Shown in pieces: positions 1 through 62,705 of a DNA stretch of 62,705 bases (positions within the stretch are counted from its first letter, which is position 1; every line of letters begins with the position of its first letter). Both the position numbers and the translations under genes were made by a program. The notes beneath the pieces are model-generated. The model made no database searches. It saw nothing but the letters and a program-made list of their open reading frames with translations, and was not told where the DNA came from. Source of the stretch: a virus. The stretch is taken from the IMG/VR virus record IMGVR_UViG_3300045988_178329, positions 1 through 62,705 of that record; one strand, 5' to 3'.

Positions 1-51
1 TTACAAACTTACTTCTGTACCACAGCTTGATACCTCAAACGTTACAGACAT
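1..51. repeat. Terminal direct repeat identical to 62655..62705; taken as the circular-contig assembly overlap
   Basis: Exact 51-bp identity between the two window ends; the reading frame of the flanking gene is continuous across it. Confidence 0.85.
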
Positions 52-286
52 GAGTAGAATGTTCAATCTTTGTTCAACTCTTGCAGAAATTCACATGTAT
101 GGCATGAAGGTGAACTTTTACATTAGTGCGTCTACCAAGTTCACACGTGAGGCATTGGTGGAAATCCTCAACAATCTTGCAACTGTAACTTCAACTCAAA
201 CATTGACCATGGGTTCCACGAACCTGGCAAAACTCACAGATGAAGATAAGGCTATTGCAACCGGTAAGGGTTGGACACTAGCATAG
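2..286 (+). CDS. 3' part of BspA-like leucine-rich-repeat (DUF285/LRR_5-type) protein; the gene starts at 62470 and crosses the circular junction
   Basis: In-frame continuation of the ORF starting at ATG 62470. Contains the repeated DTSNVTDMSxMF..C..LTS motif typical of BspA-like LRR surface proteins. TAG stop at 284-286. Confidence 0.7.
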   Translation, partial: YKLTSVPQLDTSNVTDMSRMFNLCSTLAEIHMYGMKVNFYISASTKFTREALVEILNNLATVTSTQTLTMGSTNLAKLTDEDKAIATGKGWTLA

Positions 287-299
287 AAAGGAAATAATT

Positions 300-515
300 A
301 TGGAAGAAACAAAAACCACAACAAGAATCGAGGTAAGGAAACTTGAACCTTCGAAAGGAAAACACCTAAGAAACAGAAAGACACTCGATTGCTTCGAGGG
401 GGCTATCTACTTAGGTGTCTATGATTCAGCCGACAACTATGAGGAGATTACAGACTCCGAATACAAGTCCTATTTGAAGAAACTGGAGGAAAAAGCAAAT
501 GCCGACAGACACTAA
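300..515 (+). CDS. hypothetical protein (71 aa)
   Basis: ORF preceded by AAAGGAA ribosome-binding site; lies in the late operon. Confidence 0.4.
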   Translation: MEETKTTTRIEVRKLEPSKGKHLRNRKTLDCFEGAIYLGVYDSADNYEEITDSEYKSYLKKLEEKANADRH

Positions 516-1248
516 GTTAAAAGAACTCATAATCAATGAGTTGACCGAGGAACAATACAAGGCTCTAACGCCAAATGACGATGAATTGTACCTCACCCCA
601 GACGGAAGCATCACCAAGAACGAAAACGGAAGCTATGTTTTCAACGAAGGGTTGGAAGTAAAGTCTAATGGAGATGTTACTGTAGGAAAGAACCTAGAAG
701 TCGATGGGACTGCAAAGTTGAATGGTGGTTTAGAATTTATACATAGGTATGAATTAGGTAGTAACAATTACCTTAATGTTGTATTTGAAAAGACTATAGG
801 GTACTCAATCTTCGTGGGATTTGGGTATTTAGAGCACATCGGAAACTTATATGCTTGTATGTTCAGATATTTGAAATCTGGAACAGCAATAAATAGAATT
901 TGGGCGATAAACAACGATTCAATTTATACGTATGAAGATAATAAATTAACCTTTAATTTAATAGCAAAAGAAGTAAATTGCCAAAGCAAACTTTTCCGAC
1001 ACACCCTAACCCTAACCGCTTCGGACAAGTCCTACATATTAGTTTATGATAGCACTAGCAACCTCAACTGCGACAGCGTTGCCGACCTAAGAACCATAAT
1101 GAAGATTTCCTCCTCCCACGAGAGTGAGGTACTCCCATTATGTCCGAGTGATATGACATCCCCTGCAAGCCTTAAGGTAACGGCATCGGTTTGCCAAATC
1201 GGTACTAATAACGTAACGGCAGTAGCCGACGTTGTAGACTTGAAGTAA
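499..1248 (+). CDS. putative tail fibre or receptor-binding protein
   Basis: 249-aa ORF at the end of the late or tail-fibre operon. N-terminal region resembles tail-fibre N-termini (LKELIINELTEEQYKAL; NLEVDGTAKLNGGLE). Confidence 0.4.
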   Translation: MPTDTKLKELIINELTEEQYKALTPNDDELYLTPDGSITKNENGSYVFNEGLEVKSNGDVTVGKNLEVDGTAKLNGGLEFIHRYELGSNNYLNVVFEKTIGYSIFVGFGYLEHIGNLYACMFRYLKSGTAINRIWAINNDSIYTYEDNKLTFNLIAKEVNCQSKLFRHTLTLTASDKSYILVYDSTSNLNCDSVADLRTIMKISSSHESEVLPLCPSDMTSPASLKVTASVCQIGTNNVTAVADVVDLK

Positions 1249-1259
1249 AGGAGAAACAC

Positions 1260-1469
1260 ATGAAATACATCAAGACAATGCAATTACCCCTAAATGGGGA
1301 AACCATAGAACTAAAGGGCAAGTCCATCTATGATGGACAAACCAAGAGGTTCACCTGTGTATGCGAAGATGAGACAACCAAGATTGTTCCCATTACCTTT
1401 AGTGGCAAAGTGGCAACCCTTGGGAAAGTCGACGGCAAGGGTGAGATAGAAATCTTTTTCGAGTGTTGA
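1260..1469 (+). CDS. hypothetical protein (69 aa), last gene of the late operon
   Basis: ORF with AAAGGAG ribosome-binding site. Confidence 0.45.
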   Translation: MKYIKTMQLPLNGETIELKGKSIYDGQTKRFTCVCEDETTKIVPITFSGKVATLGKVDGKGEIEIFFEC

Positions 1470-1609
1470 AATCTCTATCATAAGAACTATAATCTAAGAG
1501 AACGATGAACCCATTGTTGAGCCTGATTTGCAATGGTGGAGTTCCTAGAAGGGCTATTGGACATAATTACCGCGTTCAGGAAGCCGAAAGGCCAGAAGAT
1601 GTCCATGGA

Positions 1610-1640
1610 CTGCCACCTGCTCCTTGGTGGCAGTTTTTCT
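1610..1640 (+). terminator. rho-independent terminator closing the late operon
   Basis: Stem CTGCCACC / GGTGGCAG with 8-nt loop, followed by TTTTTC. Confidence 0.7.
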
Positions 1641-1642
1641 TT

Positions 1643-1712
1643 ACCTTAAATCAACCTAAAAATATAAAAAAGTATTTCCATTTTCTATTTACTTGCCTTA
1701 ATATGTTGGTAC
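1643..1712 (+). promoter_or_regulatory. Conserved promoter region: A-tract motif AACCTTAAATCAACCTAAAAAT followed by a TTTTCTATTTACTT box
   Basis: Near-identical element at 17967-18045. Related copies at 22846 (+) and on the minus strand at 37706, 41383, 42056 and 42438. Sits directly upstream of the first early gene. Confidence 0.55.
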
Positions 1713-1729
1713 GAACAAAGGAGAAAAAA

Positions 1730-1936
1730 ATGGGAAAAAGAAAATTCTATTATAATGAAAAGGCCTATGAAAATGGATTAGACCTAAGTATTTCTGTCCA
1801 GTTCATCTATGGTGGGGACTGCATTATGAATATACTATCCTGCACCGTAAGCGACGGAACAAAGGCAACCGACTATGGAATGGTTGCAGGGGAGACAACC
1901 CTCGAAGAAGTAGTAAGGGAGTTCCTAGGGCAATGA
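1730..1936 (+). CDS. hypothetical protein (68 aa)
   Basis: ATG 1730 follows AAAGGAG. The upstream part of track ORF 1505..1936 runs through the terminator and promoter and is rejected. Confidence 0.45.
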   Translation: MGKRKFYYNEKAYENGLDLSISVQFIYGGDCIMNILSCTVSDGTKATDYGMVAGETTLEEVVREFLGQ

Positions 1937-2154
1937 AAAAAAGAACCATAGAGGAAGTCCACGATAGGGATATAGGACATAGGAAGTTTGCCAGGTTCAT
2001 CGACAAGGCAATTGCCGAGGGATACGAAATAACGAACATAAGGGAAACGAATGTAATGTTCAAGTTCGACATGGACGGATACCAAATGGACTTCGACAAG
2101 ATGAATTTCAAAACCCAAAAGAAGCTTGATGAGATGTGGGGGAAGAGAAAATGA
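1933..2154 (+). CDS. hypothetical protein (73 aa)
   Basis: ORF; ATGA start-stop overlap with the next gene. Confidence 0.45.
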   Translation: MKKRTIEEVHDRDIGHRKFARFIDKAIAEGYEITNIRETNVMFKFDMDGYQMDFDKMNFKTQKKLDEMWGKRK

Positions 2155-2456
2155 CTTATGCCAAAACAAAAGATGGAAGAATTGTAAAAACGAGCAAAAG
2201 ACTTGCCTATTATGATGACAATGTTATAAAAGTTGATGACAATATAGAGTATTTGTTCGATGGGTTTGTATGCGAAAGCAATGAGGAAGGCAATGATTTT
2301 TGTGAGATTTATAAAACCAAATCCCTAATGTTAAGAGATGTTTTCTGGACCGAGGGTAGGGAACATTACAATTTCTATGCTGGAATAATAGTTAAGGGTA
2401 AAGGATTACTGTATGTAGCACGTTTATATGAAGATGGGAGATTTAGATTGTTATGA
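2151..2456 (+). CDS. paralog family A member 1 (KTKDGRIV ... LYVARLxxDGxxxLL)
   Basis: N- and C-terminal motifs shared with 2536..3006 and 3003..3460. Confidence 0.55.
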   Translation: MTYAKTKDGRIVKTSKRLAYYDDNVIKVDDNIEYLFDGFVCESNEEGNDFCEIYKTKSLMLRDVFWTEGREHYNFYAGIIVKGKGLLYVARLYEDGRFRLL

Positions 2457-2535
2457 AAGAAAGAGAAAGAATAACAAAGAGAGATGACATTTATTTAGAT
2501 GAATTTCAAGAAAAGAAGGGAAAATAGGAATTATT

Positions 2536-3006
2536 ATGAGATACATTAGAACAAAAAATGGAGTAATTATTGATTTAGAAAAGTTTATCAATAACGAAAA
2601 AGATACACCTTACTATACAGATTTCATTTTTGATGAAATAACAAAAGATGGGAATTTGAAGTGGACTGCTGTTGGAACTGATAAAAATACAATGGAAAAT
2701 CAAAGAGGCAGAAGATGTCAATTTGGTGCTACTCTTAATAGTGAAATCATCAGCCAAGCCGACACTATAGAGGAACTATGTGATGAGTTTGACTGGAAAT
2801 GGAATGAAAAAGAGTTTCCATATAGCAAAGTAAGACAACATAGTAGATATGGTGGTTATGGCGACTTGGAAAGAGCAATGAAAGAAGAAGAGAATTATGG
2901 AAAACATCTTAACTATGATTATGAAATCTATGGTGCTATCTGGACTGATAAAGGCTTAACCTATGTGGCAAAACTTAATTCAAAAGGAGAATTGGAACTA
3001 TTATGA
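2536..3006 (+). CDS. paralog family A member 2 (156 aa)
   Basis: MRYIRTKNGVII ... LTYVAKLNSKGELELL; paralogous to its neighbours. Confidence 0.6.
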   Translation: MRYIRTKNGVIIDLEKFINNEKDTPYYTDFIFDEITKDGNLKWTAVGTDKNTMENQRGRRCQFGATLNSEIISQADTIEELCDEFDWKWNEKEFPYSKVRQHSRYGGYGDLERAMKEEENYGKHLNYDYEIYGAIWTDKGLTYVAKLNSKGELELL

Positions 3007-3460
3007 AATATGTTAGAACAAAAGACGGAAGAATTGTTGATGTAGAAAAGTTTATCAGCAAAGAGAAAGATACACCTTATTATAAAGATTTTGAATTTGA
3101 AGAAATCTCAAAAGATGGTGTATTAAAATGGACGGCTATTGGAACAGAAAAAACTCAATGGAAGAACAAAGGGGAATAAGATGTCATTTTTCTGCTGAAT
3201 TAAATAGCGAAGTCATCAAACAAGCCAACACTATTGAAGAATTGATATGCGATGATGATATTCTTTACCTTTATGACCTATATCCAGATGCAGTATTAGT
3301 TGTTGAGGGAAAAATCAAACCATTTGGTTATGACACGGCAATTGAATTGAAAGAATGGTTAGGTTATGAACTTGAGTATGATTTATTTACAAAAGACAGT
3401 GAAGGAAATTATATCAAAAGAACGAAGAGAAACGAGAAGTGGGAAATGGAATTGCTATGA
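3003..3460 (+). pseudogene. paralog family A member 3, split by a -1 frame change in an A6 run (3148-3153)
   Basis: 3003..3179 encodes MKYVRTKDGRIVDVEKFISKEKDTPYY...KWTAIGTEK. ORF 3128..3460 in the -1 frame continues the paralog alignment (NSMEEQRGIRCHF...EMELL). One extra A would restore a single ORF. Confidence 0.6.
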
Positions 3461-4155
3461 GATTAACAAATAAAGAAACAAAAATTAAGTTAAGTGATAC
3501 AAAAAGATATGACTTACAAGACCATAAAATGTTTACTAAATTAAGTGAATTAGAAGATATTGAGGACAAATTAGGCTTCGGTCTCGTTGCGTTGTTTGAT
3601 GGGTTGAATAGAAGCAATAGTTCAATCTGCATCATACATAATGGCGGTATCATCAATGTCCCAGTTGGTTTTGGGAATATCAACTGTGGTGCCATAGGCA
3701 AAGAAAAGATAAAGTATTTCTTCGATTTAGACGAAGGTCAATACTTCCTCGAAGATTATGGCAAGACATGGGCGTTCACAAAAAAGGAACTGGTAAAAGA
3801 AGAACAAGACTATGCTAATGTTCTAGGAAAAAAATTGACAGATAGCAACATCTATGGATTCTACGATTTACTTGATGCAGTCAACGCATGCTACGGCAGC
3901 TCATTAGACATAAGGGGTGAGAAAGCAAGGGTATCTGCTTTTTTAGAGAAATTGAAGAATGGCGTCTACTATACAGATATTAAGAAAGCCGTCTACGGTA
4001 AATATATTAACATTAATAAAAGTATAAAGTTTGCAAGAAATCCAGAATTGAAGTTATCTTATGGAATTCTAAAGATAGATGAATTCGATTCCAAATTATT
4101 AATTGATTATGGCAAGACTTGGGCGTTAACGAAAGAGGAGTTATTGAATGATTAG
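3457..4155 (+). CDS. paralog family B protein (MRLTxK...LEDIE..., two DYGKTWA(F/L)TK(K/E)EL motifs)
   Basis: Shares its N-terminal region and the C-terminal YGKTWALTxEEL motif with 24307..24927. ATGA overlap with the upstream gene. Confidence 0.55.
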   Translation: MRLTNKETKIKLSDTKRYDLQDHKMFTKLSELEDIEDKLGFGLVALFDGLNRSNSSICIIHNGGIINVPVGFGNINCGAIGKEKIKYFFDLDEGQYFLEDYGKTWAFTKKELVKEEQDYANVLGKKLTDSNIYGFYDLLDAVNACYGSSLDIRGEKARVSAFLEKLKNGVYYTDIKKAVYGKYININKSIKFARNPELKLSYGILKIDEFDSKLLIDYGKTWALTKEELLND

Positions 4156-4477
4156 CGGAAATGATATGTATAAATTTTATACAACTAGAATCGAGGCATC
4201 ATTTATCATTGCTAATAAAAATGTCAATGTCCCCTTTTTGGAGAAGTGTTCTGACTTAAAACGATACAATGAATATATAAGCCTAAATGCAGCTGATTAT
4301 CAAGACAAGTTACTAACAAAAGAAGAATTTGATTTGTTGAAGGAATTCTTGGGAATTCATAGGAAAATGACCGAAGAGTATTTGGAAAAGTTGCTAAAGG
4401 CAAAATATAGAATGTTCAAAGGTTGTAGGAGTTTTCAAAGGGAATATCATTATGTGTATAAAGGAAAAGGAGAATAA
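4148..4477 (+). CDS. hypothetical protein (109 aa)
   Basis: ORF in an operon context. Confidence 0.45.
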   Translation: MISGNDMYKFYTTRIEASFIIANKNVNVPFLEKCSDLKRYNEYISLNAADYQDKLLTKEEFDLLKEFLGIHRKMTEEYLEKLLKAKYRMFKGCRSFQREYHYVYKGKGE

Positions 4478-4485
4478 CGTTTATC

Positions 4486-4827
4486 ATGAAATATACAAGG
4501 AAGTTTGAATTTTTCCCTTCTTGGGAATCGAGAAGTACGAATAGACCTAATACAAGCGATTTATATGAGATACCGCCCTTCAACTGGATTGCAAGGTTTC
4601 TTAACCAAAGTGGGTGGCAGATAGATTCGTTCAAATATATAGATGACACCTATCCACATTACCCTACCGATGAGATGAAAAGCATTGAACTATATTGTTC
4701 AAAGGAAACTGAATCATTCGTAGAGGAAAAGACCTACGCATATTGGTCATCTAGCAATAGTGAACTATCATTCTACAATTCCTATACAGGAAAGAGAGAG
4801 AAAATGGAAATAGATTTTTATAGTTGA
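4486..4827 (+). CDS. hypothetical protein (113 aa)
   Basis: ORF. Confidence 0.45.
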   Translation: MKYTRKFEFFPSWESRSTNRPNTSDLYEIPPFNWIARFLNQSGWQIDSFKYIDDTYPHYPTDEMKSIELYCSKETESFVEEKTYAYWSSSNSELSFYNSYTGKREKMEIDFYS

Positions 4828-4828
4828 T

Positions 4829-5173
4829 ATGGAACTAAGGTATGATGAACTCCCAAGGAAGATATTGCTTGGGATAATAAGGACACTGGAAGCAAAGTCT
4901 AGTGGAAGGGATTGCCTGGAATTCGCTACTTCAAGGAATAGGGAAGAAATATCCACGTATGCAAAGCTAATATCCAAGGAAAGGGATATGTCCAAAGAAG
5001 TGGAAAATCTCTATTCAAGTCTACAAAAGACAATGAAAATCGTTTATGGCGATGGATCGAGGAACGATATTTCGGAAGCCGAATGGAAGGCACTTGATAG
5101 TTCCGAGAAGGAATACGAGAAGGCAAATACCAAGCTAAAAAAACTAAGGGAAGAGATAAGGGGATACAACTGA
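4829..5173 (+). CDS. hypothetical protein (114 aa)
   Basis: ORF. Confidence 0.45.
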   Translation: MELRYDELPRKILLGIIRTLEAKSSGRDCLEFATSRNREEISTYAKLISKERDMSKEVENLYSSLQKTMKIVYGDGSRNDISEAEWKALDSSEKEYEKANTKLKKLREEIRGYN

Positions 5174-5385
5174 TGGATTACAATGCTGCAATAGATGCAA
5201 TAACAAGGGATACTTCGCTTATGGCGTATAGAAAGTCATTGGGCGACTTATCGGAAGAATCGGCAATGTTCATGTACAATGGAAAACTATCGACATTCGA
5301 GAGCCTTGCAAGGGTAAAGGACAGGAAGATAACCAAGGAAGATTTAAGGGCAACCGACTGGGAAGTGGTAAGCCTCAATGAATAG
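5173..5385 (+). CDS. hypothetical protein (70 aa)
   Basis: ORF tightly packed against its neighbours. Confidence 0.4.
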   Translation: MDYNAAIDAITRDTSLMAYRKSLGDLSEESAMFMYNGKLSTFESLARVKDRKITKEDLRATDWEVVSLNE

Positions 5386-5608
5386 GAGGATGGAAATGAA
5401 GTTCATGTTGCCAAGCGGTAGCCACGTTCCGATTATATACGGATATGAAACGGCTTACCTATACAAGACGAAAGAGGACTTGTACACCGTTGCCAAGACG
5501 CCTGGAAAGGCTCTGGCAAACATAAAGTCCAGACTTGGTTTCCTGTTGCAGGAACGCCCGTCAAGCATTGGAATAGGAATTTGCGATTTGTATCGTGTGG
5601 ATATATAA
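5378..5608 (+). CDS. hypothetical protein (76 aa)
   Basis: ORF. Confidence 0.4.
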   Translation: MNRRMEMKFMLPSGSHVPIIYGYETAYLYKTKEDLYTVAKTPGKALANIKSRLGFLLQERPSSIGIGICDLYRVDI

Positions 5609-5615
5609 TTAGCCT

Positions 5616-6032
5616 ATGGAAATAACCTTGGACTATAAACCACACTTTGCGACGCCAGAGGACTTCAAGACCTACTCCGGCATAGACCTATCGGAGGAAT
5701 TGCTGCCACCGCAGACGCCGGATTCATTCATGTTGGACGTTGAACAAAGAATAATAAACTACATTTCGCTTCAATCATGGCTTCCACTCAGGAAGATGAT
5801 CCGCGAAAACAAATTGAGCCAATACCAAGTCAATTCGTTGGCACTCGCGATATTGCAGCAAACGAAGTACGAATTCTTCAATGGCACATCATCAATGGAT
5901 AGCGGAATCGACCCGGAAAGGGGAAAGGTGAGTTCCAGGGACGACCTCAATAGGGCAGCCATTTGCCAAGACGCAATAGATACTCTCCAATGCTCTGGAT
6001 TGATAAGCAGGGTAATGAGGGGATATTACTAA
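5616..6032 (+). CDS. hypothetical protein (138 aa)
   Basis: ORF followed by a terminator. Confidence 0.45.
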   Translation: MEITLDYKPHFATPEDFKTYSGIDLSEELLPPQTPDSFMLDVEQRIINYISLQSWLPLRKMIRENKLSQYQVNSLALAILQQTKYEFFNGTSSMDSGIDPERGKVSSRDDLNRAAICQDAIDTLQCSGLISRVMRGYY

Positions 6033-6038
6033 GAAAAA

Positions 6039-6062
6039 GACCTCGGAAAGACCGGGGTTTTA
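6039..6062 (+). terminator. rho-independent terminator
   Basis: CCTCGG-aaaga-CCGGGG stem-loop followed by TTTT. Confidence 0.55.
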
Positions 6063-6099
6063 ATTTTTTAATAAATTTCATAAATTTTTCAAAAAACTA

Positions 6100-6128
6100 T
6101 TGAACTTGTTTAAACTTTGTTTTATTAT
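6100..6128 (+). promoter_or_regulatory. sigma70-like promoter TTGAAC-N17-TATTAT
   Basis: Canonical spacing; an AT-rich UP-like tract lies upstream; drives the HTH gene. Confidence 0.5.
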
Positions 6129-6151
6129 TGTTTCGTGAAAGGAGAAACCAA

Positions 6152-6433
6152 ATGACAAAATTGAAGAAGGCAAGGCTCTTGAAGGGATACACCATAGAAA
6201 AGGTTGCTACCGACCTAGGCATCACCAAGCAACGCTACTACCAAATAGAGATACGTGGTTTGGAAAGGTGTTCCGAAAGGAATACAAACAACCTATGCGA
6301 ATACTTTGGCGTAGGCAACAAGTTCGACCTAATCGGCATTGACATAATGAAGGTTGTGCCAAAGACCAAGGAAGAATGGGAATCGTTCGAGAGGACAATA
6401 AAGGAAACAAAGAAGAAACAGGGAATTGAATAA
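6152..6433 (+). CDS. HTH XRE-family transcriptional regulator
   Basis: MTKLKKARLLKGYTIEKVATDLGITKQRYYQIE is a helix-turn-helix motif; AAAGGAG ribosome-binding site. Confidence 0.7.
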   Translation: MTKLKKARLLKGYTIEKVATDLGITKQRYYQIEIRGLERCSERNTNNLCEYFGVGNKFDLIGIDIMKVVPKTKEEWESFERTIKETKKKQGIE

Positions 6434-6801
6434 TGGGAGTATTGAAGAATATACTTAACAGCGTAAACGGAATGTGGGTTGAATTGAGGGAGTTGAAAAA
6501 GCTCCAGGATCCAACCAACAAGGTCAAGGCAGAGGCGTTTGACAAGCTCAACGAGACATTGGCAAAAGCCCAAGGCGGTATAAAGGTAAGGAACATATCC
6601 GCCAAGATTGACGAAAAAGGGAACGATTATGTCGAGGTAAGGTATCAACCCATCATCGAAAGAATTTATGTCGATAGCAATGGGGAAACCAACTCGACAC
6701 CATTGTTCAAGGCTCTCAACCATTCCGATTTGGTATCGTTCAAGGACCAGATGAAGATAAGGGACGCAATCGATAAGCAAATCAGGAATATCAAGGATTA
6801 G
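6433..6801 (+). CDS. hypothetical protein (122 aa)
   Basis: ORF between two HTH regulator genes. Confidence 0.45.
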   Translation: MGVLKNILNSVNGMWVELRELKKLQDPTNKVKAEAFDKLNETLAKAQGGIKVRNISAKIDEKGNDYVEVRYQPIIERIYVDSNGETNSTPLFKALNHSDLVSFKDQMKIRDAIDKQIRNIKD

Positions 6802-6812
6802 GAGGTAAGGAA

Positions 6813-7049
6813 ATGGGAAAGGAAAGAGAATCAAGGGGAACGGAATGGAGCGGACTTATTGTAAGCTACATGCAAAAGAGGCAAATGACAGTTGCCGATT
6901 TGTCAAAGGCTTCGGGAATTTCCAAGGCTTCAATCTATGAATTGCTCAACGGAAACACAAGAACTTTGAATTCAGCTACATTGATAGCCTATATCAAGGC
7001 GCTTGAAATACCAACCGAGGAAATATCAGAATTCCTTGACAATATGTAA
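6813..7049 (+). CDS. HTH XRE-family transcriptional regulator
   Basis: MTVADLSKASGISKASIYELLNG HTH motif. Confidence 0.65.
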   Translation: MGKERESRGTEWSGLIVSYMQKRQMTVADLSKASGISKASIYELLNGNTRTLNSATLIAYIKALEIPTEEISEFLDNM

Positions 7050-7066
7050 AAAGGAAAGGGGGTAAA

Positions 7067-7840
7067 ATGGACAATAAGGATTATTTCAGTAAGGAAAACG
7101 AAAAGAAGTACATGTCATATTCGCAGTTCAAGGATTTCCTTGAATGTGAGGAAATGGCACTGGCAAAGGCAGAGGGTAGGTTCTCCGAACCTCCTTCCAA
7201 GGCAATGTTGCAAGGATCGTATATAGATGCCCATTTCTCGAATGAAATGGAAGAGTTCACGAAAGAGCATGGCGATTTGTTCAAGAAGGACGGAACGCTA
7301 AAGTCGGATTACGAGATATGCAACAAGGTCATCGAGGCAATAGAGGGAGACAATGAACTCCTTGACCAATTCTATTCAGGTGAAAGCCAAAGGATAGTCA
7401 AGGGAACTATCTCTGGAGTTCCGTTCAAAGGAAAGATAGACATGCTATATCCGACCAAGATAGTCGATATGAAGGCAATGGCTAGTCTAGAACCTGTATG
7501 GGACGAAAAAGAGTATAGGAAGAAACCCTTCTATAGTTTGTATAGGTATGACTTACAGGCTGCCATATACCAGGAATTGGTAAGGCAGGAAACGGGAATA
7601 AAGCTTCCCTATTACCTAGCGGTTGCAACAAAGGAAAGAGTACCGCAAAAGAAGGTTTACCTCTTCTCACAGGAAGTATTGGACAATGCCTTGAATCAGG
7701 TAAGGGAATTGGCACCTAGGTTCCAGAAGATAAAGAACCACGAACTAAAGCCCAATTGCTGTGGAAAGTGTGAATGGTGCCTGCAAAACAAGAAGTTTGA
7801 TATATTCGACATCGAAAAGATAACAATGGAGGAAATGTAA
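7067..7840 (+). CDS. PD-(D/E)XK nuclease, Cas4/RecB-like recombination exonuclease
   Basis: Motifs GKIDMLY...IVDMK and QAAIYQEL, with a C-terminal Cys cluster CCGKCEWC. Confidence 0.6.
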   Translation: MDNKDYFSKENEKKYMSYSQFKDFLECEEMALAKAEGRFSEPPSKAMLQGSYIDAHFSNEMEEFTKEHGDLFKKDGTLKSDYEICNKVIEAIEGDNELLDQFYSGESQRIVKGTISGVPFKGKIDMLYPTKIVDMKAMASLEPVWDEKEYRKKPFYSLYRYDLQAAIYQELVRQETGIKLPYYLAVATKERVPQKKVYLFSQEVLDNALNQVRELAPRFQKIKNHELKPNCCGKCEWCLQNKKFDIFDIEKITMEEM

Positions 7841-7841
7841 A

Positions 7842-8528
7842 ATGGCAGATGAAAAGACAAGTTTCGAACAAGTGCAGTCCAAGTTGATAGGGACTGTATT
7901 GGACAAAAGCAAAATCGAGGTCAAGGACGATGGAAGGGGCAACAAGCTTTCCTATCTATCATGGGCTTGGGCTTGGGCAGAGGTTTTGAAGGTATGCCCG
8001 GATGCGTCCTATGAAATCGAGAGGTTTGGTGAGGAAAGGCTTCCATACCAAAGGGCACCAGAAGGTTTCATGGTGTGGACAAGGGTTACGATGAAGGGCA
8101 TAACCAGGGAAATGTGGCTTCCTGTAATGGATAGCCATAACCTTACAATGCTATCCGAACCATGGAAGAAGGCAACCAAGAGGGGTGAGATACCCGTTGA
8201 AAGGGCAACGATGACTGACATAAACAAGACGATCATGCGTTGTTTGGTAAAGAACATTGCAATGTTCGGTTTAGGCTTGAACATCTATGCCGGTGAGGAT
8301 ACCCCAAGGCAATTGGTTGCTGAATCGGATGTAATGGAAGCACCAAAACCCATATTCTGTAAGGAATGTGGAAAGGAGATAGCCCCATACAAGAACATGA
8401 GTGCACAGGACTTTGCCACCAATACCTTGGCTTCCTATGGCAAGGAACTATGCCTAGGCTGTGCCAACAAGGCAAAAGAAGAGAGAAAGAGAAAAGCCGA
8501 GGAAGAAAACAAGGATAAAAAGGAGTAA
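7842..8528 (+). CDS. putative single-strand annealing protein (Rad52/Sak-like) with C-terminal zinc ribbon
   Basis: Sits between the exonuclease and SSB. Contains YLSWAWAWAEV and CKECGK...CLGCANKAKEERKRK. Confidence 0.35.
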   Translation: MADEKTSFEQVQSKLIGTVLDKSKIEVKDDGRGNKLSYLSWAWAWAEVLKVCPDASYEIERFGEERLPYQRAPEGFMVWTRVTMKGITREMWLPVMDSHNLTMLSEPWKKATKRGEIPVERATMTDINKTIMRCLVKNIAMFGLGLNIYAGEDTPRQLVAESDVMEAPKPIFCKECGKEIAPYKNMSAQDFATNTLASYGKELCLGCANKAKEERKRKAEEENKDKKE

Positions 8529-8537
8529 TCAAATATT

Positions 8538-8972
8538 ATGCTAAACATTATTACAATCGTAGGTCGCTTGACACGCGACCCGGAACTTAGGAAAACCAAG
8601 TCCGAAACAAGTGTCGCAAGTTTCACAGTTGCATGTGATGATTCAAGGAAGGCACCAGACGGAAGCAAACAAACCGTATTCCTTCCGGTAAGCGTATTCG
8701 GTAGCCAAGCCGACATAATAATGAAGTTCACCAAGAAAGGCTACTTGATTGGCATAAGCGGTAGGCTCACGCAACGCAAGTACCAAAACAAGCAAGGTGT
8801 TGAAATCACTTCTACCGAAGTCATTGCCAATACCATTGAACTAATGGAACCAAAGGCCAAGGAAGAAGCCGAGGGCGAAGCTCCAAAGGTAACCGCACCA
8901 GAAGAAAAGACCGAAAGTGCCGTTAAGCCAGCAGGCGATGACGGAATGCTAGATGACGATTTGCCGTTCTAG
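8538..8972 (+). CDS. ssb: single-stranded DNA-binding protein
   Basis: OB-fold N-terminus (ITIVGRLTRDPELR) and the bacterial-type acidic tail DDDLPF. Confidence 0.85.
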   Translation: MLNIITIVGRLTRDPELRKTKSETSVASFTVACDDSRKAPDGSKQTVFLPVSVFGSQADIIMKFTKKGYLIGISGRLTQRKYQNKQGVEITSTEVIANTIELMEPKAKEEAEGEAPKVTAPEEKTESAVKPAGDDGMLDDDLPF

Positions 8973-8997
8973 TCCATAGGACAACAAAAACCTACTT

Positions 8998-9024
8998 GCC
9001 CTTTCCAGGTTAGCGAAAGGGCTT
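8998..9024 (+). terminator. rho-independent terminator after ssb
   Basis: GCCCTTTC-caggttagc-GAAAGGGC followed by TTT. Confidence 0.6.
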
Positions 9025-9030
9025 TAAATA

Positions 9031-9100
9031 TGGGGAAGATGGAATTGGTAGTTCTGCCATTCTTCCAATTCCTCCGAGCCAATTACTCGGCTTCCCCACC
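9031..9100 (+). ncRNA. tRNA-like element (possible degenerate tRNA or attP-like remnant)
   Basis: Perfect 7-bp acceptor-like stem GGGGAAG/CTTCCCC, an adjacent T-arm-like hairpin CCGAG-ccaatta-CTCGG and a 3' ACCA. The D and anticodon region is too short and the T-loop is non-canonical. Confidence 0.3.
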
Positions 9101-9162
9101 AATGTTAATCTAATGGCAAGTAATATAATGATGATTTAATAGAAAGGGTGGAAGTTTCGCAA

Positions 9163-11742
9163 ATGGCAGATTTGAACGAACTAAAGGCAAGATATAGCAA
9201 CATACCACAGGAAATGACGCAAATGCGTAGATGGGTTTGCTTTAAAGTTGTGGAGAGGGATGGGAAAAAGACCAAAGTCCCATTTGACCCCCATACCGGA
9301 AACGGAGCAAAAAGCAACGACAAGAATACCTGGGGTGATTTTGATGAGGCAATTAACGCCTGCGCCAAATACAATCTTGACGGACTTGGCTTTGAGTTGG
9401 GTGATGGCATTTGTGGAATAGATTTGGATAACCACCCAGACACTAATGGGGAATTCATGCCTGCAAAGCAGTTCCAGGATCTTGCAAACGAATTCGTAAG
9501 GACAATGAATTCCTATAGTGAATGGAGTGTTTCTGGAAACGGAATACACATATTTTTCTACGGAAAACTCCCAAGCGGTAGGAGAAAGACCTCCAATGTA
9601 GAGATGTATGATAGTGTACGCTTCTTTGCAATGACCGGAAAAAGCATTGGTAGGAGGTCTATAGCCTTTAGGGAAGAGGAAGCGACTTCCCTATGGAAGA
9701 AATATGTTGATGATAGTGAAGCGTTGGCTAGGAAGAAAAAGGAAGCCGAGGAAAGGAACAAAAAATACCTCGAAAGCCTTAATGGGGTTGCCGTACTCCA
9801 GAACCTAAGCGACAGCGATTTGATAGACAAGGCGCAGAAAGCCCCAAATGGCGGAGCCAAGTTTTCTAGGTTGATGAGAGGTGATATGTCGGATTTCGAT
9901 GGCGATCATTCAAAATGCGACCAATCGCTTTGCAATATGTTGGCGTTTTTTTCCAATAGGAACGCCGAACAGATAGATAGGATATTCCGCACTTCTGGCC
10001 TTATGAGGGAAAAATGGGATTCCAAAAGGGGCGATACCACCTATGGTGGGATAGTGATACAGAACGCAATTGATGATTGCTCCGCAACATACGTAAGGAT
10101 AATAAAGGATACGACAAATAAACAAGTGGAAACCAATAATAGCGAAAAAGACAAGGAGAAGAATCCGTTGCTTGTAGAGATGAACATAGATGATGATGGG
10201 GAACCGATATTCAGGATCAACCCGTCTCTACCAAAGGGAAAGGCATACCATTTGGACGATACGGGGAATGCACTTAGGTTCTATGACTTCTTTGGTCAGC
10301 ACTTTCATTGGAACGCCACCGACAAGGTGTTCATGTTCTGGACTGGAAAGACATGGATATTCGACAATAAGGGAATTGTCAGGAAATATGCAAACCAATT
10401 GATAGAGAACCTCCGTTCCGAACTTACGAACCTCAACGAACAGATAAAGGAATGTGGAAGCGAGGAAGAGGGTGAGGAAGTAAGGAAAAAGCTTTTGGGG
10501 ATAAAGGCAGCCTGTGAAAAGAATATAACCAGAATATCCAACAAGGCAGGAAAAGATGCAATGATTTCAGAATTGCAGACACTTGGAAAAATGCCAATAA
10601 TGAATGAGGAGTTCGACAGTAATCCGTGGATATTGAATACAAATTCCGGCATTGTTGACCTAAAGACCGGAAATATAATGAACTTTGATAGGAATTTATT
10701 ACTATCGAAGAATACCAATATAGATGTTTCGTATGACGAACCAACCGAATGGCTAAAGTTCCTACATTCGATATTCGAAAGACAGGATAAAAAGGAAACC
10801 GAAGAGATTATAGAGTGCTTCCAAAGGTCTATGGGCTATACGCTTACGGGACTTTGTGGGGAACAGATAATGTACTTGCTCCATGGCGGTGGCTCAAATG
10901 GAAAGTCAACGGCAATGAAGGTCATGATGGACATAATGGGAGACTATTGCAAATCAATAGATTCCAGTCAACTCATGGTTCAGAAGAACCAAAGCACGTC
11001 AGTCCAATACTCATTGGCGGAACTCCAAGGTGCAAGACTTGTCATAACACAGGAAACCGACAAGGGTGCAAGGCTATCCGAATCCATGATTAAGCAATTG
11101 ACTGGTGGCGATCCTATAAACGCCCAAAGGAAATATGGTAGGCCTTTTAGCTTCAGACCTATATTCAAACTATGGATGATGACCAATAATTTGCCGATAA
11201 TCACCGGTACCGACTACGGTATATGGCGTCGTATATTCCTAATTCCGTTCAAGAAGCAATTTACGGAAGAGCAAAAGGACAAGAGCCTACCCGAAAAACT
11301 ATCCAAGGAATATCCACAGATACTTGGGTGGGCGATAAAGGGTTGCGTCAAGTACCTATCCGATATGGATTTGCACAAACCTGATTGCCTTGAAAAGGAA
11401 TTAGCCCTATACCAAAACGATATGGATGTCATTGCAAAATTCCTAAATTCCGAATGTCAGGACAAGAGAAGTGAAAACCTTGAAAGAAAGACTTCCAAGA
11501 ACGATTTGTACAAGGCTTTCAAGGCTTGGTCGTTCAACAACAACGAATATGCAATGCCTGAATCCAAGTTCAGCGATGAATTGATGAAGAAGGGTTTCAG
11601 GATAGAGACGGACAAGAAGAACGGCATAAGGTACTATCTTGGCTTGATATTGAACGAGAATGCAATATGGACGGATAGTTTCCCAAAGCAGAGGAAGAAG
11701 AGTGGCTATGAAGAGGTAAATCCATTTGATGATGATATTTGA
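9163..11742 (+). CDS. bifunctional DNA primase-helicase (prim-pol N-terminus plus D5/P4-type SF3 helicase)
   Basis: N-terminal primase-polymerase-like region; Walker A LLHGGGSNGKST; about 860 aa. A GTG at 9148 is an alternative start. Confidence 0.8.
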   Translation: MADLNELKARYSNIPQEMTQMRRWVCFKVVERDGKKTKVPFDPHTGNGAKSNDKNTWGDFDEAINACAKYNLDGLGFELGDGICGIDLDNHPDTNGEFMPAKQFQDLANEFVRTMNSYSEWSVSGNGIHIFFYGKLPSGRRKTSNVEMYDSVRFFAMTGKSIGRRSIAFREEEATSLWKKYVDDSEALARKKKEAEERNKKYLESLNGVAVLQNLSDSDLIDKAQKAPNGGAKFSRLMRGDMSDFDGDHSKCDQSLCNMLAFFSNRNAEQIDRIFRTSGLMREKWDSKRGDTTYGGIVIQNAIDDCSATYVRIIKDTTNKQVETNNSEKDKEKNPLLVEMNIDDDGEPIFRINPSLPKGKAYHLDDTGNALRFYDFFGQHFHWNATDKVFMFWTGKTWIFDNKGIVRKYANQLIENLRSELTNLNEQIKECGSEEEGEEVRKKLLGIKAACEKNITRISNKAGKDAMISELQTLGKMPIMNEEFDSNPWILNTNSGIVDLKTGNIMNFDRNLLLSKNTNIDVSYDEPTEWLKFLHSIFERQDKKETEEIIECFQRSMGYTLTGLCGEQIMYLLHGGGSNGKSTAMKVMMDIMGDYCKSIDSSQLMVQKNQSTSVQYSLAELQGARLVITQETDKGARLSESMIKQLTGGDPINAQRKYGRPFSFRPIFKLWMMTNNLPIITGTDYGIWRRIFLIPFKKQFTEEQKDKSLPEKLSKEYPQILGWAIKGCVKYLSDMDLHKPDCLEKELALYQNDMDVIAKFLNSECQDKRSENLERKTSKNDLYKAFKAWSFNNNEYAMPESKFSDELMKKGFRIETDKKNGIRYYLGLILNENAIWTDSFPKQRKKSGYEEVNPFDDDI

Positions 11743-11757
11743 TGAAAGGAAAAGGAT

Positions 11758-12411
11758 ATGGAGATATATATGGAAAACATAAAGTTTAAGCCTAGGGGAA
11801 TCAACTGGCGTCGTCTTGAGAGTGCTGCGTGGCGCTCCTTGGTGGCAAACGAAAGCAATGAAGATAGGGAACGCCTCCGCAAGCAGGTGGCGGAACGTAT
11901 CGACGAATACATTCGTGTTGGTGGAATTGACCGCGACATAGCCGAACTCGATTCCATGTTCGTGGACGAAAACCTAAAGGAGAGGCTGGATGCCATCGGT
12001 AATCCGTCGCTATGGACACCTGAAATGGGAAACCCAGCGGTGGTTGCAGGGACTAGCGGAAGGTATGGACATAAGCTTGTCTTGAAACAAGATGACATGG
12101 ATCCATCCGGAGTGGCACTCATAGCATGGTGGTCTCCATGTTCGAGAGAGGTCTGGATGGATTCAACGTTTAATGGAAAACCATTCCTTTCATCGCTCGT
12201 CAACAGACTTGCATCAAGGAAGGAACACACCGTGATGGACGCCGTTCGCAAGACATTTGTTGACAGACTATCCCTTGCCGAGGAGGCAATGTGCAAGAGA
12301 ATTAACGAAACTTCGGGTTTTGAAAAACTCGTGGGGAGTACAATCCCCAAGGGCATTTGGGACTACATCAAAAGGTGTGAAAGCGAGGTATTGGGGGAGG
12401 AAGAATTATGA
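11758..12411 (+). CDS. hypothetical protein (217 aa) with atypical codon usage
   Basis: ORF. Arg codons are mostly CGT/CGC, whereas the rest of the genome prefers AGG/AGA. Confidence 0.45.
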   Translation: MEIYMENIKFKPRGINWRRLESAAWRSLVANESNEDRERLRKQVAERIDEYIRVGGIDRDIAELDSMFVDENLKERLDAIGNPSLWTPEMGNPAVVAGTSGRYGHKLVLKQDDMDPSGVALIAWWSPCSREVWMDSTFNGKPFLSSLVNRLASRKEHTVMDAVRKTFVDRLSLAEEAMCKRINETSGFEKLVGSTIPKGIWDYIKRCESEVLGEEEL

Positions 12412-12427
12412 TGGAAGAGGAAATGAT

Positions 12428-12598
12428 ATGGAGATAGTTGTGTGTGTCGAGTATGCAGACGGAAGCAAGAAGGAGATACCGCTTGGGGATAAGTCCGTAA
12501 GCGATGCAATAAAGGTCATGGATTCCCTTCTTGATAGCGACATGAACATAAAGACGGCAACAATAAGGAAGGTAAGACCAAATGCTTGTAAAGGTTAG
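12428..12598 (+). CDS. hypothetical small protein (56 aa)
   Basis: MEIVVCVEYADGSKKEIPLG...; in operon. Confidence 0.35.
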   Translation: MEIVVCVEYADGSKKEIPLGDKSVSDAIKVMDSLLDSDMNIKTATIRKVRPNACKG

Positions 12599-13979
12599 CG
12601 GAGACTTGGAGATAACCAATCCTACGGAAGAGGTTGTCAAGTGGATTGAGGAAAACCTCACCCTTACCAACCCTACCTATGTCAACCTCATAAAAAGGGG
12701 CAAGGAACTTGTCGGTAGGCAAAGATATGTACAGCCTACGATAAAGTCCTATGTAGTGAGGAACGGAACGTATATCGTTCCATTTGGCTGCCTATATGGA
12801 CTTGCCCCATTGTTCAATGGCTGCAAAAGGGAACTAGACCTTGCAGAACCCCATAGCAATGGGTTTGAGGGGCTTCCTTGTGCCGTAAACCTATTTCCTT
12901 ACCAAGAGAGAGCCGTCGAGGGCTTAATCAAGGCAAAGGGAGGTTTGCTAAAGGCTGGTTGTGCCTCCGGAAAGACCTATATCGGCATTGAATTGCTAAG
13001 GCGCTTTCATCTCCGTTTCCTATGGATTTGCGGAAAGCAGGACTTGCTAATGCAGGCACTAAGAAACATAAACAAGCTATATCCAAGCCTTGACATAGGC
13101 GTGATTACCGACGGTGAGGTAAGGATGGGAAGAGACGGAACAATAGCCACAGTCCAGACAATGATAAATGTCGATAGGAAACTATACGAAAACGAGTTCA
13201 ACATAGTCATTGTCGATGAATGTCATGCCGTTGTTTCCAATCCAGAAACAAGGGCAATGTATGCAAAGGTAATGTCTAGGTGCAAGGCAAGGTTCAAGTA
13301 TGGACTTACGGCAACACCGACAAGGCAAGACGGACTTACGAGGCTAATCTATGCAAACATAGGGATGTCTCCAAGGGGAACATTCAAGCCTACTGTTGAG
13401 ATTTACGATAGCGAAACCCAGTCATTGGTTGCAAAATACGAAACACTCGATTTGTTCACAAAGGATAGTTTCTCATATCTAAATGGCGATGGCACGATAG
13501 ACTACAATGGACTTCTTGATTACCTTGCCAACAATGTCGAAAGGAACAGGAAGATAGCCGATAAGGTAAAATCGCTGGTTGACGGTGGAAGGAAGATTGC
13601 CCTTTTGTCAAATAGGGTATCCCACGTTGAGAAGCTTAACTCCCTTTTGTGCGAAATGGGGGTAAGAAGCAAGATAGTAACGGGAAAGAGCAATAAGAAG
13701 CAAAGGCAAGAGGCACTCTCAAACCCTGATTCCTGGGACGTAATCTGCTCTACCGTATCGCTTTTCAAGGAAGGATTGGACATAAAGGCACTTGATACCA
13801 CATTCATAGCATTGCCGTTCAAGGATCCAACCGGGATACAGCAAAGTGAGGGTAGGAGCGAAAGGCCTATGGAAGGAAAAAAGGAACCACTATTCATCTT
13901 CGCGTTCGACAACGAGATACCATATTGTCAATCTGTCGAGAGGAAGATGAGAAGGGTTGTTTGCAGGAGGAGGAAATAA
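12582..13979 (+). CDS. SF2 DEAD/DEAH-box DNA helicase
   Basis: Motif I GCASGKT, motif II DECH, motif III TATP, motif VI QQSEGRSERP. Confidence 0.8.
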   Translation: MLVKVSGDLEITNPTEEVVKWIEENLTLTNPTYVNLIKRGKELVGRQRYVQPTIKSYVVRNGTYIVPFGCLYGLAPLFNGCKRELDLAEPHSNGFEGLPCAVNLFPYQERAVEGLIKAKGGLLKAGCASGKTYIGIELLRRFHLRFLWICGKQDLLMQALRNINKLYPSLDIGVITDGEVRMGRDGTIATVQTMINVDRKLYENEFNIVIVDECHAVVSNPETRAMYAKVMSRCKARFKYGLTATPTRQDGLTRLIYANIGMSPRGTFKPTVEIYDSETQSLVAKYETLDLFTKDSFSYLNGDGTIDYNGLLDYLANNVERNRKIADKVKSLVDGGRKIALLSNRVSHVEKLNSLLCEMGVRSKIVTGKSNKKQRQEALSNPDSWDVICSTVSLFKEGLDIKALDTTFIALPFKDPTGIQQSEGRSERPMEGKKEPLFIFAFDNEIPYCQSVERKMRRVVCRRRK

Positions 13980-14410
13980 TGGGAGCCAAATCTAGGGAAA
14001 ACGGAAAAAAGGGAGAGACAATAGGACAGGCCTTGTTCAGGAGAAACGGATATTGGGTTCACTTGACAGGGCGTTCGCAGTCAGGCTCACAGCCAGTTGA
14101 CCTCGTTGCCATAAAGGGAACGAATACCGAAACATTGGCTTGGCTACTGGACGTAAAGTTTGTGTCAATCCAGAAACCCTCATTCGGCTTTGAGGACATA
14201 CAGCCTGACCAATTGACTACGCTAAGGTATGCAAGGGAGTTTGCAAACATGGAAAGGCTTGGGTTCCTCATAGTGTTCGAAAGGGACTTGGAAAACCCTA
14301 GGTTCCTATCCTATGACGATTATTTGAACATTTCCAAGAAAGGTAGAAAAAGTGTGAATATGGATTCACTTGAATATATGGAGGAAACACTGAAATGTGC
14401 GGAAAGATAA
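13979..14410 (+). CDS. Holliday junction resolvase (Hjc-like PD-(D/E)XK)
   Basis: GETIGQALFRRNGYWVHLTGRSQSG...VDLVAIKG...LLDVKF matches the Hjc catalytic pattern. Confidence 0.5.
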   Translation: MGAKSRENGKKGETIGQALFRRNGYWVHLTGRSQSGSQPVDLVAIKGTNTETLAWLLDVKFVSIQKPSFGFEDIQPDQLTTLRYAREFANMERLGFLIVFERDLENPRFLSYDDYLNISKKGRKSVNMDSLEYMEETLKCAER

Positions 14411-15216
14411 AGAATTCCATCATCGACGTAGACGAGCCGAATAGACTTGCCTACTATGCCTACTTCGGCTTTAGTGGAGAGGTGTTGGGCTTGGTAAGCC
14501 TAAAGCTTCACGAGGGCGATAAATGGTCGCTCTACAAGGAAGCAAGGAGCAATACAAAGAAACGCTTTGCCATTGCCGTCAACTATCTCGACATGAACGA
14601 CAATAGGCATTATTGGCGCTTCCTAAATCCCGAGACATGGGTGATGAGGTATGGGGAAACGGATACCTACACCCTAGAGGAGATTGCCTTGATGCTACAG
14701 GAAAACAAGGGAAAGCCAATGAAGTTTCCAGACGGTACCCCGATACCACCTACGTATCCGAAGATAATAGAGGAAGCCGACATACCCTATTACAAGGGTT
14801 TCATGCCAAGGAGAAGGATATACATAAAGGCACCTACTAGGGAGGAAGTCTATAAAATGTTCAACGGACATTGCGCATACTGTGGCAAGAGGATAAAGAT
14901 TAAGGATATGCAGGTAGACCATATCGTGAGCCACTTTAGGCACAATGGAACGGACGAATTGGAAAACTACTTCCCATCATGCAAGGATTGCAATGGGCTG
15001 AAGTCGGATTACCTATTGGAAGAGTTTAGGGAAACCCTTATCCCAAAGTGCCTAGACAAGGTAAGGATAGGGAACACGATAAACAGGAGTAGGGACTGCC
15101 GTTCGCTTAGGATAGTGGTTGCCTACGGACTTGATAGGGATCCCAAGAAGAAGATAGAATTCTATTTCGAGAAGAAGGAAAGGGAAAAGGAAAGGGAAAA
15201 CGACGATGAGATTTGA
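14395..15216 (+). CDS. HNH endonuclease
   Basis: CAYCGKRI...VDHIVSHFRHNGTDELENYFPSCKDCNGLK. Confidence 0.75.
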   Translation: MCGKIKNSIIDVDEPNRLAYYAYFGFSGEVLGLVSLKLHEGDKWSLYKEARSNTKKRFAIAVNYLDMNDNRHYWRFLNPETWVMRYGETDTYTLEEIALMLQENKGKPMKFPDGTPIPPTYPKIIEEADIPYYKGFMPRRRIYIKAPTREEVYKMFNGHCAYCGKRIKIKDMQVDHIVSHFRHNGTDELENYFPSCKDCNGLKSDYLLEEFRETLIPKCLDKVRIGNTINRSRDCRSLRIVVAYGLDRDPKKKIEFYFEKKEREKERENDDEI

Positions 15217-15694
15217 GAAGGTAAGCCTTGAACAGGCATGTATAGAATACAAGAATGCATTTGGGGAAGAACCAGACAAAAGGCTGCTAAAGGATATACT
15301 TGACAGGTTGGAACTCCCAACAAGGGCAACGGATAGGAGCATTGGCTATGATTTCCATTGTCCGTTTGAGATACAGATGAAAAAGGGAACGAGCGTTTTC
15401 TTTCCCCTTTTCATTACCGTAAGGGATATGCCAAAAGGCGTAGGGCTATTCATCTATAACCGCTCTGGACTTTCGATGTTTCAGGGAGTAACCCTAGACA
15501 ATGACGTAGGGTTAATCGATGGCGACTATTACCCTCGTGGCATTGGCTGCAAGTTGACTTCCTCCAAAAAGGATTTCCACATAAGCGAGAGTTCTAGGGT
15601 ATGCCAAGGCACTTTCCAGAATGTACTCTTTGTGGAAAATGATAGAATTGTGGAAAATGAAAGGAAAGGTGGATTCGGTTCTACCGGTAAATGA
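15206..15694 (+). CDS. dut: dUTP diphosphatase
   Basis: Motifs RSIGYD, GLIDGDYYPRGIG and RKGGFGSTG. Confidence 0.85.
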   Translation: MRFEKVSLEQACIEYKNAFGEEPDKRLLKDILDRLELPTRATDRSIGYDFHCPFEIQMKKGTSVFFPLFITVRDMPKGVGLFIYNRSGLSMFQGVTLDNDVGLIDGDYYPRGIGCKLTSSKKDFHISESSRVCQGTFQNVLFVENDRIVENERKGGFGSTGK

Positions 15695-15695
15695 T

Positions 15696-16196
15696 ATGGA
15701 AAACAAGGAAGAAAATGAAAAACTATATGACGTATATGCCATAAGGAATGACAAGGACGAACTCAACAAGTTAGGGCTTATAGAATGGGAGGTAATATCC
15801 CAAAGTCCGTTCTTGTTGGCAAAGACGTTCGAAATGGAGGAAAACTCCGAGATACTCGACCAATTCGAGGCATGGATTAATATCCAGGCAAATAAGGACG
15901 CCAAGGTTATGAAGGTTCTTAGGAAATGGGGATTTTCGTTCAAACAGGTCTACAATGACGAAAAGAGAAAGAGGGAATATAGGGTAGAGAGAAAGAAATC
16001 CCTTACCGAATGGAGGTTGGAGATAGAGGTGGAGCCGGGTGAGGATCTCCTCCTTGTCGGAATGACTTTCGGACCACTGGAAATGAATACCCCCATATTC
16101 TATGGGAAAGACGTAATAGACAAGTATGTGCCAAGGGAAATCCTAGACGAATTGACTGGTGAGAATGGCATAGCACCTACCAAATTGGCAAAGTAG
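15696..16196 (+). CDS. putative terminase small subunit
   Basis: 166-aa ORF immediately upstream of the large terminase; no direct motif evidence. Confidence 0.3.
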   Translation: MENKEENEKLYDVYAIRNDKDELNKLGLIEWEVISQSPFLLAKTFEMEENSEILDQFEAWINIQANKDAKVMKVLRKWGFSFKQVYNDEKRKREYRVERKKSLTEWRLEIEVEPGEDLLLVGMTFGPLEMNTPIFYGKDVIDKYVPREILDELTGENGIAPTKLAK

Positions 16197-16204
16197 GATT
16201 GGTT

Positions 16205-17752
16205 ATGAGGCAAGACATCCTAGACGAAAGAGGGAGGGTTGTGGTATCAAGGCTTTTTTCGAAGGCCTTTTCACATCATCTTTTCCTAAACGGGAATACT
16301 TGTAGGTACAACGTATACAAAGGGGCGAGAAATACCGGCAAGTCTATTTGCATAATCGGGTATGAATCATTGCTGAAGATATTGTCCAATCCCGAAAAGA
16401 ATATCCTCATAACGAGGTTGAATTCCAACTCCAACAAGCAATCGACCTATGAGAATATCTGTGGTAGGATATATGACCTTGGATTGGAACGCTCGTTTTC
16501 GATGAAGGAAAACCCAACTCCCGAAATAACCTATAAGCCTACGGGGCAAAAGATAATATTCAAGGGACTTAACGATCCTACCACACTAAACTCCCTTACG
16601 TTTGCAAACGGATACCTTACCGACATCTACATAGAGGAAGCCTTCGAGATTGAATCCTATTCTGATTTCAGGAAACTCGATGGCTCTCTCCGTGGAAAGA
16701 CAATGGATGGGAGAAGGATACCCTTGCAGATAACGCTCTGCTTCAATGCCTGGAGCAAGGAAAGCTGGATTTACGAAAAGTTCTTCAAGGGAGTATTCGA
16801 GGACGATGAGGCATATCTCGATAATCCAGACAATACATACGATGACTATTATGATCCTGAATGGCAAGGAGACTTCGGAAAGGGACTTTACCTACATACT
16901 TCAACCTGGAAAGCAAATGACTTCAGGGACAAGGAAATAACTGACCCGGCTGCTTTGGAAATGAAGAAGCGTTCCTTGGATATATATAGGACGGATTATC
17001 TCGGAATGTGGGGCAATTCAACGGCTTCCACCTATGCCGAATTCAAGGATAACTGCATAATGCCTTTATCTGCCATAAGGGAAAAGTACATGAGGTTCTC
17101 TTCGTTTGCCATTGGGATAGACACAGGGCTATCAAACGGAGAAGGTGGAAAGAGAACCGTAGGAAGGCATCAAGTCGTAGAGGAAAGGATAAAGTCCGCC
17201 ACGGTTATGACGCTATCGGCGGTTACGTCCGATTTCGAATCGATAGTCTGCCTAGATGAATACTACCATACCGAAATAGAGAGGAATGGTTCATACAATA
17301 CCGACACGCCATACCAACTAGGCGAACCGGGCTTGATAAAGGCCTGTGCCGACTACATAGAGAAATGGTTCGACAAGTACTCGAATTCCGGAATGGGTAT
17401 ATTTGAGGGTCAGACCATATCCATATACATAGATAGTGCGGATATAGGCTTTAGGCAAATGCTGGAATTGGAACTCAGGATAAGGAACTTCAGGAATGTC
17501 GATGTCTATCTATCTCCAAAGCTTAGCACCCAGACCAGGGTTGACTTCGAGAAAGTAATGTTTGCCTGGGGCAATATGGTTATATGCGACCAGTGTAAGA
17601 ACACAATACGCGAGTTCAGGAACGCCCGTAGGGACAAGAAGGGTAGGGCACGTGAGGACAATGACGACCATGCCCTTACAAGCTTCGAATATGGCTTTAC
17701 TCCACAACTAGGCGATGTCAGGATGTGGAAGCAGTTCAAGGAAAGGAAATGA
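16205..17752 (+). CDS. terL: terminase large subunit (PBSX family)
   Basis: Walker A YKGARNTGKS, ITRLNSNSNKQST, IIFKGLNDPTTLNS...DIYIEEAFE, and a C-terminal nuclease region. Confidence 0.8.
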   Translation: MRQDILDERGRVVVSRLFSKAFSHHLFLNGNTCRYNVYKGARNTGKSICIIGYESLLKILSNPEKNILITRLNSNSNKQSTYENICGRIYDLGLERSFSMKENPTPEITYKPTGQKIIFKGLNDPTTLNSLTFANGYLTDIYIEEAFEIESYSDFRKLDGSLRGKTMDGRRIPLQITLCFNAWSKESWIYEKFFKGVFEDDEAYLDNPDNTYDDYYDPEWQGDFGKGLYLHTSTWKANDFRDKEITDPAALEMKKRSLDIYRTDYLGMWGNSTASTYAEFKDNCIMPLSAIREKYMRFSSFAIGIDTGLSNGEGGKRTVGRHQVVEERIKSATVMTLSAVTSDFESIVCLDEYYHTEIERNGSYNTDTPYQLGEPGLIKACADYIEKWFDKYSNSGMGIFEGQTISIYIDSADIGFRQMLELELRIRNFRNVDVYLSPKLSTQTRVDFEKVMFAWGNMVICDQCKNTIREFRNARRDKKGRAREDNDDHALTSFEYGFTPQLGDVRMWKQFKERK

Positions 17753-17937
17753 CAATGGGATTCTTGGTTGCACAGATTGGATTCATACTCCTCAACGAAA
17801 TGCTTGCAGCAACATTGCTGCTGGTATCATTGCTTAGGGGAGTATACTGGATGGTTGCCTATATGGCGGTGTTGCTAACCCTTCTTGGGTTGGCTGCACT
17901 GGTTTCCATAATCGATTTCATCATAAGGGAAAAATGA
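17725..17937 (+). CDS. small membrane protein with two transmembrane helices (holin-like)
   Basis: 70 aa, two hydrophobic helices, followed by a strong terminator. Confidence 0.4.
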   Translation: MEAVQGKEMTMGFLVAQIGFILLNEMLAATLLLVSLLRGVYWMVAYMAVLLTLLGLAALVSIIDFIIREK

Positions 17938-17963
17938 AACGGCTCTTGGTAGCCGTTTTTTTG
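17938..17963 (+). terminator. rho-independent terminator
   Basis: ACGGCT-cttggt-AGCCGT followed by TTTTTTT. Confidence 0.75.
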
Positions 17964-17966
17964 TCA

Positions 17967-18045
17967 AACCTTAAACAAACCTAAAAATTCTTAAATTTTC
18001 ATTTACTTCCATTTTTGCATAATATAGAATTTAGGTATCAAAGGG
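17967..18045 (+). promoter_or_regulatory. Conserved promoter region (A-tract motif AACCTTAAACAAACCTAAAAAT, TTTTCATTTACTT box, ATAATAT)
   Basis: Near-duplicate of 1643-1712. Confidence 0.55.
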
Positions 18046-18057
18046 AGATAAACGAAA

Positions 18058-18729
18058 ATGGAAGAAAAACTTACTGAAAGACAAATTGAACAAATAGCAG
18101 GGGAAAGGATTTTCCAAAGGCTTTGCAATTACTACAAGGATCATGAATTGCTCAATATGGGAAATGCCAAAATAGAATGTGTATCCACACAGAATGGATA
18201 TTCTTTGAAAGTTTCCATACCACCAAGGGATTTCGATGATGTGTATAGTTGCAGGAGATTCCTAAAGCATTTTAAATTCGACAAGAAAACTACTAGCGAA
18301 AGCATTGCCCTTGCCATAGACCAGGAAATCGAAAGGTTTGAGGTTGCGACTACAAAATGGTTTAGGGCAATCAGGGTAGCAAGTAAGTATATTGATATGG
18401 AAGAGCCAAACAGGGAATTGACTGAAGAGGACTTCGAAAACATGACCGAGGCGGTGGAATATGCCATGTGTAAGATACTTGGCTACGATACCTTTGACCT
18501 AGACAGCAAAATGGAAGTCAAACCCTCGATTTACGAATATGAGGGTAGCGAATTCATCGACATAGACATATCCTTGCGTAGTAGGGAAGATGTTGTTTGC
18601 CAATGCAAATTCGACCATGAAATGGAATTTGAGGCGCAAGTAAGCTCATTCAAGATAGCATTTGTCGAATTCATACAGGCATTGGTAAGGGAAAGGGCTA
18701 ATGTAAATTCGTATATATACAATGAATAG
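18058..18729 (+). CDS. hypothetical protein (223 aa)
   Basis: ORF with GGGAGAT ribosome-binding site. Confidence 0.5.
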   Translation: MEEKLTERQIEQIAGERIFQRLCNYYKDHELLNMGNAKIECVSTQNGYSLKVSIPPRDFDDVYSCRRFLKHFKFDKKTTSESIALAIDQEIERFEVATTKWFRAIRVASKYIDMEEPNRELTEEDFENMTEAVEYAMCKILGYDTFDLDSKMEVKPSIYEYEGSEFIDIDISLRSREDVVCQCKFDHEMEFEAQVSSFKIAFVEFIQALVRERANVNSYIYNE

Positions 18730-18749
18730 GAGATTGGAAAGGAGAATGT

Positions 18750-19076
18750 ATGAAAAGGAAAAGAAATGAATATGAAGTCCAGATGAGGGAAGAAACAAAA
18801 AGGAAGGGTAGGTGGAAAACCATTGGCGACTTTGCCAATGCGTTTGACGCCCAAAGCGAGGTAAACACAATGGTAGGCAACAACGGTACGGCAAGGGTAG
18901 TCAGGAAGCTATCGTGGGCTTATTTGCCGGTCATTGCATTGGTTGGATTGGTTTGTTTGGTGTTATCCATATTGATATGTGTAGTCCTATTCCCATTCTT
19001 TGTCTGGAAATTTGTAGGGGACTTCATGTCCGACTTCATAAGCGACGAGAAGAGAAAGAGATATGAAAAGGACTAG
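18750..19076 (+). CDS. hypothetical membrane protein (108 aa)
   Basis: Transmembrane segment LPVIALVGLVCLVLSILICVVLFPFFVW. Confidence 0.45.
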   Translation: MKRKRNEYEVQMREETKRKGRWKTIGDFANAFDAQSEVNTMVGNNGTARVVRKLSWAYLPVIALVGLVCLVLSILICVVLFPFFVWKFVGDFMSDFISDEKRKRYEKD

Positions 19077-19202
19077 GGGCGAGATAATGGTGTGTCAGTT
19101 TCGGGACGGCAAATATGTTCATGTGGAATTGTTTAGGGACATAAATAAGGCAAGGAGAAGGAAATCGGCACTAAAGAAAAAGGCAAGGGAGGAAAATAGG
19201 AA

Positions 19203-19448
19203 ATGGCTAACGACACTGGAAACGAATTTGAGATGATGGATCGACTGAATCCAAGGTCAACGCCATATGAGGTATTCATAAAGGAAGATATAGAGGTTTC
19301 TGCAAAGGACATCGAAAAGGCAAGGAATGAAATGGAATACCAAAGGCACTTTGGTGGTTTTGGATACAAACAGGCAAAAAGGACATACGAAAGGCTATTG
19401 AGGAAGTTCAAGGCTACGGAAAGGAAGGAATTAGGAAATGGAAATTGA
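19203..19448 (+). CDS. hypothetical protein (81 aa)
   Basis: ORF. Confidence 0.4.
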   Translation: MANDTGNEFEMMDRLNPRSTPYEVFIKEDIEVSAKDIEKARNEMEYQRHFGGFGYKQAKRTYERLLRKFKATERKELGNGN

Positions 19449-19647
19449 CGGAATGTGGGAAGTGGAAAGGGTAACTATCCGCAACAAATACAATGGAAGG
19501 GAATTGGAACTAGACAAGGAAGAATGGGAAAGGATAAGGAGTGGCACAAGCGTATCGAAGATATATCACGAAAAGCTTACGTCAAGCGGTGTCTATAACC
19601 CAAACAAATTCTTCTGCACCGAGAAGGGGCTAAAATGGCAATACTAG
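19438..19647 (+). CDS. hypothetical protein (69 aa)
   Basis: ORF. Confidence 0.4.
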   Translation: MEIDGMWEVERVTIRNKYNGRELELDKEEWERIRSGTSVSKIYHEKLTSSGVYNPNKFFCTEKGLKWQY

Positions 19648-19907
19648 GAGATACGAATATGAGAACCAAGGGTGAATTGAAATATTTTTTGCTAAATAGG
19701 CTTGGGCTAAGGAAACGCACAGCCAATGTATTGACAAGGTATTCCGAAGAATGGATTGAATTGCCTTGTTCTGTGGAGGAAGCCATAACGGCACTTGGAA
19801 GAACCGAGGGTGGAAAGCCTACCATAAGGAACATACACAACATGGGCGTAAATTCCACCAACGAGGTATTGAAGGCAATAGAAAGTTATAATGGCTATGG
19901 ATACTAG
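19635..19907 (+). CDS. small protein with a helix-hairpin-helix region resembling the RNA polymerase alpha subunit C-terminal domain
   Basis: LGLRKRTANVLTRY...EEAITALGRTEGGKPTIRNI resembles the alpha-CTD pattern LSVRSANCL...LGKKSLEEI. Confidence 0.35.
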   Translation: MAILGDTNMRTKGELKYFLLNRLGLRKRTANVLTRYSEEWIELPCSVEEAITALGRTEGGKPTIRNIHNMGVNSTNEVLKAIESYNGYGY

Positions 19908-19928
19908 GCCAAAAGGGGGATATGTCTT

Positions 19929-20177
19929 ATGAACAGTAGGCTAGAAAAGGATATAAGGAGAATTGTAGGCGATAGCGACAATAGAATTGAGTTTTACTTG
20001 GGAAGAGATGTCTGTACGGCTAGTCTATCCCTAGGTAATTACAAAGGCACAAAGTCCGAATTAATGGAAGGAATGGAATATATGGAAACAAGAGACGGAA
20101 AATACCTAGCCATGGATTTCGGCAATGGGATTGTAACGACAATAATCTTCGATAACTGGGAAGTGAGGGGTTTATAA
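19929..20177 (+). CDS. hypothetical protein (82 aa)
   Basis: ORF with ribosome-binding site. Confidence 0.4.
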   Translation: MNSRLEKDIRRIVGDSDNRIEFYLGRDVCTASLSLGNYKGTKSELMEGMEYMETRDGKYLAMDFGNGIVTTIIFDNWEVRGL

Positions 20178-21877
20178 TGGTACAGCTTGACTTATTTGCA
20201 TCCACCTACGGCCAATTCGAACTAAAGGGAAAGCTAAGGCTCATCGAATTCTTCGCAGGTATAGGGGCACAGGCAAGGGCACTGGAGAACCTAGGTGTCG
20301 ATTTCATATCCCATAGGGTATGCGAATGGAGTTGCAAGTCGATTAGGGCATATAGGGCTATACACGTAAAGGAAGCCCCTAGCAAGGAATTGCTCGATAG
20401 GGTGGGAAAACTATCCATTGAGGAACTAATCGATGCCGTAAGGGGTGTTTCCATGGACTATAGCAAACCAATGACCGACGACCAATTGAGGAAGAAGGGA
20501 AAGGAATGGCTACAAGAACTATATGTCGACATGCTCATGATAGGCGATACCTGCCCAGACATTTCAAGGCTCAATGGTGTAGACCTTGGCATTGAGAAAG
20601 AGAAAGGCAGAAAGGATACGTACATGATGACATATTCCTTTCCATGCACTGACATCTCCAATGCCGGCAAAATGGAAGGCATGGAAAGGGGTTCTGGGAC
20701 ACGTTCCGGACTTCTTTGGGAAGTCGAGAGAATACTCCTTGAACTAAGGGATATGGAATGCCGTCCTGATGTCCTCCTAATGGAAAATGTGCCAGGTGTA
20801 TGTGGTTTGAAGAACCTAAAGCCTTGGAATGATTGGCTACAAAGCCTACACAAGATGGGATATACCAACTATTTCTCCGTATTGAATGCCAAGGATTATG
20901 GGATACCGCAGAACAGGGAACGTTGCTTCATGGTTTCCTTGCTTGGGGAGAAATCCTATGAATTCCCAAGAAAGGTAAGGCTAAGATATAGGTTAAAGGA
21001 CTTCCTAGATGAGGAAATCGATAGCAAGTACAACCTTTCCGAAAAGGTAACGTCGAAGTTCATAAGGGTGTATGAGCCAAAGGGATATTCATCAATCGAC
21101 AATTATAACAAGAAGATAAAGGAAAACCCCGAGACTTCCAATACGCTTACGGCAAGGTATCAGGTTCCCAACCATGGAGAAAGGATAGTGGAACCTATCG
21201 TATGTGAACCAAGGGTAAAGGTAGAGGGAAGCCTAGGCTACTATGGCTTCAGGAGAGCCGATGACATAATATCCAAGGAAGGCTGCTCACCAACGATACT
21301 AACCCATGGTGAAAGGATCGGATACTCGATCAATGTCGTGGAGAGAGGCAAGAAGATAGTCGTTGGCAAGGTAAACGATTCCCAAAGCGGTACCGTCCTT
21401 AGTGCCGAAGGAATATGCCAGACCTTGATGGCAAGGGACTACAAGGATCCTGCCAAGATAGTGATAGAGGACGAAAATGCCATTGTGGTTCCAGAGAACA
21501 CCAAGCAGGGATACCAACTAGAACACGAGGGTGATGGCATATATACCAATAGGGTTGAGCAGAAGAGGGGAACCGTACAGAGGGGTAGCATACAGACGAT
21601 AAAGGCAAACAATAGCGATATTGCCGTAGTGGACAATGGGTTACGCATAAGGAGGCTCACGCCATTCGAGTGCGGTAAGCTCATGGGCTTCGACCGCAGC
21701 GACTTCGAGAGAATGTACGATAGTGGCTTGAGCGAGAGCGCATTGTACCATTCGGCAGGCGATAGCATAGTAACGACAGTCCTCATGGGATTGTTCGGAA
21801 GCCTACTGGGAATTGATTATGCAAAGAAAATAGAAGCCGTTGCGGATAGGATAGCAACGGAGAAGGGAAGAAAATGA
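20177..21877 (+). CDS. DNA (cytosine-5)-methyltransferase
   Basis: Motif I FAGIGAQ, PC motif SFPCTDIS, ENVPG, QNRERCF; large target-recognition domain. Confidence 0.85.
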   Translation: MVQLDLFASTYGQFELKGKLRLIEFFAGIGAQARALENLGVDFISHRVCEWSCKSIRAYRAIHVKEAPSKELLDRVGKLSIEELIDAVRGVSMDYSKPMTDDQLRKKGKEWLQELYVDMLMIGDTCPDISRLNGVDLGIEKEKGRKDTYMMTYSFPCTDISNAGKMEGMERGSGTRSGLLWEVERILLELRDMECRPDVLLMENVPGVCGLKNLKPWNDWLQSLHKMGYTNYFSVLNAKDYGIPQNRERCFMVSLLGEKSYEFPRKVRLRYRLKDFLDEEIDSKYNLSEKVTSKFIRVYEPKGYSSIDNYNKKIKENPETSNTLTARYQVPNHGERIVEPIVCEPRVKVEGSLGYYGFRRADDIISKEGCSPTILTHGERIGYSINVVERGKKIVVGKVNDSQSGTVLSAEGICQTLMARDYKDPAKIVIEDENAIVVPENTKQGYQLEHEGDGIYTNRVEQKRGTVQRGSIQTIKANNSDIAVVDNGLRIRRLTPFECGKLMGFDRSDFERMYDSGLSESALYHSAGDSIVTTVLMGLFGSLLGIDYAKKIEAVADRIATEKGRK

Positions 21878-22176
21878 AGAAAGGCAATAGGATTCCTTAT
21901 ATATACATAAGGTACCTCAAAATGATAATAAACGGTGTAGAGGGGGGTAAATACTCCCTCTATAGCGATGGCAGAAACATTATCCTGAAACTTGACGGAA
22001 ATGGCGATTTCTCCATAGGCGATGGTGGAAGGAAGGAAATCGAATCCCTAGACGCAAGGAAGTTCATCGCAGGTCATTTCTATGGGAACGGAACGCCAAG
22101 GGATACCAAGTTCAGGTCGTATGGAACAAATGGAAGGAAAGGGGAAACCATCTTCTCGGAATGGAAGGAGATTTAA
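21874..22176 (+). CDS. hypothetical protein; tandem paralog of 22178..22513
   Basis: Shared C-terminus GETIFSEWKEI versus GCTLVFSKWRKE. Confidence 0.45.
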   Translation: MKKGNRIPYIYIRYLKMIINGVEGGKYSLYSDGRNIILKLDGNGDFSIGDGGRKEIESLDARKFIAGHFYGNGTPRDTKFRSYGTNGRKGETIFSEWKEI

Positions 22177-22177
22177 G

Positions 22178-22513
22178 ATGAGGAAGAGGATATTCGTCGG
22201 AAGAAAGGAAGATAGGGAACCCTATATCCGCATAACGCCATGCAGCGTAAGCATAAATAGGGTTGATCCTGGAAAATACCTCATAAAGTTCCATGGTAGG
22301 AGAATCCACCTAGCCAAGGATTTATCTACGTGGAATGTCGTTGTTTCCGAAAGGACAAGAAGGGGTTGCACAAGCAACTGGATAGTGATGAGGGAAAGCA
22401 TAAAGTATTTCTATGGAAACAAAAAGCCAGAATCCAACCACTACCCAGTCTTTGTTTCATATGGTAGGGGAAAGGGCTGCACCCTTGTATTCTCGAAGTG
22501 GAGGAAGGAATGA
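22178..22513 (+). CDS. hypothetical protein; tandem paralog of 21874..22176
   Basis: ATG at 22178 directly follows the upstream stop. Confidence 0.45.
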   Translation: MRKRIFVGRKEDREPYIRITPCSVSINRVDPGKYLIKFHGRRIHLAKDLSTWNVVVSERTRRGCTSNWIVMRESIKYFYGNKKPESNHYPVFVSYGRGKGCTLVFSKWRKE

Positions 22514-22842
22514 TGGGCAAGGACTATGCAATAATCGTAAAGCCACGCATCGAAATATCCTCCATAGACATTACGGACGATGGCAAGTATGGGTTCCTAG
22601 TTACCCCAGACTTGTTCCTATTGGGGTTCGGGTATGATGAAAATGGGAAACCGAAAAAGGGAACAATAAGGAACTATGGATTGGTCGTAAGGCTCTTGCA
22701 GACCGACAACGAGGAAAAGACAATTGATGTCTGCCGTAGGTATGACGAAAGGCTTTCCGACATAGACGAGGAGATATGCAACATTGTGAGGGATAGGATG
22801 TCAATGGGTTTCCCAAATGACAAAAGGAAGAACAATGCCTAA
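22498..22842 (+). CDS. hypothetical protein (114 aa)
   Basis: ORF. Confidence 0.4.
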   Translation: MEEGMMGKDYAIIVKPRIEISSIDITDDGKYGFLVTPDLFLLGFGYDENGKPKKGTIRNYGLVVRLLQTDNEEKTIDVCRRYDERLSDIDEEICNIVRDRMSMGFPNDKRKNNA

Positions 22843-22845
22843 CCT

Positions 22846-22906
22846 AAAACCAACCTTAAATGGTATTTACCAATACAAAAAAGGTGTATACACTTTGTGC
22901 AACGAA
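22846..22906 (+). promoter_or_regulatory. Internal promoter region: A-tract motif AACCTAAAACCAACCTTAAAT plus 10-bp palindrome GTGTATACAC
   Basis: Same motif family as 1643 and 17967. The palindrome recurs at 42928 and, imperfectly, at 29571. Confidence 0.45.
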
Positions 22907-22917
22907 AGGAAAAATAG

Positions 22918-23289
22918 ATGAAAAAGATAGAAAGTAAATACATTGTACTCTTCTCTAGGGGGAAGTTCACAGTTGCAATGCAAATGGAAGGCTTCTTGAT
23001 GCTTGAAGTGGGAAACCACTTGTTCTGTGGGCTTGGCGATTGTCCATACAAGCTTACAAACGAGGGAAATATATTGCATGAGACAAATAATGGCATGGAA
23101 GCCGATGAATTCGTGAGAAAGGCTAGGCTTAGGGCAAACTCGGAGGACTTCTTGGAGGAAGTGGGGAATGGCAATATGCAAAGCCCATTCTACCAATCGT
23201 TCGTAAATAGCCTTCTGGGACTTGCCAAGAGCCTTGAAAGGGAAATGTCCAATGGAACCAAAAAAAATCTATCTAGGCAACTGCTATGA
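22918..23289 (+). CDS. hypothetical protein (123 aa)
   Basis: ORF. Confidence 0.4.
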   Translation: MKKIESKYIVLFSRGKFTVAMQMEGFLMLEVGNHLFCGLGDCPYKLTNEGNILHETNNGMEADEFVRKARLRANSEDFLEEVGNGNMQSPFYQSFVNSLLGLAKSLEREMSNGTKKNLSRQLL

Positions 23290-23939
23290 ACTCATAAGGC
23301 AGGTTAAGGACAATAGCGTCGACCTCATAGTAACCGATCCTCCCTACAAGATAGAGAATTTGCATGGAAGTGGGATTATGAAATCCAGGAACAAGGAAAA
23401 CTTCTCCAGGGAGATAAAGGAATCCAACCTTGACGTAGGGATAGGCACATCCATACTCGACGAGTTTATGAGGGTGATGAAGAGGGTGAACATCTACCTT
23501 TGGTGCAACAAGGGGCAGATACTTCCCTACCTCGAATATTTCGTGAAGGAAAGGAAGTGCAGCTTCGAGATGATTGTATGGGGCAAGAAGAACCCAATAC
23601 CGTTCTGTGGTACGCATTACCTTGTAGACAAGGAATACTGCCTATACTTCTGGGAGGAAGGTGCTCCGGTAGACATTCCGTTTGGTAGGGCAAGGACAAT
23701 TTATATGAGCAACACGAACGTTGCCGACAAGAAGGCGTATGGACATCCTACCATAAAGCCACTTGACATAATAAAGACATTAATCGAGAACTCATCAAGG
23801 CAAGGCGATTTGGTACTTGATCCATTCCTTGGGAAGGAACTACATAGGGTTTGAGATTAACGAAAAGTATTATAGGATAGCAAATGAAAGGATAGAGGGG
23901 TTTGACCAGAATGGAAGAATGAACCTCTTGGAGTTATAG
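23222..23939 (+). pseudogene. beta-class N6-adenine/N4-cytosine DNA methyltransferase disrupted by deletion of motif I
   Basis: DPPY motif (LIVTDPPYKI) present and the ORF ends ...GDLVLDPFLG-KELHRV*. The +1 frame continues LGRNYIGFEINEKYYRIANERIEG, the canonical C-terminus. The SGTT motif and about 30 nt are missing between CTTGG microhomologies. Confidence 0.5.
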
Positions 23940-23941
23940 GA

Positions 23942-24286
23942 ATGAAAAGGAAACTTACAAGATTGGGACTTATTGTTGTTGCAATGACCACACTATGTTC
24001 CTGCAATAACAATAACAATAATGATGAATGGACATACCCAAGGGAACTCTACGTGGAATGCTTCGATGGAAGCAATACCACAATGAGGTACACCAGGAAG
24101 TTCATCAACGACAAGCATTCCAAGGCTGGGTACAGGTATGACGGCAATACCCTTTTCGTAAGGGAGAGCAAGGAGGACTACACAACGGAAATGGACAATG
24201 GCTATTACGTCGTGAAATACCTTGGTACGTGGGGCGAGGAAAGCACCACAAAATTTCTGCTATGTGGAATCACTAAAACAAATTAG
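23942..24286 (+). CDS. putative secreted lipoprotein
   Basis: Signal peptide ending LCSC, then an Asn run. Confidence 0.45.
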   Translation: MKRKLTRLGLIVVAMTTLCSCNNNNNNDEWTYPRELYVECFDGSNTTMRYTRKFINDKHSKAGYRYDGNTLFVRESKEDYTTEMDNGYYVVKYLGTWGEESTTKFLLCGITKTN

Positions 24287-24306
24287 ACATAAAAGGAGGT
24301 ATTGTT

Positions 24307-24927
24307 ATGAGATTAACAAAGAAAAATAATGGAACAGGTAGTTGGACACAATTGGGCGATGAATATTTACCTGCTCACAATGTAAAACATAAAGAATGTG
24401 TCAATAAGCTCGGACAGTTGGAAGATATTGAGGAAAGAATCGGAATCGACCTAGTTACATTGTTCAGGATACTAGAAAGGTTTGACAAGACAATTAGGAA
24501 TGGAGGGTGTGGGAACAGTTATGTCAACTTCCCAGACGGAACGACATTCTCCACCGACATGGGATATGTAGAGGAATTCATCGAAAGGTTCAAAAAACTC
24601 ATCAATGATTACGGAAAGACCTGGGCATTAACAAGGGAGGAATTGGAAAATGCTAGAAATACTAACGATTCAAGAAGAAAGGAGAAATTTATGACATTCG
24701 GAGAAGCATTGGAACTATTGAAGAAAGGCAAGAAGGTAGCAAGGAGAGGTTGGAACGGAAAGGGGCTTTGGCTCGAACTCCAGAGACCTGACAAAAACTC
24801 AAAGATGACCTTGCCATACGTCTACCTTAACTACCCAAGTGGGGACAAGTACCATGATGGTTGCAAAGTACCGTGGTTGCCATCCCAGACTGACATGCTC
24901 GAGCAAGACTGGGTAGAGGTCGAATGA
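24307..24927 (+). CDS. fusion protein: paralog family B N-domain plus C-terminal DUF2829 (Tad2-like, anti-Thoeris sponge family) domain
   Basis: N-terminus MRLTKK..LEDIEE...DYGKTWALTREEL. The C-terminus from internal ATG 24691 (own ribosome-binding site GAAAGGAG) reads MTFGEALELLKKGKKVARRGWNGKGLWLEL...VPWLPSQTDMLEQDWVEV, which matches the DUF2829 consensus. Confidence 0.6.
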   Translation: MRLTKKNNGTGSWTQLGDEYLPAHNVKHKECVNKLGQLEDIEERIGIDLVTLFRILERFDKTIRNGGCGNSYVNFPDGTTFSTDMGYVEEFIERFKKLINDYGKTWALTREELENARNTNDSRRKEKFMTFGEALELLKKGKKVARRGWNGKGLWLELQRPDKNSKMTLPYVYLNYPSGDKYHDGCKVPWLPSQTDMLEQDWVEVE

Positions 24928-25382
24928 TGAGGGAAAAATACATTGGGAAAATCTATGACGGTAGGTGGGAGGTAATCCGCTATGAGCCTTACGGAAGCAA
25001 TAGCAAGGCAGGCAAGTTTGTGCTGAGGAACATCTACAATGGGAACGAGGTCAGCTTCAAGGACTCGACACTCCGGAAGGTCGATAGCGGAAAGACCACG
25101 GTATCGTATCTAAGATACAAAAGGCTGAAAACCATAAAAAGGAAAGAGGGGGAGTTTGATATGAGCCACAAGAGGATACTGAGCACAAACCCCGGTCAGG
25201 AGGAACTCTGGGAAATGGCACAAAGGCTGGGATACGTATATGTGAGGCTTGAAAGTGGCAACGTCAAAAAAGATATGCTTGACTATTGCCACTTCATGAC
25301 TGAGACATCGACCTACCATGTGCGTCTTACCCAGAGAACTTATGGTAGGGAATGGGCACTTACGGAAGGAGAATTGAAATGA
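24924..25382 (+). CDS. hypothetical protein (152 aa) ending in a WALTEGEL motif
   Basis: C-terminus RTYGREWALTEGELK resembles the family B motif. Confidence 0.45.
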   Translation: MMREKYIGKIYDGRWEVIRYEPYGSNSKAGKFVLRNIYNGNEVSFKDSTLRKVDSGKTTVSYLRYKRLKTIKRKEGEFDMSHKRILSTNPGQEELWEMAQRLGYVYVRLESGNVKKDMLDYCHFMTETSTYHVRLTQRTYGREWALTEGELK

Positions 25383-25639
25383 CATTGCATGATACATTAT
25401 TGGAAAACGCCGACAATCTTGAATACGTTACATTAAACGCAATATATCTCGACCTTGGTGGAAACGAACATATCTTTGTCTATACTGGGTATGTCGTAAC
25501 CCCTAGATACATAGATGATCACTTGCCTAAAAAGATATTAGATTCCCAAGTGGTAAGAATTAACCATGGAAAGAAATGGGGCATCAATGCCCTTGAACAA
25601 ATAGTCAAGATAGACGCTGAAATCTATATACTGTTTTGA
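25379..25639 (+). CDS. hypothetical protein
   Basis: ATGA overlap start; MTLHDTLLENADN... Confidence 0.4.
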   Translation: MTLHDTLLENADNLEYVTLNAIYLDLGGNEHIFVYTGYVVTPRYIDDHLPKKILDSQVVRINHGKKWGINALEQIVKIDAEIYILF

Positions 25640-25652
25640 GAGGAAACAGACA

Positions 25653-25844
25653 ATGAAAAGGGAAACGATAGATAAGTTTCTATACCGTAACGTAACACTA
25701 ATCGACTGCAACGAAATGGTCATGAGTGGCTACTTCGTACCTTATGACAAGAAGTACAAGCTCTTCCCAGACAATGGCGGTTGGGATACCTATGTATATA
25801 GGCCATCACACATAAGGAAGATTGAATTGAAAAAAAAGGAGTAA
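25653..25844 (+). CDS. hypothetical protein (63 aa)
   Basis: ORF. Confidence 0.35.
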   Translation: MKRETIDKFLYRNVTLIDCNEMVMSGYFVPYDKKYKLFPDNGGWDTYVYRPSHIRKIELKKKE

Positions 25845-25849
25845 ATTAT

Positions 25850-26209
25850 ATGACAAAATACTTAAGGATACTCGGAACTAACAGGATACATAAGATTGGC
25901 GAGATAGGTGTACCGGGATTAGGGCTTATCCAGTTTGGGAAGCCAATCCTTTGCTACATAGATGGAAGGAAAGCCTTGGTTTCCGAGAACATCTTCGATT
26001 TATGCGACGCCTACCGCGTAAGGGGCAATGACGGAAGCGAAAAGATACTCGACAATAGCGAGGAACTAGTTGGTATAGCCCAGTATTTTGCCGATTGTAC
26101 GCTACTAGTTAAATACAAAGACGATTTAGTTGATGCAGCTTGGGTTAACAGGAACGGAGAGGTTATATTGAAGGGAGAATTGGAATGGACATCTACGAAA
26201 GAACAATAA
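25850..26209 (+). CDS. hypothetical protein (119 aa)
   Basis: ORF. Confidence 0.45.
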   Translation: MTKYLRILGTNRIHKIGEIGVPGLGLIQFGKPILCYIDGRKALVSENIFDLCDAYRVRGNDGSEKILDNSEELVGIAQYFADCTLLVKYKDDLVDAAWVNRNGEVILKGELEWTSTKEQ

Positions 26210-26508
26210 GGAAGATAGGAAAGATTGTTGCCGATACCGAAAAGGCACTTGAAACCATCGATAGTGGGGAAATACCACCATACCTCGACTGCGACAATGA
26301 GAAAGACCTACTGGACGCCTATGGAGGCGGTTGCATTACCAAGAAACAATTCGAGGAAGGGTGCAAGTACTTTGCCGAAGCGAATGAAAGCATTGCTTAC
26401 AAGGGTAGGGACTATAGACTGGTGCTAAAGGCACTTAGGGGAACGATTACGACACTTACCGAATACATGGAAGATGATAGGGAGGATAGGAAATGGAAAA
26501 GGAACTAG
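26185..26508 (+). CDS. hypothetical protein (107 aa)
   Basis: ORF. Confidence 0.4.
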   Translation: MDIYERTIRKIGKIVADTEKALETIDSGEIPPYLDCDNEKDLLDAYGGGCITKKQFEEGCKYFAEANESIAYKGRDYRLVLKALRGTITTLTEYMEDDREDRKWKRN

Positions 26509-27281
26509 ACATCAATGAGATTGTCAAGTTGATGGAAGAGAACGAAATAGTCGACTTGGAAGGATTAAGGAAGATAATCAAGGACTATGACAGCCTATGC
26601 GAGGATGTCGTACAGCTTACATGCGTCCTTGCGTTGCTTAATTCATTCATAAATGAAAAGGGGTTGAAGGACGAGGCAAGGAAGTACCTTGCAAGGATGC
26701 AACAAGGCAATAACAACAATAATAAGGGGAGGCATGATATAAGAATGGACGAATGGGCGAAAGGGGAAGTTGAACTCTTTTGCAAGGGTCAGGACGATTA
26801 TTGGAAACTATGTGCCAAGAGTGCCCTAAAGGCATTTTTGAGCCTAAGTGATGACAACCATAGTGGTTTCAGCTGGGGAGTGACAACTAGTTTGTTGATA
26901 AGGCTTATGGATGGCCTCCCACTCAGACCAATAGAGGACAGCGACTTCCTTGACCAGGAAGGAATGATACAGCAAAGCGAGGAATATCTTAGGGAATTTG
27001 GGCTTAAGTCCGATCTCCAGTGCAAGAGGATGTCAAGCCTATTCAGACAGGAAACGCTGGACGGGAAGGTAACATACCACTGTACAGACAGGGTGCTATG
27101 CTATGACGAGGAAGATGAAAAGAGGATTCCGTTCACCTGTGGCGAGGGTGCTAGGCTAATCGACAGAATGTTCCCAATTACGATGCCATACTGGCCAACG
27201 GGGGAGAAGTACGTAGTCATGTTCAGGGGTGGCAAGCCGATATGGGTAAGGACGCCAGAAGGGGAGAAGATAGACCTATGA
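26493..27281 (+). CDS. hypothetical protein (262 aa)
   Basis: ORF containing an Asn run. Confidence 0.5.
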   Translation: MEKELDINEIVKLMEENEIVDLEGLRKIIKDYDSLCEDVVQLTCVLALLNSFINEKGLKDEARKYLARMQQGNNNNNKGRHDIRMDEWAKGEVELFCKGQDDYWKLCAKSALKAFLSLSDDNHSGFSWGVTTSLLIRLMDGLPLRPIEDSDFLDQEGMIQQSEEYLREFGLKSDLQCKRMSSLFRQETLDGKVTYHCTDRVLCYDEEDEKRIPFTCGEGARLIDRMFPITMPYWPTGEKYVVMFRGGKPIWVRTPEGEKIDL

Positions 27282-27406
27282 TACTTGAATATGGGTTTAT
27301 AGAGGTTGCCTTCCTCTCCTTCCTTGGGTTGGTGATCGCTTCCTCCCTCATCTTCCTTTGCTGGACAATCTACAAATGGAGGAAGGATATGAATGGGAAG
27401 GAATAG
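27278..27406 (+). CDS. putative small single-pass membrane peptide (42 aa)
   Basis: MILEYGFIEVAFLSFLGLVIASSLIFLCWTIYKWRKDMNGKE; ATGA overlap with the upstream stop; below the ORF-track length cutoff. Confidence 0.35.
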   Translation: MILEYGFIEVAFLSFLGLVIASSLIFLCWTIYKWRKDMNGKE

Positions 27407-27683
27407 AGGTAGGCAAATGGGGCTAAAGGAAGCCTATTCCAGGATAAGGGAGAACTATCCTAGGGGAAAGGGCTTTCCAGTCGAGCTATTTATCGTGGAG
27501 GATGCCCTGAAGGCACTATCCATCATCATCGACAAGAACGTTGTGCCGAACCTACTGAAGGGAAGCCAGTGTGTCGATGACTACAACAGGTTCTCCAACC
27601 TTACCAACAGGATGCTCACGCCAAGGGAGTACCTGCTATTGAAGAAGTTCCTTGGCAACAACGGAAACGAAAGGAAACAATGA
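27393..27683 (+). CDS. hypothetical protein (96 aa)
   Basis: ORF. Confidence 0.4.
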   Translation: MGRNRGRQMGLKEAYSRIRENYPRGKGFPVELFIVEDALKALSIIIDKNVVPNLLKGSQCVDDYNRFSNLTNRMLTPREYLLLKKFLGNNGNERKQ

Positions 27684-28029
27684 GATGAAAAAGGGATTGA
27701 TTATTCTGGGAATGCTATTCCCATCGATTGCACTTTGTTCCTGCACTGGGACAACATACGAATCAACAGATGAAAACGGAAGTACAATAAAGGTAACTAC
27801 CAACTATAATGTGGCACACATCTGCCTCAATAGTACCGGAGCCATAGACATTAGGATAAAGGAGTGGAATGCGAGTGCAACCGATGGCGCATATACCCTA
27901 ACCCTCGAGGACGGCAGGAAGATGAAGGTGGGAAAGGATTCCTGTGTCCTTTTCATGGACAGGTGCGAATTTGACATCAAGCAGCACTTCAGCCAAAAAT
28001 ACTATATCGGAACCCAGACATACCTATAG
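27652..28029 (+). CDS. putative secreted lipoprotein
   Basis: Signal peptide MKKGLIILGMLFPSIALCSC, with the same LCSC box as 23942. Confidence 0.45.
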   Translation: MATTETKGNNEMKKGLIILGMLFPSIALCSCTGTTYESTDENGSTIKVTTNYNVAHICLNSTGAIDIRIKEWNASATDGAYTLTLEDGRKMKVGKDSCVLFMDRCEFDIKQHFSQKYYIGTQTYL

Positions 28030-28096
28030 GGAAAACGAATGTCTTTTTAAAATTTTTTAATTTATCATTGACTTACGATTTCAAAGGCTTTAACAT

Positions 28097-28321
28097 ATGT
28101 ACATAGGGAATTCAAGGGAGGAAAGTATGGAAAACAACACTAACGAATTGACCAAGAACGACTACAGGATCCTTGCCGAGTTGGTAAGGGAACAAATCGA
28201 CCATTGCGTCGAACATGAAATGGGAACCGACGACCCAGTACAGAAGGCATTCTGGAGGGATAGTGCAGCCCACTTCATAGGGGTTTACTACCGCATCCCC
28301 GGAATAACTAGGGATAGATAA
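28097..28321 (+). CDS. hypothetical protein (74 aa)
   Basis: ORF. Confidence 0.4.
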   Translation: MYIGNSREESMENNTNELTKNDYRILAELVREQIDHCVEHEMGTDDPVQKAFWRDSAAHFIGVYYRIPGITRDR

Positions 28322-28617
28322 TGGAACTAGGGAAAAAAGACATAATCATGGTGAGGATGACACTCGCCAAGGCAAGGTTCGAGAAGGTGTCGATATGGAT
28401 AAGGTCGCTATCTAGCCTCGCCTTTTTAATCGGTGGGGTTGGGAGCGGACTATACCTAACATTGGACGACCAGTTCCTGAATACCTATGCCAAGGCTGCA
28501 CTATTATCTTCGCTTGGACTGGGATTCATCTTCAGGTTCATATCCGATGTTGTATTGCCGTCTATCTGCAAGAGGGTATGCTCATCGATATTGGAGGAGA
28601 TGGGCGATGGACATTGA
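28321..28617 (+). CDS. hypothetical membrane protein (98 aa)
   Basis: Two hydrophobic segments. Confidence 0.45.
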   Translation: MELGKKDIIMVRMTLAKARFEKVSIWIRSLSSLAFLIGGVGSGLYLTLDDQFLNTYAKAALLSSLGLGFIFRFISDVVLPSICKRVCSSILEEMGDGH

Positions 28618-28843
28618 GCTTGAGATAAGGTTCAAGGACGAATTCGGCTTCGACAAGGCTGCATATAGGGAACTTACCATAGTTGACCTGAATAGGATAT
28701 TGACCGACAGGAGTCCATTCAAGCTCCTTTTGTCTGACTACATAAACCCCATTCTCGACGAATACGACCTAGACATAGGCGAATATGACTGGTCTATTGT
28801 TGAAGGTGGCGATGGTGGGAAAAAAGAGAGAAAAGAGTGCTGA
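28607..28843 (+). CDS. hypothetical acidic protein (78 aa)
   Basis: MDIELEIRFKDEFGFDKAAY... Confidence 0.4.
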   Translation: MDIELEIRFKDEFGFDKAAYRELTIVDLNRILTDRSPFKLLLSDYINPILDEYDLDIGEYDWSIVEGGDGGKKERKEC

Positions 28844-28853
28844 CAATAACAAT

Positions 28854-29375
28854 ATGGATAATAACAACGATAGGGAACTCCCCTGGTACGAAAGGGTTAG
28901 GAAGGATCAGGAAGAAAGGGAAGGGAAGGGAGAGGTAGAGAAACCAGAGGTTTCTCCTACTTCTTCTTCTTCTTCTATTTTATATGGAGAGGTGGACCAG
29001 AAGAAAAAACACTATGTTTACCTGAAGTCCCGTTCATTGAAGCAGGTACTCCTTCCCTTGGTATCCTCCACCTATCCCATGATCCAAGGTTTTCGCGCTT
29101 GGGCTAAGGTAAACGTCTCCTGCAAGAAGAGGACCGAGAGGAGAGACGTCTATGACGAAAATGTAGATAAGTACACCCGCTTTACATGGATACTCACCTG
29201 CCATTGCTACATTACCCATAGAAGGGGAAAGGGTACCTGCGACATCTCCATGGATTACGACATGGACCTCTACGAAAGCCAGGGAAAGGATTACGACAGA
29301 GAATTCCTCCTCCGCTTTGCAAAGGTTCTCCAAGACAGGAAGTCATGGCTCGTAAAGGAGATGGGGATAAGATAG
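28854..29375 (+). CDS. hypothetical protein (about 173 aa)
   Basis: MDNNNDRELPWYERV...; the alternative upstream start at 28785 overlaps the previous gene. Confidence 0.4.
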   Translation: MDNNNDRELPWYERVRKDQEEREGKGEVEKPEVSPTSSSSSILYGEVDQKKKHYVYLKSRSLKQVLLPLVSSTYPMIQGFRAWAKVNVSCKKRTERRDVYDENVDKYTRFTWILTCHCYITHRRGKGTCDISMDYDMDLYESQGKDYDREFLLRFAKVLQDRKSWLVKEMGIR

Positions 29376-29564
29376 GAAAAAAAGTAAAAAATTAGAAAAA
29401 AATTTTTTCTTTTTTTCTCTCTATTTCCACTTTTGATTGACAATTTTTTTGTAAGGAAAGTGGAACGAAAATTATAGTTTTTGGAGGAACAAAGATGAAA
29501 GGAATCGGACAGAGAAAATCGCTGAACACGTGTAGAGTGTTGTGTACAGACAAGGGGAATTACC

Positions 29565-29790
29565 GAATAGTTGTATACACCAAAATCGGACTTTTCAAAA
29601 AAAGTGGTACTCCCGAAACGGAAGTTATATATAATTTACTATCTATACCAGATAGTAATATATATATAAAAAGTATTGACTTTTTCCACGGTGGAAGAAA
29701 TAAAAAACGTTTTAAAAAAAAGGGGATTAAAATAAAAAAAGAATATGGATTTTTCCACCGCCGGAAAAGTCAAGGGTATTTATTTACATA
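29565..29790. repeat. Copy 1 of a duplicated AT-rich regulatory or origin-like region (copy 2 at 42922..43165)
   Basis: Shared blocks GTATACACCAA, CGGACTTTT(C)AAAAAAAGTGGTACTCCCG, an AT-rich core, GGAAGAAATAAAAAACGTTTT, TAAAATAAAAAAAGAAT, TTTTTCCACCG, GAAAAGTCAAG. Confidence 0.6.
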
Positions 29791-29819
29791 GTAAATAATT
29801 TTGGATTGGAGAGTAACAC

Positions 29820-30164
29820 ATGGGAAAGGTGATGAAAGTCGGTATATGTAAATATACCGGAGGATATGGATTGTTCGAATTGAGGATCAGGACGAGGGAA
29901 GGGACGATTTGCTGGAAGGTCGACATTGACGAATTCATGAACGGTTGGTTCTCGCTTAGGGAGGACAATCGGAAAAGGGTTCACAGGGCGAGGTGGAACG
30001 GATATATCGACGAATGGGAGAGGAGGCATGGAAGGGAGATGCCAAGGGAGGTAGCCGAGGCGGTGTCAGGGTGGATGCTGGTGCCGAGTACCCTTGAAAG
30101 GGTTGGAAAAAGGCGCGGACATGGTGTAGAATGGTTGATGAGAAGGAAGGTGATGGAGAGATGA
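29820..30164 (+). CDS. hypothetical protein (114 aa)
   Basis: ORF with ribosome-binding site. Confidence 0.45.
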   Translation: MGKVMKVGICKYTGGYGLFELRIRTREGTICWKVDIDEFMNGWFSLREDNRKRVHRARWNGYIDEWERRHGREMPREVAEAVSGWMLVPSTLERVGKRRGHGVEWLMRRKVMER

Positions 30165-30598
30165 AGGAAAACCCATTGGTAGAGATGTTCGACAGGCCTG
30201 CCGAGTGGAAGCTGGACAGGAAGAGGTACCCATGGCTATCCGACAAGGAGGTTGGGTTCCTCGAATCCATGCCGTTCGACTATGGGAACATAATGGCTGC
30301 CGTCAGTTACTTCCTCACCAAGGAACAGGTGGCTGAGAGGCTACTGACTACGGAGGAGGAGTTGGACAAGTATTGTCAGACATTGTGGAATAGGGACTTT
30401 AATAGCGTGTATACAGTGCTAATGAAAAAAGCCAAAGAAACCGGTATTGACACCTTCAAGTGGTTTGCCAATAAGGGAAATGCCACTGCCCTCTCCATAA
30501 TGGCTCACTCCATCATGAAGCTTGATAGGGAGGACAATGACAAGTCGCTGAAGGTTACCATTGTCAATGACCTTCCAGACATGGGTAATGGGAAATGA
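30131..30598 (+). CDS. hypothetical protein (155 aa)
   Basis: ORF. Confidence 0.45.
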   Translation: MVDEKEGDGEMKENPLVEMFDRPAEWKLDRKRYPWLSDKEVGFLESMPFDYGNIMAAVSYFLTKEQVAERLLTTEEELDKYCQTLWNRDFNSVYTVLMKKAKETGIDTFKWFANKGNATALSIMAHSIMKLDREDNDKSLKVTIVNDLPDMGNGK

Positions 30599-31272
30599 TC
30601 CTCCAGGACTTGCGCAAGAAGGACGCGTTCCTCTCTTCCGTCGATGAAGAGCAAAGGGACGCCATGGAACTCCTCTATGGCGAGAGTGGGAAGATGATTA
30701 ACAAGCAATCGTTCTCCCAGGCCATAATGGGATCGGAGGCGTTTGCCAAGAGTTCACCACTGATAAGGCCAAAGGTATCCGTACTCAGAAAGCCACTGTC
30801 GCTTGATGAGGATTCGGACAGCAGGGTTGACCTATTTCAGACCGACGGACATTACTACGTAACCTATAACAACGAGTTCAGCTACGAATATCTCTGCAAC
30901 CCGGAAAAGGTGAAGGAGATGCCGTTTGTGGTATCTGGGGACATATTCACTACGAATTCAAGGGTTCCCAATAGGTATCGCGACTACTACCACCTGATGG
31001 CAATGGGGAAACTGATACCGATGCTTGGCACCGTGCTTGAGTTCTCAAACATCTCGAAGGACCTGTTCTTCATGGCTAGGAGAAATCCGATGGTAAGGTT
31101 TCCGTTCTGTTTCGACTTCGTTCGCTATGAGGAGGAAGTTGGTCAGACGCACTTCGTTACCAGAGACCTCTATGGAAAGCAGATAGACTTCGAGAAGGCA
31201 CGGAGCAGCAATCCGGCATACATGTATAGGATCAAGCATGGTCTTGACCCGGTAACCAAGGAGAAGATGTGA
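30595..31272 (+). CDS. hypothetical protein (225 aa)
   Basis: ORF. Confidence 0.5.
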   Translation: MILQDLRKKDAFLSSVDEEQRDAMELLYGESGKMINKQSFSQAIMGSEAFAKSSPLIRPKVSVLRKPLSLDEDSDSRVDLFQTDGHYYVTYNNEFSYEYLCNPEKVKEMPFVVSGDIFTTNSRVPNRYRDYYHLMAMGKLIPMLGTVLEFSNISKDLFFMARRNPMVRFPFCFDFVRYEEEVGQTHFVTRDLYGKQIDFEKARSSNPAYMYRIKHGLDPVTKEKM

Positions 31273-31273
31273 T

Positions 31274-32923
31274 ATGGAATTGACAAAGTACCTAGACACG
31301 ATTGCGTTGTCCTGCCTGGGTTTGCAGAAGGCACCCACCCCACTTGAGCTAGAGAAGGCGGTGTTCACGAACGATTTGGAGGGTGTCCTCCACTATAGGC
31401 TTGCAGAAGGCCGTGCATGGTATTCCGCAGATGACGACGAGATACTTGCCTTCTACAACTATTCGGAGAGGGTGGAGTACAATACCGAACCATATAGGTA
31501 CAAGAACAAGCGTTCGTTCTTCTGGGCACGTTCATCACTCGAGGACGAGATGAAGAGGACGCACAGTGGCTTTGCCCGGGATATTGTCGATACAGACGTT
31601 GCACTCCTTGGGCTTCCTAGGATTAAGGTTGGCGTAAAGAGGAAGCCAGATAGCGACCTTATCGACAGGAAGTACCCAACGCTTGACGGGAAGAAGCCAC
31701 AGGAAGCACTTGATGACATAATGGAATACAATGACCTTCCAAGAATGGTTCAGGAAGAGCAGGAACCACTTACCCTGGTAGACGGTTGGGGGGCGTTCAA
31801 GATTACATGGGGAGAGGAAGCTGACGTGCCTCTAGTCCACTACTATGGCGGAGAGAGGGTTAGGATACACTCCAGGGGAAGCTCCGTATTCGGTATGACA
31901 TTCCTTGACTGGTATTCAGATGCACAGGGGAAGAGATACCTCATAGCCGAGACTAGGCTAATGAAGGACGGAAGGGGAATGATACGCTATAACTGCTTTA
32001 GGGACATCGGAAACGGGACCTTGGCTCCGCTTAGCAGGGAAGAGGCTGCGTTCTTCACCAAGGCGCAGGACCTGGATGACCTGCCGTGCCTATTTGCCGT
32101 TCCTACCTCGTTCTATGCGGACACCCAGAATGGACTTCCGGGAAGAAGCATCTTCAATGGCAAGTACAGTGTCTTTGATGACATAGACCAGGCGTTCTCC
32201 CAATGTGCAAATGCCATTAGGCGTTCCACCCCGGTAGAGAAGTTCGACCTCGACTATTGCGAAAGGGACAAGGATGGCATTGCAAGGATGCCTAAGCTCT
32301 TCGAAAGGAGGTACATTGGAATCCGTGGAATGAAGAACGCCTATGGTGAGAAGTCTGGGGACGATCCGGTAACCGTATCCCAGCCAAGGCTAGACATAGA
32401 AATGTATGTCCGTGCAATAGAACTCAATATGAGGAAGGCAATTAACGGACATTTGTCCCCTACTACCATAGGGCTTGATACCGAGAGGAAGGACAATGCG
32501 GACGCCCAGAGGGAATCCGAGAAGATAACAATCTTCACCATGAAGCATCTTGCAGGTAGGGAAAAGAGGATCCTGGAAAGACTAGCGAACCAACTCCTCA
32601 TCGCCTATGAATACATAACTGCCAAGAACCACGTAATCACCTGCGATGACTATGGTGTCAGTGTCGAGTATGATGAGTTCGGCAACCAGAGCTTCGAATC
32701 CAAGATAACCACACTTGCGACAGTACTTGCAAATGATGGCATATCACCTTCAATGTATGTCTCCAAGGTATATGGAGATTCCATATCAGAGGCAGACAGG
32801 AAGGAGGAAATCAAGTGGCTGGAATCCAAGCACACGCTCGAAACCCCCACCGTGCAAGGCGATAGTAGGGGGAAGGAAGGAAACCTCGACGGACTGCTTG
32901 ATGAAATCGGGGACGGTGAATGA
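31274..32923 (+). CDS. putative portal protein
   Basis: 549 aa, no Walker motifs, immediately upstream of the Mu F/SPP1 gp7-like minor head gene, which is the classic gene order. Confidence 0.4.
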   Translation: MELTKYLDTIALSCLGLQKAPTPLELEKAVFTNDLEGVLHYRLAEGRAWYSADDDEILAFYNYSERVEYNTEPYRYKNKRSFFWARSSLEDEMKRTHSGFARDIVDTDVALLGLPRIKVGVKRKPDSDLIDRKYPTLDGKKPQEALDDIMEYNDLPRMVQEEQEPLTLVDGWGAFKITWGEEADVPLVHYYGGERVRIHSRGSSVFGMTFLDWYSDAQGKRYLIAETRLMKDGRGMIRYNCFRDIGNGTLAPLSREEAAFFTKAQDLDDLPCLFAVPTSFYADTQNGLPGRSIFNGKYSVFDDIDQAFSQCANAIRRSTPVEKFDLDYCERDKDGIARMPKLFERRYIGIRGMKNAYGEKSGDDPVTVSQPRLDIEMYVRAIELNMRKAINGHLSPTTIGLDTERKDNADAQRESEKITIFTMKHLAGREKRILERLANQLLIAYEYITAKNHVITCDDYGVSVEYDEFGNQSFESKITTLATVLANDGISPSMYVSKVYGDSISEADRKEEIKWLESKHTLETPTVQGDSRGKEGNLDGLLDEIGDGE

Positions 32924-33669
32924 ATAGGGACGTAGCTAGGGGAACCAAGGGGACGCTGCTCGCACTGGGCACGTCCCTTTTCTCGGTAGGGACGATCCAA
33001 CATGCAAGGAAGAGCGTCTATGCTTACCTAACCTCCACCGTGCAATGGGCGGATTCCATTGGGCTGCATGGGGTACTGGAAGCTGCCATATCGGTGGCTA
33101 GGACCTATGTAGGGAGGAAGTTGGAGTTCGAGCCAACCTCATTCATGCAGATGGCGTTCCCTAGAATCGTCAAGGCGTTCAACCGTGCAAATAGGCGTAG
33201 GTGGGTTAGGACTAGGAAACTGGACGTAGCCAATACGCTGCGACTTGGGCTTGGTGCCGATAGGGTATTCTTCCTTGTATCGAGCCACCAGAACCCACAA
33301 AAGGCACATGCCCCGTTCCAGGGAAGGATCCTCGTCAACAGCCATTGGAGGTCGCTTGGGGAGGGTTACCGTGCAAGGGTCGGATCGTATGTTAGGAACA
33401 GGAAGGTAATGTCTGTGCAAAGGGCAATGCGTGAACCGTATTACCTGTTCGTCAGACCAAACTGCATGCACTACCTGATTCCACTTGACACAGAAGAAGT
33501 GCTCAGTTCTTCCCCTACTGCCGTTGCAAGGAGGCACCGTGCAACCGAGAGAAGGGTTCGTAGGCCATATACGGACAAGCAACTGTATAGGCAGCGTAGG
33601 GCACTCTACCTCCTAACCCTTGGGTTACTAGAAAAGAAACTTGGGAGAAGTGGGATAAAGGCAAAATGA
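32920..33669 (+). CDS. phage minor head (head morphogenesis) protein, Mu F/SPP1 gp7 family
   Basis: C-terminal ...FQGRILVNSHW...YLFVRPNCMHYLIPL matches the F-like hPNCRC box. Five copies of ACCGTGCAA lie inside this gene. Confidence 0.55.
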   Translation: MNRDVARGTKGTLLALGTSLFSVGTIQHARKSVYAYLTSTVQWADSIGLHGVLEAAISVARTYVGRKLEFEPTSFMQMAFPRIVKAFNRANRRRWVRTRKLDVANTLRLGLGADRVFFLVSSHQNPQKAHAPFQGRILVNSHWRSLGEGYRARVGSYVRNRKVMSVQRAMREPYYLFVRPNCMHYLIPLDTEEVLSSSPTAVARRHRATERRVRRPYTDKQLYRQRRALYLLTLGLLEKKLGRSGIKAK

Positions 33670-33712
33670 AAAAAAGGGTTTGGGATTCAGATCCTAAGCC
33701 CTTTTCCTTTGC
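33668..33712. terminator. bidirectional terminator between convergent modules
   Basis: AAAAAGGGTTTGGG...CCTAAGCCCTTTT hairpin overlapping both stop codons. Confidence 0.5.
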
Positions 33713-34017
33713 GATGAAATCCTCTTTGCCTCCTCTTCGGTTTCCACGAATCGCCCCTTTACATAGTAGTACTTCATACATGTATCCCTGTCTGGGTAGC
33801 CACCGTATTTGTCTGGGCTATCATCTATGAAGCACTCGAACCACTTTGGGGTTTCCCCATCGTAGCCCTCGTACATATGCCCGTAGGCTTCCAGAAACGC
33901 CTCTATGGCCTCTTTTGCAATGTCGATGGATGGAAGTAGCCTCCACCTCCCAATTTGCTCTCCATAGGCCTCAGAATACCTTACAAGGACTGTTGCATCG
34001 TATAGGTATCTATCCAT
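33694..34017 (-). CDS. hypothetical protein (107 aa)
   Basis: ORF on the minus strand. Confidence 0.45.
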   Translation of the reverse strand: MDRYLYDATVLVRYSEAYGEQIGRWRLLPSIDIAKEAIEAFLEAYGHMYEGYDGETPKWFECFIDDSPDKYGGYPDRDTCMKYYYVKGRFVETEEEAKRISSQRKRA

Positions 34018-34198
34018 TGTTTCGCTTTGCCCTCCTTCCCTCGCATATGAAGTCTATCTTTCCCCTCTTGGTGTCGATTACCCTTACATCCCAATTGATG
34101 AGCCTCAGAAGTTTCTTGGCCTTATGGATTGCTGCAATCCTTGTATGGAATATTTCCGTAGGTATTTCAAGCCCTTGGTTAATGATTAGTGAGTACAT
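34010..34198 (-). CDS. hypothetical protein (62 aa)
   Basis: ORF. Confidence 0.35.
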   Translation of the reverse strand: MYSLIINQGLEIPTEIFHTRIAAIHKAKKLLRLINWDVRVIDTKRGKIDFICEGRRAKRNNG

Positions 34199-34203
34199 TT
34201 TCT

Positions 34204-34467
34204 TTACTTAACCTCTCTTACTATCTTTTCGAGAATGATGTTGCCTGTCCTTGTTACATGGTAGGAGAATACGTAAGTCCTACCCTCTTGGATCACATAG
34301 CCAAGTGCAGCATCTGTCTTTGTCTTGGCATTGCTTTCATACCCAGTGGAACTCTCTATTACCGCTGCATAGCGTGGGTTTCCGTAATAGGAGTTGTTTA
34401 GCCTTGTGAGTTCCAAGACCTTGAATGTTCCGTTCATCTTGTTTTTTCCTCCGAACCTTGCTCCCAC
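34204..34467 (-). CDS. hypothetical protein (87 aa)
   Basis: ORF; its sigma70 promoter lies at 34483-34511. Confidence 0.45.
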   Translation of the reverse strand: MGARFGGKNKMNGTFKVLELTRLNNSYYGNPRYAAVIESSTGYESNAKTKTDAALGYVIQEGRTYVFSYHVTRTGNIILEKIVREVK

Positions 34468-34482
34468 TTTGGAAGCATAACC

Positions 34483-34511
34483 ATCTTAAGGGTATTCCAG
34501 AATATTGTCAA
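34483..34511 (-). promoter_or_regulatory. sigma70-like promoter TTGACA-N17-TAAGAT
   Basis: Read on the minus strand; preceded by an AT-rich UP-like tract and a CACCGTGCAA motif at 34565-34574. Confidence 0.55.
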
Positions 34512-34584
34512 GTGTTTTTTAAAAATTTTATTAAAGGTATTAGAAGTAATCGGAGAAACTGTACCACCGTGCAAAACCCTAGCA

Positions 34585-34612
34585 GCAAAAAAAGGGGAGT
34601 GTGTTTCCCCAC
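34585..34612 (-). terminator. rho-independent terminator
   Basis: GGGG-aaacacac-CCCC followed by TTTTTTT on the minus strand. Confidence 0.55.
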
Positions 34613-34615
34613 CCC

Positions 34616-34861
34616 CTAGAGTTCCTCTTCGTAAACCCTATCGATGAACTCCCCTTCTTCTGAACGTTCCTCGATTACGATTTCGGAGTTCGGAAACGGC
34701 TTGCTGCTTTCAAGTTCATCAATTCTGGAATCGACAAAGGCTAGGGCTTCCCTTTCGCTAGGGAAGGAACCAAGCGACATTTCATTGCCGTTTGGTGTCC
34801 CATCTTCCTCGTAGCCTAGTATTACAACCTCGTAAATCATTAGCATACCTCCCATAGCCAT
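34616..34861 (-). CDS. hypothetical acidic protein (81 aa)
   Basis: ORF, Glu/Asp-rich. Confidence 0.45.
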   Translation of the reverse strand: MAMGGMLMIYEVVILGYEEDGTPNGNEMSLGSFPSEREALAFVDSRIDELESSKPFPNSEIVIEERSEEGEFIDRVYEEEL

Positions 34862-35397
34862 CCATCAATGAGGCGTTCCCTATTTGGGTTTAGCCAAACG
34901 ACTTCGCCACTGTACTTGGAATCCACTTCATTTGTGATCCTGAACTTCCCAAGGCTATCGCGTAACGCTCTTGTCATCTTGGCACATGTATCATGGGTTA
35001 GCGTTCCATTTTGGAATACTATGTGTTCGCTAAACTCCATGCCTTCCTCTTCGCTAAACACCTCTATATTACACCCTAGGGAACTTATCTGCCCTAGCGT
35101 AGTTCCCATGAATATTTCAGGGTGTTCCTTGTTGAATTCGTTGTAGTAACTATTCTTGCCAGAAAGCATACAACAATGGACACTCCAAGCACATACACCA
35201 TATGCGTAGAGAACATAACCGTTCGAGGTTTCCTTTATTCCCCCAAACTCATTGTCTACCCTGAAGAAGTGCCTAGCCTTTGGCTTGACATTCTTTAGGT
35301 AGTTATAGTCGCTGTTGTTTAAGGTGGCAAGGAGATATTCAAGAACCTCCCTGTCCTTAGATTTTGCCCTTAATTCGTAGTTGCAATCGTTTGCCAT
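34840..35397 (-). CDS. hypothetical protein (185 aa)
   Basis: ORF. Confidence 0.5.
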   Translation of the reverse strand: MANDCNYELRAKSKDREVLEYLLATLNNSDYNYLKNVKPKARHFFRVDNEFGGIKETSNGYVLYAYGVCAWSVHCCMLSGKNSYYNEFNKEHPEIFMGTTLGQISSLGCNIEVFSEEEGMEFSEHIVFQNGTLTHDTCAKMTRALRDSLGKFRITNEVDSKYSGEVVWLNPNRERLIDGWLWEVC

Positions 35398-35775
35398 TTA
35401 TCTATCCTCCTTGGATTTGATTTCTTCCCTTTCCTTGTCTAACCACTTCTTTAAGGCTTCCCCATCAAATTCGGAAACCATTTTCTTTAGGTTGCCTAGA
35501 TACCTACTTGATTCTGCTAAGTTGCAACCCTTTAGGTAGTGCATGAAGTAGTACTCCACTTGGCTACCGTATTGGTAACGGATAAGGTAGTAGCCACTTG
35601 TTAGGATGCCATTGTATTCAGCGACTAGGTGATCTTGAACCAATTCTTTTTTGATGTCCCTTCCAATATTCCAAGAAGAGTTGTCCCAATTCCTGAAGGT
35701 ACGTTCTAGAGTTTCGGTTGGTTGGGGTATTCCTTCATAGCCCCCAATCGCCTTTAGTTCGGTTTTGATGTGCAT
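35398..35775 (-). CDS. hypothetical protein (125 aa)
   Basis: ORF; promoter TTGACA-N17-TAAGAT at 35808-35836. Confidence 0.5.
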   Translation of the reverse strand: MHIKTELKAIGGYEGIPQPTETLERTFRNWDNSSWNIGRDIKKELVQDHLVAEYNGILTSGYYLIRYQYGSQVEYYFMHYLKGCNLAESSRYLGNLKKMVSEFDGEALKKWLDKEREEIKSKEDR

Positions 35776-35807
35776 GTTCTATGCTCCTTTTCTTCCCCTA
35801 TGGCAAT

Positions 35808-35836
35808 ATCTTAAGTCACTTTGAAATTTGTGTCAA
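35808..35836 (-). promoter_or_regulatory. sigma70-like promoter TTGACA-N17-TAAGAT
   Basis: Canonical spacing on the minus strand. Confidence 0.55.
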
Positions 35837-35889
35837 TAAAAATTTTAAAAAAAGTTTAAACGATATATATGTGTACGCAGAAATCCACC

Positions 35890-36040
35890 CACCGTGCAAT
35901 TAGGAAAGGGGCGCAGATGTCTCTCTTGTGTGGTTATATTTCTCTAAGGACTGCCTACGGTGGGGACAGCAAGGTCTAGTGAGTGGCATACCCATTTCTC
36001 CGATTCTATGGGTAGGGGAAGGATGACCACTTGCACGGTA
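35890..36040. repeat. Inverted-repeat-flanked intergenic unit: CACCGTGCAA, about 130 bp, then TTGCACGGTA
   Basis: 10-bp terminal inverted repeats. The unit sits between the terminator of 36083..36706 and the promoter of 35398..35775. Confidence 0.7.
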
Positions 36041-36043
36041 ACT

Positions 36044-36078
36044 CTTAAAAAGAGTAGGGGAGTTTTGCCCTCCCCCTT
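36044..36078 (-). terminator. rho-independent terminator
   Basis: GGGAG-ggcaaaa-CTCCC followed by a T-run on the minus strand. Confidence 0.5.
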
Positions 36079-36082
36079 TTCC

Positions 36083-36706
36083 CTAGTGGAACTTGAAATA
36101 AACCGACTGCCCTTTTCTTAATGTCCAGCAGGCTAGGCACTCTGGGCAACTCCCACCGCATGGAATGGCGGTCTCTGGGATTTTCGGATTCATCTCCGCT
36201 TTTTTAAAGAACACATAGGCAACGGGGAACTTGTAGGGGTTGTCCACCTTGAACGCCTTAGACCATGCAGAGAACACGATTCTTAAGTTGCTAGGTATCT
36301 TCCCACCGTTTGCAACGTAGCCGTTTACTATGTCAAACTTCTTTGTAAAGCATAGGAACCTAACGCCCTTGCACTTCCTTGCAACCTCTATCATGCCATC
36401 GAAATAGGAAGCGTCTACGATGTCCCCTACAGAATGCCATCTAAAGTACTTATAGGTAACTAGGGAGTTATTAAGGAACGAGGCTATTTCATCAAAGAAG
36501 CCCCTAGGATCTTCCTTGTAGAACAAGGCGTTTGACATGATGGAATTCTGAACGTTCTTGTAGGTGAAATTGCCCTTTTTGCCGTAGCACCCATGAGCAC
36601 ATGGGGCGTCAGCCCTACAGCTGCATTGTGGGGCGAGGTTTACGCTTGGGATTTGGAATCCCAGTTTTGAGTTTGTGGTTGAGATTTTGACTTGCATAAT
36701 TGCCAC
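36083..36706 (-). CDS. Cys-rich protein (two Cys clusters; putative metal or Fe-S binding)
   Basis: CSCRADAPCAHGCYGKKG and CGGSCPECLACW. Confidence 0.5.
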   Translation of the reverse strand: MAIMQVKISTTNSKLGFQIPSVNLAPQCSCRADAPCAHGCYGKKGNFTYKNVQNSIMSNALFYKEDPRGFFDEIASFLNNSLVTYKYFRWHSVGDIVDASYFDGMIEVARKCKGVRFLCFTKKFDIVNGYVANGGKIPSNLRIVFSAWSKAFKVDNPYKFPVAYVFFKKAEMNPKIPETAIPCGGSCPECLACWTLRKGQSVYFKFH

Positions 36707-36808
36707 TCCTTTTTGATGATTACATTCTAATGCATCCCATTATGGAAGTAAAGAGAAAAATAAAAATTTCCTAAATGAGTTTAGAAGTCATCGAATGTCT
36801 GAAACAAC

Positions 36809-36957
36809 CACCGTGCAATTTGATGATAGGGATGGAAAACGGATTTCAAAAAGTACACCAAACCTTCTGGAGAACTTTTGCTGCTGGGGCAAGAAAAGCG
36901 GATGCCGTTCCACCCCCAATTTTGGGGTATGGGGAAATCCGACCTTGGTTGCACGGA
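36809..36957. repeat. Inverted-repeat-flanked intergenic unit: CACCGTGCAA, about 130 bp, then TTGCACGGA
   Basis: Same architecture as 35890-36040. The overlapping short track ORFs 36775..37209, 36788..37018, 36795..37001 and 36878..37081 are considered spurious. Confidence 0.65.
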
Positions 36958-37149
36958 GCACTTCTTTTCGGTTTCCGAACCATTTCAGACAAAAGAGATA
37001 ACAACACAAGATATGCAAATGCCCCTAGAAATCGTTTCTGGGGCGTTCCTATGCGTTTCGTTTCCCTTTGTGGTAATTTAACGCTCTCTAAAGCCTTAAA
37101 AATGAAAAGCCCCCTTTTTCTAGAGGGCTTAGGGATCTCTTTCCCTTTC

Positions 37150-37641
37150 CTAGTTGGCTTTCTTGATTTCGGCTTCCACCTCCTCCCATTCGCTATCTAT
37201 GAAGTCTAGGGCTTCCTCTAGACCGTAATCGATTCTAGAAACCTCTTTACGGTTATTGTTTAGATAGTCGATGAAAGAATCATCGTTGATTGCCTCAAAC
37301 ACAATATCACTGGTTGACTTGGTTTCTATGTGGCCGTATCCGTTGAGCCTGAAATATTCATCGCTCATGTTTACGCTTCCATAGTAGCAGGCCATTAGGG
37401 CATCCCAATGGCTGCTGAAGGTGTTGTCTATTTCCTCATCGTTAAATTCGATGTAGCAATCGCCTGGGTAGTAGTTTCTTAGATAGTCGTTATAGGCATC
37501 TATGACGTCTTGGCTACTTGCTTCGCCTAGGGCGTCCTTTATGAGCGAACGCTCAAGGTTCTCTGAGGAATCGCTTGGGTAACGATTTTCGGCAATGTAT
37601 TCTGCCATTGCCTTGGGGTTTGTGAGTTTTGATAGGTTCAT
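37150..37641 (-). CDS. hypothetical highly acidic protein (163 aa)
   Basis: Asp/Glu-rich ORF; a promoter with A-tract motif lies upstream. Confidence 0.5.
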   Translation of the reverse strand: MNLSKLTNPKAMAEYIAENRYPSDSSENLERSLIKDALGEASSQDVIDAYNDYLRNYYPGDCYIEFNDEEIDNTFSSHWDALMACYYGSVNMSDEYFRLNGYGHIETKSTSDIVFEAINDDSFIDYLNNNRKEVSRIDYGLEEALDFIDSEWEEVEAEIKKAN

Positions 37642-37667
37642 ATTTGTGTCTCCTTTTCAGACAATAC

Positions 37668-37733
37668 CATTATAGAAAATGGGTAGGGTAAGTAAATAGA
37701 AAAGTTAAATTTTTAGGTTCATTTAAGGTTGGC
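37668..37733 (-). promoter_or_regulatory. Promoter region with A-tract motif AACCTTAAATGAACCTAAAAAT, TTTTCTATTTACTT box and TATAAT
   Basis: Minus-strand copy of the 1643 and 17967 element. Confidence 0.55.
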
Positions 37734-37745
37734 TGAAATTCATGG

Positions 37746-37895
37746 TGCCGTGCAATTATAGGGGGTCAAGGAAGCAATGGAAGGCAATGGCTTCGGATTC
37801 ATTTTCTGGCTCAAAAAGGTAGTAGGGATAACTAGGTGTATATTTTATACAGTCGGTTTTGGGGCACTTGGGGAGGGCTGACTTTTTGCACGGTA
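37746..37895. repeat. Inverted-repeat-flanked intergenic unit: GCCGTGCAA, about 130 bp, then TTGCACGGTA
   Basis: Same architecture as 35890-36040. Confidence 0.65.
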
Positions 37896-37902
37896 CGATG
37901 AT

Positions 37903-37934
37903 ACAAAAAAGGAAGGGTGTTTTCCCTTCCCTTT
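37903..37934 (-). terminator. rho-independent terminator
   Basis: GGAAGGG-aaaaca-CCCTTCC followed by TTTTTT on the minus strand. Confidence 0.65.
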
Positions 37935-37939
37935 CAGAC

Positions 37940-38278
37940 TTAATTATCGGTTTCTTCCAACACTTCTTCAATCGCCTTTTGGCAATCTTCCTTGTTAGCA
38001 TAGAAGCCTACAAATGGGTGATACCAGTAAGATCCGACTTCGGCAATTCTCTCTATTGCAAAGTCATCTTCATTTTCATCTTCTTCGGTTTCATAGACTG
38101 TGAAATCATATTCATCGGGTGTGGTGATTTCAACGTTGTTATAGGACTTGTATATCTTTGGATCAAGTTCATCGAATATGGAATCCAATGAATAGAATTC
38201 CCCTTCATAGACAACCTTGTTGTTGTTTCCATAGTCGGTGATTTTAATTGTTTTGCTCTTCATATTTTTTCCTTTCAT
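37940..38278 (-). CDS. hypothetical highly acidic protein (112 aa)
   Basis: ORF rich in Glu/Asp. Confidence 0.5.
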   Translation of the reverse strand: MKGKNMKSKTIKITDYGNNNKVVYEGEFYSLDSIFDELDPKIYKSYNNVEITTPDEYDFTVYETEEDENEDDFAIERIAEVGSYWYHPFVGFYANKEDCQKAIEEVLEETDN

Positions 38279-38332
38279 TGTATGGGAGCTACGGCTTTTG
38301 CATAGCCCCTAGAATTTGTTCGTAGGCAACGC

Positions 38333-38593
38333 CTACATATGTTTTAGGGTGAAACAGTAATCCTTCCAGAAATCTAGAAGGTTTAACTTGTTGTCATACT
38401 TTTCGATGATGTCAGAAATGTCTATTCTTTCATCAAAATGTTGTAGGAAGTAGAGGTATTCATCAAAGAAGTCATAGACTTCGTTTTCGTCAATACCGAA
38501 ACGATTAGAGTAATCGACAGTCATTATGGAATTGAGTGTAACATCTTCCCTAAGCTTGATTACTTGAGATGGCATGAGGTCTTGAATGTGCAT
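38333..38593 (-). CDS. hypothetical protein (86 aa)
   Basis: ORF; promoter TTGACA-N16-TAGAAT at 38622-38649. Confidence 0.45.
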   Translation of the reverse strand: MHIQDLMPSQVIKLREDVTLNSIMTVDYSNRFGIDENEVYDFFDEYLYFLQHFDERIDISDIIEKYDNKLNLLDFWKDYCFTLKHM

Positions 38594-38621
38594 ATTGTTC
38601 CCCCTTTCTTGGGATACACTA

Positions 38622-38649
38622 ATTCTACCATTAACGATATAGTTGTCAA
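38622..38649 (-). promoter_or_regulatory. sigma70-like promoter TTGACA-N16-TAGAAT
   Basis: Minus strand. Confidence 0.5.
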
Positions 38650-38712
38650 TAGGAAAATTAAAAAAAGTTTACAATGATTAGTTCTGAACGGACTTTTTCC
38701 GCGGAATAATGG

Positions 38713-38871
38713 CACCGTGCAACTCAATTGGTTGCCATGTGTGGATTTGGTTTTCTACAAGGTCAGAAGCCTTTCGGCTACCCTTTGCTTCCGTTTGCTT
38801 TTCGCCTACCATAGGCAGCGGTGGAAATGGTGGAGTGGAAGAATTCCCTACCCGATCGGACTTGCACGGTA
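38713..38871. repeat. Inverted-repeat-flanked intergenic unit: CACCGTGCAA, about 140 bp, then TTGCACGGTA
   Basis: Same architecture as 35890-36040. Confidence 0.65.
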
Positions 38872-38917
38872 GCCCCTAGGAAAAAAAGCGCCCTAGGTTT
38901 TTCTAGAGCGTCTTTCC

Positions 38918-39631
38918 CTAAAATGTAATGTTGCTTCTAAACAAGGCTATTACAGGTGTTTCCTCAAAGTTTTTTGTATCGGTACTAACTATGTTTGCAA
39001 CGTATTCGTTTTCGAATTCGCTACTTGGTCCAGAAACAATTCTTATGTACTTTCTACCTAGGTTCTTGGCAACCTTTATTAAATCTTCGAGTTTGCTAAC
39101 GGAAAAGAGCCTATCTATAGTTTGCTCATAGTTTTGGTGGAAGAAACTAAGCTCTACATCATCGAATTCAACATTGTCAAAATATACAACGTCTTTTTCG
39201 ATGGCTTCTAACAAAGAGAAAGAGGCGTATTGTATGCCGTTATGCTTTAGCAACAACAATGTTCTGTAATCACATTCGATCTGGAAATCAAATTCGTACT
39301 TTGGGAAGTTTTTCAACATTTCAGATAGTTTCTTGGTGTTTAGGTCAATTCTGAAATTCTTGCTTACATAGGCTCTGAAAACCTTATGCAAAGGTAGGCA
39401 ATACCTAGTTGAAAAGACATGTATGCAATTTTTGTCCTTTTCGCCTATAATGCTAATTTTACTTTTCATTTCTCCATTCATTTCGCAATTCTGGGAAAAG
39501 GCAACTAGGGTGGAAATGAATTCTTTGTGGGTGGTTAGCCCAAAGTCGGCGGAGGTTTCTTCGAAACCTTGTACCTTGTCAAAGGAAGGTGCTAAGCTTT
39601 CCTTGACTTGGTTAACTGTAAGTTTGTCCAT
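38918..39631 (-). CDS. hypothetical protein (237 aa)
   Basis: ORF with AAAGGAG ribosome-binding site; promoter TTGACA-N16-TAGAAT at 39675-39702. Confidence 0.55.
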   Translation of the reverse strand: MDKLTVNQVKESLAPSFDKVQGFEETSADFGLTTHKEFISTLVAFSQNCEMNGEMKSKISIIGEKDKNCIHVFSTRYCLPLHKVFRAYVSKNFRIDLNTKKLSEMLKNFPKYEFDFQIECDYRTLLLLKHNGIQYASFSLLEAIEKDVVYFDNVEFDDVELSFFHQNYEQTIDRLFSVSKLEDLIKVAKNLGRKYIRIVSGPSSEFENEYVANIVSTDTKNFEETPVIALFRSNITF

Positions 39632-39674
39632 TTGTTCTACTCCTTTAAATGGGTGTTCCTTTTGGAACGATATA

Positions 39675-39702
39675 ATTCTACCATTTCAGATATATGTGTC
39701 AA
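39675..39702 (-). promoter_or_regulatory. sigma70-like promoter TTGACA-N16-TAGAAT
   Basis: Minus strand. Confidence 0.5.
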
Positions 39703-39738
39703 TACTTTTTTAAAACAAAGATTACAATGTATAGTAGC

Positions 39739-39893
39739 CACCGTGCTATTTTTGAAATGGGGTAACGGAAACCCCAGATTTGCAAATGGTGGGAAAACCA
39801 CCTTTCAAAAAACAATAGTCAAAATATAAGCTTAGGAAAATGACACCCCAAATTGTCTAGGGTAGAAAAAAAAGGGGGGTACCTTGCACGGTG
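39739..39893. repeat. Inverted-repeat-flanked intergenic unit: CACCGTGCTA (degenerate), about 135 bp, then TTGCACGGTG
   Basis: Same architecture as 35890-36040. Confidence 0.6.
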
Positions 39894-40027
39894 GCGGATC
39901 CCTGAAATTCTGGAAGCTTTGAAAAATTTTTATAGGGATGTCTGAAACGAGGAAAACCCATAAAAACGGTTTCTAGGCGTTCCTAGGGCTTTTCAGTGTG
40001 GTTAATATAATTTTCCAAACAACAAAA

Positions 40028-40078
40028 GAAAACGCCCCTAGGGGCTTAAAAAAGAGCCGTTTTTTAATTCGGCTCTCT
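40028..40078 (-). terminator. tandem rho-independent terminators
   Basis: AGAGCCG-loop-CGGCTCT followed by TTTTTT, then the palindromic hairpin GCCCCTAGGGGC. Confidence 0.65.
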
Positions 40079-40088
40079 TCCTTAGTTT

Positions 40089-40508
40089 TTAATATCCTAA
40101 ATCTATTACATTTTGTAAAGTTAGGTAAATTATTAATTTAAGCATGAAATCCATTTTATCTTTATTCCATGTTTTCATTTCTTCATCGGTTGCTTCTAGA
40201 ATGTTTCCTAGAATTTCAATAGGCGATTCGGAGTAGTTGAGAATCTTAGGTTTTTTTCCTAGCCATTCTATGAAAGCATCGCTATAAGAGCCATTTTTTA
40301 GACTATATGGATTAAACGGATTAAATTTTACTTCTTCTTCAAATGTTCTATTTATTGCAAGTGCATAATCTCTAAAATCATTAGGGTTATATAATTCGGT
40401 TTTGTCTAGGTGGGTATGTTCCAAGATGAACTTTCTTAATTTTTGGATGGCTTTTGGTGAATTTGCTCTAATCATAATTTTTTCTCTTTCCAAGGGGGCT
40501 TTTTTCAA
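40089..40508 (-). CDS. paralog family C member (139 aa)
   Basis: N-terminus MIRANSPKAIQKLRKFILEH, paralogous to 40522..40896. Confidence 0.5.
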   Translation of the reverse strand: MKKAPLEREKIMIRANSPKAIQKLRKFILEHTHLDKTELYNPNDFRDYALAINRTFEEEVKFNPFNPYSLKNGSYSDAFIEWLGKKPKILNYSESPIEILGNILEATDEEMKTWNKDKMDFMLKLIIYLTLQNVIDLGY

Positions 40509-40521
40509 GCCCCCTATTTCT

Positions 40522-40896
40522 TTATTTAATCGCCTTTCTTACTCTTCTATAAATCATATATGATAATAGGCTTTCGGCTTGGGTTTCGCTAAACCTTGCT
40601 TTTTCTTCCTTGGTTTCTTCCAATATATCGCCTAGGGTTTCAACGGCTGAAACATTGTAATAATAGGAAGTGTCTATAATTGATGGCAACCATTGCAACC
40701 AACTAATGAACGCTTCTTGTTCATTTTGTCTTCTTTCAGATGGGGTGGAGTATACCTCTTTAACGAATTCATCATAGATGGCTTTCATACATTCGTTAGG
40801 GGTGGATGGGGTGAAGTCATAGCCATCAAAGTCGCATCCATCTAAGATGAACTTCTCTAAATTGGCTTGGGCTTTTTTTGAGTTTGTTCTAAGCAT
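40522..40896 (-). CDS. paralog family C member (124 aa)
   Basis: N-terminus MLRTNSKKAQANLEKFILDG; promoter TTGACA-N17-TAACAT at 40924-40952. Confidence 0.5.
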   Translation of the reverse strand: MLRTNSKKAQANLEKFILDGCDFDGYDFTPSTPNECMKAIYDEFVKEVYSTPSERRQNEQEAFISWLQWLPSIIDTSYYYNVSAVETLGDILEETKEEKARFSETQAESLLSYMIYRRVRKAIK

Positions 40897-40923
40897 GATT
40901 TTAACCTCCCTGCTTATGAGAAG

Positions 40924-40952
40924 ATGTTAAACCCATTTCTAAAAGTTGTCAA
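40924..40952 (-). promoter_or_regulatory. sigma70-like promoter TTGACA-N17-TAACAT
   Basis: Minus strand. Confidence 0.5.
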
Positions 40953-41013
40953 TACTTTTTTTAAAACTTTTTTAATACTCCTAGAAATCATCTACACTTT
41001 TTCAGACATCCTT

Positions 41014-41059
41014 TTGCACGGACTAGGGTTTTTGCACGGAGCTTACCTTGTTGCACGGC
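41014..41059. repeat. Three direct copies of TTGCACGG at 18-19-bp spacing
   Basis: TTGCACGGA at 41014 and 41032, TTGCACGGC at 41051. On the minus strand they sit between the terminator of 41104..41325 and the promoter of 40522..40896. Confidence 0.7.
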
Positions 41060-41071
41060 TTTTCTGGGTAA

Positions 41072-41103
41072 TGGAAAAAGAGGGGTTTGTTGTCCCTCCC
41101 TTT
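41072..41103 (-). terminator. rho-independent terminator
   Basis: GAGGG-acaacaaac-CCCTC followed by TTTTT on the minus strand. Confidence 0.5.
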
Positions 41104-41325
41104 TCAGATACCTTCCACACCGTCTAGACCGTCAAGGAACTCTTGGCAAATGGAAGCGGTATCGTCTAACCATTCTTGCCTTTGGCTTTGGGCTTCGGTT
41201 AGTTCGCTTCTTCCTTCATAGGGTTCAATGTCATTGCTAACTTGTTCAATGTGTGATTTGAGAGTGTCAACTATGTTGTAGACACTTCTCAACATTTTGA
41301 TGAAATAGGTTTTTGAGTAAGTCAT
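41104..41325 (-). CDS. hypothetical acidic protein (73 aa)
   Basis: ORF; the upstream region carries four phased AACCT(T)AAA repeats. Confidence 0.45.
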   Translation of the reverse strand: MTYSKTYFIKMLRSVYNIVDTLKSHIEQVSNDIEPYEGRSELTEAQSQRQEWLDDTASICQEFLDGLDGVEGI

Positions 41326-41382
41326 TTTGTGTTCTCCTTTGAACGTCTATATTATATAAAAGTCAATAGAAAAATAAAACAC

Positions 41383-41426
41383 CTTTTAGGTTGATTTAAG
41401 GTTCTTTAAGGTTCATTTTAGGTTGT
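41383..41426 (-). promoter_or_regulatory. Four phased A-tract repeats (AACCTAAAATG, AACCTTAAAG, AACCTTAAATC, AACCTAAAAGG; 10-11-bp period) upstream of a promoter
   Basis: Helically phased A-tracts of the UP-element or curved-DNA type. A CACCGTGCAA-family motif lies at 41440-41449. Confidence 0.55.
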
Positions 41427-41496
41427 CTGAAAAAGCTACTTGCACGGTAACGGATCCATTGAAAAACCCTAGGTTTCCCTAGGGCTTGGGTTTGGA

Positions 41497-41767
41497 TTAG
41501 AAATAACAAGCGTTTCTATATTCCTTCAACATTCTATATTTGTCCTTACCGCAATAGATATGTTGGTCTTTGTATTCTTCCTCTACCAAGCGAGTTTCGA
41601 AGCCATCGAAGAAGTTCATTACTTCCTCTTCATCAATGCCATATTGGTTCTTGTAGCCCCTTCCACCGATGAAATCATTGATGGTGATTTCAAGGTAGAG
41701 ATTCCAAAGTGCATCATTTGGTAAATCACCGATTGTGATTTTTGGGGGTGTTGTTTTCTTTTTCCAT
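41497..41767 (-). pseudogene. frameshifted gene: ATG with strong ribosome-binding site, 13 codons, stop, then continuation in the +1 frame across a C5A5 run
   Basis: On the minus strand: AAAGGGAG-N7-ATG GAA AAA GAA AAC AAC ACC CCC AAA AAT ... TGA. The adjacent frame reads ITIGDLPNDALWNLYLEITINDFIGGRGYKNQYGIDEEEVMNFFDGFETRLVEEEYKDQHIYCGKDKYRMLKEYRNACYF with no start codon of its own. Confidence 0.4.
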
Positions 41768-41814
41768 TTTGTTTTCTCCCTTTGAAACCCCTATTTTTAC
41801 CCCTATTTGATTTC

Positions 41815-42000
41815 TTACCTATCTAGCGACAATTCCACTTGGAACCATGATTTCGCTTCGCCTTTGGACTTAGCCTTAGCCCAAATCCACCTAATCCATT
41901 CGATATGGTTTCCTAGGGGCTTTTCATAGCCTATGGCTTTCTTAGCCCTTAGCAAGGTTTTTTGGTAAGCCTTGACTTGTTTGTTTGTTTCTAGTTTCAT
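41815..42000 (-). CDS. hypothetical basic protein (61 aa)
   Basis: ORF; promoter TTGACT-N16-TATCAA at 42014-42041. Confidence 0.4.
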   Translation of the reverse strand: MKLETNKQVKAYQKTLLRAKKAIGYEKPLGNHIEWIRWIWAKAKSKGEAKSWFQVELSLDR

Positions 42001-42055
42001 AACCCAAACTCCTTTGATAAGAAAAGTTTAAGGAAAGTCAATGATTTTGTAAACA

Positions 42056-42122
42056 TCTTTTAGGTTATTTTTAGGTTGATTTAAGGTTGGACAATTGCCA
42101 GAAACCCATACTTGCACGGTGG
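42056..42122 (-). promoter_or_regulatory. A-tract repeat block (AACCTTAAATCAACCTAAAAATAACCTAAAAG) plus CCACCGTGCAAG motif
   Basis: Same element family as 41383; lies downstream of the terminator at 42130-42160. Confidence 0.5.
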
Positions 42123-42129
42123 CCAGACA

Positions 42130-42160
42130 ATAAAAAATGGGAAGCGTTTTGCTTTCCCAT
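42130..42160 (-). terminator. rho-independent terminator
   Basis: GGGAAAGC-aaaac-GCTTCCC followed by ATTTTTT on the minus strand. Confidence 0.6.
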
Positions 42161-42170
42161 TTGCCTCGCT

Positions 42171-42365
42171 TCATTCGCCTCCTATTAGGCGTTTTGGGTT
42201 GCCTAGCGCCCTTTGAAGTAGTCTTACTTGTGATTCGTTCTCCAAGCGCCAAACAACCTTAGTATGAGATTTGTCAAGCCTTGTTTCAGACATTATCAAA
42301 TCGGCTAGGCATCTATGGGCATAACTCCCCATTTGGTAATTGTTTAAGATTGCGTTTACTTTCAT
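42171..42365 (-). CDS. hypothetical protein (64 aa)
   Basis: ORF with AAAGGAG ribosome-binding site. Confidence 0.4.
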   Translation of the reverse strand: MKVNAILNNYQMGSYAHRCLADLIMSETRLDKSHTKVVWRLENESQVRLLQRALGNPKRLIGGE

Positions 42366-42437
42366 TTTAATTTCTCCTTTGTTCCCCTACGATTATAAGC
42401 ATACACCTGCAAGGGCTCAAATCAACAAAGTGAGAAC

Positions 42438-42496
42438 CATTTTTAGGTTGTTTTAAGGTACAAAAAAATGCCCCATTGGGACATCTTCTTGCACGG
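42438..42496 (-). promoter_or_regulatory. A-tract motif ACCTTAAAACAACCTAAAAAT, terminator hairpin and CCGCCGTGCAAG motif
   Basis: Same element family; terminator ATGTCCC-a-ATGGGGCAT followed by TTTTTTT on the minus strand. Confidence 0.5.
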
Positions 42497-42508
42497 CGGT
42501 GGCCACCA

Positions 42509-42886
42509 CTAGTCCTTCTTGTAGATTTTCCTGAGTTCCTTCTTAACGAGCTTGTAGTCCCTCTTCGGAAGGTCTGAGGTAACGTAGTCTACCATTACCT
42601 CTTCTCCGTTGTAATGACCAACGAATCCGACAAAGGCTGGTTCCCTATCCACGATGTCGATGCAGACTATGATGACTTCCTTGCTCTCCTCGTTGTAGCT
42701 GAACATCACCTGCGAGACAAGTATCTCCTGCCACTTGGAAAGCTGGGATAGGTATCCGCTTGGGTTTGTCCTTGCCATCCTGTTGACCTTCTCCTCCGTA
42801 AAGGTAAGCCAGAGAACGCCATCCACACCTATCGCATTTGCTATCGGCCTATTCAATTTCCACAGTCTCAAATCCTCTATGTTCAT
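42509..42886 (-). CDS. hypothetical protein (125 aa), first gene of the minus-strand module
   Basis: ATG at 42886 with GGAGGAG ribosome-binding site; the longer track ORF extending to 42985 lacks a ribosome-binding site. Confidence 0.5.
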   Translation of the reverse strand: MNIEDLRLWKLNRPIANAIGVDGVLWLTFTEEKVNRMARTNPSGYLSQLSKWQEILVSQVMFSYNEESKEVIIVCIDIVDREPAFVGFVGHYNGEEVMVDYVTSDLPKRDYKLVKKELRKIYKKD

Positions 42887-42921
42887 GTGTCTCCTCCATA
42901 AGGAAATTATACACTTTCCTA

Positions 42922-43165
42922 TTGACTGTGTATACACCAACCTTCGACTTTTTGAAAAATGTGGTACTCTCGGGAGGATGGACATATCTATTTTAATATC
43001 TTTTATATATATCTATAAAAGATATGTAAAATATATATGTAAATGTCAACCTATTCTGTTATGGAAGAAATAAAAAACATTTTGAAAAAATAAAATGTAA
43101 AATAAAAAAGAATTAGGTTTTTTCCACCGTAGAAAAAGTCAATAGCAATTATATATGTAATATAT
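42922..43165. repeat. Copy 2 of the duplicated AT-rich regulatory or origin-like region (copy 1 at 29565..29790), bounded by inverted copies of AAAAAGTGGTACTCTCGG
   Basis: Blocks shared with copy 1, the palindrome GTGTATACAC at 42928-42937, and an inverted-repeat partner at 43176-43196. Confidence 0.6.
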
Positions 43166-43200
43166 AAAAACGCTTCCGAGAGTACCACTTTTTGAGATAA

Positions 43201-43226
43201 CGTAACAAAACGGCAAATTTGTTACG
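43201..43226. promoter_or_regulatory. Perfect 9-bp inverted repeat CGTAACAAA-N8-TTTGTTACG (operator-like) upstream of the late operon
   Basis: Palindrome lying in the divergent control region. Confidence 0.45.
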
Positions 43227-43415
43227 CTAACTCGGTTTTTGACCTATTTCTCCTGTGGTTAAATTTTTGCCTTTCCTTTCTATTTTTCTCGCACGGGTGC
43301 GTACGTGGCACACAAGAAAAGTTTCCAATTTTGTCTGACTTGCCTTAAAATATGATCGAAAGCCATTGGTCGCTAGAAAAAGGCCAAGATTAAACTCGTA
43401 TGGAGAGGGTAAGCC

Positions 43416-44120
43416 ATGGAAGAAGAAAAGAAGATTGAGGAAATCAAATCTGGGGAAACCGAAACCGAGAGGGGACCATTAGACAAGGCAGTGGAGGAAT
43501 CCGTTACCGAACTTGTCGATGGGAACAAGGAGGAGGAGGTTGCCGATACCCAGTCGGCTAGGGAGGGCGAATCTGGAGAGGAAGCCCCAACCGAAACGAA
43601 GGCAGTAGACGAAAGGGCAGAGAAGCCTATGTTCACTCAAAGCCAGGTAAACGAACTCGTGGGGAGGGCAAGGCAGGAAGGCCGTCAGAAGGGCTATGAA
43701 TCCGCCAGGACCGAACTAAGGGAACGCTATGGTGTGGATGGCGACGATGACCTTGACAGGATATTTGCCGACGGAGGTCGCTTCGACGAATTGAGTTCGC
43801 GTTACGAGCAATCGGGAAAGGAACTCGCGGAGGTTAGGGCAGAACTTGCCCTTGCCAGGAGCGGAATAGTCCCCGAACGCCAATCCGATGCACGGGCAAT
43901 ACTTGCAGGCAACGGAATGGACGTAAGCGAGGAAAACATTGCCTCGCTCCTACCGACACATCCAGAGTGGTTGGGAAAGAAGGAGGAGGTTGTCGTTGAG
44001 CCAAAGGTACAGGACAGAGAAATCCCACAGCCGAAGCCTATGGCTGTCGGAATCGAACCGAAGCCGGCAAACGATGACGAGGACATAATGTCCCAGGTAC
44101 TCCAGATGTACAGGCAATAG
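43416..44120 (+). CDS. putative capsid scaffolding protein (acidic, coiled-coil)
   Basis: 234 aa, very acidic, first gene of the late operon, upstream of the putative major capsid gene. Confidence 0.45.
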   Translation: MEEEKKIEEIKSGETETERGPLDKAVEESVTELVDGNKEEEVADTQSAREGESGEEAPTETKAVDERAEKPMFTQSQVNELVGRARQEGRQKGYESARTELRERYGVDGDDDLDRIFADGGRFDELSSRYEQSGKELAEVRAELALARSGIVPERQSDARAILAGNGMDVSEENIASLLPTHPEWLGKKEEVVVEPKVQDREIPQPKPMAVGIEPKPANDDEDIMSQVLQMYRQ

Positions 44121-44140
44121 ACAACCGAAGGGAAATTTAT

Positions 44141-44548
44141 ATGACAAACGAAGAATACGAAGCAATGGTTTCCAGGTTGCAGAAGGAACTTGGGCTATCC
44201 AAGGAGGACATCGCGATTGGCTTCTTCTCATCCTTCTATGATGGATTGATTGACAGGAAGCAATTGGATGCCGTCTTGGCAGGCATAGGTTTCAAGGTAT
44301 CGGACGATTATGCCAAGCTCTCCGACGATGAATTGAAGAAGAAAATCTTCAAGAAGGAAGAGGACGAGGCAAAGGAAGATGCCACACCAAAGGAAGTCGA
44401 GGAAGCAAAGACCGACCCGACTGGGGAAGTCCCCCCAACCGCAAGGAAGTCCGAGGAAAAGAAGAAGGAATCCGAAGATGAACCCGAAGAGGACGAAGAA
44501 AAGATTAAGGAAGAGGTCATGAAGATGTACTTCCCCGAAAGGAAGTAG
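44141..44548 (+). CDS. hypothetical acidic protein (135 aa)
   Basis: ORF; the C-terminal half is Glu/Lys-rich. Confidence 0.45.
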   Translation: MTNEEYEAMVSRLQKELGLSKEDIAIGFFSSFYDGLIDRKQLDAVLAGIGFKVSDDYAKLSDDELKKKIFKKEEDEAKEDATPKEVEEAKTDPTGEVPPTARKSEEKKKESEDEPEEDEEKIKEEVMKMYFPERK

Positions 44549-44572
44549 TCGGACTGACACGAAAGGAAGATT

Positions 44573-45841
44573 ATGCAAACAATAGCAAATAACATTGGAT
44601 TTGTTACCAAGTATTCCCCAAATGCCTGGGACGAAGTATACCAAATGAGCTCTAGGGCTTCCCTATTGAGCAACAAAGGCCTAGTCAACACCAAGGACGT
44701 TGACGGAGCCAGAATCGTAAGGGTCGCAAAGAAAACCTATGGCGGACTTGCACCATATGTCCGCAACAACATCCAGGACGGAGCCACCGAAGGGCTTGGC
44801 TACCATGGCTACAAACAAGCTGCCCAATCCCTCGTCTGGGAAGAGAGAACCCTTACCCAAGACGTAGGTGCTGCCTACCCAATCGAAATCATGGACAACA
44901 ACGAAAGCCTTGGCTTGGCAGTTGCCACTACCACCGCTGACGTCAGTAAGCAAGTCGTCATTCCAGATGTCGATGCCTATTGCTTCTCCCACATCTGTGA
45001 GGAAGTCAAGAGATTGAACCCAACCAACTACAAGAGTGGCGCATTCACTACCGGCAAGTACCTAGAGGAATTGAACAACGCCTTCTTCGCATTGGAAAGC
45101 CAAAACGTCGAATCCGAAAACCAAATCGTATTCGTCTCCACCGCCTACTTCAATGCCTTAAGAAGCACCCCTGAACTATACCGTAAGCTCGACTCCGAAG
45201 GTGATGTCGGCAAGAAGGTATCCTTCAAGATTGTCGGATACGAAGGACGTCCATTGGTTGTCTGCCCACCACAACGTTTCCGCGAAGGATTCAAGAGACG
45301 TGCCGATGGCGGATTCTACTTCACCGGTAGCGACATCGACTTCATCTGCCTCGAAAAGGATGCTGCAATCCATATCACCAAGTACCAAAAGACCAAGGTA
45401 TTGACAGGTGAGGTTGCCCTTGCCTATTCCGGCATGGACAGCATTGTCATCTTTGTCCGTATCTACCACGATGTCTTTGTCTTTGACAACAAGGCCAAGG
45501 GTATCTATGTCCACGTTGGTGGGTTCACCAACGAGGCCGGCAAGCCAAACTTCAACTTCGCAATCGACGGTAACGGCGTATTGACCAATACCCTAGAAAG
45601 CCCAGTTGGAACTTTGACCAGATACTATGCAACCATCAAGTCATTGACCACCGCCAATGTCAATAGCGCTTGGGTAACCGACAAGGCAAAGGATACCCCA
45701 ATCCTAGTCGGTGATACCTTCTCCGCAGGTACAAAGACCGTAGTCGGAGTACAAGGTGGGGAAATCATCGGTGTCAAGACACTCACTGTCTCCGGTACCG
45801 CCCCAAGTATCACATTCACCCTAGCCGACAAGGCTGCCTAA
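44573..45841 (+). CDS. putative major capsid protein
   Basis: 422 aa, placed after the scaffold-like genes; call rests on position only. Confidence 0.45.
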   Translation: MQTIANNIGFVTKYSPNAWDEVYQMSSRASLLSNKGLVNTKDVDGARIVRVAKKTYGGLAPYVRNNIQDGATEGLGYHGYKQAAQSLVWEERTLTQDVGAAYPIEIMDNNESLGLAVATTTADVSKQVVIPDVDAYCFSHICEEVKRLNPTNYKSGAFTTGKYLEELNNAFFALESQNVESENQIVFVSTAYFNALRSTPELYRKLDSEGDVGKKVSFKIVGYEGRPLVVCPPQRFREGFKRRADGGFYFTGSDIDFICLEKDAAIHITKYQKTKVLTGEVALAYSGMDSIVIFVRIYHDVFVFDNKAKGIYVHVGGFTNEAGKPNFNFAIDGNGVLTNTLESPVGTLTRYYATIKSLTTANVNSAWVTDKAKDTPILVGDTFSAGTKTVVGVQGGEIIGVKTLTVSGTAPSITFTLADKAA

Positions 45842-45952
45842 TAGCCTTTGCAGATAGAGGTAAAAATAGGGAGGTAGGCATTGCCTATTTCCCTTTTTCT
45901 TTTCCTTTTCGAAGTGTGGTTATATAATATCCATATATGGAGGATCATACCC

Positions 45953-46609
45953 ATGGCAACACACGATACCAAGAAGATGGACGTAATGCGCAACATAGCG
46001 GAATCGGACAGGAACGACAATTCCGAATATAGCACAAAGTCGCTCAGGAGGAACATGAGCACCGGAGGTGGACAACCAATCCCAAAGGGGGAGAAGTGGA
46101 CCACCGAGAGGAGAAGTCTCCAACCTAGGGATCCGGATACCGGCCACTTCACGTTCAATGCCGATGCCGGGTTCAGCAGGAAATGGAAGCCCGGGGCAAA
46201 GAGGAAGTTCAAGACCATACCGCTTTCCATAAGGAGGACCAACTTCGACTTTTCATCCATGGCGGAGGCAAGCGTAGTCAACATTGTTGGTCGTACATTC
46301 GTTTCCAATGAGGACATGAGTGCGGACGAATTCATTTCCTACTTCCATACATTGGCAGGTGGCGACTATACCACAGACATCCACGGAAAGAAAGAAGTCG
46401 GCAGCGTAAGGTCAGGCGACTATGGAAGCGGATACAAGGAAGGTGCGGAATTCAATAGGTACCTTGGCTCGATAGATGGGGAAATGCTCTTCAGTGGAGT
46501 AAACGATACATTTACCAAGAAGAGGGGAAGGAAGTCCCGCTTCGAGAAGGATTGCATAGAGAAGGCAGTATGGAACGTAAGCAAGGCTTCTTCCGCTGCT
46601 ATGGCATGA
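45953..46609 (+). CDS. hypothetical virion protein (218 aa)
   Basis: ATG after GGAGGA; the upstream part of the track ORF lacks a ribosome-binding site. Confidence 0.45.
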   Translation: MATHDTKKMDVMRNIAESDRNDNSEYSTKSLRRNMSTGGGQPIPKGEKWTTERRSLQPRDPDTGHFTFNADAGFSRKWKPGAKRKFKTIPLSIRRTNFDFSSMAEASVVNIVGRTFVSNEDMSADEFISYFHTLAGGDYTTDIHGKKEVGSVRSGDYGSGYKEGAEFNRYLGSIDGEMLFSGVNDTFTKKRGRKSRFEKDCIEKAVWNVSKASSAAMA

Positions 46610-46626
46610 TAACGGAGGATATTCCT

Positions 46627-46794
46627 ATGGACGTAGACAATACAATTGTTAGCAATGACATTAAGCCAACCGAGAAATTCGTTGGTGGTAGTGGCAAGAT
46701 AGACGGAATACTTGGAAAGAAGAGAAAGGAGAGGAAGTTCGACCGCTCCCTCTTTGGGCTTTTTTCCGAAAAGTCCGATGATGTGGAGGGATAG
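46627..46794 (+). CDS. hypothetical small protein (55 aa)
   Basis: ATG after a GGAGGA ribosome-binding site. Confidence 0.35.
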   Translation: MDVDNTIVSNDIKPTEKFVGGSGKIDGILGKKRKERKFDRSLFGLFSEKSDDVEG

Positions 46795-46801
46795 TGGCAA
46801 C

Positions 46802-47650
46802 ATGGCACAATTCATACCATACAGGAAGCTTTCAGAACTTAGGAAGGCAGCAGACGGTGGGGATTCCAAGGCAAAAAACATCGTCGATAGGTACATGGAT
46901 AGGAACGCCGACATGGAAACCATATCCAGGCTAATGGACGATTACTATGGTGTTTCTTCTTCTAAGAAGAAGGAAGAGGAGAAGGAAACCCCTACCCCAG
47001 TAAAGGAAGTTGAGAAAGAGACTGTTGATATAGTTCCTACCGAAAAAGAAGAGAAGCCATCTTCCTTATCGGCAGATGATTTCTCCGACCTGTCAAAGGA
47101 GTTGGATGGCCTAGTCGACCTTCCAAGCATAGAGCCGACTTCATTCAGGGAATATGTTTCCTCGAAGAAAAAAAGAGGAAGGGCAGCCAAGAAGGATGCC
47201 AACTACTTCAAGGCCTTCGATCCCGAAAGGAGGAAGGCATTCCTCGAGAAGAGCAAGAAGGACTTCTCCGATAGCCTAAATGGGAAGAGAAGGGACCTCG
47301 AACGCTCCTATGGCGACATAAGTTCCGCCCTCGATATCTATGGTCAGTATGTGTCCGATATGCCAGAAGATGATGTCGAACTCGACATATCATCTTCCTC
47401 CAAGGCCTATGGCGACCTCGTGGATAACGATGGAGCAATGTCATCGTTTGGGAGGGGATGGGACGAAAAGGACCTATCCGAGATGAAAAGCGAATTGTCC
47501 GAACTCGTTTCCAAGTACGGAAAGAAGAACGTTGTTGCAATGCTTAACTCTCTAAGGGAGGATGGCAATTCCTGGAGGGACTATGGCAACAACGCCATAG
47601 ACAGTGCCGTATCTAACTACGGCAAATCGCTTGACAAACTATTGAAGTAA
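46802..47650 (+). CDS. hypothetical protein (282 aa)
   Basis: ORF with GGAGGG ribosome-binding site. Confidence 0.5.
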   Translation: MAQFIPYRKLSELRKAADGGDSKAKNIVDRYMDRNADMETISRLMDDYYGVSSSKKKEEEKETPTPVKEVEKETVDIVPTEKEEKPSSLSADDFSDLSKELDGLVDLPSIEPTSFREYVSSKKKRGRAAKKDANYFKAFDPERRKAFLEKSKKDFSDSLNGKRRDLERSYGDISSALDIYGQYVSDMPEDDVELDISSSSKAYGDLVDNDGAMSSFGRGWDEKDLSEMKSELSELVSKYGKKNVVAMLNSLREDGNSWRDYGNNAIDSAVSNYGKSLDKLLK

Positions 47651-47729
47651 ATGGGGCTTCCACCGAAAAAGGTGGGAGCCTTTTTTCCATTTGGTTGAGT
47701 TTTCTCTCCGTGGATATTAAAATATCCCT

Positions 47730-48044
47730 ATGGAAGAAAACGGAAAGAAGATTGTCCTCACTGAAGAGAGGCTACCAATAGACTGCTCCAGGCAGGCTGA
47801 AAAGGGCTGTACGGAGGTATTGCTCTACGACAAGGTGAATAGGTGCTACTACAGGACCGATGTGGAAAGCATCATCTGCCTTGTGCTGAAGAAACTCGCC
47901 GAAAAGGAAAGGGAACTCGACGCGAAGTATTCGGAGCTTGGGAAAAGGCTTACCGACGAACAGTCAAGGTTCATATCTGACATGGTATCCACCAATGAGG
48001 CAATCATGGCTTTGGTCCAGAAGGACGGAGGGAACTCGAAATGA
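47730..48044 (+). CDS. hypothetical protein (104 aa)
   Basis: ORF. Confidence 0.45.
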   Translation: MEENGKKIVLTEERLPIDCSRQAEKGCTEVLLYDKVNRCYYRTDVESIICLVLKKLAEKERELDAKYSELGKRLTDEQSRFISDMVSTNEAIMALVQKDGGNSK

Positions 48045-49174
48045 AGAAGTTTGGCATATTTTTTGGATTGGCACCGCTAGTTGCGGTTCCTTGCATCTTT
48101 GGTAATGGCGGAAACGCAGCACTAGCGACATCCGCTGCCGGGGAAGGTGAAGGGGAAGGAGAGGTTGTTTCATCTGGAGAAGTTTCCGTTTCGGAAACCA
48201 CTTCGGAAACCTCTTCGGAAACCACTTCCGAATCATCTACCCCTGCCACTACCACTTATGAATATAGGGTAATGGAAGCCGTCATAGGCTATAGGGATAG
48301 CGAGGACGTTTCCTATGCAAAGGGAGATTCAAGGATAGGTAGTTACTTCCTTTCCGCCGATGGCTGGAACGATGGCGATACATATGACATCACGATGACC
48401 ATTACCGGCAACGTAACCACCAAACTAGCCGACAAGGTTGTATATATCTATGAATATAGGCCTACCTTGGTAAAGTGGTGTGGAAACGAAATATCGATGA
48501 ACGGAGACAAGACTTATACGTTGGCAAAGCCTACCGAAAAGGGAGACTATGCGCTAGAAATCAACTTTACAAAGACAATGATTACCAACCCAATGGATCT
48601 CACTAGCATAAACTGGTCGTCATTGCTTACCGTCCAGAACCTCATGACCATCGGTTCATGGGTTGTCATAATTGTCGGTATATTGATCCTCTATGGTCTC
48701 AACAGGAGATATAAGAAGAGGGGTTCCACCACATTGGAGGAAGTCAAGAAGTCCATTTCCAGCGAGATAGAGAATGTCTATGGCGTGGAAATGGCAAAGT
48801 CTATCAACTCGTTGCTTGATACTTCCGTAAAGGCTGCCTTTACGGCAATAGATGAAAAACTATCCAAGCTAGACAATAACAATGCGACCTTGGTTCGCTG
48901 CCTACTTGTCATGCAGGAGAATACCCCAGAGGCCAGACTTGCCGTTACCAAGTATTTGAGTGAACTCGATACGGCAGAGGATAGCAAGGCGGAAGAGGTA
49001 AAGAAACTAATCGAGGCCGAAATGGAAAAGTACAAGGCCGACCAGGAAGCCAAGGAAAAGGCCTTGGAGGAAGCAAGGAAGGTCAATGAGCAATGGAAGG
49101 ACAAGGCAACTTCTACCGATACCGAACCAAAGGAAGCAATCGATAGCAACGCAGGGGACGGAACTACCATATGA
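48041..49174 (+). CDS. type I membrane protein: signal peptide, Ser/Thr-rich linker, one transmembrane helix, coiled-coil tail
   Basis: N-terminal signal peptide; TSETSSETTSESS linker; transmembrane helix IGSWVVIIVGILILYGL; charged C-terminus. Confidence 0.55.
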   Translation: MKKFGIFFGLAPLVAVPCIFGNGGNAALATSAAGEGEGEGEVVSSGEVSVSETTSETSSETTSESSTPATTTYEYRVMEAVIGYRDSEDVSYAKGDSRIGSYFLSADGWNDGDTYDITMTITGNVTTKLADKVVYIYEYRPTLVKWCGNEISMNGDKTYTLAKPTEKGDYALEINFTKTMITNPMDLTSINWSSLLTVQNLMTIGSWVVIIVGILILYGLNRRYKKRGSTTLEEVKKSISSEIENVYGVEMAKSINSLLDTSVKAAFTAIDEKLSKLDNNNATLVRCLLVMQENTPEARLAVTKYLSELDTAEDSKAEEVKKLIEAEMEKYKADQEAKEKALEEARKVNEQWKDKATSTDTEPKEAIDSNAGDGTTI

Positions 49175-49374
49175 GTACAAAGCTCAAATGGTGCCTGTTG
49201 GTAGGGCTGTTCCTTGTCATTGGTGGGATAGCGCTTGTCGTAGGGTTCTATTATGCAGGGTTTGACATACTTGGCTGGTTCACCTCCAAGTATGCCTTCA
49301 TAGTCTATTTCTTCATTGGGGCTTATTTGTTCCTGGTGTCGGCACTGCTGGTGAACGATTACATAAGGAAGTAG
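49171..49374 (+). CDS. small two-helix membrane protein (67 aa)
   Basis: Two hydrophobic helices. Confidence 0.5.
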   Translation: MSTKLKWCLLVGLFLVIGGIALVVGFYYAGFDILGWFTSKYAFIVYFFIGAYLFLVSALLVNDYIRK

Positions 49375-49378
49375 AGAG

Positions 49379-50407
49379 ATGTTGAAGAAGGCAAACAAGA
49401 AGATAATACTTGGGGTTGGGGCACTATTGTCGTGCATAGCGATAGTCGGGCTTTGCTCCTTTTTCCCTTTTATATTCGATCCATCGAAGTGGCAGAATAG
49501 CGAATTTTTAAGCGATGAATTGATAGTCGCTGCGATAACCATATTCTCTGTTATATGCCTAATGTTCATAGCACAGGCATCCAACGCCCAGAACCCAAAT
49601 TCCAACATAGCAAGGGCAAGGGTTCGCTTCCTTGGAGGAACCACAAAGGACGGAGACGGGAAAACCATAAGGGTTGAGGGAAGTGTCGAAAGGATAACAA
49701 GGCACAACAAGATTTCCGCCTTTTCCCAATGGGTAAAGAAAGTCATGCAGCCAAGGGATATACAATCCGCCAAGGAAAGGATGCTCACTAAGGCTGGGAT
49801 AAACGATTTCTCGCTACTTGAACTCGATGACAGCGAACTATGGAACCTCACCAAGGATCCGCAGAAGTATGGAGACAAGTTCTATAAGATGATAACCAAG
49901 AAGGAATACAAGGAGATAGAGAGGGCAAAGAGGCTTCGTGTTGATGTGGTCGATCCTTCCTACTACCTCACCTGCTCGTCCATAGATAGCAACAAGACCA
50001 TTACGGAGAAGTCAGGTGGCGAGACAAGGAAGAAGGCAACACTCCTCTCCTATTCCATCGTCTCGAAGATAGTCATTGGGCTTATAATCGGAATGATATT
50101 TGCCTCGTTGATTCTAGATACCTCAACAGGTGTCGAACAGGCAAAGGCATGGATGAAGTTCGTTTCCAGGATGTTCTCCATGGCAACCTCTTCCCTCATG
50201 GGATACATGATTGGTTGCCAGGTAAACGACATCGACGCCGACTTCATAGAGATGAAGTGCCTTGCTCACGACCAGTTCTTCGAGGACAGCACATTCGTGC
50301 CAAAGACCGAGCAGGAACTTGCAAAAGAGGAGTTCGTGGAACGCGTAAAGAGGGAAGGGACACTATTGACCTATGAAAAGGGAAAGGAAGGAAAATCCTG
50401 CGATTAG
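49379..50407 (+). CDS. membrane protein (342 aa)
   Basis: N-terminal transmembrane helices and a later helix IVIGLIIGMIFASLIL. Confidence 0.5.
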   Translation: MLKKANKKIILGVGALLSCIAIVGLCSFFPFIFDPSKWQNSEFLSDELIVAAITIFSVICLMFIAQASNAQNPNSNIARARVRFLGGTTKDGDGKTIRVEGSVERITRHNKISAFSQWVKKVMQPRDIQSAKERMLTKAGINDFSLLELDDSELWNLTKDPQKYGDKFYKMITKKEYKEIERAKRLRVDVVDPSYYLTCSSIDSNKTITEKSGGETRKKATLLSYSIVSKIVIGLIIGMIFASLILDTSTGVEQAKAWMKFVSRMFSMATSSLMGYMIGCQVNDIDADFIEMKCLAHDQFFEDSTFVPKTEQELAKEEFVERVKREGTLLTYEKGKEGKSCD

Positions 50408-50828
50408 GAAATATGAGGAAGCCCAGCGCCTCGAAAGGGAAAGGATAGGCAACGAGCCTTCACCATGGAAGAGGTTCTGGAAAAGGGTTTGGCATTTGGT
50501 TTCATGGCCGTTCAAGTGGCTGTGGGCGCAATGCCACGACTGGCGCTTCCTTGCATTGTTCCTGATAGTGATGGAGGTTGTCTCATCTGAAGTGTGGATA
50601 TTCTACCTATTGGCGCTATTATCGTGGGGAACGGATTTCGGAAAGTGGGCGCTTGGCATTGGTTCCACGATGTGGGCGTTCTGGCTATTGCCGGGAACTC
50701 CGTTCATACCACTTTGCATAGCGATAACAATGGGGTTGCAGGCAATAATCGACAAGGTAAAATATAGGAAGGGAAAGGAAGGTAGCCATGGCAGAGGAAA
50801 TGGAAAAGACGGAAGAGAAAGCCAATGA
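50373..50828 (+). CDS. membrane protein (151 aa), Trp-rich
   Basis: About three transmembrane helices. Confidence 0.5.
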   Translation: MKRERKENPAIRKYEEAQRLERERIGNEPSPWKRFWKRVWHLVSWPFKWLWAQCHDWRFLALFLIVMEVVSSEVWIFYLLALLSWGTDFGKWALGIGSTMWAFWLLPGTPFIPLCIAITMGLQAIIDKVKYRKGKEGSHGRGNGKDGRESQ

Positions 50829-51324
50829 AGAAACCGACGGCTATAGGAAGATGTCGGTAGCGGAGTTCTGGATAAGGTTCTCGATATGGGTGCTCCTTGC
50901 CCTTGTAGCACCTCTTGTCTACATAGCGGTGGCATATGGGATGTTCACTACCAGCAAGGGTGGCGATACCTGCCTTACCGGCTGGGGAACGGTAGCCATA
51001 ATGTTTACGTGCATAATGCTCATGGTGATAGTAAGCCAGGCAAAGAAGGGAATGCGATACGGAAGCATGGCAAGGCAGTGCATAGACGGATATACGGTGT
51101 TGATACCTATATTCTGCCTTATAGTGCTCCTGGAGGCCATAAAGGGGAACATAGAGAGCTTCGAGAGATTCCTTATAGTGATGATTATCTGCGAAGCCAT
51201 TGCAGTGCCTGTAAACCCAATGAGGAAATGGGCGGAGCAAAACCACATAGAGAGGGCTGAGGGCTTCATCACAAGGACATTGAAGAAGGCTCTTGGCAAG
51301 GACAAGAAGGAAGAAAAGAAATAA
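50788..51324 (+). CDS. membrane protein (178 aa), about four transmembrane helices
   Basis: Hydrophobic helices; Lys-rich C-terminus. Confidence 0.5.
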   Translation: MAEEMEKTEEKANEETDGYRKMSVAEFWIRFSIWVLLALVAPLVYIAVAYGMFTTSKGGDTCLTGWGTVAIMFTCIMLMVIVSQAKKGMRYGSMARQCIDGYTVLIPIFCLIVLLEAIKGNIESFERFLIVMIICEAIAVPVNPMRKWAEQNHIERAEGFITRTLKKALGKDKKEEKK

Positions 51325-51353
51325 GCCATGGAAAAATTCATGGCTTTTTTTAA
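51323..51353 (+). terminator. rho-independent terminator
   Basis: AGCCATG-gaaaaattc-ATGGCT followed by TTTTTTT. Confidence 0.75.
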
Positions 51354-51360
51354 AAAGATA

Positions 51361-51388
51361 TTGAAAAAGCAAAAAAACTATCTATAAT
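51361..51388 (+). promoter_or_regulatory. sigma70 promoter TTGAAA-N16-TATAAT
   Basis: Near-consensus -35 and -10 boxes; drives a short unit that ends at the 51510-51540 terminator. Confidence 0.6.
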
Positions 51389-51394
51389 GATGGT

Positions 51395-51540
51395 GATGGG
51401 AAAGACGCATTTCCATTTGGTGTATGGCATTTGTGAGTTTGTTCCATATTCCATCCTTTGAAAATTTTGGTGTCACAGCTTTAACCCCCTTTATTGAGTA
51501 GCACCTATTGAAGCCACTTAGCGTGAGTGGCTTTTTTTGT
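51395..51540 (+). ncRNA. putative small RNA, or leaderless 24-aa peptide unit, between a promoter and a terminator
   Basis: Promoter at 51361-51388 and terminator AGCCACT-tagcgtg-AGTGGCT followed by TTTTTTT at 51510-51540. The only ORF is MMVMGKTHFHLVYGICEFVPYSIL and it has no ribosome-binding site. Confidence 0.35.
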
Positions 51541-51577
51541 TGTTTAAAAGAAAGTACATAAAATGTAGAATTATGTT

Positions 51578-51958
51578 ATGGAATATTCAGGTTACTCAAA
51601 TATGGTAGTGTCTAGGCGCACATATAGGGACAAGTGCGAATGGTGGCAGAGAACCACCGTCAATGGCCAGATAACGCTTAGCATACTAGCCCACACCGTT
51701 GCCCCAAACGGCACATTCAGGGCAAAGAACGTGTCCAATCACTATATGGGAAAGACAATGGAGGGCGATATAAGGCTATCCAATGGATATGTACTCATAG
51801 AGACGCCTGACGATGTATCGTTCCTGAGACCAGACGATTACATAAGGTACGAGGGAATCTTCTATCGTGTCGATACCATACAGAGAAGGGAACTTGCAAG
51901 GACAAGGATGAACATGAAGCATCCCATTTGCGTATTTGTCATACAACTCGTGAGGTAG
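51578..51958 (+). CDS. hypothetical virion protein (126 aa)
   Basis: ORF. Confidence 0.45.
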   Translation: MEYSGYSNMVVSRRTYRDKCEWWQRTTVNGQITLSILAHTVAPNGTFRAKNVSNHYMGKTMEGDIRLSNGYVLIETPDDVSFLRPDDYIRYEGIFYRVDTIQRRELARTRMNMKHPICVFVIQLVR

Positions 51959-51962
51959 TGCG

Positions 51963-52532
51963 ATGGAAAGCAGGACGAGGCGTGAGGCAACAATGTCCCT
52001 TGCAAGGGAGATATTGGACGGTAGGGTAAGGGAGATAGCGAGTGAAGCCCCAAAAAGGACAATGGATCTTGTCGAGATGAAGTGGCATAAATCGAAATTC
52101 CTTGGCGATACCGGAATAGACATAGGCTCATTGGGTAAGGAAGGGTATGACTTCAAGGGTAGGAGATACCTACGCTATGAGAGGACGAAAGAGGAACTTG
52201 GAAAGAGAAGGAGCAAGAAAAGGCAGGAAGCCTTTGCCCTTATAGAGAAATCCGAGATTGACGTTGTTACGATGGTCAAGAGGGAAGCCGATAGGGAAAG
52301 GAAGAAAACCAAGATAAGGCAGGGAAGCGAAAAAGAGGTGTTTGTCATACTTGCATACGAAAGGCTTCCCGGCGAATACAAGGGGAATTACAAAATTGAT
52401 TCAAGCGGAACCGAAAAGAGGGGAATGAGGGTTTCGAAGCTTGATAGGTTGCTTGTCAGTTCCATAAGGAATTGGGCTAGCAGGGAACAAATCAATGTAG
52501 ATATAGAAATCGAGAGTAGTGGGAAGGAGTAG
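51963..52532 (+). CDS. hypothetical protein (189 aa)
   Basis: ORF. Confidence 0.45.
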   Translation: MESRTRREATMSLAREILDGRVREIASEAPKRTMDLVEMKWHKSKFLGDTGIDIGSLGKEGYDFKGRRYLRYERTKEELGKRRSKKRQEAFALIEKSEIDVVTMVKREADRERKKTKIRQGSEKEVFVILAYERLPGEYKGNYKIDSSGTEKRGMRVSKLDRLLVSSIRNWASREQINVDIEIESSGKE

Positions 52533-52537
52533 CCACC

Positions 52538-53488
52538 ATGATGGAATACAGCAAGGTCATAACGACAATATCCAAGCAATTGGGTGCAATAGCAAAGGGG
52601 ATTACCGAGGATTACGACATAGTGATATGTCCGGAAAGGATTTTTGTCGATGATTATCTCCCATCGATAGAACAATACTACGAAAGGAATTCCGAATTGC
52701 CTTCCCTTGATGTGGAAACGCCAGAGGAAATACCTTATGCCAATACGATATTCGTTGTCATAAAGGTTGGATCGGGGCAAAGGAACATGGCGGTTTCGGA
52801 AACTACCGTTACCTTGCAGGTAATGACGGAGGAAAACGATTTCGAGGTTACAAAGAAGATACTTGACATGTTCCTTGCCGAATACAATTTCGAATATAGG
52901 GATGGAATTATACAGAGCTATTTCAACCCAGAGATGGTTTCATCTACCGATTCGGTATATTCCGGGTTCAGGGCAATGTACAATTGCCGTGGAACATTGA
53001 GGATACCAGAGGACAACCTTATGTTCGTCCAGGACATAATGGTGGGTATTCCTGACGAAAAAGGCGTTACCGAAATGCACAAGATACCATTCATTTCGCA
53101 GAGTTATGACAACCATGCAAGTACCGACCCACAACCTCTTTCGGGGTATAATGGGGTTACGCTCAACCTAAATAGGCAGACAACCCAGACCGTCAGTTTG
53201 AATACATACCTATTCTATTTTTCCGATGTCGGTAACGACAAGGAAAAGGCTTGGGTGAATAGGTTTGCGGAGTCCATATTGAGGTCGCAAAGGAACATGA
53301 ATAGGAAATTTAGGATTGCGATAAGGACGAATATCAATGGGGAGAGCGTAGAAGATGAGGGAGGCAAGGTTTGCCTTGCCAATGACTGGTTCACCCTTGT
53401 CGGCACTACCTATAACCAGGACTGGGGAGATATATCGACATGGGCTTTGACATTCAGCAGGTCGAAGGAAAGGGAAGAAGGTGAATAG
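52538..53488 (+). CDS. hypothetical virion or tail protein (316 aa)
   Basis: ORF with GGAAGGAG ribosome-binding site. Confidence 0.5.
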   Translation: MMEYSKVITTISKQLGAIAKGITEDYDIVICPERIFVDDYLPSIEQYYERNSELPSLDVETPEEIPYANTIFVVIKVGSGQRNMAVSETTVTLQVMTEENDFEVTKKILDMFLAEYNFEYRDGIIQSYFNPEMVSSTDSVYSGFRAMYNCRGTLRIPEDNLMFVQDIMVGIPDEKGVTEMHKIPFISQSYDNHASTDPQPLSGYNGVTLNLNRQTTQTVSLNTYLFYFSDVGNDKEKAWVNRFAESILRSQRNMNRKFRIAIRTNINGESVEDEGGKVCLANDWFTLVGTTYNQDWGDISTWALTFSRSKEREEGE

Positions 53489-53490
53489 GC

Positions 53491-53994
53491 ATGGCAAAGA
53501 CCGTTACCATAAGGATTCTCAACGAATCAATCCCAAGTTCACCTTCACCCGACGCAAAGTCAGATGAAAGGAAGAACAAGCCAGAGGGTTCTAGTTCATC
53601 ATCAAACGAACTGAAGATGGCAAAGGCTTTCTTCAAGCCCGTAACCTCAATGGTGTTTCAGGCAGCCGAGGCAGGCTTCAATAGGTATCTTGACATGTCG
53701 GAGGACTATAAGGCGCAGATTGGCGTCCAGAACGGAAAGGCTATCATAAACATAGGGAAGGACGTTTACAATTCCACCAAGAGCTTTGCGAAGATGGGAA
53801 TGGCACTTGGTGGACCGGTAGGCGGAATGATAGGTGCCTTTGTCGGTCTTGTAACTTCTACCGGAAGGATTCGCTTGCAGGCTGGCAAGACACTTGCCGA
53901 ACAAAACAGGAACTTGCAGGAACAGGCCTATTCGCTCTATTTCACGACCGCAAGGGCAGGCATGGTCAACTATTCAAGGGGAACGGAGAACTAA
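53491..53994 (+). CDS. hypothetical protein with Gly-zipper hydrophobic segment (167 aa)
   Basis: KMGMALGGPVGGMIGAFVGLV. Confidence 0.45.
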   Translation: MAKTVTIRILNESIPSSPSPDAKSDERKNKPEGSSSSSNELKMAKAFFKPVTSMVFQAAEAGFNRYLDMSEDYKAQIGVQNGKAIINIGKDVYNSTKSFAKMGMALGGPVGGMIGAFVGLVTSTGRIRLQAGKTLAEQNRNLQEQAYSLYFTTARAGMVNYSRGTEN

Positions 53995-53995
53995 T

Positions 53996-56900
53996 ATGGA
54001 CTTATATGCACACATAAATGGGGTTGACTACCAATTGGCCGTAGATGTCCCTTTGACCGACAATCTTGGGGAGGAACTCGATTCCATGACCATAAACATA
54101 CCCCACGTGCCGGGCTTGGACATAAAGCCATACGATGACGTCATAATCCATGACTATAGACCGAATTACAACAAGGACGGGACATTTTTGTATTCCAACC
54201 TACCATATAGGAACTACTCCGAGGCGTTCGACGATAGGTTCGTCATGGTTGCAAAAAAAAGGCTAAAGGGAAACACAAGGCATTTCTATAGGCATTTCCT
54301 TATATCTGACTGGCGTGATGAACAGGTAAACAATGTCGTAGGTATGTACAACTATTCCATAGACCTTGTATCCGAAACAAAGATACTGGAGAAATATCCG
54401 TTGCCGAACAGGACGATAACAAATCCGTTGAATAGGCCTGGAAAGACAGTTGCGTGGATGGCAAACCATTTCTGCAATAGGTATTCGTGGAGGATAAAGG
54501 TAACTACCTTCTATTCGGAAAAGAACTGGGAATATGTACCAAGGATTGTCGTATCAGGTTTCGAGAAGGATGCCAAGATTAGGAAGGATAACGAAGAGGT
54601 TGCCGAACTATTGGGTGTGGAAACCATAGGCAAGAGGTTTGGCAACATAAGGTGCTTCGAGACATCGTTCAACAACCCAAACCTACGTGAGGTATTGACA
54701 AAGATTTTCCAAGCATCCAATTGCCTTCCATATATAAGGGATGGCGTCCTTTTCTGCATTGACCTGAAGAAGAAGAGGGATAGGTTCGAAAGCATACCCG
54801 GAGAGATTTGGAAGAGCGGTTCCATGACTGGAAGCGATTATGTGGATAGGCTTAGGAAGAACTATTCCGGTGCACTTACCGGACCGCGAGGCACGAAATT
54901 CCATGAATTCGTCGGTTTCAGGAACATCAACTCCGCCACGATGAAAATAACCAATTTGAAGATTGAAACGAAATATCCGATTTACCTAATAGACAAGTTT
55001 ATCCTATGTTTCTACTCGGCGGAGGAGAATGGCGAACTAGTTAAGTATGACCTAACGAGTTTTGTCCTTCCTTCAACCACAAGGGCTTTGCTATCGAACG
55101 ATTACCTATATTTCAACAAGCACCAGCCAAAGACGCTGAATGGGTATAAGGATTACCACGGCAACTATGTCCTTGGGCTTTGCGACTACCGCTTTATGAC
55201 TGTCGAATATAAAATTGGTTCAAAGGAGATAACCGGTTTCGGCGATTTTATCCAATATACGGAAAACGGGATAACATACAACAAGAAATGCGTACTTGAA
55301 AACGTACTTAACGTAGCATTGGAACACAAATACAATTCCAAGTCGTTTGAAGCTTCCTTAAAGCCAAACGAGAACCCAAACGTTTCCAATTACGTGAAAC
55401 TCGACGTAGGAAAGAGGGAGTTCTATAAGGACATTGTTGCCCCAGAACCTTCAAGCGAATGGCTCTCTTCCGTTGTTGCGAAGGCATCGGATTACCTTTT
55501 CGGTGATATAGATAGTAACAACAAGGATGGCGGATATGTCGGAACGAATACCCTTGCCATGAAGAACATCTTCTTTGAAATCGAGTACCAAGCCCAGATT
55601 TCATCGGCCGTAATCGTAGCCAAGGATAGGCATGACGGAGAGATAATGGCTCCCGATTCGCAACAGGAATCCCTTGCCATAACCGAACAGGACGGAATTG
55701 TATCCGAGGTCAAGGCAAATAGGCTAGGGAACAAGACAAGGGTAGTTACCGCAAGGGTTCCATATGGTTCTGGAGCGAAGCAATGGGACACCTATTTGAT
55801 AAGGATAGGCCAATGGAACGAGGAATATGGTATCTGCTACAAGAGGACAATAACGATTGGCGTTGGTTTCATATCGATAGTTTATTTCTTCTGCAAGGAC
55901 TATGTGTTGACCAATTTCTATACAAGCGTATTTGCAAAATACAGGTCGTCCGCCTATGCTTCCATAGGGGAATCCGTATCAAGGGAGGAGAATAGGTACT
56001 TTTCGCTCCTTCTCTCCAATGATACGGCATTGCGTTGCGATACCAACCAGACCAATGGTGGCGACAACAGCCAAAGGGAATGGAAGGACTGGCAGGGTTT
56101 TGACGGCAAGGAATATGTCTATGGGTATGACTTCAAGTTGCCATTTGATTCCGTCATAGGCCTCTTCAAGCCCTCGAAGGAAAACGAAAAGCCATTGGCA
56201 ATGTATTCGCTGAACGCCCCAAAGCAAGACATATATTTCTTCGACGAGGTAACAAGCGCCCAAGCCGAATACCAATATTTCGTCTCCGATAGGGCGCAAT
56301 ACCTCTCTGGTGATTCGCTTTGCATTTCCTTTGGAATGAGCGATAGCGTTACATCAGGCACATACATTAGGCAGATGTACCCAAACCTTTCCAACGTAAC
56401 CCTAGATGCCCTAGGGGTAAGCAAAAACGATAAAAATTCGATTTCATCATATGGACAATACATTACCTATGATTCACCAATATCCGACGTAACCGGTACC
56501 ATGCAGAACTTCCTTTCCCTACCGCTTTCGAAATCCGATGGCTCGGTAAGTGGGATAAAGTTCTCGTTCTGTGGGAACAAGGATAACGTACAGGGTAAGA
56601 CATACGGAGAGGAAAACCAAAGCAATACCAAACTTTCGATAGATTCCTTTTACTATGAACATCTATACAAATTGCCAAGAATCTCTTCCACCATTGCAAT
56701 CTCCAGTGGACTAGAGGAATGCCATGTGTCGGTATATGAGGACTACAAGGATTCGAAGGAAATCATTTCCGAGACATTCCAGGTCGATCCGGTTTCAGAT
56801 GATGAGGGAATTGCCATATCTCCATATTTTATGAAGATGTCCCCAATGGCTGGTGATATGGTAGAGAAGAATTTCGCAAGGGTATTGCCAGAGGACGATA

Positions 56901-58258
56901 CATATCCGTTGCTACTATTTGCCGATAGCCTTTTCTCTGCGACATCGGCTGAGGGATATGCGTTGCATTCCTTTGGTATGTATAGCCAAAAGGGTGATTT
57001 GTCCCTCACTAGGTTCAAGGAACTCGTAGGCAAGGAAATCAACAAGAAGATAACCACCCAATTCTATGCTACCGGAACATATGTCGGAACCACATTGGAG
57101 ATAACGATACACAAGATAGCCAGGATAGATGAGTATGCAAGGTATATAGTTGTCGATATGTCGTTCCATTCCGACGTTGCATTGCCAAGCAGCGCAACCG
57201 AACCTTGGAAGAACCTAAAGAGCGTAGATGCAAGTCATGTCAATGTCGTTTGGTGGAACGCAGCCATGATAGATACCGACAAAGAAGCGATGAAGCCACT
57301 AATTAACCAAGAAAGGCAAATAGATGGCGTAATCGGTTACTATCCAAGTTTCCTGCATACGGCAAGTGGAGACGTAGGATTTGCCTATGACTATGTTTAC
57401 CATTGGAATGGAACAAACAAGCCTACATACTTTACGACCATAGAAAACAGGGTAGGCTTTGTTTTCAACATGGCTTCGTTCCCAAATTACCAATCAAAGA
57501 TTAAATACAAGGATGGCGTTCCTACGGTGGCAGGTAGCACATACTGGAACTCAACCGAAATAGATCCTACGGGAAATGCGGAACTTGCTCAGCCTGTATT
57601 GAACTCGAAATGCGGTATCTGGTATGCCGGTCCATCTTCTGAGTGGCGCTATGAGGCAACCCAGTCCAAGTTGGCTGACATATCGGCGGAATCCGCTGCC
57701 AAGGAACAAACTGTATTCTGGTTCCTGTCAAAGGATTCCATAGATAGTTCCTTCGATACCAATATTTCCTATTCAAAAGAAGAGGTGGAAGGACTTGAAA
57801 CCACAGGGGGAATCAAGGTATTGCCTTGCTATCTCGACTTTAAGGAAAGCGACCTTGGAAAGGAATGTGTCCATGGCTACATAAAGGAAGATGATACGCT
57901 GGAATCGAAGCCAACGGCAATGTATCTCGACATATATGAGACGATAACGCTCGAATCCCCAGAATGGAAGAGTGCAAAATGTTTCATTGTCGATAGGGAT
58001 GGATTATACCATTTCGTATTTGGCACGAACATTGCAAACCCACAACTTGTCCCTGGGACAACGGTAAAACTTTACCAGAGGAAACTCTACCTTTCCATTG
58101 TCCCAGACAGGTCTAGGACCGTATATGGGCGCGATGACATGGAACCTAGGTATAGGACTGCAAACTACGCAAATGTCGATGATATAGAAACGGTAACGCC
58201 TTCGTCAACCCAAGGATGTATCCAAAGGGATGGCTTTGGCAATGTTGGGAAAATCTAA
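53996..58258 (+). CDS. large virion structural protein (about 1420 aa; putative tail or baseplate protein)
   Basis: Long ORF with GGAG ribosome-binding site before ATG 53996, upstream of the tail-fibre genes. Confidence 0.55.
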   Translation: MDLYAHINGVDYQLAVDVPLTDNLGEELDSMTINIPHVPGLDIKPYDDVIIHDYRPNYNKDGTFLYSNLPYRNYSEAFDDRFVMVAKKRLKGNTRHFYRHFLISDWRDEQVNNVVGMYNYSIDLVSETKILEKYPLPNRTITNPLNRPGKTVAWMANHFCNRYSWRIKVTTFYSEKNWEYVPRIVVSGFEKDAKIRKDNEEVAELLGVETIGKRFGNIRCFETSFNNPNLREVLTKIFQASNCLPYIRDGVLFCIDLKKKRDRFESIPGEIWKSGSMTGSDYVDRLRKNYSGALTGPRGTKFHEFVGFRNINSATMKITNLKIETKYPIYLIDKFILCFYSAEENGELVKYDLTSFVLPSTTRALLSNDYLYFNKHQPKTLNGYKDYHGNYVLGLCDYRFMTVEYKIGSKEITGFGDFIQYTENGITYNKKCVLENVLNVALEHKYNSKSFEASLKPNENPNVSNYVKLDVGKREFYKDIVAPEPSSEWLSSVVAKASDYLFGDIDSNNKDGGYVGTNTLAMKNIFFEIEYQAQISSAVIVAKDRHDGEIMAPDSQQESLAITEQDGIVSEVKANRLGNKTRVVTARVPYGSGAKQWDTYLIRIGQWNEEYGICYKRTITIGVGFISIVYFFCKDYVLTNFYTSVFAKYRSSAYASIGESVSREENRYFSLLLSNDTALRCDTNQTNGGDNSQREWKDWQGFDGKEYVYGYDFKLPFDSVIGLFKPSKENEKPLAMYSLNAPKQDIYFFDEVTSAQAEYQYFVSDRAQYLSGDSLCISFGMSDSVTSGTYIRQMYPNLSNVTLDALGVSKNDKNSISSYGQYITYDSPISDVTGTMQNFLSLPLSKSDGSVSGIKFSFCGNKDNVQGKTYGEENQSNTKLSIDSFYYEHLYKLPRISSTIAISSGLEECHVSVYEDYKDSKEIISETFQVDPVSDDEGIAISPYFMKMSPMAGDMVEKNFARVLPEDDTYPLLLFADSLFSATSAEGYALHSFGMYSQKGDLSLTRFKELVGKEINKKITTQFYATGTYVGTTLEITIHKIARIDEYARYIVVDMSFHSDVALPSSATEPWKNLKSVDASHVNVVWWNAAMIDTDKEAMKPLINQERQIDGVIGYYPSFLHTASGDVGFAYDYVYHWNGTNKPTYFTTIENRVGFVFNMASFPNYQSKIKYKDGVPTVAGSTYWNSTEIDPTGNAELAQPVLNSKCGIWYAGPSSEWRYEATQSKLADISAESAAKEQTVFWFLSKDSIDSSFDTNISYSKEEVEGLETTGGIKVLPCYLDFKESDLGKECVHGYIKEDDTLESKPTAMYLDIYETITLESPEWKSAKCFIVDRDGLYHFVFGTNIANPQLVPGTTVKLYQRKLYLSIVPDRSRTVYGRDDMEPRYRTANYANVDDIETVTPSSTQGCIQRDGFGNVGKI

Positions 58259-58314
58259 AAAATTGGAAAAGGGCTTCCATTTGGTTTAGAATACTAAGGT
58301 AGGAGACAAACAAG

Positions 58315-60537
58315 ATGCTATGGGTTCATGTAGGAGTAGACGGTTCGATTGATTGCCAAGTCAATGTAGGCAACAAGGTTAGGCAGGGGAACGGCTTTGA
58401 GCTGTTCATCGTAACCGAAACGAACAATGTCGAGAATTTCGAGATAAACAGGGTTGGCTACATAAAGCCCGGAGAACAGGAAATCGTAAGTTTGAACGTG
58501 CCCGTTCGTAGGGAAGAAAACATTGAGTTCGAATTGAACCGTCCAAGCCAAGCCAATTCCTTTTTTAAGGGTGGTGCTACCTATAATGGGTATATGGCTT
58601 CCATACCTTCCGATGCCACTACATTCTATGGCAACGGTGGACATATCCAACTTGTAATATATGCCGTTTCTGTAGATGGCAGGTCGGAGAATACCCAGAA
58701 CGTAACCGTTTTCGTCGAACCTACATACGGAAGTAAGTATGTAGGTATTTCGGATAATGACTATGGTGTCATCTTACGTCTATTTGACGATTTCAATAAA
58801 AACAAACTTGATAGAGAAAACCCAATAATATATGACAGCAAGGGCAACGTATCCGCAAGGTTTACCCACAGTGGTCTTTCAATCACCGGAAGTTCCCTTA
58901 CCCTAAATGATGAAACATGGGGTTTTACGAAGGTATCAAAAAAGGGGACTGACGGAACGAAGAGAAGTGTCGGAATGTTGCTATTCAACTTCCTGTATGA
59001 CAGTGGTACAAGTGTAGATTTGGGTTCTGCCTTGCTACTTACCGACACAAGGCAGGTCTTTGCACTCAGCGACGAAAGCATCGAATTCATCGAACTCACA
59101 AAGCAAGAAATCGTAGTTAGCGAGGAAACTGCAAACTACCTGACAATGAACAGGGTTGACCTATCATCAATCCCTGACTGGGTAGGTGAGAGATACGTCA
59201 AGAAACTTGGTGCCGGAAGTGGATACAGGGTGTACATGGTAGCTCCGGATGGAAGTGATACATTCAGGACTGCATCCAGTTCATTGGTAAACGGGGCGAT
59301 TCCATTAAGGACTTCCACCGGACAGCTTGAATTGCCTGACCAAGCTCAGAACGTACCAGGCGGAAACCAAGCAATATCCAAGGGCTATGCAGATGGGAAA
59401 TATCTCCTTGACAGGAAAACAACCGATTTCCACCCAATAACCACTTTTAGGTGGCTGAACGACAACAATCAGAGGGAGATGACAATAAATGGCTCGTGGA
59501 TTATTTTCTATGCAGGCGGAAACCAATTGCTCACCATCAGGGGTGATTATTTCACTTATTTAGACAAAGCCGTGAAATGGAGCGACCTTGCGGACATTGT
59601 GGAAAACAAGTCGCCATTGCTAAACGGAGACAGGGGAGCGATAGGTTCGTACAAGTCAGATGGGAATGGCATATCGAGTGCCACGACATTTGCCGGAAGC
59701 GACATAACTAATACCGCAAAGGGTATCAATTCGTTCTCCCTTGGCAGACTCAATGTCGTAGAGGGTGCCGGTTGCCTTGCCTATGGGAACAAGAATACCG
59801 TCAAGGGTGCAGGTTCGGTTGCACTTGGGGGTGGAAACACCTCTGGCGACAGGATAGACTGGACTTCCGCAAGTGCTTCGGTGAACAATTCGTCAGCCTA
59901 TTGCATATCTCTTGGCGAGAACAATACCACGACCGGAAGGAGTGCGGTATCCGTTGGCATATCGAACAAATCGAATGGCGATGGTTCGGTCTCGGTTGGA
60001 AGGGACAATACCGTATGGAGCAAGGAAAGCGTTGCCATAGGGCGTAACAACACGCTCAACAAGGTAAGCACAGGCTCCTATGATGAACAGGAGCCAGACC
60101 AAGGCAATGGTGTGGTCGCAATAGGGACTGGGCTTATGACACCAAAGAGGTGGAATGACGTAAACCTCGAGAGCCTTTACTGGAACTGCGTTGTCGTTGG
60201 TAGGTACAACGACCCATACGTATATGGCTGTGCAAGGAGTACAGACCTTCCATACAAGAACAACTGTGCCCCGGTATTTACGCTGGGAAATGGTTCGGAC
60301 GACAGCAACAGGAGAAACTCCATCGTTACGTTCCACAATTCTGGTTTCCAGGAAAGGAGATATGACTGGACGTACTTCAATGACTACTGCCTTTTCAACC
60401 AGATATGCGAGTTCAGGAACGCGAACAACATATTCGAGAACAACATTACCGTATGGGGCATCGTCAAGGACAAGCAGGGTGTCCAGTACCTAAAGGGCGG
60501 ACAGATTTCCGACACGTTCATAAATTCATTATTCTAG
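58315..60537 (+). CDS. tail fibre or tailspike protein with YadA-head-like (Hep_Hag) Gly/Asn/Ser repeats
   Basis: Repeats of the type NSFSLGRLNVVEGAGCLAYGNKNTVKGAGSVALGGGNT...SVSVGRDNTV...SVAIGRNNT. Confidence 0.55.
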   Translation: MLWVHVGVDGSIDCQVNVGNKVRQGNGFELFIVTETNNVENFEINRVGYIKPGEQEIVSLNVPVRREENIEFELNRPSQANSFFKGGATYNGYMASIPSDATTFYGNGGHIQLVIYAVSVDGRSENTQNVTVFVEPTYGSKYVGISDNDYGVILRLFDDFNKNKLDRENPIIYDSKGNVSARFTHSGLSITGSSLTLNDETWGFTKVSKKGTDGTKRSVGMLLFNFLYDSGTSVDLGSALLLTDTRQVFALSDESIEFIELTKQEIVVSEETANYLTMNRVDLSSIPDWVGERYVKKLGAGSGYRVYMVAPDGSDTFRTASSSLVNGAIPLRTSTGQLELPDQAQNVPGGNQAISKGYADGKYLLDRKTTDFHPITTFRWLNDNNQREMTINGSWIIFYAGGNQLLTIRGDYFTYLDKAVKWSDLADIVENKSPLLNGDRGAIGSYKSDGNGISSATTFAGSDITNTAKGINSFSLGRLNVVEGAGCLAYGNKNTVKGAGSVALGGGNTSGDRIDWTSASASVNNSSAYCISLGENNTTTGRSAVSVGISNKSNGDGSVSVGRDNTVWSKESVAIGRNNTLNKVSTGSYDEQEPDQGNGVVAIGTGLMTPKRWNDVNLESLYWNCVVVGRYNDPYVYGCARSTDLPYKNNCAPVFTLGNGSDDSNRRNSIVTFHNSGFQERRYDWTYFNDYCLFNQICEFRNANNIFENNITVWGIVKDKQGVQYLKGGQISDTFINSLF

Positions 60538-60547
60538 GAGGAAGGAA

Positions 60548-62017
60548 ATGGCAAATTACTTAGACGAGAATGGGCTTAGAACCCTTATAAGCAAGATAAA
60601 GGACAACTTTGTCCCATACACGGGTGCAACAAAGAATATTGACTTGGGTGTACGTTCTGTAACTGCCAATAACATTATTGCAAATGGATCCACAAAACTA
60701 GTTGGTGGCATAAAATCTTTGCATACGATAAGATTCAGCGACCCTAGCCAAATCTACACTATCGATATTCTCTATGAAAAGGAAGACGATAACGCTGGTG
60801 GTTATAATTTCATTGGTGTCTATAATGATTCTTCAGATATGAACTGGATTGTCAATGGACATTATAGTGTAAATACTACCAATCAAAACACCTATGTCCG
60901 CTTTGTTGTTTTCGACGGAGAAGAAAGCAAATGCTCAGTCCATTTTATTACAATAGACAAAGATAACGTCGCGCAAGAAAACTATATGAAATACCTTACT
61001 GACGAAGATGATTTAAAAACCATCGGTGAGAAACTAAACGGTGGCGATGTTGTCTATAATAATGGTTTGACCGTTAGCTCTACCGGTGATGTAATTGTTT
61101 CTGAAAACTTAATTGTTCAAGGCAATGCCACACTAAGTGGAGTTACCATTTCAGGGGATACTGATGCTGACTATATACAATCGAATAAGAGGAATGTAGA
61201 CCTTACGGTTCATTCCGCATACGGTCATTGTGTCCTTCGTGTTTCCGACCACCATGCAATGGTCTTTGGCGATGACCTTGGGGAACCTTTCAGGGTTAGC
61301 CTAAAGGATGACCCTTCGGCAGCAGGAAGGGGAGGTAAGATAGTTGGCCACATTACCGGTGGCGCTAGTTATGTCCCAACCTCCAATTCGGACTTGACGC
61401 CAAAGAAATACGTGGACGGAGAGATTGGAAAACTCCAGACCGCCACAGGCTCTGACTGGGAGTTCCTCGACAAGATTGCGGAAAAGACCTTCCAAAAGGC
61501 CTTCACCGAGGTGAAGCCGGGTAGTAGTGGCATACCAAGTGGCAATGCCACCGTAAATGTTACCGCCACCACCTACCAAAAGAGAATCGATGGTACGGTA
61601 GTGGGCTACAAGACGATAGTCGACGTTACCTGCAGGTGTGAGAAGTTCAACCTGAATGACGTTGGATTCAATGTATTGCTCTCAGAGGTCGGAAGCCGTT
61701 GGTTCATGCCGAGGATGGCAGTTTCCAAAGGGAATATGAATTCAACCGCATTCAATATAATGATGGACAGGCTCAATGCCCAGAAGGACAGGGTAGGCAT
61801 CTCGGTCGATGAGGTATCCGTATTCAGGGATGCCACCACGAACCTTGGTGCACTCAATGTCAGCGGTGTCATAAATGGGCAGGTTGCCTATGACTATGCC
61901 GAATTCAGGGTATTCGCGGTAATGCTCGAGCTTGACAAGGACAACGAAGGAAAGGCTATCCCTTGCACTGGGGCACACTACAGGATAGTCCTGTACCACC
62001 CAGAGACAATCTTATAG
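60548..62017 (+). CDS. putative tail fibre protein
   Basis: N-terminus MANYLDENGLRTLISKIKDNF resembles tail-fibre N-termini; 489 aa. Confidence 0.45.
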   Translation: MANYLDENGLRTLISKIKDNFVPYTGATKNIDLGVRSVTANNIIANGSTKLVGGIKSLHTIRFSDPSQIYTIDILYEKEDDNAGGYNFIGVYNDSSDMNWIVNGHYSVNTTNQNTYVRFVVFDGEESKCSVHFITIDKDNVAQENYMKYLTDEDDLKTIGEKLNGGDVVYNNGLTVSSTGDVIVSENLIVQGNATLSGVTISGDTDADYIQSNKRNVDLTVHSAYGHCVLRVSDHHAMVFGDDLGEPFRVSLKDDPSAAGRGGKIVGHITGGASYVPTSNSDLTPKKYVDGEIGKLQTATGSDWEFLDKIAEKTFQKAFTEVKPGSSGIPSGNATVNVTATTYQKRIDGTVVGYKTIVDVTCRCEKFNLNDVGFNVLLSEVGSRWFMPRMAVSKGNMNSTAFNIMMDRLNAQKDRVGISVDEVSVFRDATTNLGALNVSGVINGQVAYDYAEFRVFAVMLELDKDNEGKAIPCTGAHYRIVLYHPETIL

Positions 62018-62033
62018 AGAAGGAGGACAGTAT

Positions 62034-62468
62034 ATGTCGACAATAATGAAGAAACCCCTCATCGAAACCATAATGGACAATTTGGATGGGGACACATTGG
62101 CAAAGCTACATTCCAACATCGATTCGGATACTGGCTATTCGGAATACAACCTCTTGGAGAGGTATCTTCCCCAACTCGGGGAAGGCGAACAATCATTGGC
62201 GGTCAGGGCAACCCTGATTACTAATGGGGAGACACTGGTTGGATCATACATAAAGTATTCCAGCCTTGGGGAAACCCATTCCTACCTTTTGAACTATGGT
62301 AGGGGAGTGCACAAGGTCTATATCTATGAAATCAACGAAGAGAAAAGGACTACCTACCTCGTAGGGGAATGCCTTGGCGTTTCCGAACTCCGTAGAGTAA
62401 TTGTAGATAGGCTCATAGAGATTGGTATTGGGAACGGCAGTACATCCGCCATCATAAGGAGGTATTGA
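62034..62468 (+). CDS. hypothetical protein (144 aa)
   Basis: ORF with AAGGAGG ribosome-binding site. Confidence 0.45.
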   Translation: MSTIMKKPLIETIMDNLDGDTLAKLHSNIDSDTGYSEYNLLERYLPQLGEGEQSLAVRATLITNGETLVGSYIKYSSLGETHSYLLNYGRGVHKVYIYEINEEKRTTYLVGECLGVSELRRVIVDRLIEIGIGNGSTSAIIRRY

Positions 62469-62469
62469 T

Positions 62470-62705
62470 ATGGCTCTTTACCTAGGAAAGAAAAGGGTTG
62501 CACCCTCAATTCAAGTCAAGGTTCCCTCTATGAAGGCTTTCTTCGAAGCAGGTGGAAAATGCGGTCGTAGTGCAAGTGTTACCTCATTCGAAGGAATAAT
62601 CAAGTACGGTGATACCTCAAACGTTACAGACATGAGTGATATGTTTCATGATTGTTACAAACTTACTTCTGTACCACAGCTTGATACCTCAAACGTTACA
62701 GACAT
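62470..62705 (+). CDS. 5' part of the BspA-like LRR protein gene that continues at positions 52..286 across the circular junction
   Basis: ATG at 62470 and an open frame to the window end; the frame is continuous with 2..286. Confidence 0.7.
   Translation, partial: MALYLGKKRVAPSIQVKVPSMKAFFEAGGKCGRSASVTSFEGIIKYGDTSNVTDMSDMFHDCYKLTSVPQLDTSNVTD

Follow-up and report, generated by a model that had tools for sequence, protein, structure and literature searches.

The analyzed window, the whole stretch of 62,705 nucleotides, forms a complete circular assembly whose ends overlap by 51 nt, and it corresponds to a genome of ~62.65 kb. An island of small early genes, transcribed in the opposite direction to the late genes, has the portal/g249 genes on one side and the scaffold/major head genes on the other. 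Firmicutes/Clostridia-like bacteria are the probable hosts. The genes and transcription signals of the locus are as follows.

30131..30598, + strand, gene for a 155-aa helical protein, upstream of the portal gene
31274..32923, + strand, portal gene (phrog_533, E=2.9e-33), containing four top-strand copies of the motif core
32920..33669, + strand, gene for g249, a 249-aa basic protein with weak similarity to minor capsid protein 2, containing four exact top-strand copies
33694..42985, - strand, early-gene island of 9.3 kb with ~18 small genes, mostly ORFans
35808..35836, - strand, example early promoter (TTGACA, 17 nt, TAAGAT)
34511-34483, 36752-36724, 37696-37669, 38649-38622, - strand, equivalent promoters, first set
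39702-39675, 40952-40924, 42053-42025, 42420-42392, - strand, equivalent promoters, second set
36056..36076, - strand, example intrinsic terminator, with the - copy of unit 1 located 17 nt past the stem
34616-34595, 37130-37107, 38910-38889, - strand, other intrinsic terminators

Each island gene has its own sigma70-like promoter and its own intrinsic terminator. Five of the spacers had been predicted to carry MITE-like or attC-like units with 10-bp inverted termini, and all five were located at the predicted positions.

35890..36040, unstranded, unit 1 (U1): + copy 35892-35899, variable interior, - copy 36031-36038
36809..36958, unstranded, unit 2 (U2): + copy 36811-36818, - copy 36949-36956
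37746..37895, unstranded, unit 3 (U3): + copy 37748-37755, - copy 37886-37893
38713..38871, unstranded, unit 4 (U4): + copy 38715-38722, - copy 38862-38869
39739..39893, unstranded, unit 5 (U5): imperfect + copy 39741-39748 (CCGTGCTA), - copy 39884-39891

The proposed termini were found in U1, U2, and U4, which open with CACCGTGCAA and close with TTGCACGG(T/A), but the starts of U3 (TGCCGTGCAA, two mismatches to the 10-mer with the 8-mer intact) and U5 (CACCGTGCTA, one mismatch) are imperfect. As predicted, every unit has an intrinsic terminator on one side and a sigma70-like promoter for minus-strand genes on the other, with an additional ~150 nt between terminator and unit in U2 and U5. In unit 1, the + copy is located 55 nt upstream of the -35 element of the promoter at 35808..35836.

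The repeated word has the consensus aCCGTGC[A/T]A (~9 bp), is direction-specific and strictly conserved, and contains the 6-mer core CCGTGC. It is asymmetric and non-palindromic. The genome contains 22 exact copies of the 8-mer CCGTGCAA, against 1.05 expected. With up to one mismatch allowed, the 10-mer occurs 21 times (2.1 expected), a number reached in none of 100 shuffles, and a chance origin of the 10-mer repeats is excluded. All 29 genomic copies of the core fall within 31031-43890, and the rest of the genome is free of it. Both this confinement and the circular completeness of the window had been missed in the original prediction. This domain covers ~12 kb, ~20% of the genome, and holds 25-30 sites with a median distance of ~350 bp between them. 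Within it, the word builds two opposed arrays.

31031..39748, + strand, left arm, 15 top-strand copies of the core CCGTGC
32410, 32850, 33038, 33183, 33369, 33537, + strand, left arm, exact CCGTGCAA, portal/next-gene part
34567, 35892, 36811, 37748, 38715, + strand, left arm, exact CCGTGCAA, island part
39741, + strand, left arm, imperfect copy CCGTGCTA
31031, 31411, 32084, + strand, left arm, core-only copies
36031..43895, - strand, right arm, bottom-strand copies, reading TTGCACGG on the + strand
36031, 36949, 37886, 38862, 39884, - strand, right arm, copies within the five units
41014, 41032, 41051, 41440, 42112, 42489, - strand, right arm, copies beyond the units
41014..41058, - strand, three close bottom-strand copies
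43291, 43890, - strand, right arm, core-only copies

The top-strand copies begin within or close to the portal gene, continue across the following late gene, and reach the island's nearer spacers; the bottom-strand copies fill the spacers inward from the island's far end. The two orientations are clearly segregated in the window (AUC 0.89, p<=0.0002). The five units are the five spacers in which both arrays overlap, and not discrete elements. Twelve further exact copies, at 32410-34567 (+) and 41014-42489 (-), had been overlooked, and five of these sit within the portal gene and the next gene.

The placement of the word differed between the island and the late genes. Coding sequence makes up 70% of the island, yet all 17 copies there are intergenic (P=1.5e-9). 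The spacers follow a regular layout of terminator, 10-17 nt, site, 53-75 nt, and -35 element, which is also seen in the relative L146; in the right part, each copy follows a terminator and precedes the next -35 by 60-75 nt. Coding copies fall in all three reading frames, and CGT, a rare codon used for ~10% of Arg residues, is found in 5 of 7 Arg-Ala dipeptides. These two features point to selection at the DNA level. The word is maintained in coding DNA through the choice of codons.

The same pattern was found in ~34 related phage loci, with GC contents of 29-57% and portal identities down to ~35%. Past the portal start, each locus carries 16-31 copies in the order +++...---, against ~1-3 expected for most loci, the expected number being higher in GC-rich ones. 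The orientations were segregated in all 24 relatives tested (AUC 0.75 to 1.0; p<=0.001 in 22), and some sites occupy orthologous positions between relatives. In the upstream DNA of 21 relatives (154 kb), 0 copies of the motif were found against 35.4 expected, and the core was the most depleted among 60 6-mers of the same composition. This avoidance outside the domain affects both orientations. The motif-negative relatives have a compact TerL-portal-g249-scaffold-MCP module without the island. The motif arrays delimit an early-gene island across a family of uncultured phages, and they look like protein-binding sites of a previously undescribed kind.

The literal readings of the units, as mobile elements of the MITE type, attC sites of integrons, or structured small RNAs with a closing 10-bp stem, have become very improbable. 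The units do show inverted termini of 8-10 bp around 130-140 bp in five spacers, and some fold more stably than shuffled sequences (z down to -5, in U5). However, the majority of copies are unpaired, many are located in coding DNA, and the inverted geometry is not kept in relatives: in one with 71% portal identity the spacers carry direct repeats, and in AT-rich relatives the pairs are everted, 25-66 bp apart. The internal fragments thought to be shared among the units were not meaningful; the interiors could not be aligned, yielded no conserved consensus fold, and had invariant columns only in the terminal motif. Compared with the ~90% relative, the interiors were 79-88% identical with indels (including 1-nt indels), with 83% for unit 1, whereas the promoters were 94-97% identical; the interior of unit 4 is missing from that relative. 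The interiors, which outpace the flanking promoters and genes, are the fastest-evolving DNA of the region and form a poorly constrained spacer.

Because of these unalignable, fast-evolving interiors and the lack of a conserved fold, target-site duplication, or attC core, the MITE, attC, and small-RNA proposals were rejected. For MITEs, there was also no internal homology, and many "termini" were solo or lay within essential genes. For attC, neither the RYYYAAC/GTTRRRY core sites nor a conserved hairpin was present, and no integrase was found among the ORFs scanned. The attC candidate was also set aside on the ground that every cassette has its own promoter and terminator. For small RNAs, there was no Rfam match, and the sole consensus pairing was that of the invariant motif. 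Nor are the inverted repeats plain terminator hairpins; the real terminators are separate. As in attC, MITE, and REP-BIME arrangements, short inverted repeats lie here in extragenic spacers by terminators, at cassette boundaries; unlike in those arrangements, the word is non-palindromic and also occurs singly and within genes.

Our preferred but tentative reading, by analogy with known systems, is that the word marks oriented sites of a putative phage DNA-binding protein acting as polar roadblocks or insulators. ACCGTGCAA would be the binding site of one conserved, sequence-specific protein, putatively phage-encoded. Bound to an asymmetric site, such a protein may act directionally against machines tracking along the DNA. 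The first candidate target would be RNA polymerase leaving or entering the convergently transcribed island, and replication forks may be an additional one. Such a mechanism would follow the same principle as the stoperators of mycobacteriophages or the Ter sites bound by Tus or RTP. The 155-aa product encoded upstream of the portal gene is a candidate binder; among portal relatives, its homologues were found solely in motif-bearing phages. It has weak HTH-like similarity, with a mediocre model and no significant fold match, and as reader of the motif it is an unproven candidate, its co-occurrence being confounded by clade.

Tus-Ter in E. coli and RTP-Ter in B. subtilis consist of polar sites in two opposed groups around a point, and Ter sites are also able to block RNA polymerase directionally. 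The arrays resemble these fork traps in their two opposed groups of polar, here putative, protein sites, but the sites are far shorter, much denser, and phage-borne, and the arms overlap. No Tus or RTP homologue was detected in this phage. Asymmetric repressor sites number more than 20 in L5-type phages, where they occupy short intergenic spaces, are active in one orientation only, and follow the direction of transcription (PMC9283540). The Cluster A stoperators (L5 gp71-type) share with the present word a short asymmetric site, more than 20 copies per genome in short intergenic spaces, an orientation that flips with the transcription direction between two genome arms (PMC9283540), and a reader that is presumably phage-encoded (putative here). 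Unlike stoperators, which are 13 bp and unrelated in sequence, the sites here are 8-9 bp, are confined to ~12 kb and strictly avoided elsewhere, lie in many cases within two late genes, and are anti-oriented to the adjacent genes in about a quarter of cases; the hosts also differ (probably Firmicutes/Clostridia-like versus mycobacteria). Neither a repressor homologue nor a lysogeny module was found in this phage, unlike in Cluster A mycobacteriophages. The confinement to ~20% of the genome, with many sites in two late genes, counts against a stoperator-like reading.

By crude gene calls, ~72% of the copies are co-oriented with the adjacent genes and ~28% are anti-oriented, and the latter count against a roadblock. 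Orientation tracks position relative to the switch point at least as well as it tracks gene direction. In addition, a purely polar roadblock leaves unexplained the avoidance of the harmless orientation outside the domain.

This avoidance would fit a signal that is harmful at ectopic places, as assumed by the main rival to polar roadblocks, in which the word is an iteron or priming signal for an NrS-1-like prim-pol fused to a D5/P4-type SF3 helicase. We regard it as unlikely. The mirror arms would direct loading or priming outward from the island, amounting to a broad bidirectional initiation zone, or would mark the meeting of forks. The genome does encode an 864-aa protein with prim-pol, HBD, D5_N, and SF3 helicase parts (NrS-1 primase structures, E=1e-31 to 1e-44), and the DNA around the island sites is untranscribed. 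P4 alpha binds octamer iterons at ori and at the distant crr, where the octamer word forms separated clusters of opposite orientation, which offers a precedent. Like the word here, the P4 octamer is repeated in opposite orientations. P4 alpha combines a primase and an SF3 helicase with a winged-helix part (PMC2777425). The HBD of pRN1 ORF904 and NrS-1 Pol reads the template 5'-GTG-3' and starts just 5' of it (PMC8718748); GTG likewise lies inside the invariant core CC-GTG-C, in which the preceding CC would template a purine start. However, iteron origins are compact and the P4 copies span a few hundred bp, whereas the 25-30 sites here are spread over ~12 kb, one per transcription-unit boundary, a placement that an initiator leaves unaccounted for. 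No AT-rich unwinding element is evident beside the sites, and the GC4-skew difference across the island is weak and confounded. Unlike in the P4/AEP systems, the same prim-pol-helicase type (35% identical over 835 aa) also occurs in the motif-negative relative L211, which has one core copy in 21 kb.

The strict limitation to one domain, the avoidance elsewhere in both orientations, and the numerous dispersed copies would also suit a signal that nucleates or marks some DNA process acting across the whole domain and requiring a unique address, a reading that we consider rather improbable. Such a process could be the recognition of DNA for packaging, the assembly of a centromere-like or silencing nucleoprotein complex, or the chi/KOPS-like steering of a translocase or nuclease to the switch point. 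The convergent arrows recall KOPS-to-dif or Chi-to-terminus layouts, and the gene for the possible DNA-binding protein, exclusive to motif-bearing relatives, adjoins the array. But Chi and KOPS are genome-wide, whereas this word keeps to a single domain, and the conservation of its core over hosts of GC 29-57% counts against a Chi or KOPS tied to one host. ParA/ParB, FtsK-like, and recombinase genes were not detected. Packaging appears to start outside this domain, at 14.4-17.8 kb, where an HNH gene, a 405-bp gap, and TerS-like/TerL genes are located.

The idea that the units mark cassette boundaries of a mosaic accessory region was partly right, since two clean indels relative to the ~90% relative break inside motif repeats with 9-14 bp of identity; the attC/MITE mechanism attached to it did not hold.

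38722..39748, - strand, cassette missing from the ~90% relative: U4 interior, terminator, gene 38918-39631, and promoter

At each end, this cassette breaks within a direct copy of CACCGTGC(A/T)A, and the overlap amounts to 9 bp. The relative in turn has an extra 1328-bp cassette at 41032-41045, flanked by TTGCACGGAGCTTG. In a modified form of the original prediction, the word would be the dedicated crossover site of a phage system shuffling promoter-gene-terminator cassettes, which seems quite improbable to us. Each cassette boundary has one site, and the phage codes for a PDDEXK exonuclease and a Sak single-strand annealing protein. In the pair L148/L163, two further junctions lie 0-3 bp from a motif, and a rough count over close pairs placed ~6 endpoints of island junctions no more than 5 bp from a motif, with ~1 expected. 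Nevertheless, the majority of island rearrangements between close relatives break away from the motif, several of them ~100-120 bp off in conserved promoters, which fits generic short-homology recombination, as in PeSLs. Furthermore, 8-12 conserved copies lie in the essential portal gene and the next gene, where recombination would be lethal, the mirror-image arms would allow inversions, and the ORFs scanned included no recognizable integrase, recombinase, or transposase.

In the hyperplastic regions of T4-type phages, recombination between the repeated boundaries of PeSL cassettes yields indels that distinguish close relatives (PMC2839356). In those cassettes (PMC2839356) as here, each ORFan is enclosed by a strong sigma70-like early promoter and a terminator stem-loop, and repeated boundary sequences host indels separating close relatives. 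The present phages are unrelated to T4, however, and have an extra polar 9-mer between terminator and promoter, which also fills two conserved structural genes and forms mirror-image arrays. For the two events observed, direct copies of the word act as short-homology junctions for the gain and loss of promoter-gene-terminator cassettes, as a by-product.

The five inverted-repeat units (U1 to U5) of the original prediction were found at the positions reported for them, with U1 at 35890-36040, U2 at 36809-36958, and U4 at 38713-38871. In the direction of minus-strand transcription, every unit separates the terminator of one gene from the promoter of the next, as had been described, with an extra segment of about 150 nt on the terminator side of U2 and U5. 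The claim of a common terminus held for three units: U1, U2, and U4 open with CACCGTGCAA and close with its complement, but U3 opens with TGCCGTGCAA and U5 with CACCGTGCTA. These termini belong to a nonpalindromic motif, aCCGTGC(A/T)A, which extends beyond the five units. With at most one mismatch, its 10-mer form occurred 21 times against 2.1 expected, a count matched by 0 of 100 shuffles; the exact 8-mer CCGTGCAA occurred 22 times in the window against 1.05 expected. All 29 copies of the core, CCGTGC, fell inside 31031-43890.

Motif copies in the window
32410, 32850, 33038, 33183, 33369, 33537, 34567, 35892, 36811, 37748, 38715, plus strand, exact top-strand copies
39741, plus strand, imperfect top-strand copy
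36031, 36949, 37886, 38862, 39884, 41014, 41032, 41051, 41440, 42112, 42489, minus strand, bottom-strand copies

The top-strand and bottom-strand arrays overlap in five spacers, and the five units are nothing more than these. The motif region opens in the portal gene (31274-32923; phrog_533), runs through the gene for a 249-aa basic protein, and enters a 9.3-kb island of small genes, mainly ORFans, which splits the head module ahead of the scaffold and major head genes (44573-45841; phrog_422). All genes of the island (33694-42985) are on the minus strand, each with a sigma70-like promoter and an intrinsic terminator. Copies in the island lie in spacers, and copies are embedded at the codon level in two late genes abutting the island's downstream end. 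In the right part of the island and in one relative (L146), the order is regular: terminator, 10 to 17 nt, a motif co-oriented with the genes, and then 53 to 75 nt, including an AT-rich UP-like stretch, up to the -35 element of a near-consensus promoter. In the window's five central spacers, a top-strand copy takes the promoter-side slot, 38 to 65 nt from the -35 element, and a bottom-strand copy the terminator-side slot, with about 130 nt of unconstrained DNA between them. Across the family, about 72% of all copies were co-oriented with neighboring genes, as judged from crude gene calls. The match to transcription was perfect in relatives with a clean orientation switch, such as L146, and the window contains six anti-oriented spacer copies.

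Bases 1-51 of the window are repeated at 62654-62705. This terminal repeat of about 51 nt indicates a circularly closed assembly and a whole genome of about 62.65 kb, so that the other ~50 kb carries no core copy. Contig ends were rejected as physical genome ends because they differ between near-identical contigs. For the window alone, the absence of the core outside 31.0-43.9 kb (0 copies against 10.7 expected) is less telling, as 6 of 60 comparable 6-mers are likewise missing. Thus, the claim of avoidance was based on the family-wide test, in which the upstream DNA of 21 relatives (154 kb in all) contained 0 core copies against 35.4 expected, making the core the most depleted of 60 6-mers of the same composition.

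The arrays consist of a conserved, strand-polar DNA word that is laid out in two opposed arrays, is absent from the rest of the genome, and is kept across hosts of very different GC content. Altogether, 96 loci were assembled from portal homologs, their contigs, and scans of IMG/VR and GTDB genomes. A search for the units in related phages had been proposed, and the same motif arrays were present in 34 of the 96 loci, with portal identity of ~35% or more and a GC content of 29 to 57%. These motif-positive loci have 16 to 31 core copies downstream of the portal start, where about 1 to 3 are expected in most of them and more in the GC-rich ones, and essentially none upstream. The family consensus is aCCGTGC(T/A)A, with an CCGTGCTC variant in one GC-rich member (L124). 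In every motif-positive locus, the orientation runs from plus through a mixed stretch to minus, with a clean switch in several; segregation by orientation had an AUC of 0.75 to 1.0, with p<=0.001 in 22 of the 24 loci tested. Some coding sites occupy orthologous positions among relatives, for example at the portal's conserved YYRA.

The inverted pairing that defined the units is not conserved among relatives. In a relative whose portal is 71% identical, copies in the spacers are arranged as direct repeats, and in AT-rich relatives the motif pairs are everted and 25 to 66 bp apart. Distant relatives (portal identity, 27 to 34%) have a compact TerL-portal-g249-scaffold-MCP module with neither island nor motif, which indicates that the arrays go with the island. 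Candidates for a substitute polar word in this motif-negative clade had no positional or orientation pattern. INPHARED contained no cultured relative, whether compared at the DNA level or through the portal protein (identity <=26%). A raw pattern scan of IMG/VR yielded mostly chance matches and brought up a ~90% identical relative used for comparison here, IMGVR_UViG_3300045988_178073 (the 90% relative). Another match, the unrelated GC-rich viral contig IMGVR_UViG_2974764196_000001 (L031), carries at 3440-3640 six tandem palindromes, (A/T)TGCACGG-N3-CCGTGCAA(C), spaced ~35 bp apart. Their half-site is that of the motif, but here it serves in an array of the ordinary dimer-operator or iteron type, and the likeness is probably a coincidence.

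Selection acts on the DNA rather than on RNA or protein. The coding copies are found in all three reading frames (PC, TVQ/TVL, and xRA), and five of the seven Arg-Ala dipeptides in the portal and 249-aa genes are written CGT-GCA, with CGT making up ~10% of the genome's Arg codons. None of the 17 island copies is inside a gene, with 70% of the island coding (P=1.5e-9). Most of them are past a terminator and before the next promoter and thus outside the predicted mRNAs. Between the window and the 90% relative, the unit interiors are 79 to 88% identical, with indels; the adjacent promoters are 94 to 97% and the genes 90 to 95% identical, and the motif copies are intact.

The units had been compared to miniature inverted-repeat elements (MITEs). 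Terminal inverted repeats of 8 to 10 bp are present on the five units. Target-site duplications had a length of 0 in four units and 2 bp in one, and the interiors could not be aligned, the only invariant columns being those of the motif; the comparison was dropped on both counts. An integron attC site has R''/R' core sites (RYYYAAC ... GTTRRRY), an imperfect hairpin, promoterless cassettes, and an adjacent IntI. No such core site was present within 25 nt of either end of any of the five units on either strand, no integrase or transposase was found among the ORFs scanned, and every cassette comes with a promoter and a terminator of its own, all of which argues against attC. RNAalifold of the five units and four orthologs, a check suggested in the original prediction, gave a consensus of -11 kcal/mol comprising only the invariant terminal stem. 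When the units were folded singly, each in both orientations, they shared no structure (z from -0.2 to -5), and there were zero matches to Rfam families at gathering score or to tRNAs. Together with the indels and the 79 to 88% identity of the interiors, these results speak against small RNAs. Intrinsic terminators are short G+C-rich stem-loops followed by a T run. Terminator hairpins were rejected because the arms of the units are 130 to 140 nt apart and the true terminators are separate, beside the units. Coding was rejected as well, as long ORFs over the units (e.g., 36775-37209) are interrupted by 1-nt indels in the 90% relative.

The claim that the units mark cassette boundaries for recombination stood in part. 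A stretch of 1,017 bp (38722-39748) is present in the window but not in the 90% relative; it comprises the interior of U4, a terminator, the gene at 38918-39631, and its promoter, and both ends of this cassette are within CACCGTGC(A/T)A. A 1,328-bp cassette present only in the relative, at window position ~41034, is bounded by TTGCACGGAGCTTG. Another close pair had two more junctions 0 to 3 bp from a motif. Most island rearrangements break away from the motif, often ~100 to 120 bp off in conserved promoters, and a dedicated site-specific system appears unlikely because 8 to 12 conserved copies are inside essential genes. In place of the gene at 40089-40508, the 90% relative has unrelated sequence (positions 725-990 of its locus, L028); the breakpoints lie at a terminator and a hairpin, not at the motif, so cassette replacement uses other boundaries too.

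Among the phage's gene products are a PDDEXK exonuclease and a Sak annealing protein. We read the turnover of cassettes as probable short-homology recombination on whatever is repeated, similar to that of the PeSL cassettes of T4-type phages, in which recombination occurs between repeats (PMC2839356). Here too, a strong sigma70-like early promoter and a terminator stem-loop frame ORFans in a hypervariable region. Recombination between boundary repeats would likewise account for the indels between close relatives, with the motif serving as the repeat in two events and conserved promoters in other pairs.

As to function, our tentative reading is that the motif copies are polar roadblock or insulator sites. 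We committed to it because the stoperator network is the closest described system and Ter traps follow a like logic. In L5-type mycobacteriophages, a monomeric repressor binds asymmetric 13-mers that number more than 20 and are found in promoters and in short stretches between genes; site orientation follows transcription, and reversed sites are inactive (PMC9283540). The word studied here is also asymmetric, with 29 core copies, and 17 of the 17 island copies are intergenic. In contrast to the genome-wide stoperators, it is limited to 31.0-43.9 kb, and no homolog of the stoperator-type repressor was recognized. Ter fork traps have polar sites in two opposed groups, as the motif arrays do; no Tus or RTP homolog was detected. 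One conserved phage-encoded protein would read the word, and the asymmetry of the site together with the mirror-image layout suggests that it would act directionally. Such sites would hold RNA polymerase, and possibly replication forks as well, at the boundaries of the convergently transcribed early island. The GC skew at fourfold sites, examined for the direction of replication, differs by 0.15 across the island (CI, 0.02 to 0.34), a weak difference confounded by gene class. The weak points of this reading are that the "harmless" orientation is also avoided elsewhere, that about one-quarter of the copies are anti-oriented to neighboring genes, and that the reader is a candidate only.

The gene for that candidate, a 155-aa helical protein, is located ~1 kb upstream of the portal gene (30131-30598), and its homologs, only three of which were retrievable, were found solely in motif-positive loci. 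Its assignment as TerS or an HTH protein is suggestive at most: the AF2 model is mediocre (pLDDT of 59), and the likeness to HTH proteins falls short of significance (best fold match at E=0.45, with many HTH domains among the weak matches; FIS PDB profile at E=0.1). Other conserved proteins that could be the reader are g114 (29820-30164), g225 (30595-31272), g249 (32920-33669), and the prim-pol (9148-11742), the last through its C-terminal and HBD parts. The sole well-conserved island gene, the GP88-like gene (36083-36706, minus strand), was rejected as a source of the reader, since elsewhere it is found beside NAD-salvage and RNA-ligase genes without motif enrichment. Its product, a GP88-family protein (PF17338), has two Cys clusters, CxCx5Cx3C and Cx3Cx2Cx2C, and is conserved far above the portal protein, at 50 to 75% identity over many phages. 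Given its location beside NAMPT/NAD-synthase and RNA-ligase genes in larger phages, the protein may be an anti-defense or repair enzyme.

The main rival, that the motif is an initiator or priming signal for an NrS-1-like prim-pol and SF3 helicase, appears unlikely. The phage does encode a primase and an SF3 helicase initiator, as in the P4 ori/crr systems, and the NrS-1-like enzyme family recognizes GTG-containing templates (PMC8718748). However, the sites are scattered over ~12 kb with a median spacing of ~350 bp, in contrast to the compact iterons of an origin beside an unwinding element, and a motif-negative relative encodes the same type of prim-pol-helicase. As for packaging, an HNH endonuclease gene, a 405-bp noncoding gap, and a 191-aa ORF overlapping the TerL start follow one another at 14395-16199. 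An HNH gene, a gap, and a TerS-like ORF before TerL are the usual setting of a cos site, which suggests that packaging starts there rather than in the island. Chi and KOPS are host-specific polar words over-represented genome-wide; the motif differs from them in being limited to one domain, with the same core used across GC contents of 29 to 57%.

No description of the word or layout was found in the literature, and a search with the motif string gave primers only. Taken singly, the components resemble known kinds (promoter-terminator cassettes and polar sites for proteins), and it is their combination that appears new: a domain-restricted, mirror-polar array in coding and noncoding DNA, excluded elsewhere and family-wide. 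It is conceivable, if rather doubtful, that the arrays represent an undescribed, family-defining cis-acting system, with a new phage protein, a directional trap or unique chromosomal domain around the island, and breakpoints for accessory-gene exchange. Converging arrays of one polar 9-mer, excluded elsewhere, could then form, for example, a fork trap for replication or transcription, the first to be encoded by a phage, with the island embedded in the head-gene module.

If the roadblock reading is true, one short word and its reader would organize the early (host-takeover and anti-defense) gene island of widespread uncultured phages of 60 to 80 kb from gut-like and anaerobic metagenomes. The principle of direction-specific roadblocks, as in stoperators and Ter, would reach a new phage group in a domain-restricted form, raising the question of how phages spare a convergent early island clashes with late transcription and replication. 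The arrays would also provide a simple sequence signature for spotting such islands and cassette boundaries in metagenomes, an experimental handle in the form of a single 9-mer and a few conserved proteins as candidates, and a concrete case of a functional site doubling as microhomology in accessory-gene turnover.

Other repeated elements were observed in and around the island. The word AACCT(T/A)AAA (TTT[AT]AGGTT on the plus strand) occurs just upstream of several promoters, two to four times at a 10- to 11-bp phase and co-oriented with the gene, in some cases outside the island. These words may act as a phased element, of the bending or UP-like kind, or as the site of a second regulator.

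AACCT(T/A)AAA words
37711-37743, 41384-41437, 42058-42101, 42441-42473, words upstream of promoters
17967/17978, 22841/22852, 1653, plus strand, further words

The 8-mer TTTCAGAC or its complement is a second word enriched in the island: eight of its nine genomic copies are in island spacers or gene ends at 36.8-42.3 kb (36797-42284). The extra noncoding segments of ~150 nt that separate the terminator from U2 (36960-37107) and U5 (39895-40043) share a CTAGAAAyCG...TTCCTAkG hairpin followed by (GT)GTGGTAA/GTGTGGTTAA. In L122, the relative at 71% portal identity, longer versions are found in large spacers (6000-6260 and 7480-7700). Such segments may represent small transcription units on the plus strand. 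The island is separated from the scaffold gene by an AT-rich divergent control region (42990-43400), which contains a 20-nt palindrome (42991-43030) as well as an inverted repeat of 21 nt whose arms (42956-42976 and 43173-43193) are 196 nt apart. Outside the island, plus-strand genes encode Tad2-like (24307-24927) and Tad3-like (26493-27281) anti-Thoeris domains. Two 6-mers that contain GGCC, namely, GGCCCT and TGGCCC, do not occur outside 30.9-44.0 kb, against 21 to 23 of each expected, which suggests that a restriction site with GGCC is avoided. Two methylases are encoded as well, a 566-aa C5-cytosine methylase (20177-21877) and an N6/N4 methylase (23222-23854).

Follow-up and report, generated by a model that had tools for sequence, protein, structure and literature searches.

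We analysed an uncultured phage genome, IMG/VR record IMGVR_UViG_3300045988_178329, over its full 62,705 nucleotides (hereafter the window); the ENA scaffold COST17-1_SAMEA4545335 scaffold_257 (61.3 kb) is the same sequence. Genes run rightward over 1–33.7 kb, leftward over 33.7–43.0 kb and rightward again from 43.4 kb. The leftward block contains many small ORFan genes, with a promoter and a terminator for each, and the structural genes form the last block. ORFans make up most of the phage proteins, and the early proteins are nearly all without a family assignment. No tRNA and no Rfam family was found in the window. The source looks like a virulent gut phage. Its primase-helicase and large terminase resemble only proteins of Bacillota phages (24–36% identity), a similarity that would place the host no more precisely than in the Bacillota. 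A DNA search with the array region found no match in cultured phages, and a search with the 740-aa tail protein returned no match.

Several features of the layout were observed alongside the arrays described below. The last gene of the replication/recombination operon is that of the large terminase (16205–17752); some 26 kb separate it from the structural block, which starts at 43416. A divergent control region (42887–43415) separates the early and structural blocks; it holds a 21-bp inverted repeat (42956–42976 and 43173–43193) around an AT-rich palindrome (42991–43030), which together could be a switch or an origin. A GP88-domain protein is encoded at 36083–36697. The neighbours at 40089–40475 and 40522–40896 are paralogous, with a DNA stretch that is 73% identical, and paralogous small genes also lie near 2.5–3.4 kb (2536–3460; protein starts MRYIRTKNG and MKYVRTKDG). 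On the plus strand, a near-consensus promoter-like TTGAAA-16-TATAAT (1466–1493) is followed by a terminator (1607–1636). The candidate transcript of about 140 nt (1466–1640) has no convincing ORF, a fold z-score of −1.8 and no Rfam match, and is possibly a small RNA.

The repeat AACCTWAAA occurs in 15 exact copies, against 2.06 ± 1.51 expected, a number reached in none of 100 dinucleotide shuffles. Allowing one mismatch brought the count to chance level (52 vs 49 expected), so the signal resides in the exact core. Together with two in-register units of the form TACCTTAAA, the exact copies make 17 units in seven arrays of two to four units, with a period of 11 bp (10 bp at one junction). All 17 units share the direction of the downstream gene, and both strands are used. 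The usual order is distal AACCTTAAA and proximal AACCTAAAA; in two arrays (1642 and 42441) the first unit is TACCTTAAA. The arrays are as follows.

1642–1661, plus strand: two units, TACCTTAAA TC AACCTAAAA; opens the unit that starts at gene 1730; begins 6 nt past terminator hairpin 1607–1636, inside its T-rich tail
17967–17986, plus strand: two units, AACCTTAAA CA AACCTAAAA; directly behind hairpin 17937–17958 and a T7 run
22841–22860, plus strand: two units in swapped order, AACCTAAAA CC AACCTTAAA; overlaps the stop of ORF 22510–22842, no terminator upstream
37711–37730, minus strand: two units, AACCTTAAA TG AACCTAAAA; TTGCACGG lies 17 nt upstream of the array
41384–41424, minus strand: four units, spaced 11, 10 and 11 nt; the array singled out by an earlier sequence-only reading
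42058–42088, minus strand: three units; the distal unit is degenerate (AACAT...) in four strain variants
42441–42460, minus strand: two units, TACCTTAAA AC AACCTAAAA; directly behind hairpin 42469–42483 and a T7 run

All arrays are intergenic, apart from the stop-codon overlap at 22841, and each is followed by a −10-like hexamer, an AAAGGAG ribosome-binding site and an ATG (7 of 7). Hairpin and T-run terminators lie just upstream of five of the seven (1642, 17967, 41424, 42088 and 42449), and three of these five touch the T run. The sequence-only reading had described the repeats as a 10–11-bp phased element upstream of promoters on both strands. They are present and enriched where it placed them, its coordinates being right to within 1–5 nt, and all seven arrays stand before a −10-like hexamer with that phasing. 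The four tandem repeats that it counted at 41383 on the minus strand were recovered, and its copies at the starts of the plus-strand transcription units correspond to the arrays at 1642 and 17967, which open units at 1.7 and 18.0 kb. Iterons or centromeres of the ParR/parC type would form one or two long arrays, typically of five or more copies, at an origin or partition locus. Here we found seven short arrays of two to four units, each at a fixed distance from a different promoter, and therefore not that class. The operons behind the 17967 and 22841 arrays were also seen to include two DNA methyltransferase genes (20177–21877 and 23222–23854), a Tad2-like gene (24307–24927) and a Tad3 anti-Thoeris gene (26493–27281).

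Promoters behind the arrays

A candidate promoter was found behind every array. Four of the seven (those with TTTACT-16, TTTACT-17, TTTACA-17 and TTGAGC-17) were found independently by a consensus scan. Distances are from the array end to the start of the −10.

1676–1704, plus strand: predicted promoter TTCCAT-17-TAATAT, 37 nt; a weak prediction made by eye, below the consensus-scan threshold
18002–18030, plus strand: promoter-like TTTACT-17-TAGAAT, 38 nt; gene start 18058
22866–22894, plus strand: predicted promoter TTTACC-17-TACACT, 28 nt; gene start 22918; 8/12 consensus matches, below the scan threshold
37669–37696, minus strand: promoter-like TTTACT-16-TATAAT (10/12), 36 nt; gene 37641–37150
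41351–41379, minus strand: predicted promoter TTTTAT-17-TATAAT, 27 nt; gene 41325–41104; a TTTTCTATTGACTT box lies inside the spacer
42025–42053, minus strand: promoter-like TTTACA-17-TAAACT, 27 nt; gene 42000–41815
42392–42420, minus strand: promoter-like TTGAGC-17-TATAAT, 43 nt; gene 42365–42171

We scored the geometry on 25 distinct array-promoters of the window, of ten strain variants and of two relatives, one 90–95% identical (IMG/VR UViG_3300045988_178073) and one at 81%. Nine of the 25 had a distance of 27 nt from array end to TAnnnT start and two had 28 nt, while 36, 37 and 38 nt were found in five, three and three, over a background of one to three at other offsets. The −35 hexamer begins 4–5 nt past the proximal unit, or a helical turn beyond that, and in the 27-nt class the unit occupies about −48 to −40 relative to the predicted start. 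The 43-nt offset of the array at 42449 is out of phase with both main distance classes.

The proposal of the sequence-only reading that these sites form a shared promoter class is supported, including at the starts of the plus-strand units at 1.7 and 18.0 kb. Its description of a box followed by a −10-like TATAAT held in part. A −10-like hexamer follows all arrays, and the box TTTTCTATTKACTT is exact after three of them (1681, 37690 and 41360), with a one-base deletion after 17967; at two or fewer mismatches there were 7 matches, against 2.19 expected. The role of the box is inconsistent, its TTKACT serving as the −35 in two promoters and falling within the spacer in others, and TTTTCTATTKACTT is not supported as a consistent promoter element. 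The idea of a weak −35 as a general feature of the class was weakened in turn by the 81% relative. There the arrays are followed by N5 and a consensus TTGACA, and several modules (L261) have no −10-like hexamer downstream, so a weak −35 is not general and not every array module is a plain promoter.

A second class of promoters was observed on the minus strand, with −35 elements at 39702, 38649, 40952, 35836 and 34511 and the form AAAAAAGTATTGACA-16/17-TAGAAT or TAAGAT. Two of these promoters carry a TG extension, they have long A/T tracts where the array promoters have AACCT units, they are interleaved with the array promoters, and theirs is the sole class in a 62% relative.

Conservation and variation among relatives

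We located orthologous arrays by BLAST through their flanks, so that motif integrity was no criterion for selection. Across strain variants, 7 of 117 core columns were polymorphic, compared with 7 of 15 linker columns (p = 1.2e-4) and 42 of 400 flank columns. The window and its closest relative alone differed at 0 of 117 core positions and 3 of 15 linker positions (p = 0.0012). Unit positions 1, 2, 4, 6 and 7 (A, C, T, A and A) never vary across strains; the changes seen affect W, either terminal base and, in one distal unit, the second C (to A). The ACCT and AA positions are almost invariant, the 2-nt linkers are nearly saturated with changes, and the best-conserved positions include C/G pairs. 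Selection acts on the 9-bp cores and not on the whole stretch. DNA bending or contact by the C-terminal domain of the RNA polymerase alpha subunit (alpha-CTD) needs only the A runs, and the retention of ACCT therefore points to a sequence-specific protein.

The arrays are confined to this phage species and the 81% relative, and are absent from the 62% relative and a 47% relative. In the 62% relative, long A/T tracts occupy the same place, before GTATTGACA; five 'class A' promoters of the window likewise have long A/T tracts and no arrays. The tracts in the array-less relative suggest that the arrays replace a generic upstream element, and from these sequence comparisons the arrays look like a lineage-specific, factor-dependent substitute for it. 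The 90–95% relative and the strain variants carry extra or different gene cassettes, and those of the strain variants each have their own terminator, CCGTGCAA motif, array and promoter. Sequence shared between the window and the 90–95% relative continues to the last base of the array at 42449 and then diverges fully. At 41497–41800 the window holds only short broken ORFs, and a close relative (L013, about 6600–6910) has an intact gene with a three-unit array; this stretch of the window looks like a decayed cassette.

The second repeated motif, CCGTGCAA, is present in 22 exact copies, against 1.05 expected, all within 10 kb of the window (32410–42496). Copies include the following.

41440–41447, minus strand: CCGTGCAA between terminator and array
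42112–42119 and 42489–42496, minus strand: further copies of CCGTGCAA
37748–37755: inverted copy
36031–36038, 37886–37893, 38862–38869 and 41014–41058: exact copies

On the early strand, every terminator has CCGTGCAA behind it and, some 146 bp on, an inverted copy (TTGCACGGTGG) that precedes the next promoter. Six copies fall inside ORFs 31274–33669, in mixed reading frames. Conservation of the motif extends to the 62% relative, which has 20 copies in 9 kb; its form in the 81% relative is CCGTGCCCC. What lies between the copies is dissimilar from one segment to the next, and structured RNA in the 146-bp segments between inverted copies was rejected, as they fold no better than shuffled sequences. 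In relatives (L134 and L261), a palindrome, GTTTCACGTGAAAC, lies between a CCGTGC motif and the early promoters; it is not in the window. Searches of viral contigs with the gapped pattern CCGTGCAA...AACCTWAAA gave mostly noise, the densest match (L016) being an unrelated 60-bp coding tandem repeat, and with the three-unit pattern the matches were perfect 11-bp tandem repeats of marine and giant viruses, unrelated to the arrays. In the literature searched, the motif strings turned up in primers only.

The CiaR box and candidate binders

Read as the reverse complement, two units (TTTWAGGTT-N2-TTTAAGGTT) correspond to the CiaR box, NTTAAG-N5-TTTAAG. CiaR is the OmpR-family regulator of the streptococcal CiaRH system, and its box precedes the −10 by 10 nt; T3, A5 and G6 are fixed in it, and positions 1 and 4 can differ (PMC3091779). 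The Bacillus anthracis homologue of CiaR (BAS0540) binds the same box (PMC4938410). All seven phage arrays contain a hexamer direct repeat with an 11-bp period (6 + 5), and the complement of the unit reads YTTWAG GTW. Across strains the box-equivalent T2, T3 and A5 never vary, G6 varies once, and variation falls at positions 1 and 4. The half-sites on the opposite strand follow the order of the bacterial promoters, TTTTAG (the weaker) and then TTTAAG, and the phage element and the bacterial one are identical at 18 of 20 positions.

This bacterial element emerged from a scan for AACCTTAAANNAACCTAAAA in one bacterial genome per species, which gave at least 120 loci, 118 of them scorable among the matches listed. 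In 44 of these 118 listed matches, TTTTAGGTTNNTTTAAGGTT had a TAnnnT that started exactly 7 nt past GGTT; the figure for other offsets was about 4. In the reverse-complement reading the bacterial matches are TTTTAGGTT-NN-TTTAAGGTT, with the box 10 nt upstream of the −10, which is the CiaR geometry. Among the matches listed, a ribosome-binding site and start codon follow 35–90 nt further on, and the Clostridia concerned are Lachnospiraceae, Butyrivibrio, Blautia, Roseburia, Faecalibacterium and Ruminococcaceae MAGs. The Streptococcus mitis match has the box before a gene for a solute-binding protein.

The genes behind the 20-mer in gut and rumen Clostridia encode OmpR-family regulators (Response_reg + Trans_reg_C), VTC, CotH and Cthe_2159. 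The promoters that precede them have the form TTTTAGGTT-N2-TTTAAGGTT-N7-TAnnnT (loci L141, L143, L169, L173, L187, L189, L193, L198, L200, L206, L210, L217, L226, L230, L258 and others). The OmpR-family regulator genes are apparently autoregulated, and the recognition helices of the regulators behind two clostridial promoters, VIWVYISYLRKKI and VVWVYISNLRKKL, are close to that of CiaR, VVEVYVSKVRKKL. Judged by its motifs, the clostridial promoter set looks like a widespread CiaR-like regulon, of which we found no description in the literature searched.

The placement of the box in the phage departs from the direct box 10 nt upstream of the −10 that CiaR-type promoters have. No TAnnnT lies 10 nt past any array in the TTTAAG direction, and the window contains no canonical site; that direction runs from the arrays into the upstream terminator. 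With no −10 on that side, the phage boxes are inverted and lie 17–28 nt further from the −10 than the canonical box. We also rejected the arrays as canonical regulator-dependent promoters firing antisense, there being no −10 at the required distance. Among the 118 scorable bacterial matches listed, no enrichment of a −10 was seen on the AACCT side of the box, and bacteria thus do not commonly use the phage arrangement. A phage-like layout does exist in one Butyrivibrio locus type, with a divergent promoter whose −10 is 37 nt from the box.

With moderate confidence, we propose from these correspondences that the arrays are binding arrays of a CiaR-like winged-helix regulator, probably the host's, and define one promoter class. 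Each array would be a row of two to four head-to-tail sites for an OmpR/PhoB-family winged-helix regulator of CiaR-like specificity, and the binder would most probably be a response regulator of the Bacillota host. With their proximal edge 27–28 or 36–38 nt upstream of the −10, the inverted boxes would lie immediately before the −35, spanning about −40 to −85, and the bound regulator may help to recruit RNA polymerase in the manner of a class-I-type activator. The seven transcription units would form a single co-regulated class, dependent on the activity of a host two-component system. This class would comprise three long plus-strand operons (recombination, replication and terminase; methyltransferases; anti-defence) and four small early cassettes.

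A binder encoded by the phage itself would also explain core selection and fixed geometry, which suit any sequence-specific protein. An ORFan would bind the arrays as a tandem multimer and switch the promoter class on or off; the class would then be timed by the phage (middle or delayed-early), and the likeness to the CiaR box would be coincidence or mimicry. The restriction of the arrays to the species and its 81% relative is what a lineage-specific factor would give, and early proteins of unassigned family are plentiful. One of them is the 125-aa product of 42509–42886, the first gene of the leftward early unit, which has three homologues only and, within the DNA compared, is found only in array-bearing phages. 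Its predicted structure (pLDDT 57) is too poor for a fold search, and no candidate has a DNA-binding signature. Among the phage proteins scanned we found no Trans_reg_C, sigma or other recognizable activator domain, and the only DNA-binding domains were those of two XRE-type HTH proteins (6128–6433 and 6813–7049). Chance is also a poor explanation for identity at 18 of 20 positions with the same fixed and variable positions and the same half-site order, and we consider a phage-encoded binder rather unlikely. A 278-aa protein of a distant relative (L138, 16114–16950, minus strand) combines an RNA polymerase alpha C-terminal domain with a UPF0122 HTH; the window has no homologue of it, and we set it aside.

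The sequence-only reading had explained the repeats as intrinsically bent, UP-element-like DNA. Helical phasing is present, and a wedge model predicted 34–43 degrees of curvature per 31 bp at six of the seven array centres, in the 94th–99th percentile. Compared with random windows of the same length, however, curvature gave p values of 0.008–0.42 and was unexceptional at five of the seven arrays (p 0.07–0.42), so that the predicted curvature is moderately high but not exceptional. The A runs of the arrays are short, with 3–5 nt compared with the 4–6 nt of curved phased A-tract DNA, and interrupted by TpA steps. A factor-independent upstream element, acting through a phased A-tract bend, alpha-CTD contact or both, would account for A runs at about −43, −54 and −65, positions at which A-tracts are reportedly enriched upstream of Bacillus subtilis sigma-A promoters (Helmann 1995). 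It would fit the plain A/T tracts at other promoters of the phage and its relatives, and the proximal unit, at −48 to −40, overlaps the proximal UP subsite. Neither curvature nor alpha-CTD contact needs ACCT, yet C/G pairs are among the best-conserved positions and the linkers are free to vary. As the main cause, a bend or UP element leaves both ACCT conservation and the match to the CiaR box, with its choice of variable positions, unexplained; we judge this explanation quite unlikely, and the array promoters are probably regulated rather than merely placed on bent DNA.

It is improbable that the arrays bind a regulator for some purpose other than activation, namely repression, a roadblock or insulator backing the terminators, or a decoy for a host regulator. 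A distance to the −10 that is tight and in phase with the helix is what one would expect if the arrays contact RNA polymerase, and not if they are a roadblock or decoy, and a site upstream of the polymerase footprint is poorly placed for simple occlusion. Such roles would nevertheless suit the five arrays directly behind a terminator (three touching the T run), the orientation opposite to the canonical activating box, the 17 units per genome multiplied by genome copy number, and the array and TTGACA modules of the 81% relative that have no −10. That the repeats are mainly recombination boundaries for swapping promoter-gene-terminator cassettes, without a regulatory role, is very improbable: the homology break exactly at the end of the 42449 array and the complete modules around strain-specific cassettes are in its favour, but homologous exchange would be poorly served by identity that is interrupted and only 20–40 bp long, selection is on the 9-bp cores rather than the whole stretch, and the fixed distance to the −10 is left unexplained.

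Returning to binding by a CiaR-like host regulator, we put forward only tentatively the wider claim that, by means of inverted box arrays, this virulent-looking gut phage has placed an entire promoter class under the control of a host two-component system. If true, phage expression would read out a host envelope or stress signal, multiplying arrays could drain the regulator from the host's own regulon, and this would be a clear case of a phage programme coupled to a host two-component signal. Next to nothing is known of the promoters of uncultured gut phages or of how their genes are regulated, and a conserved cis-element tied to a known regulator family predicts a host protein that would control phage transcription. 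The host would have to carry a CiaR-like regulator and regulon, and the element may thus aid host assignment. Response-regulator boxes, inverted upstream boxes and UP-like elements are each already known separately; we know of no description of a phage promoter class made of inverted, multi-copy CiaR-type box arrays.

Comparison with known systems

UP elements are A/T-only and degenerate, with the consensus AAAWWTWTTTTNNAAAA / AAAAAARNR; Escherichia coli rrnB P1 has one, and DNA upstream of phage SP82 promoters is curved. The phage arrays share with UP elements and upstream A-tracts the location just upstream of the −35 (about −38 to −60), the 10–11-bp phasing of A runs and a moderately high predicted curvature. 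They differ in sequence: every unit carries CC, and their ACCT core is both the most constrained part and a match to a transcription-factor box.

T4-type phages have promoter-early stem-loop (PeSL) cassettes: in a hypervariable region, small early genes that are ORFans are flanked by a repeated module of terminator and promoter. The phage shows the same recurring module and variable small genes. Its close relatives have other sets of cassettes, joined at the repeated module, and one break coincides exactly with the end of an array. The T4-type phages have hosts of another phylum and other promoter sequences, and the module here adds the repeat array and CCGTGCAA.

A precedent for the inverted placement comes from Salmonella PhoP, whose direct boxes lie 12 or 21–23 nt from the −10 and whose 'architecture V' has a box in reverse orientation 30, 37, 47–49 or 58 nt upstream of the −10; upstream, non-overlapping PhoP boxes appear to work through alpha-CTD (PMC3335776). 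In both systems a direct-repeat box of the OmpR/PhoB family is used reversed and upstream of the −35, at discrete helix-face positions. The 27–28 and 36–38 nt of the phage fit the PhoP series once the 2-nt difference between the canonical distances (12 vs 10) is corrected for. The regulator, the box sequence and the phylum are different, and PhoP reverse-box promoters usually carry a second box and drive horizontally acquired chromosomal genes, not a phage promoter class.

The CiaR box promoters have the same 11-bp hexamer direct repeat as the arrays, the same invariant and variable positions and the same half-site order; in Streptococcus and gut Clostridia, canonical promoters are built on the identical 20-mer. 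CiaR box promoters have two units, whereas the phage arrays have up to four, and three bases beyond the hexamer (GTT) are conserved in the phage unit. The phage box is inverted and lies 27–38 nt upstream of the −10, compared with 10 nt at the CiaR box promoters.
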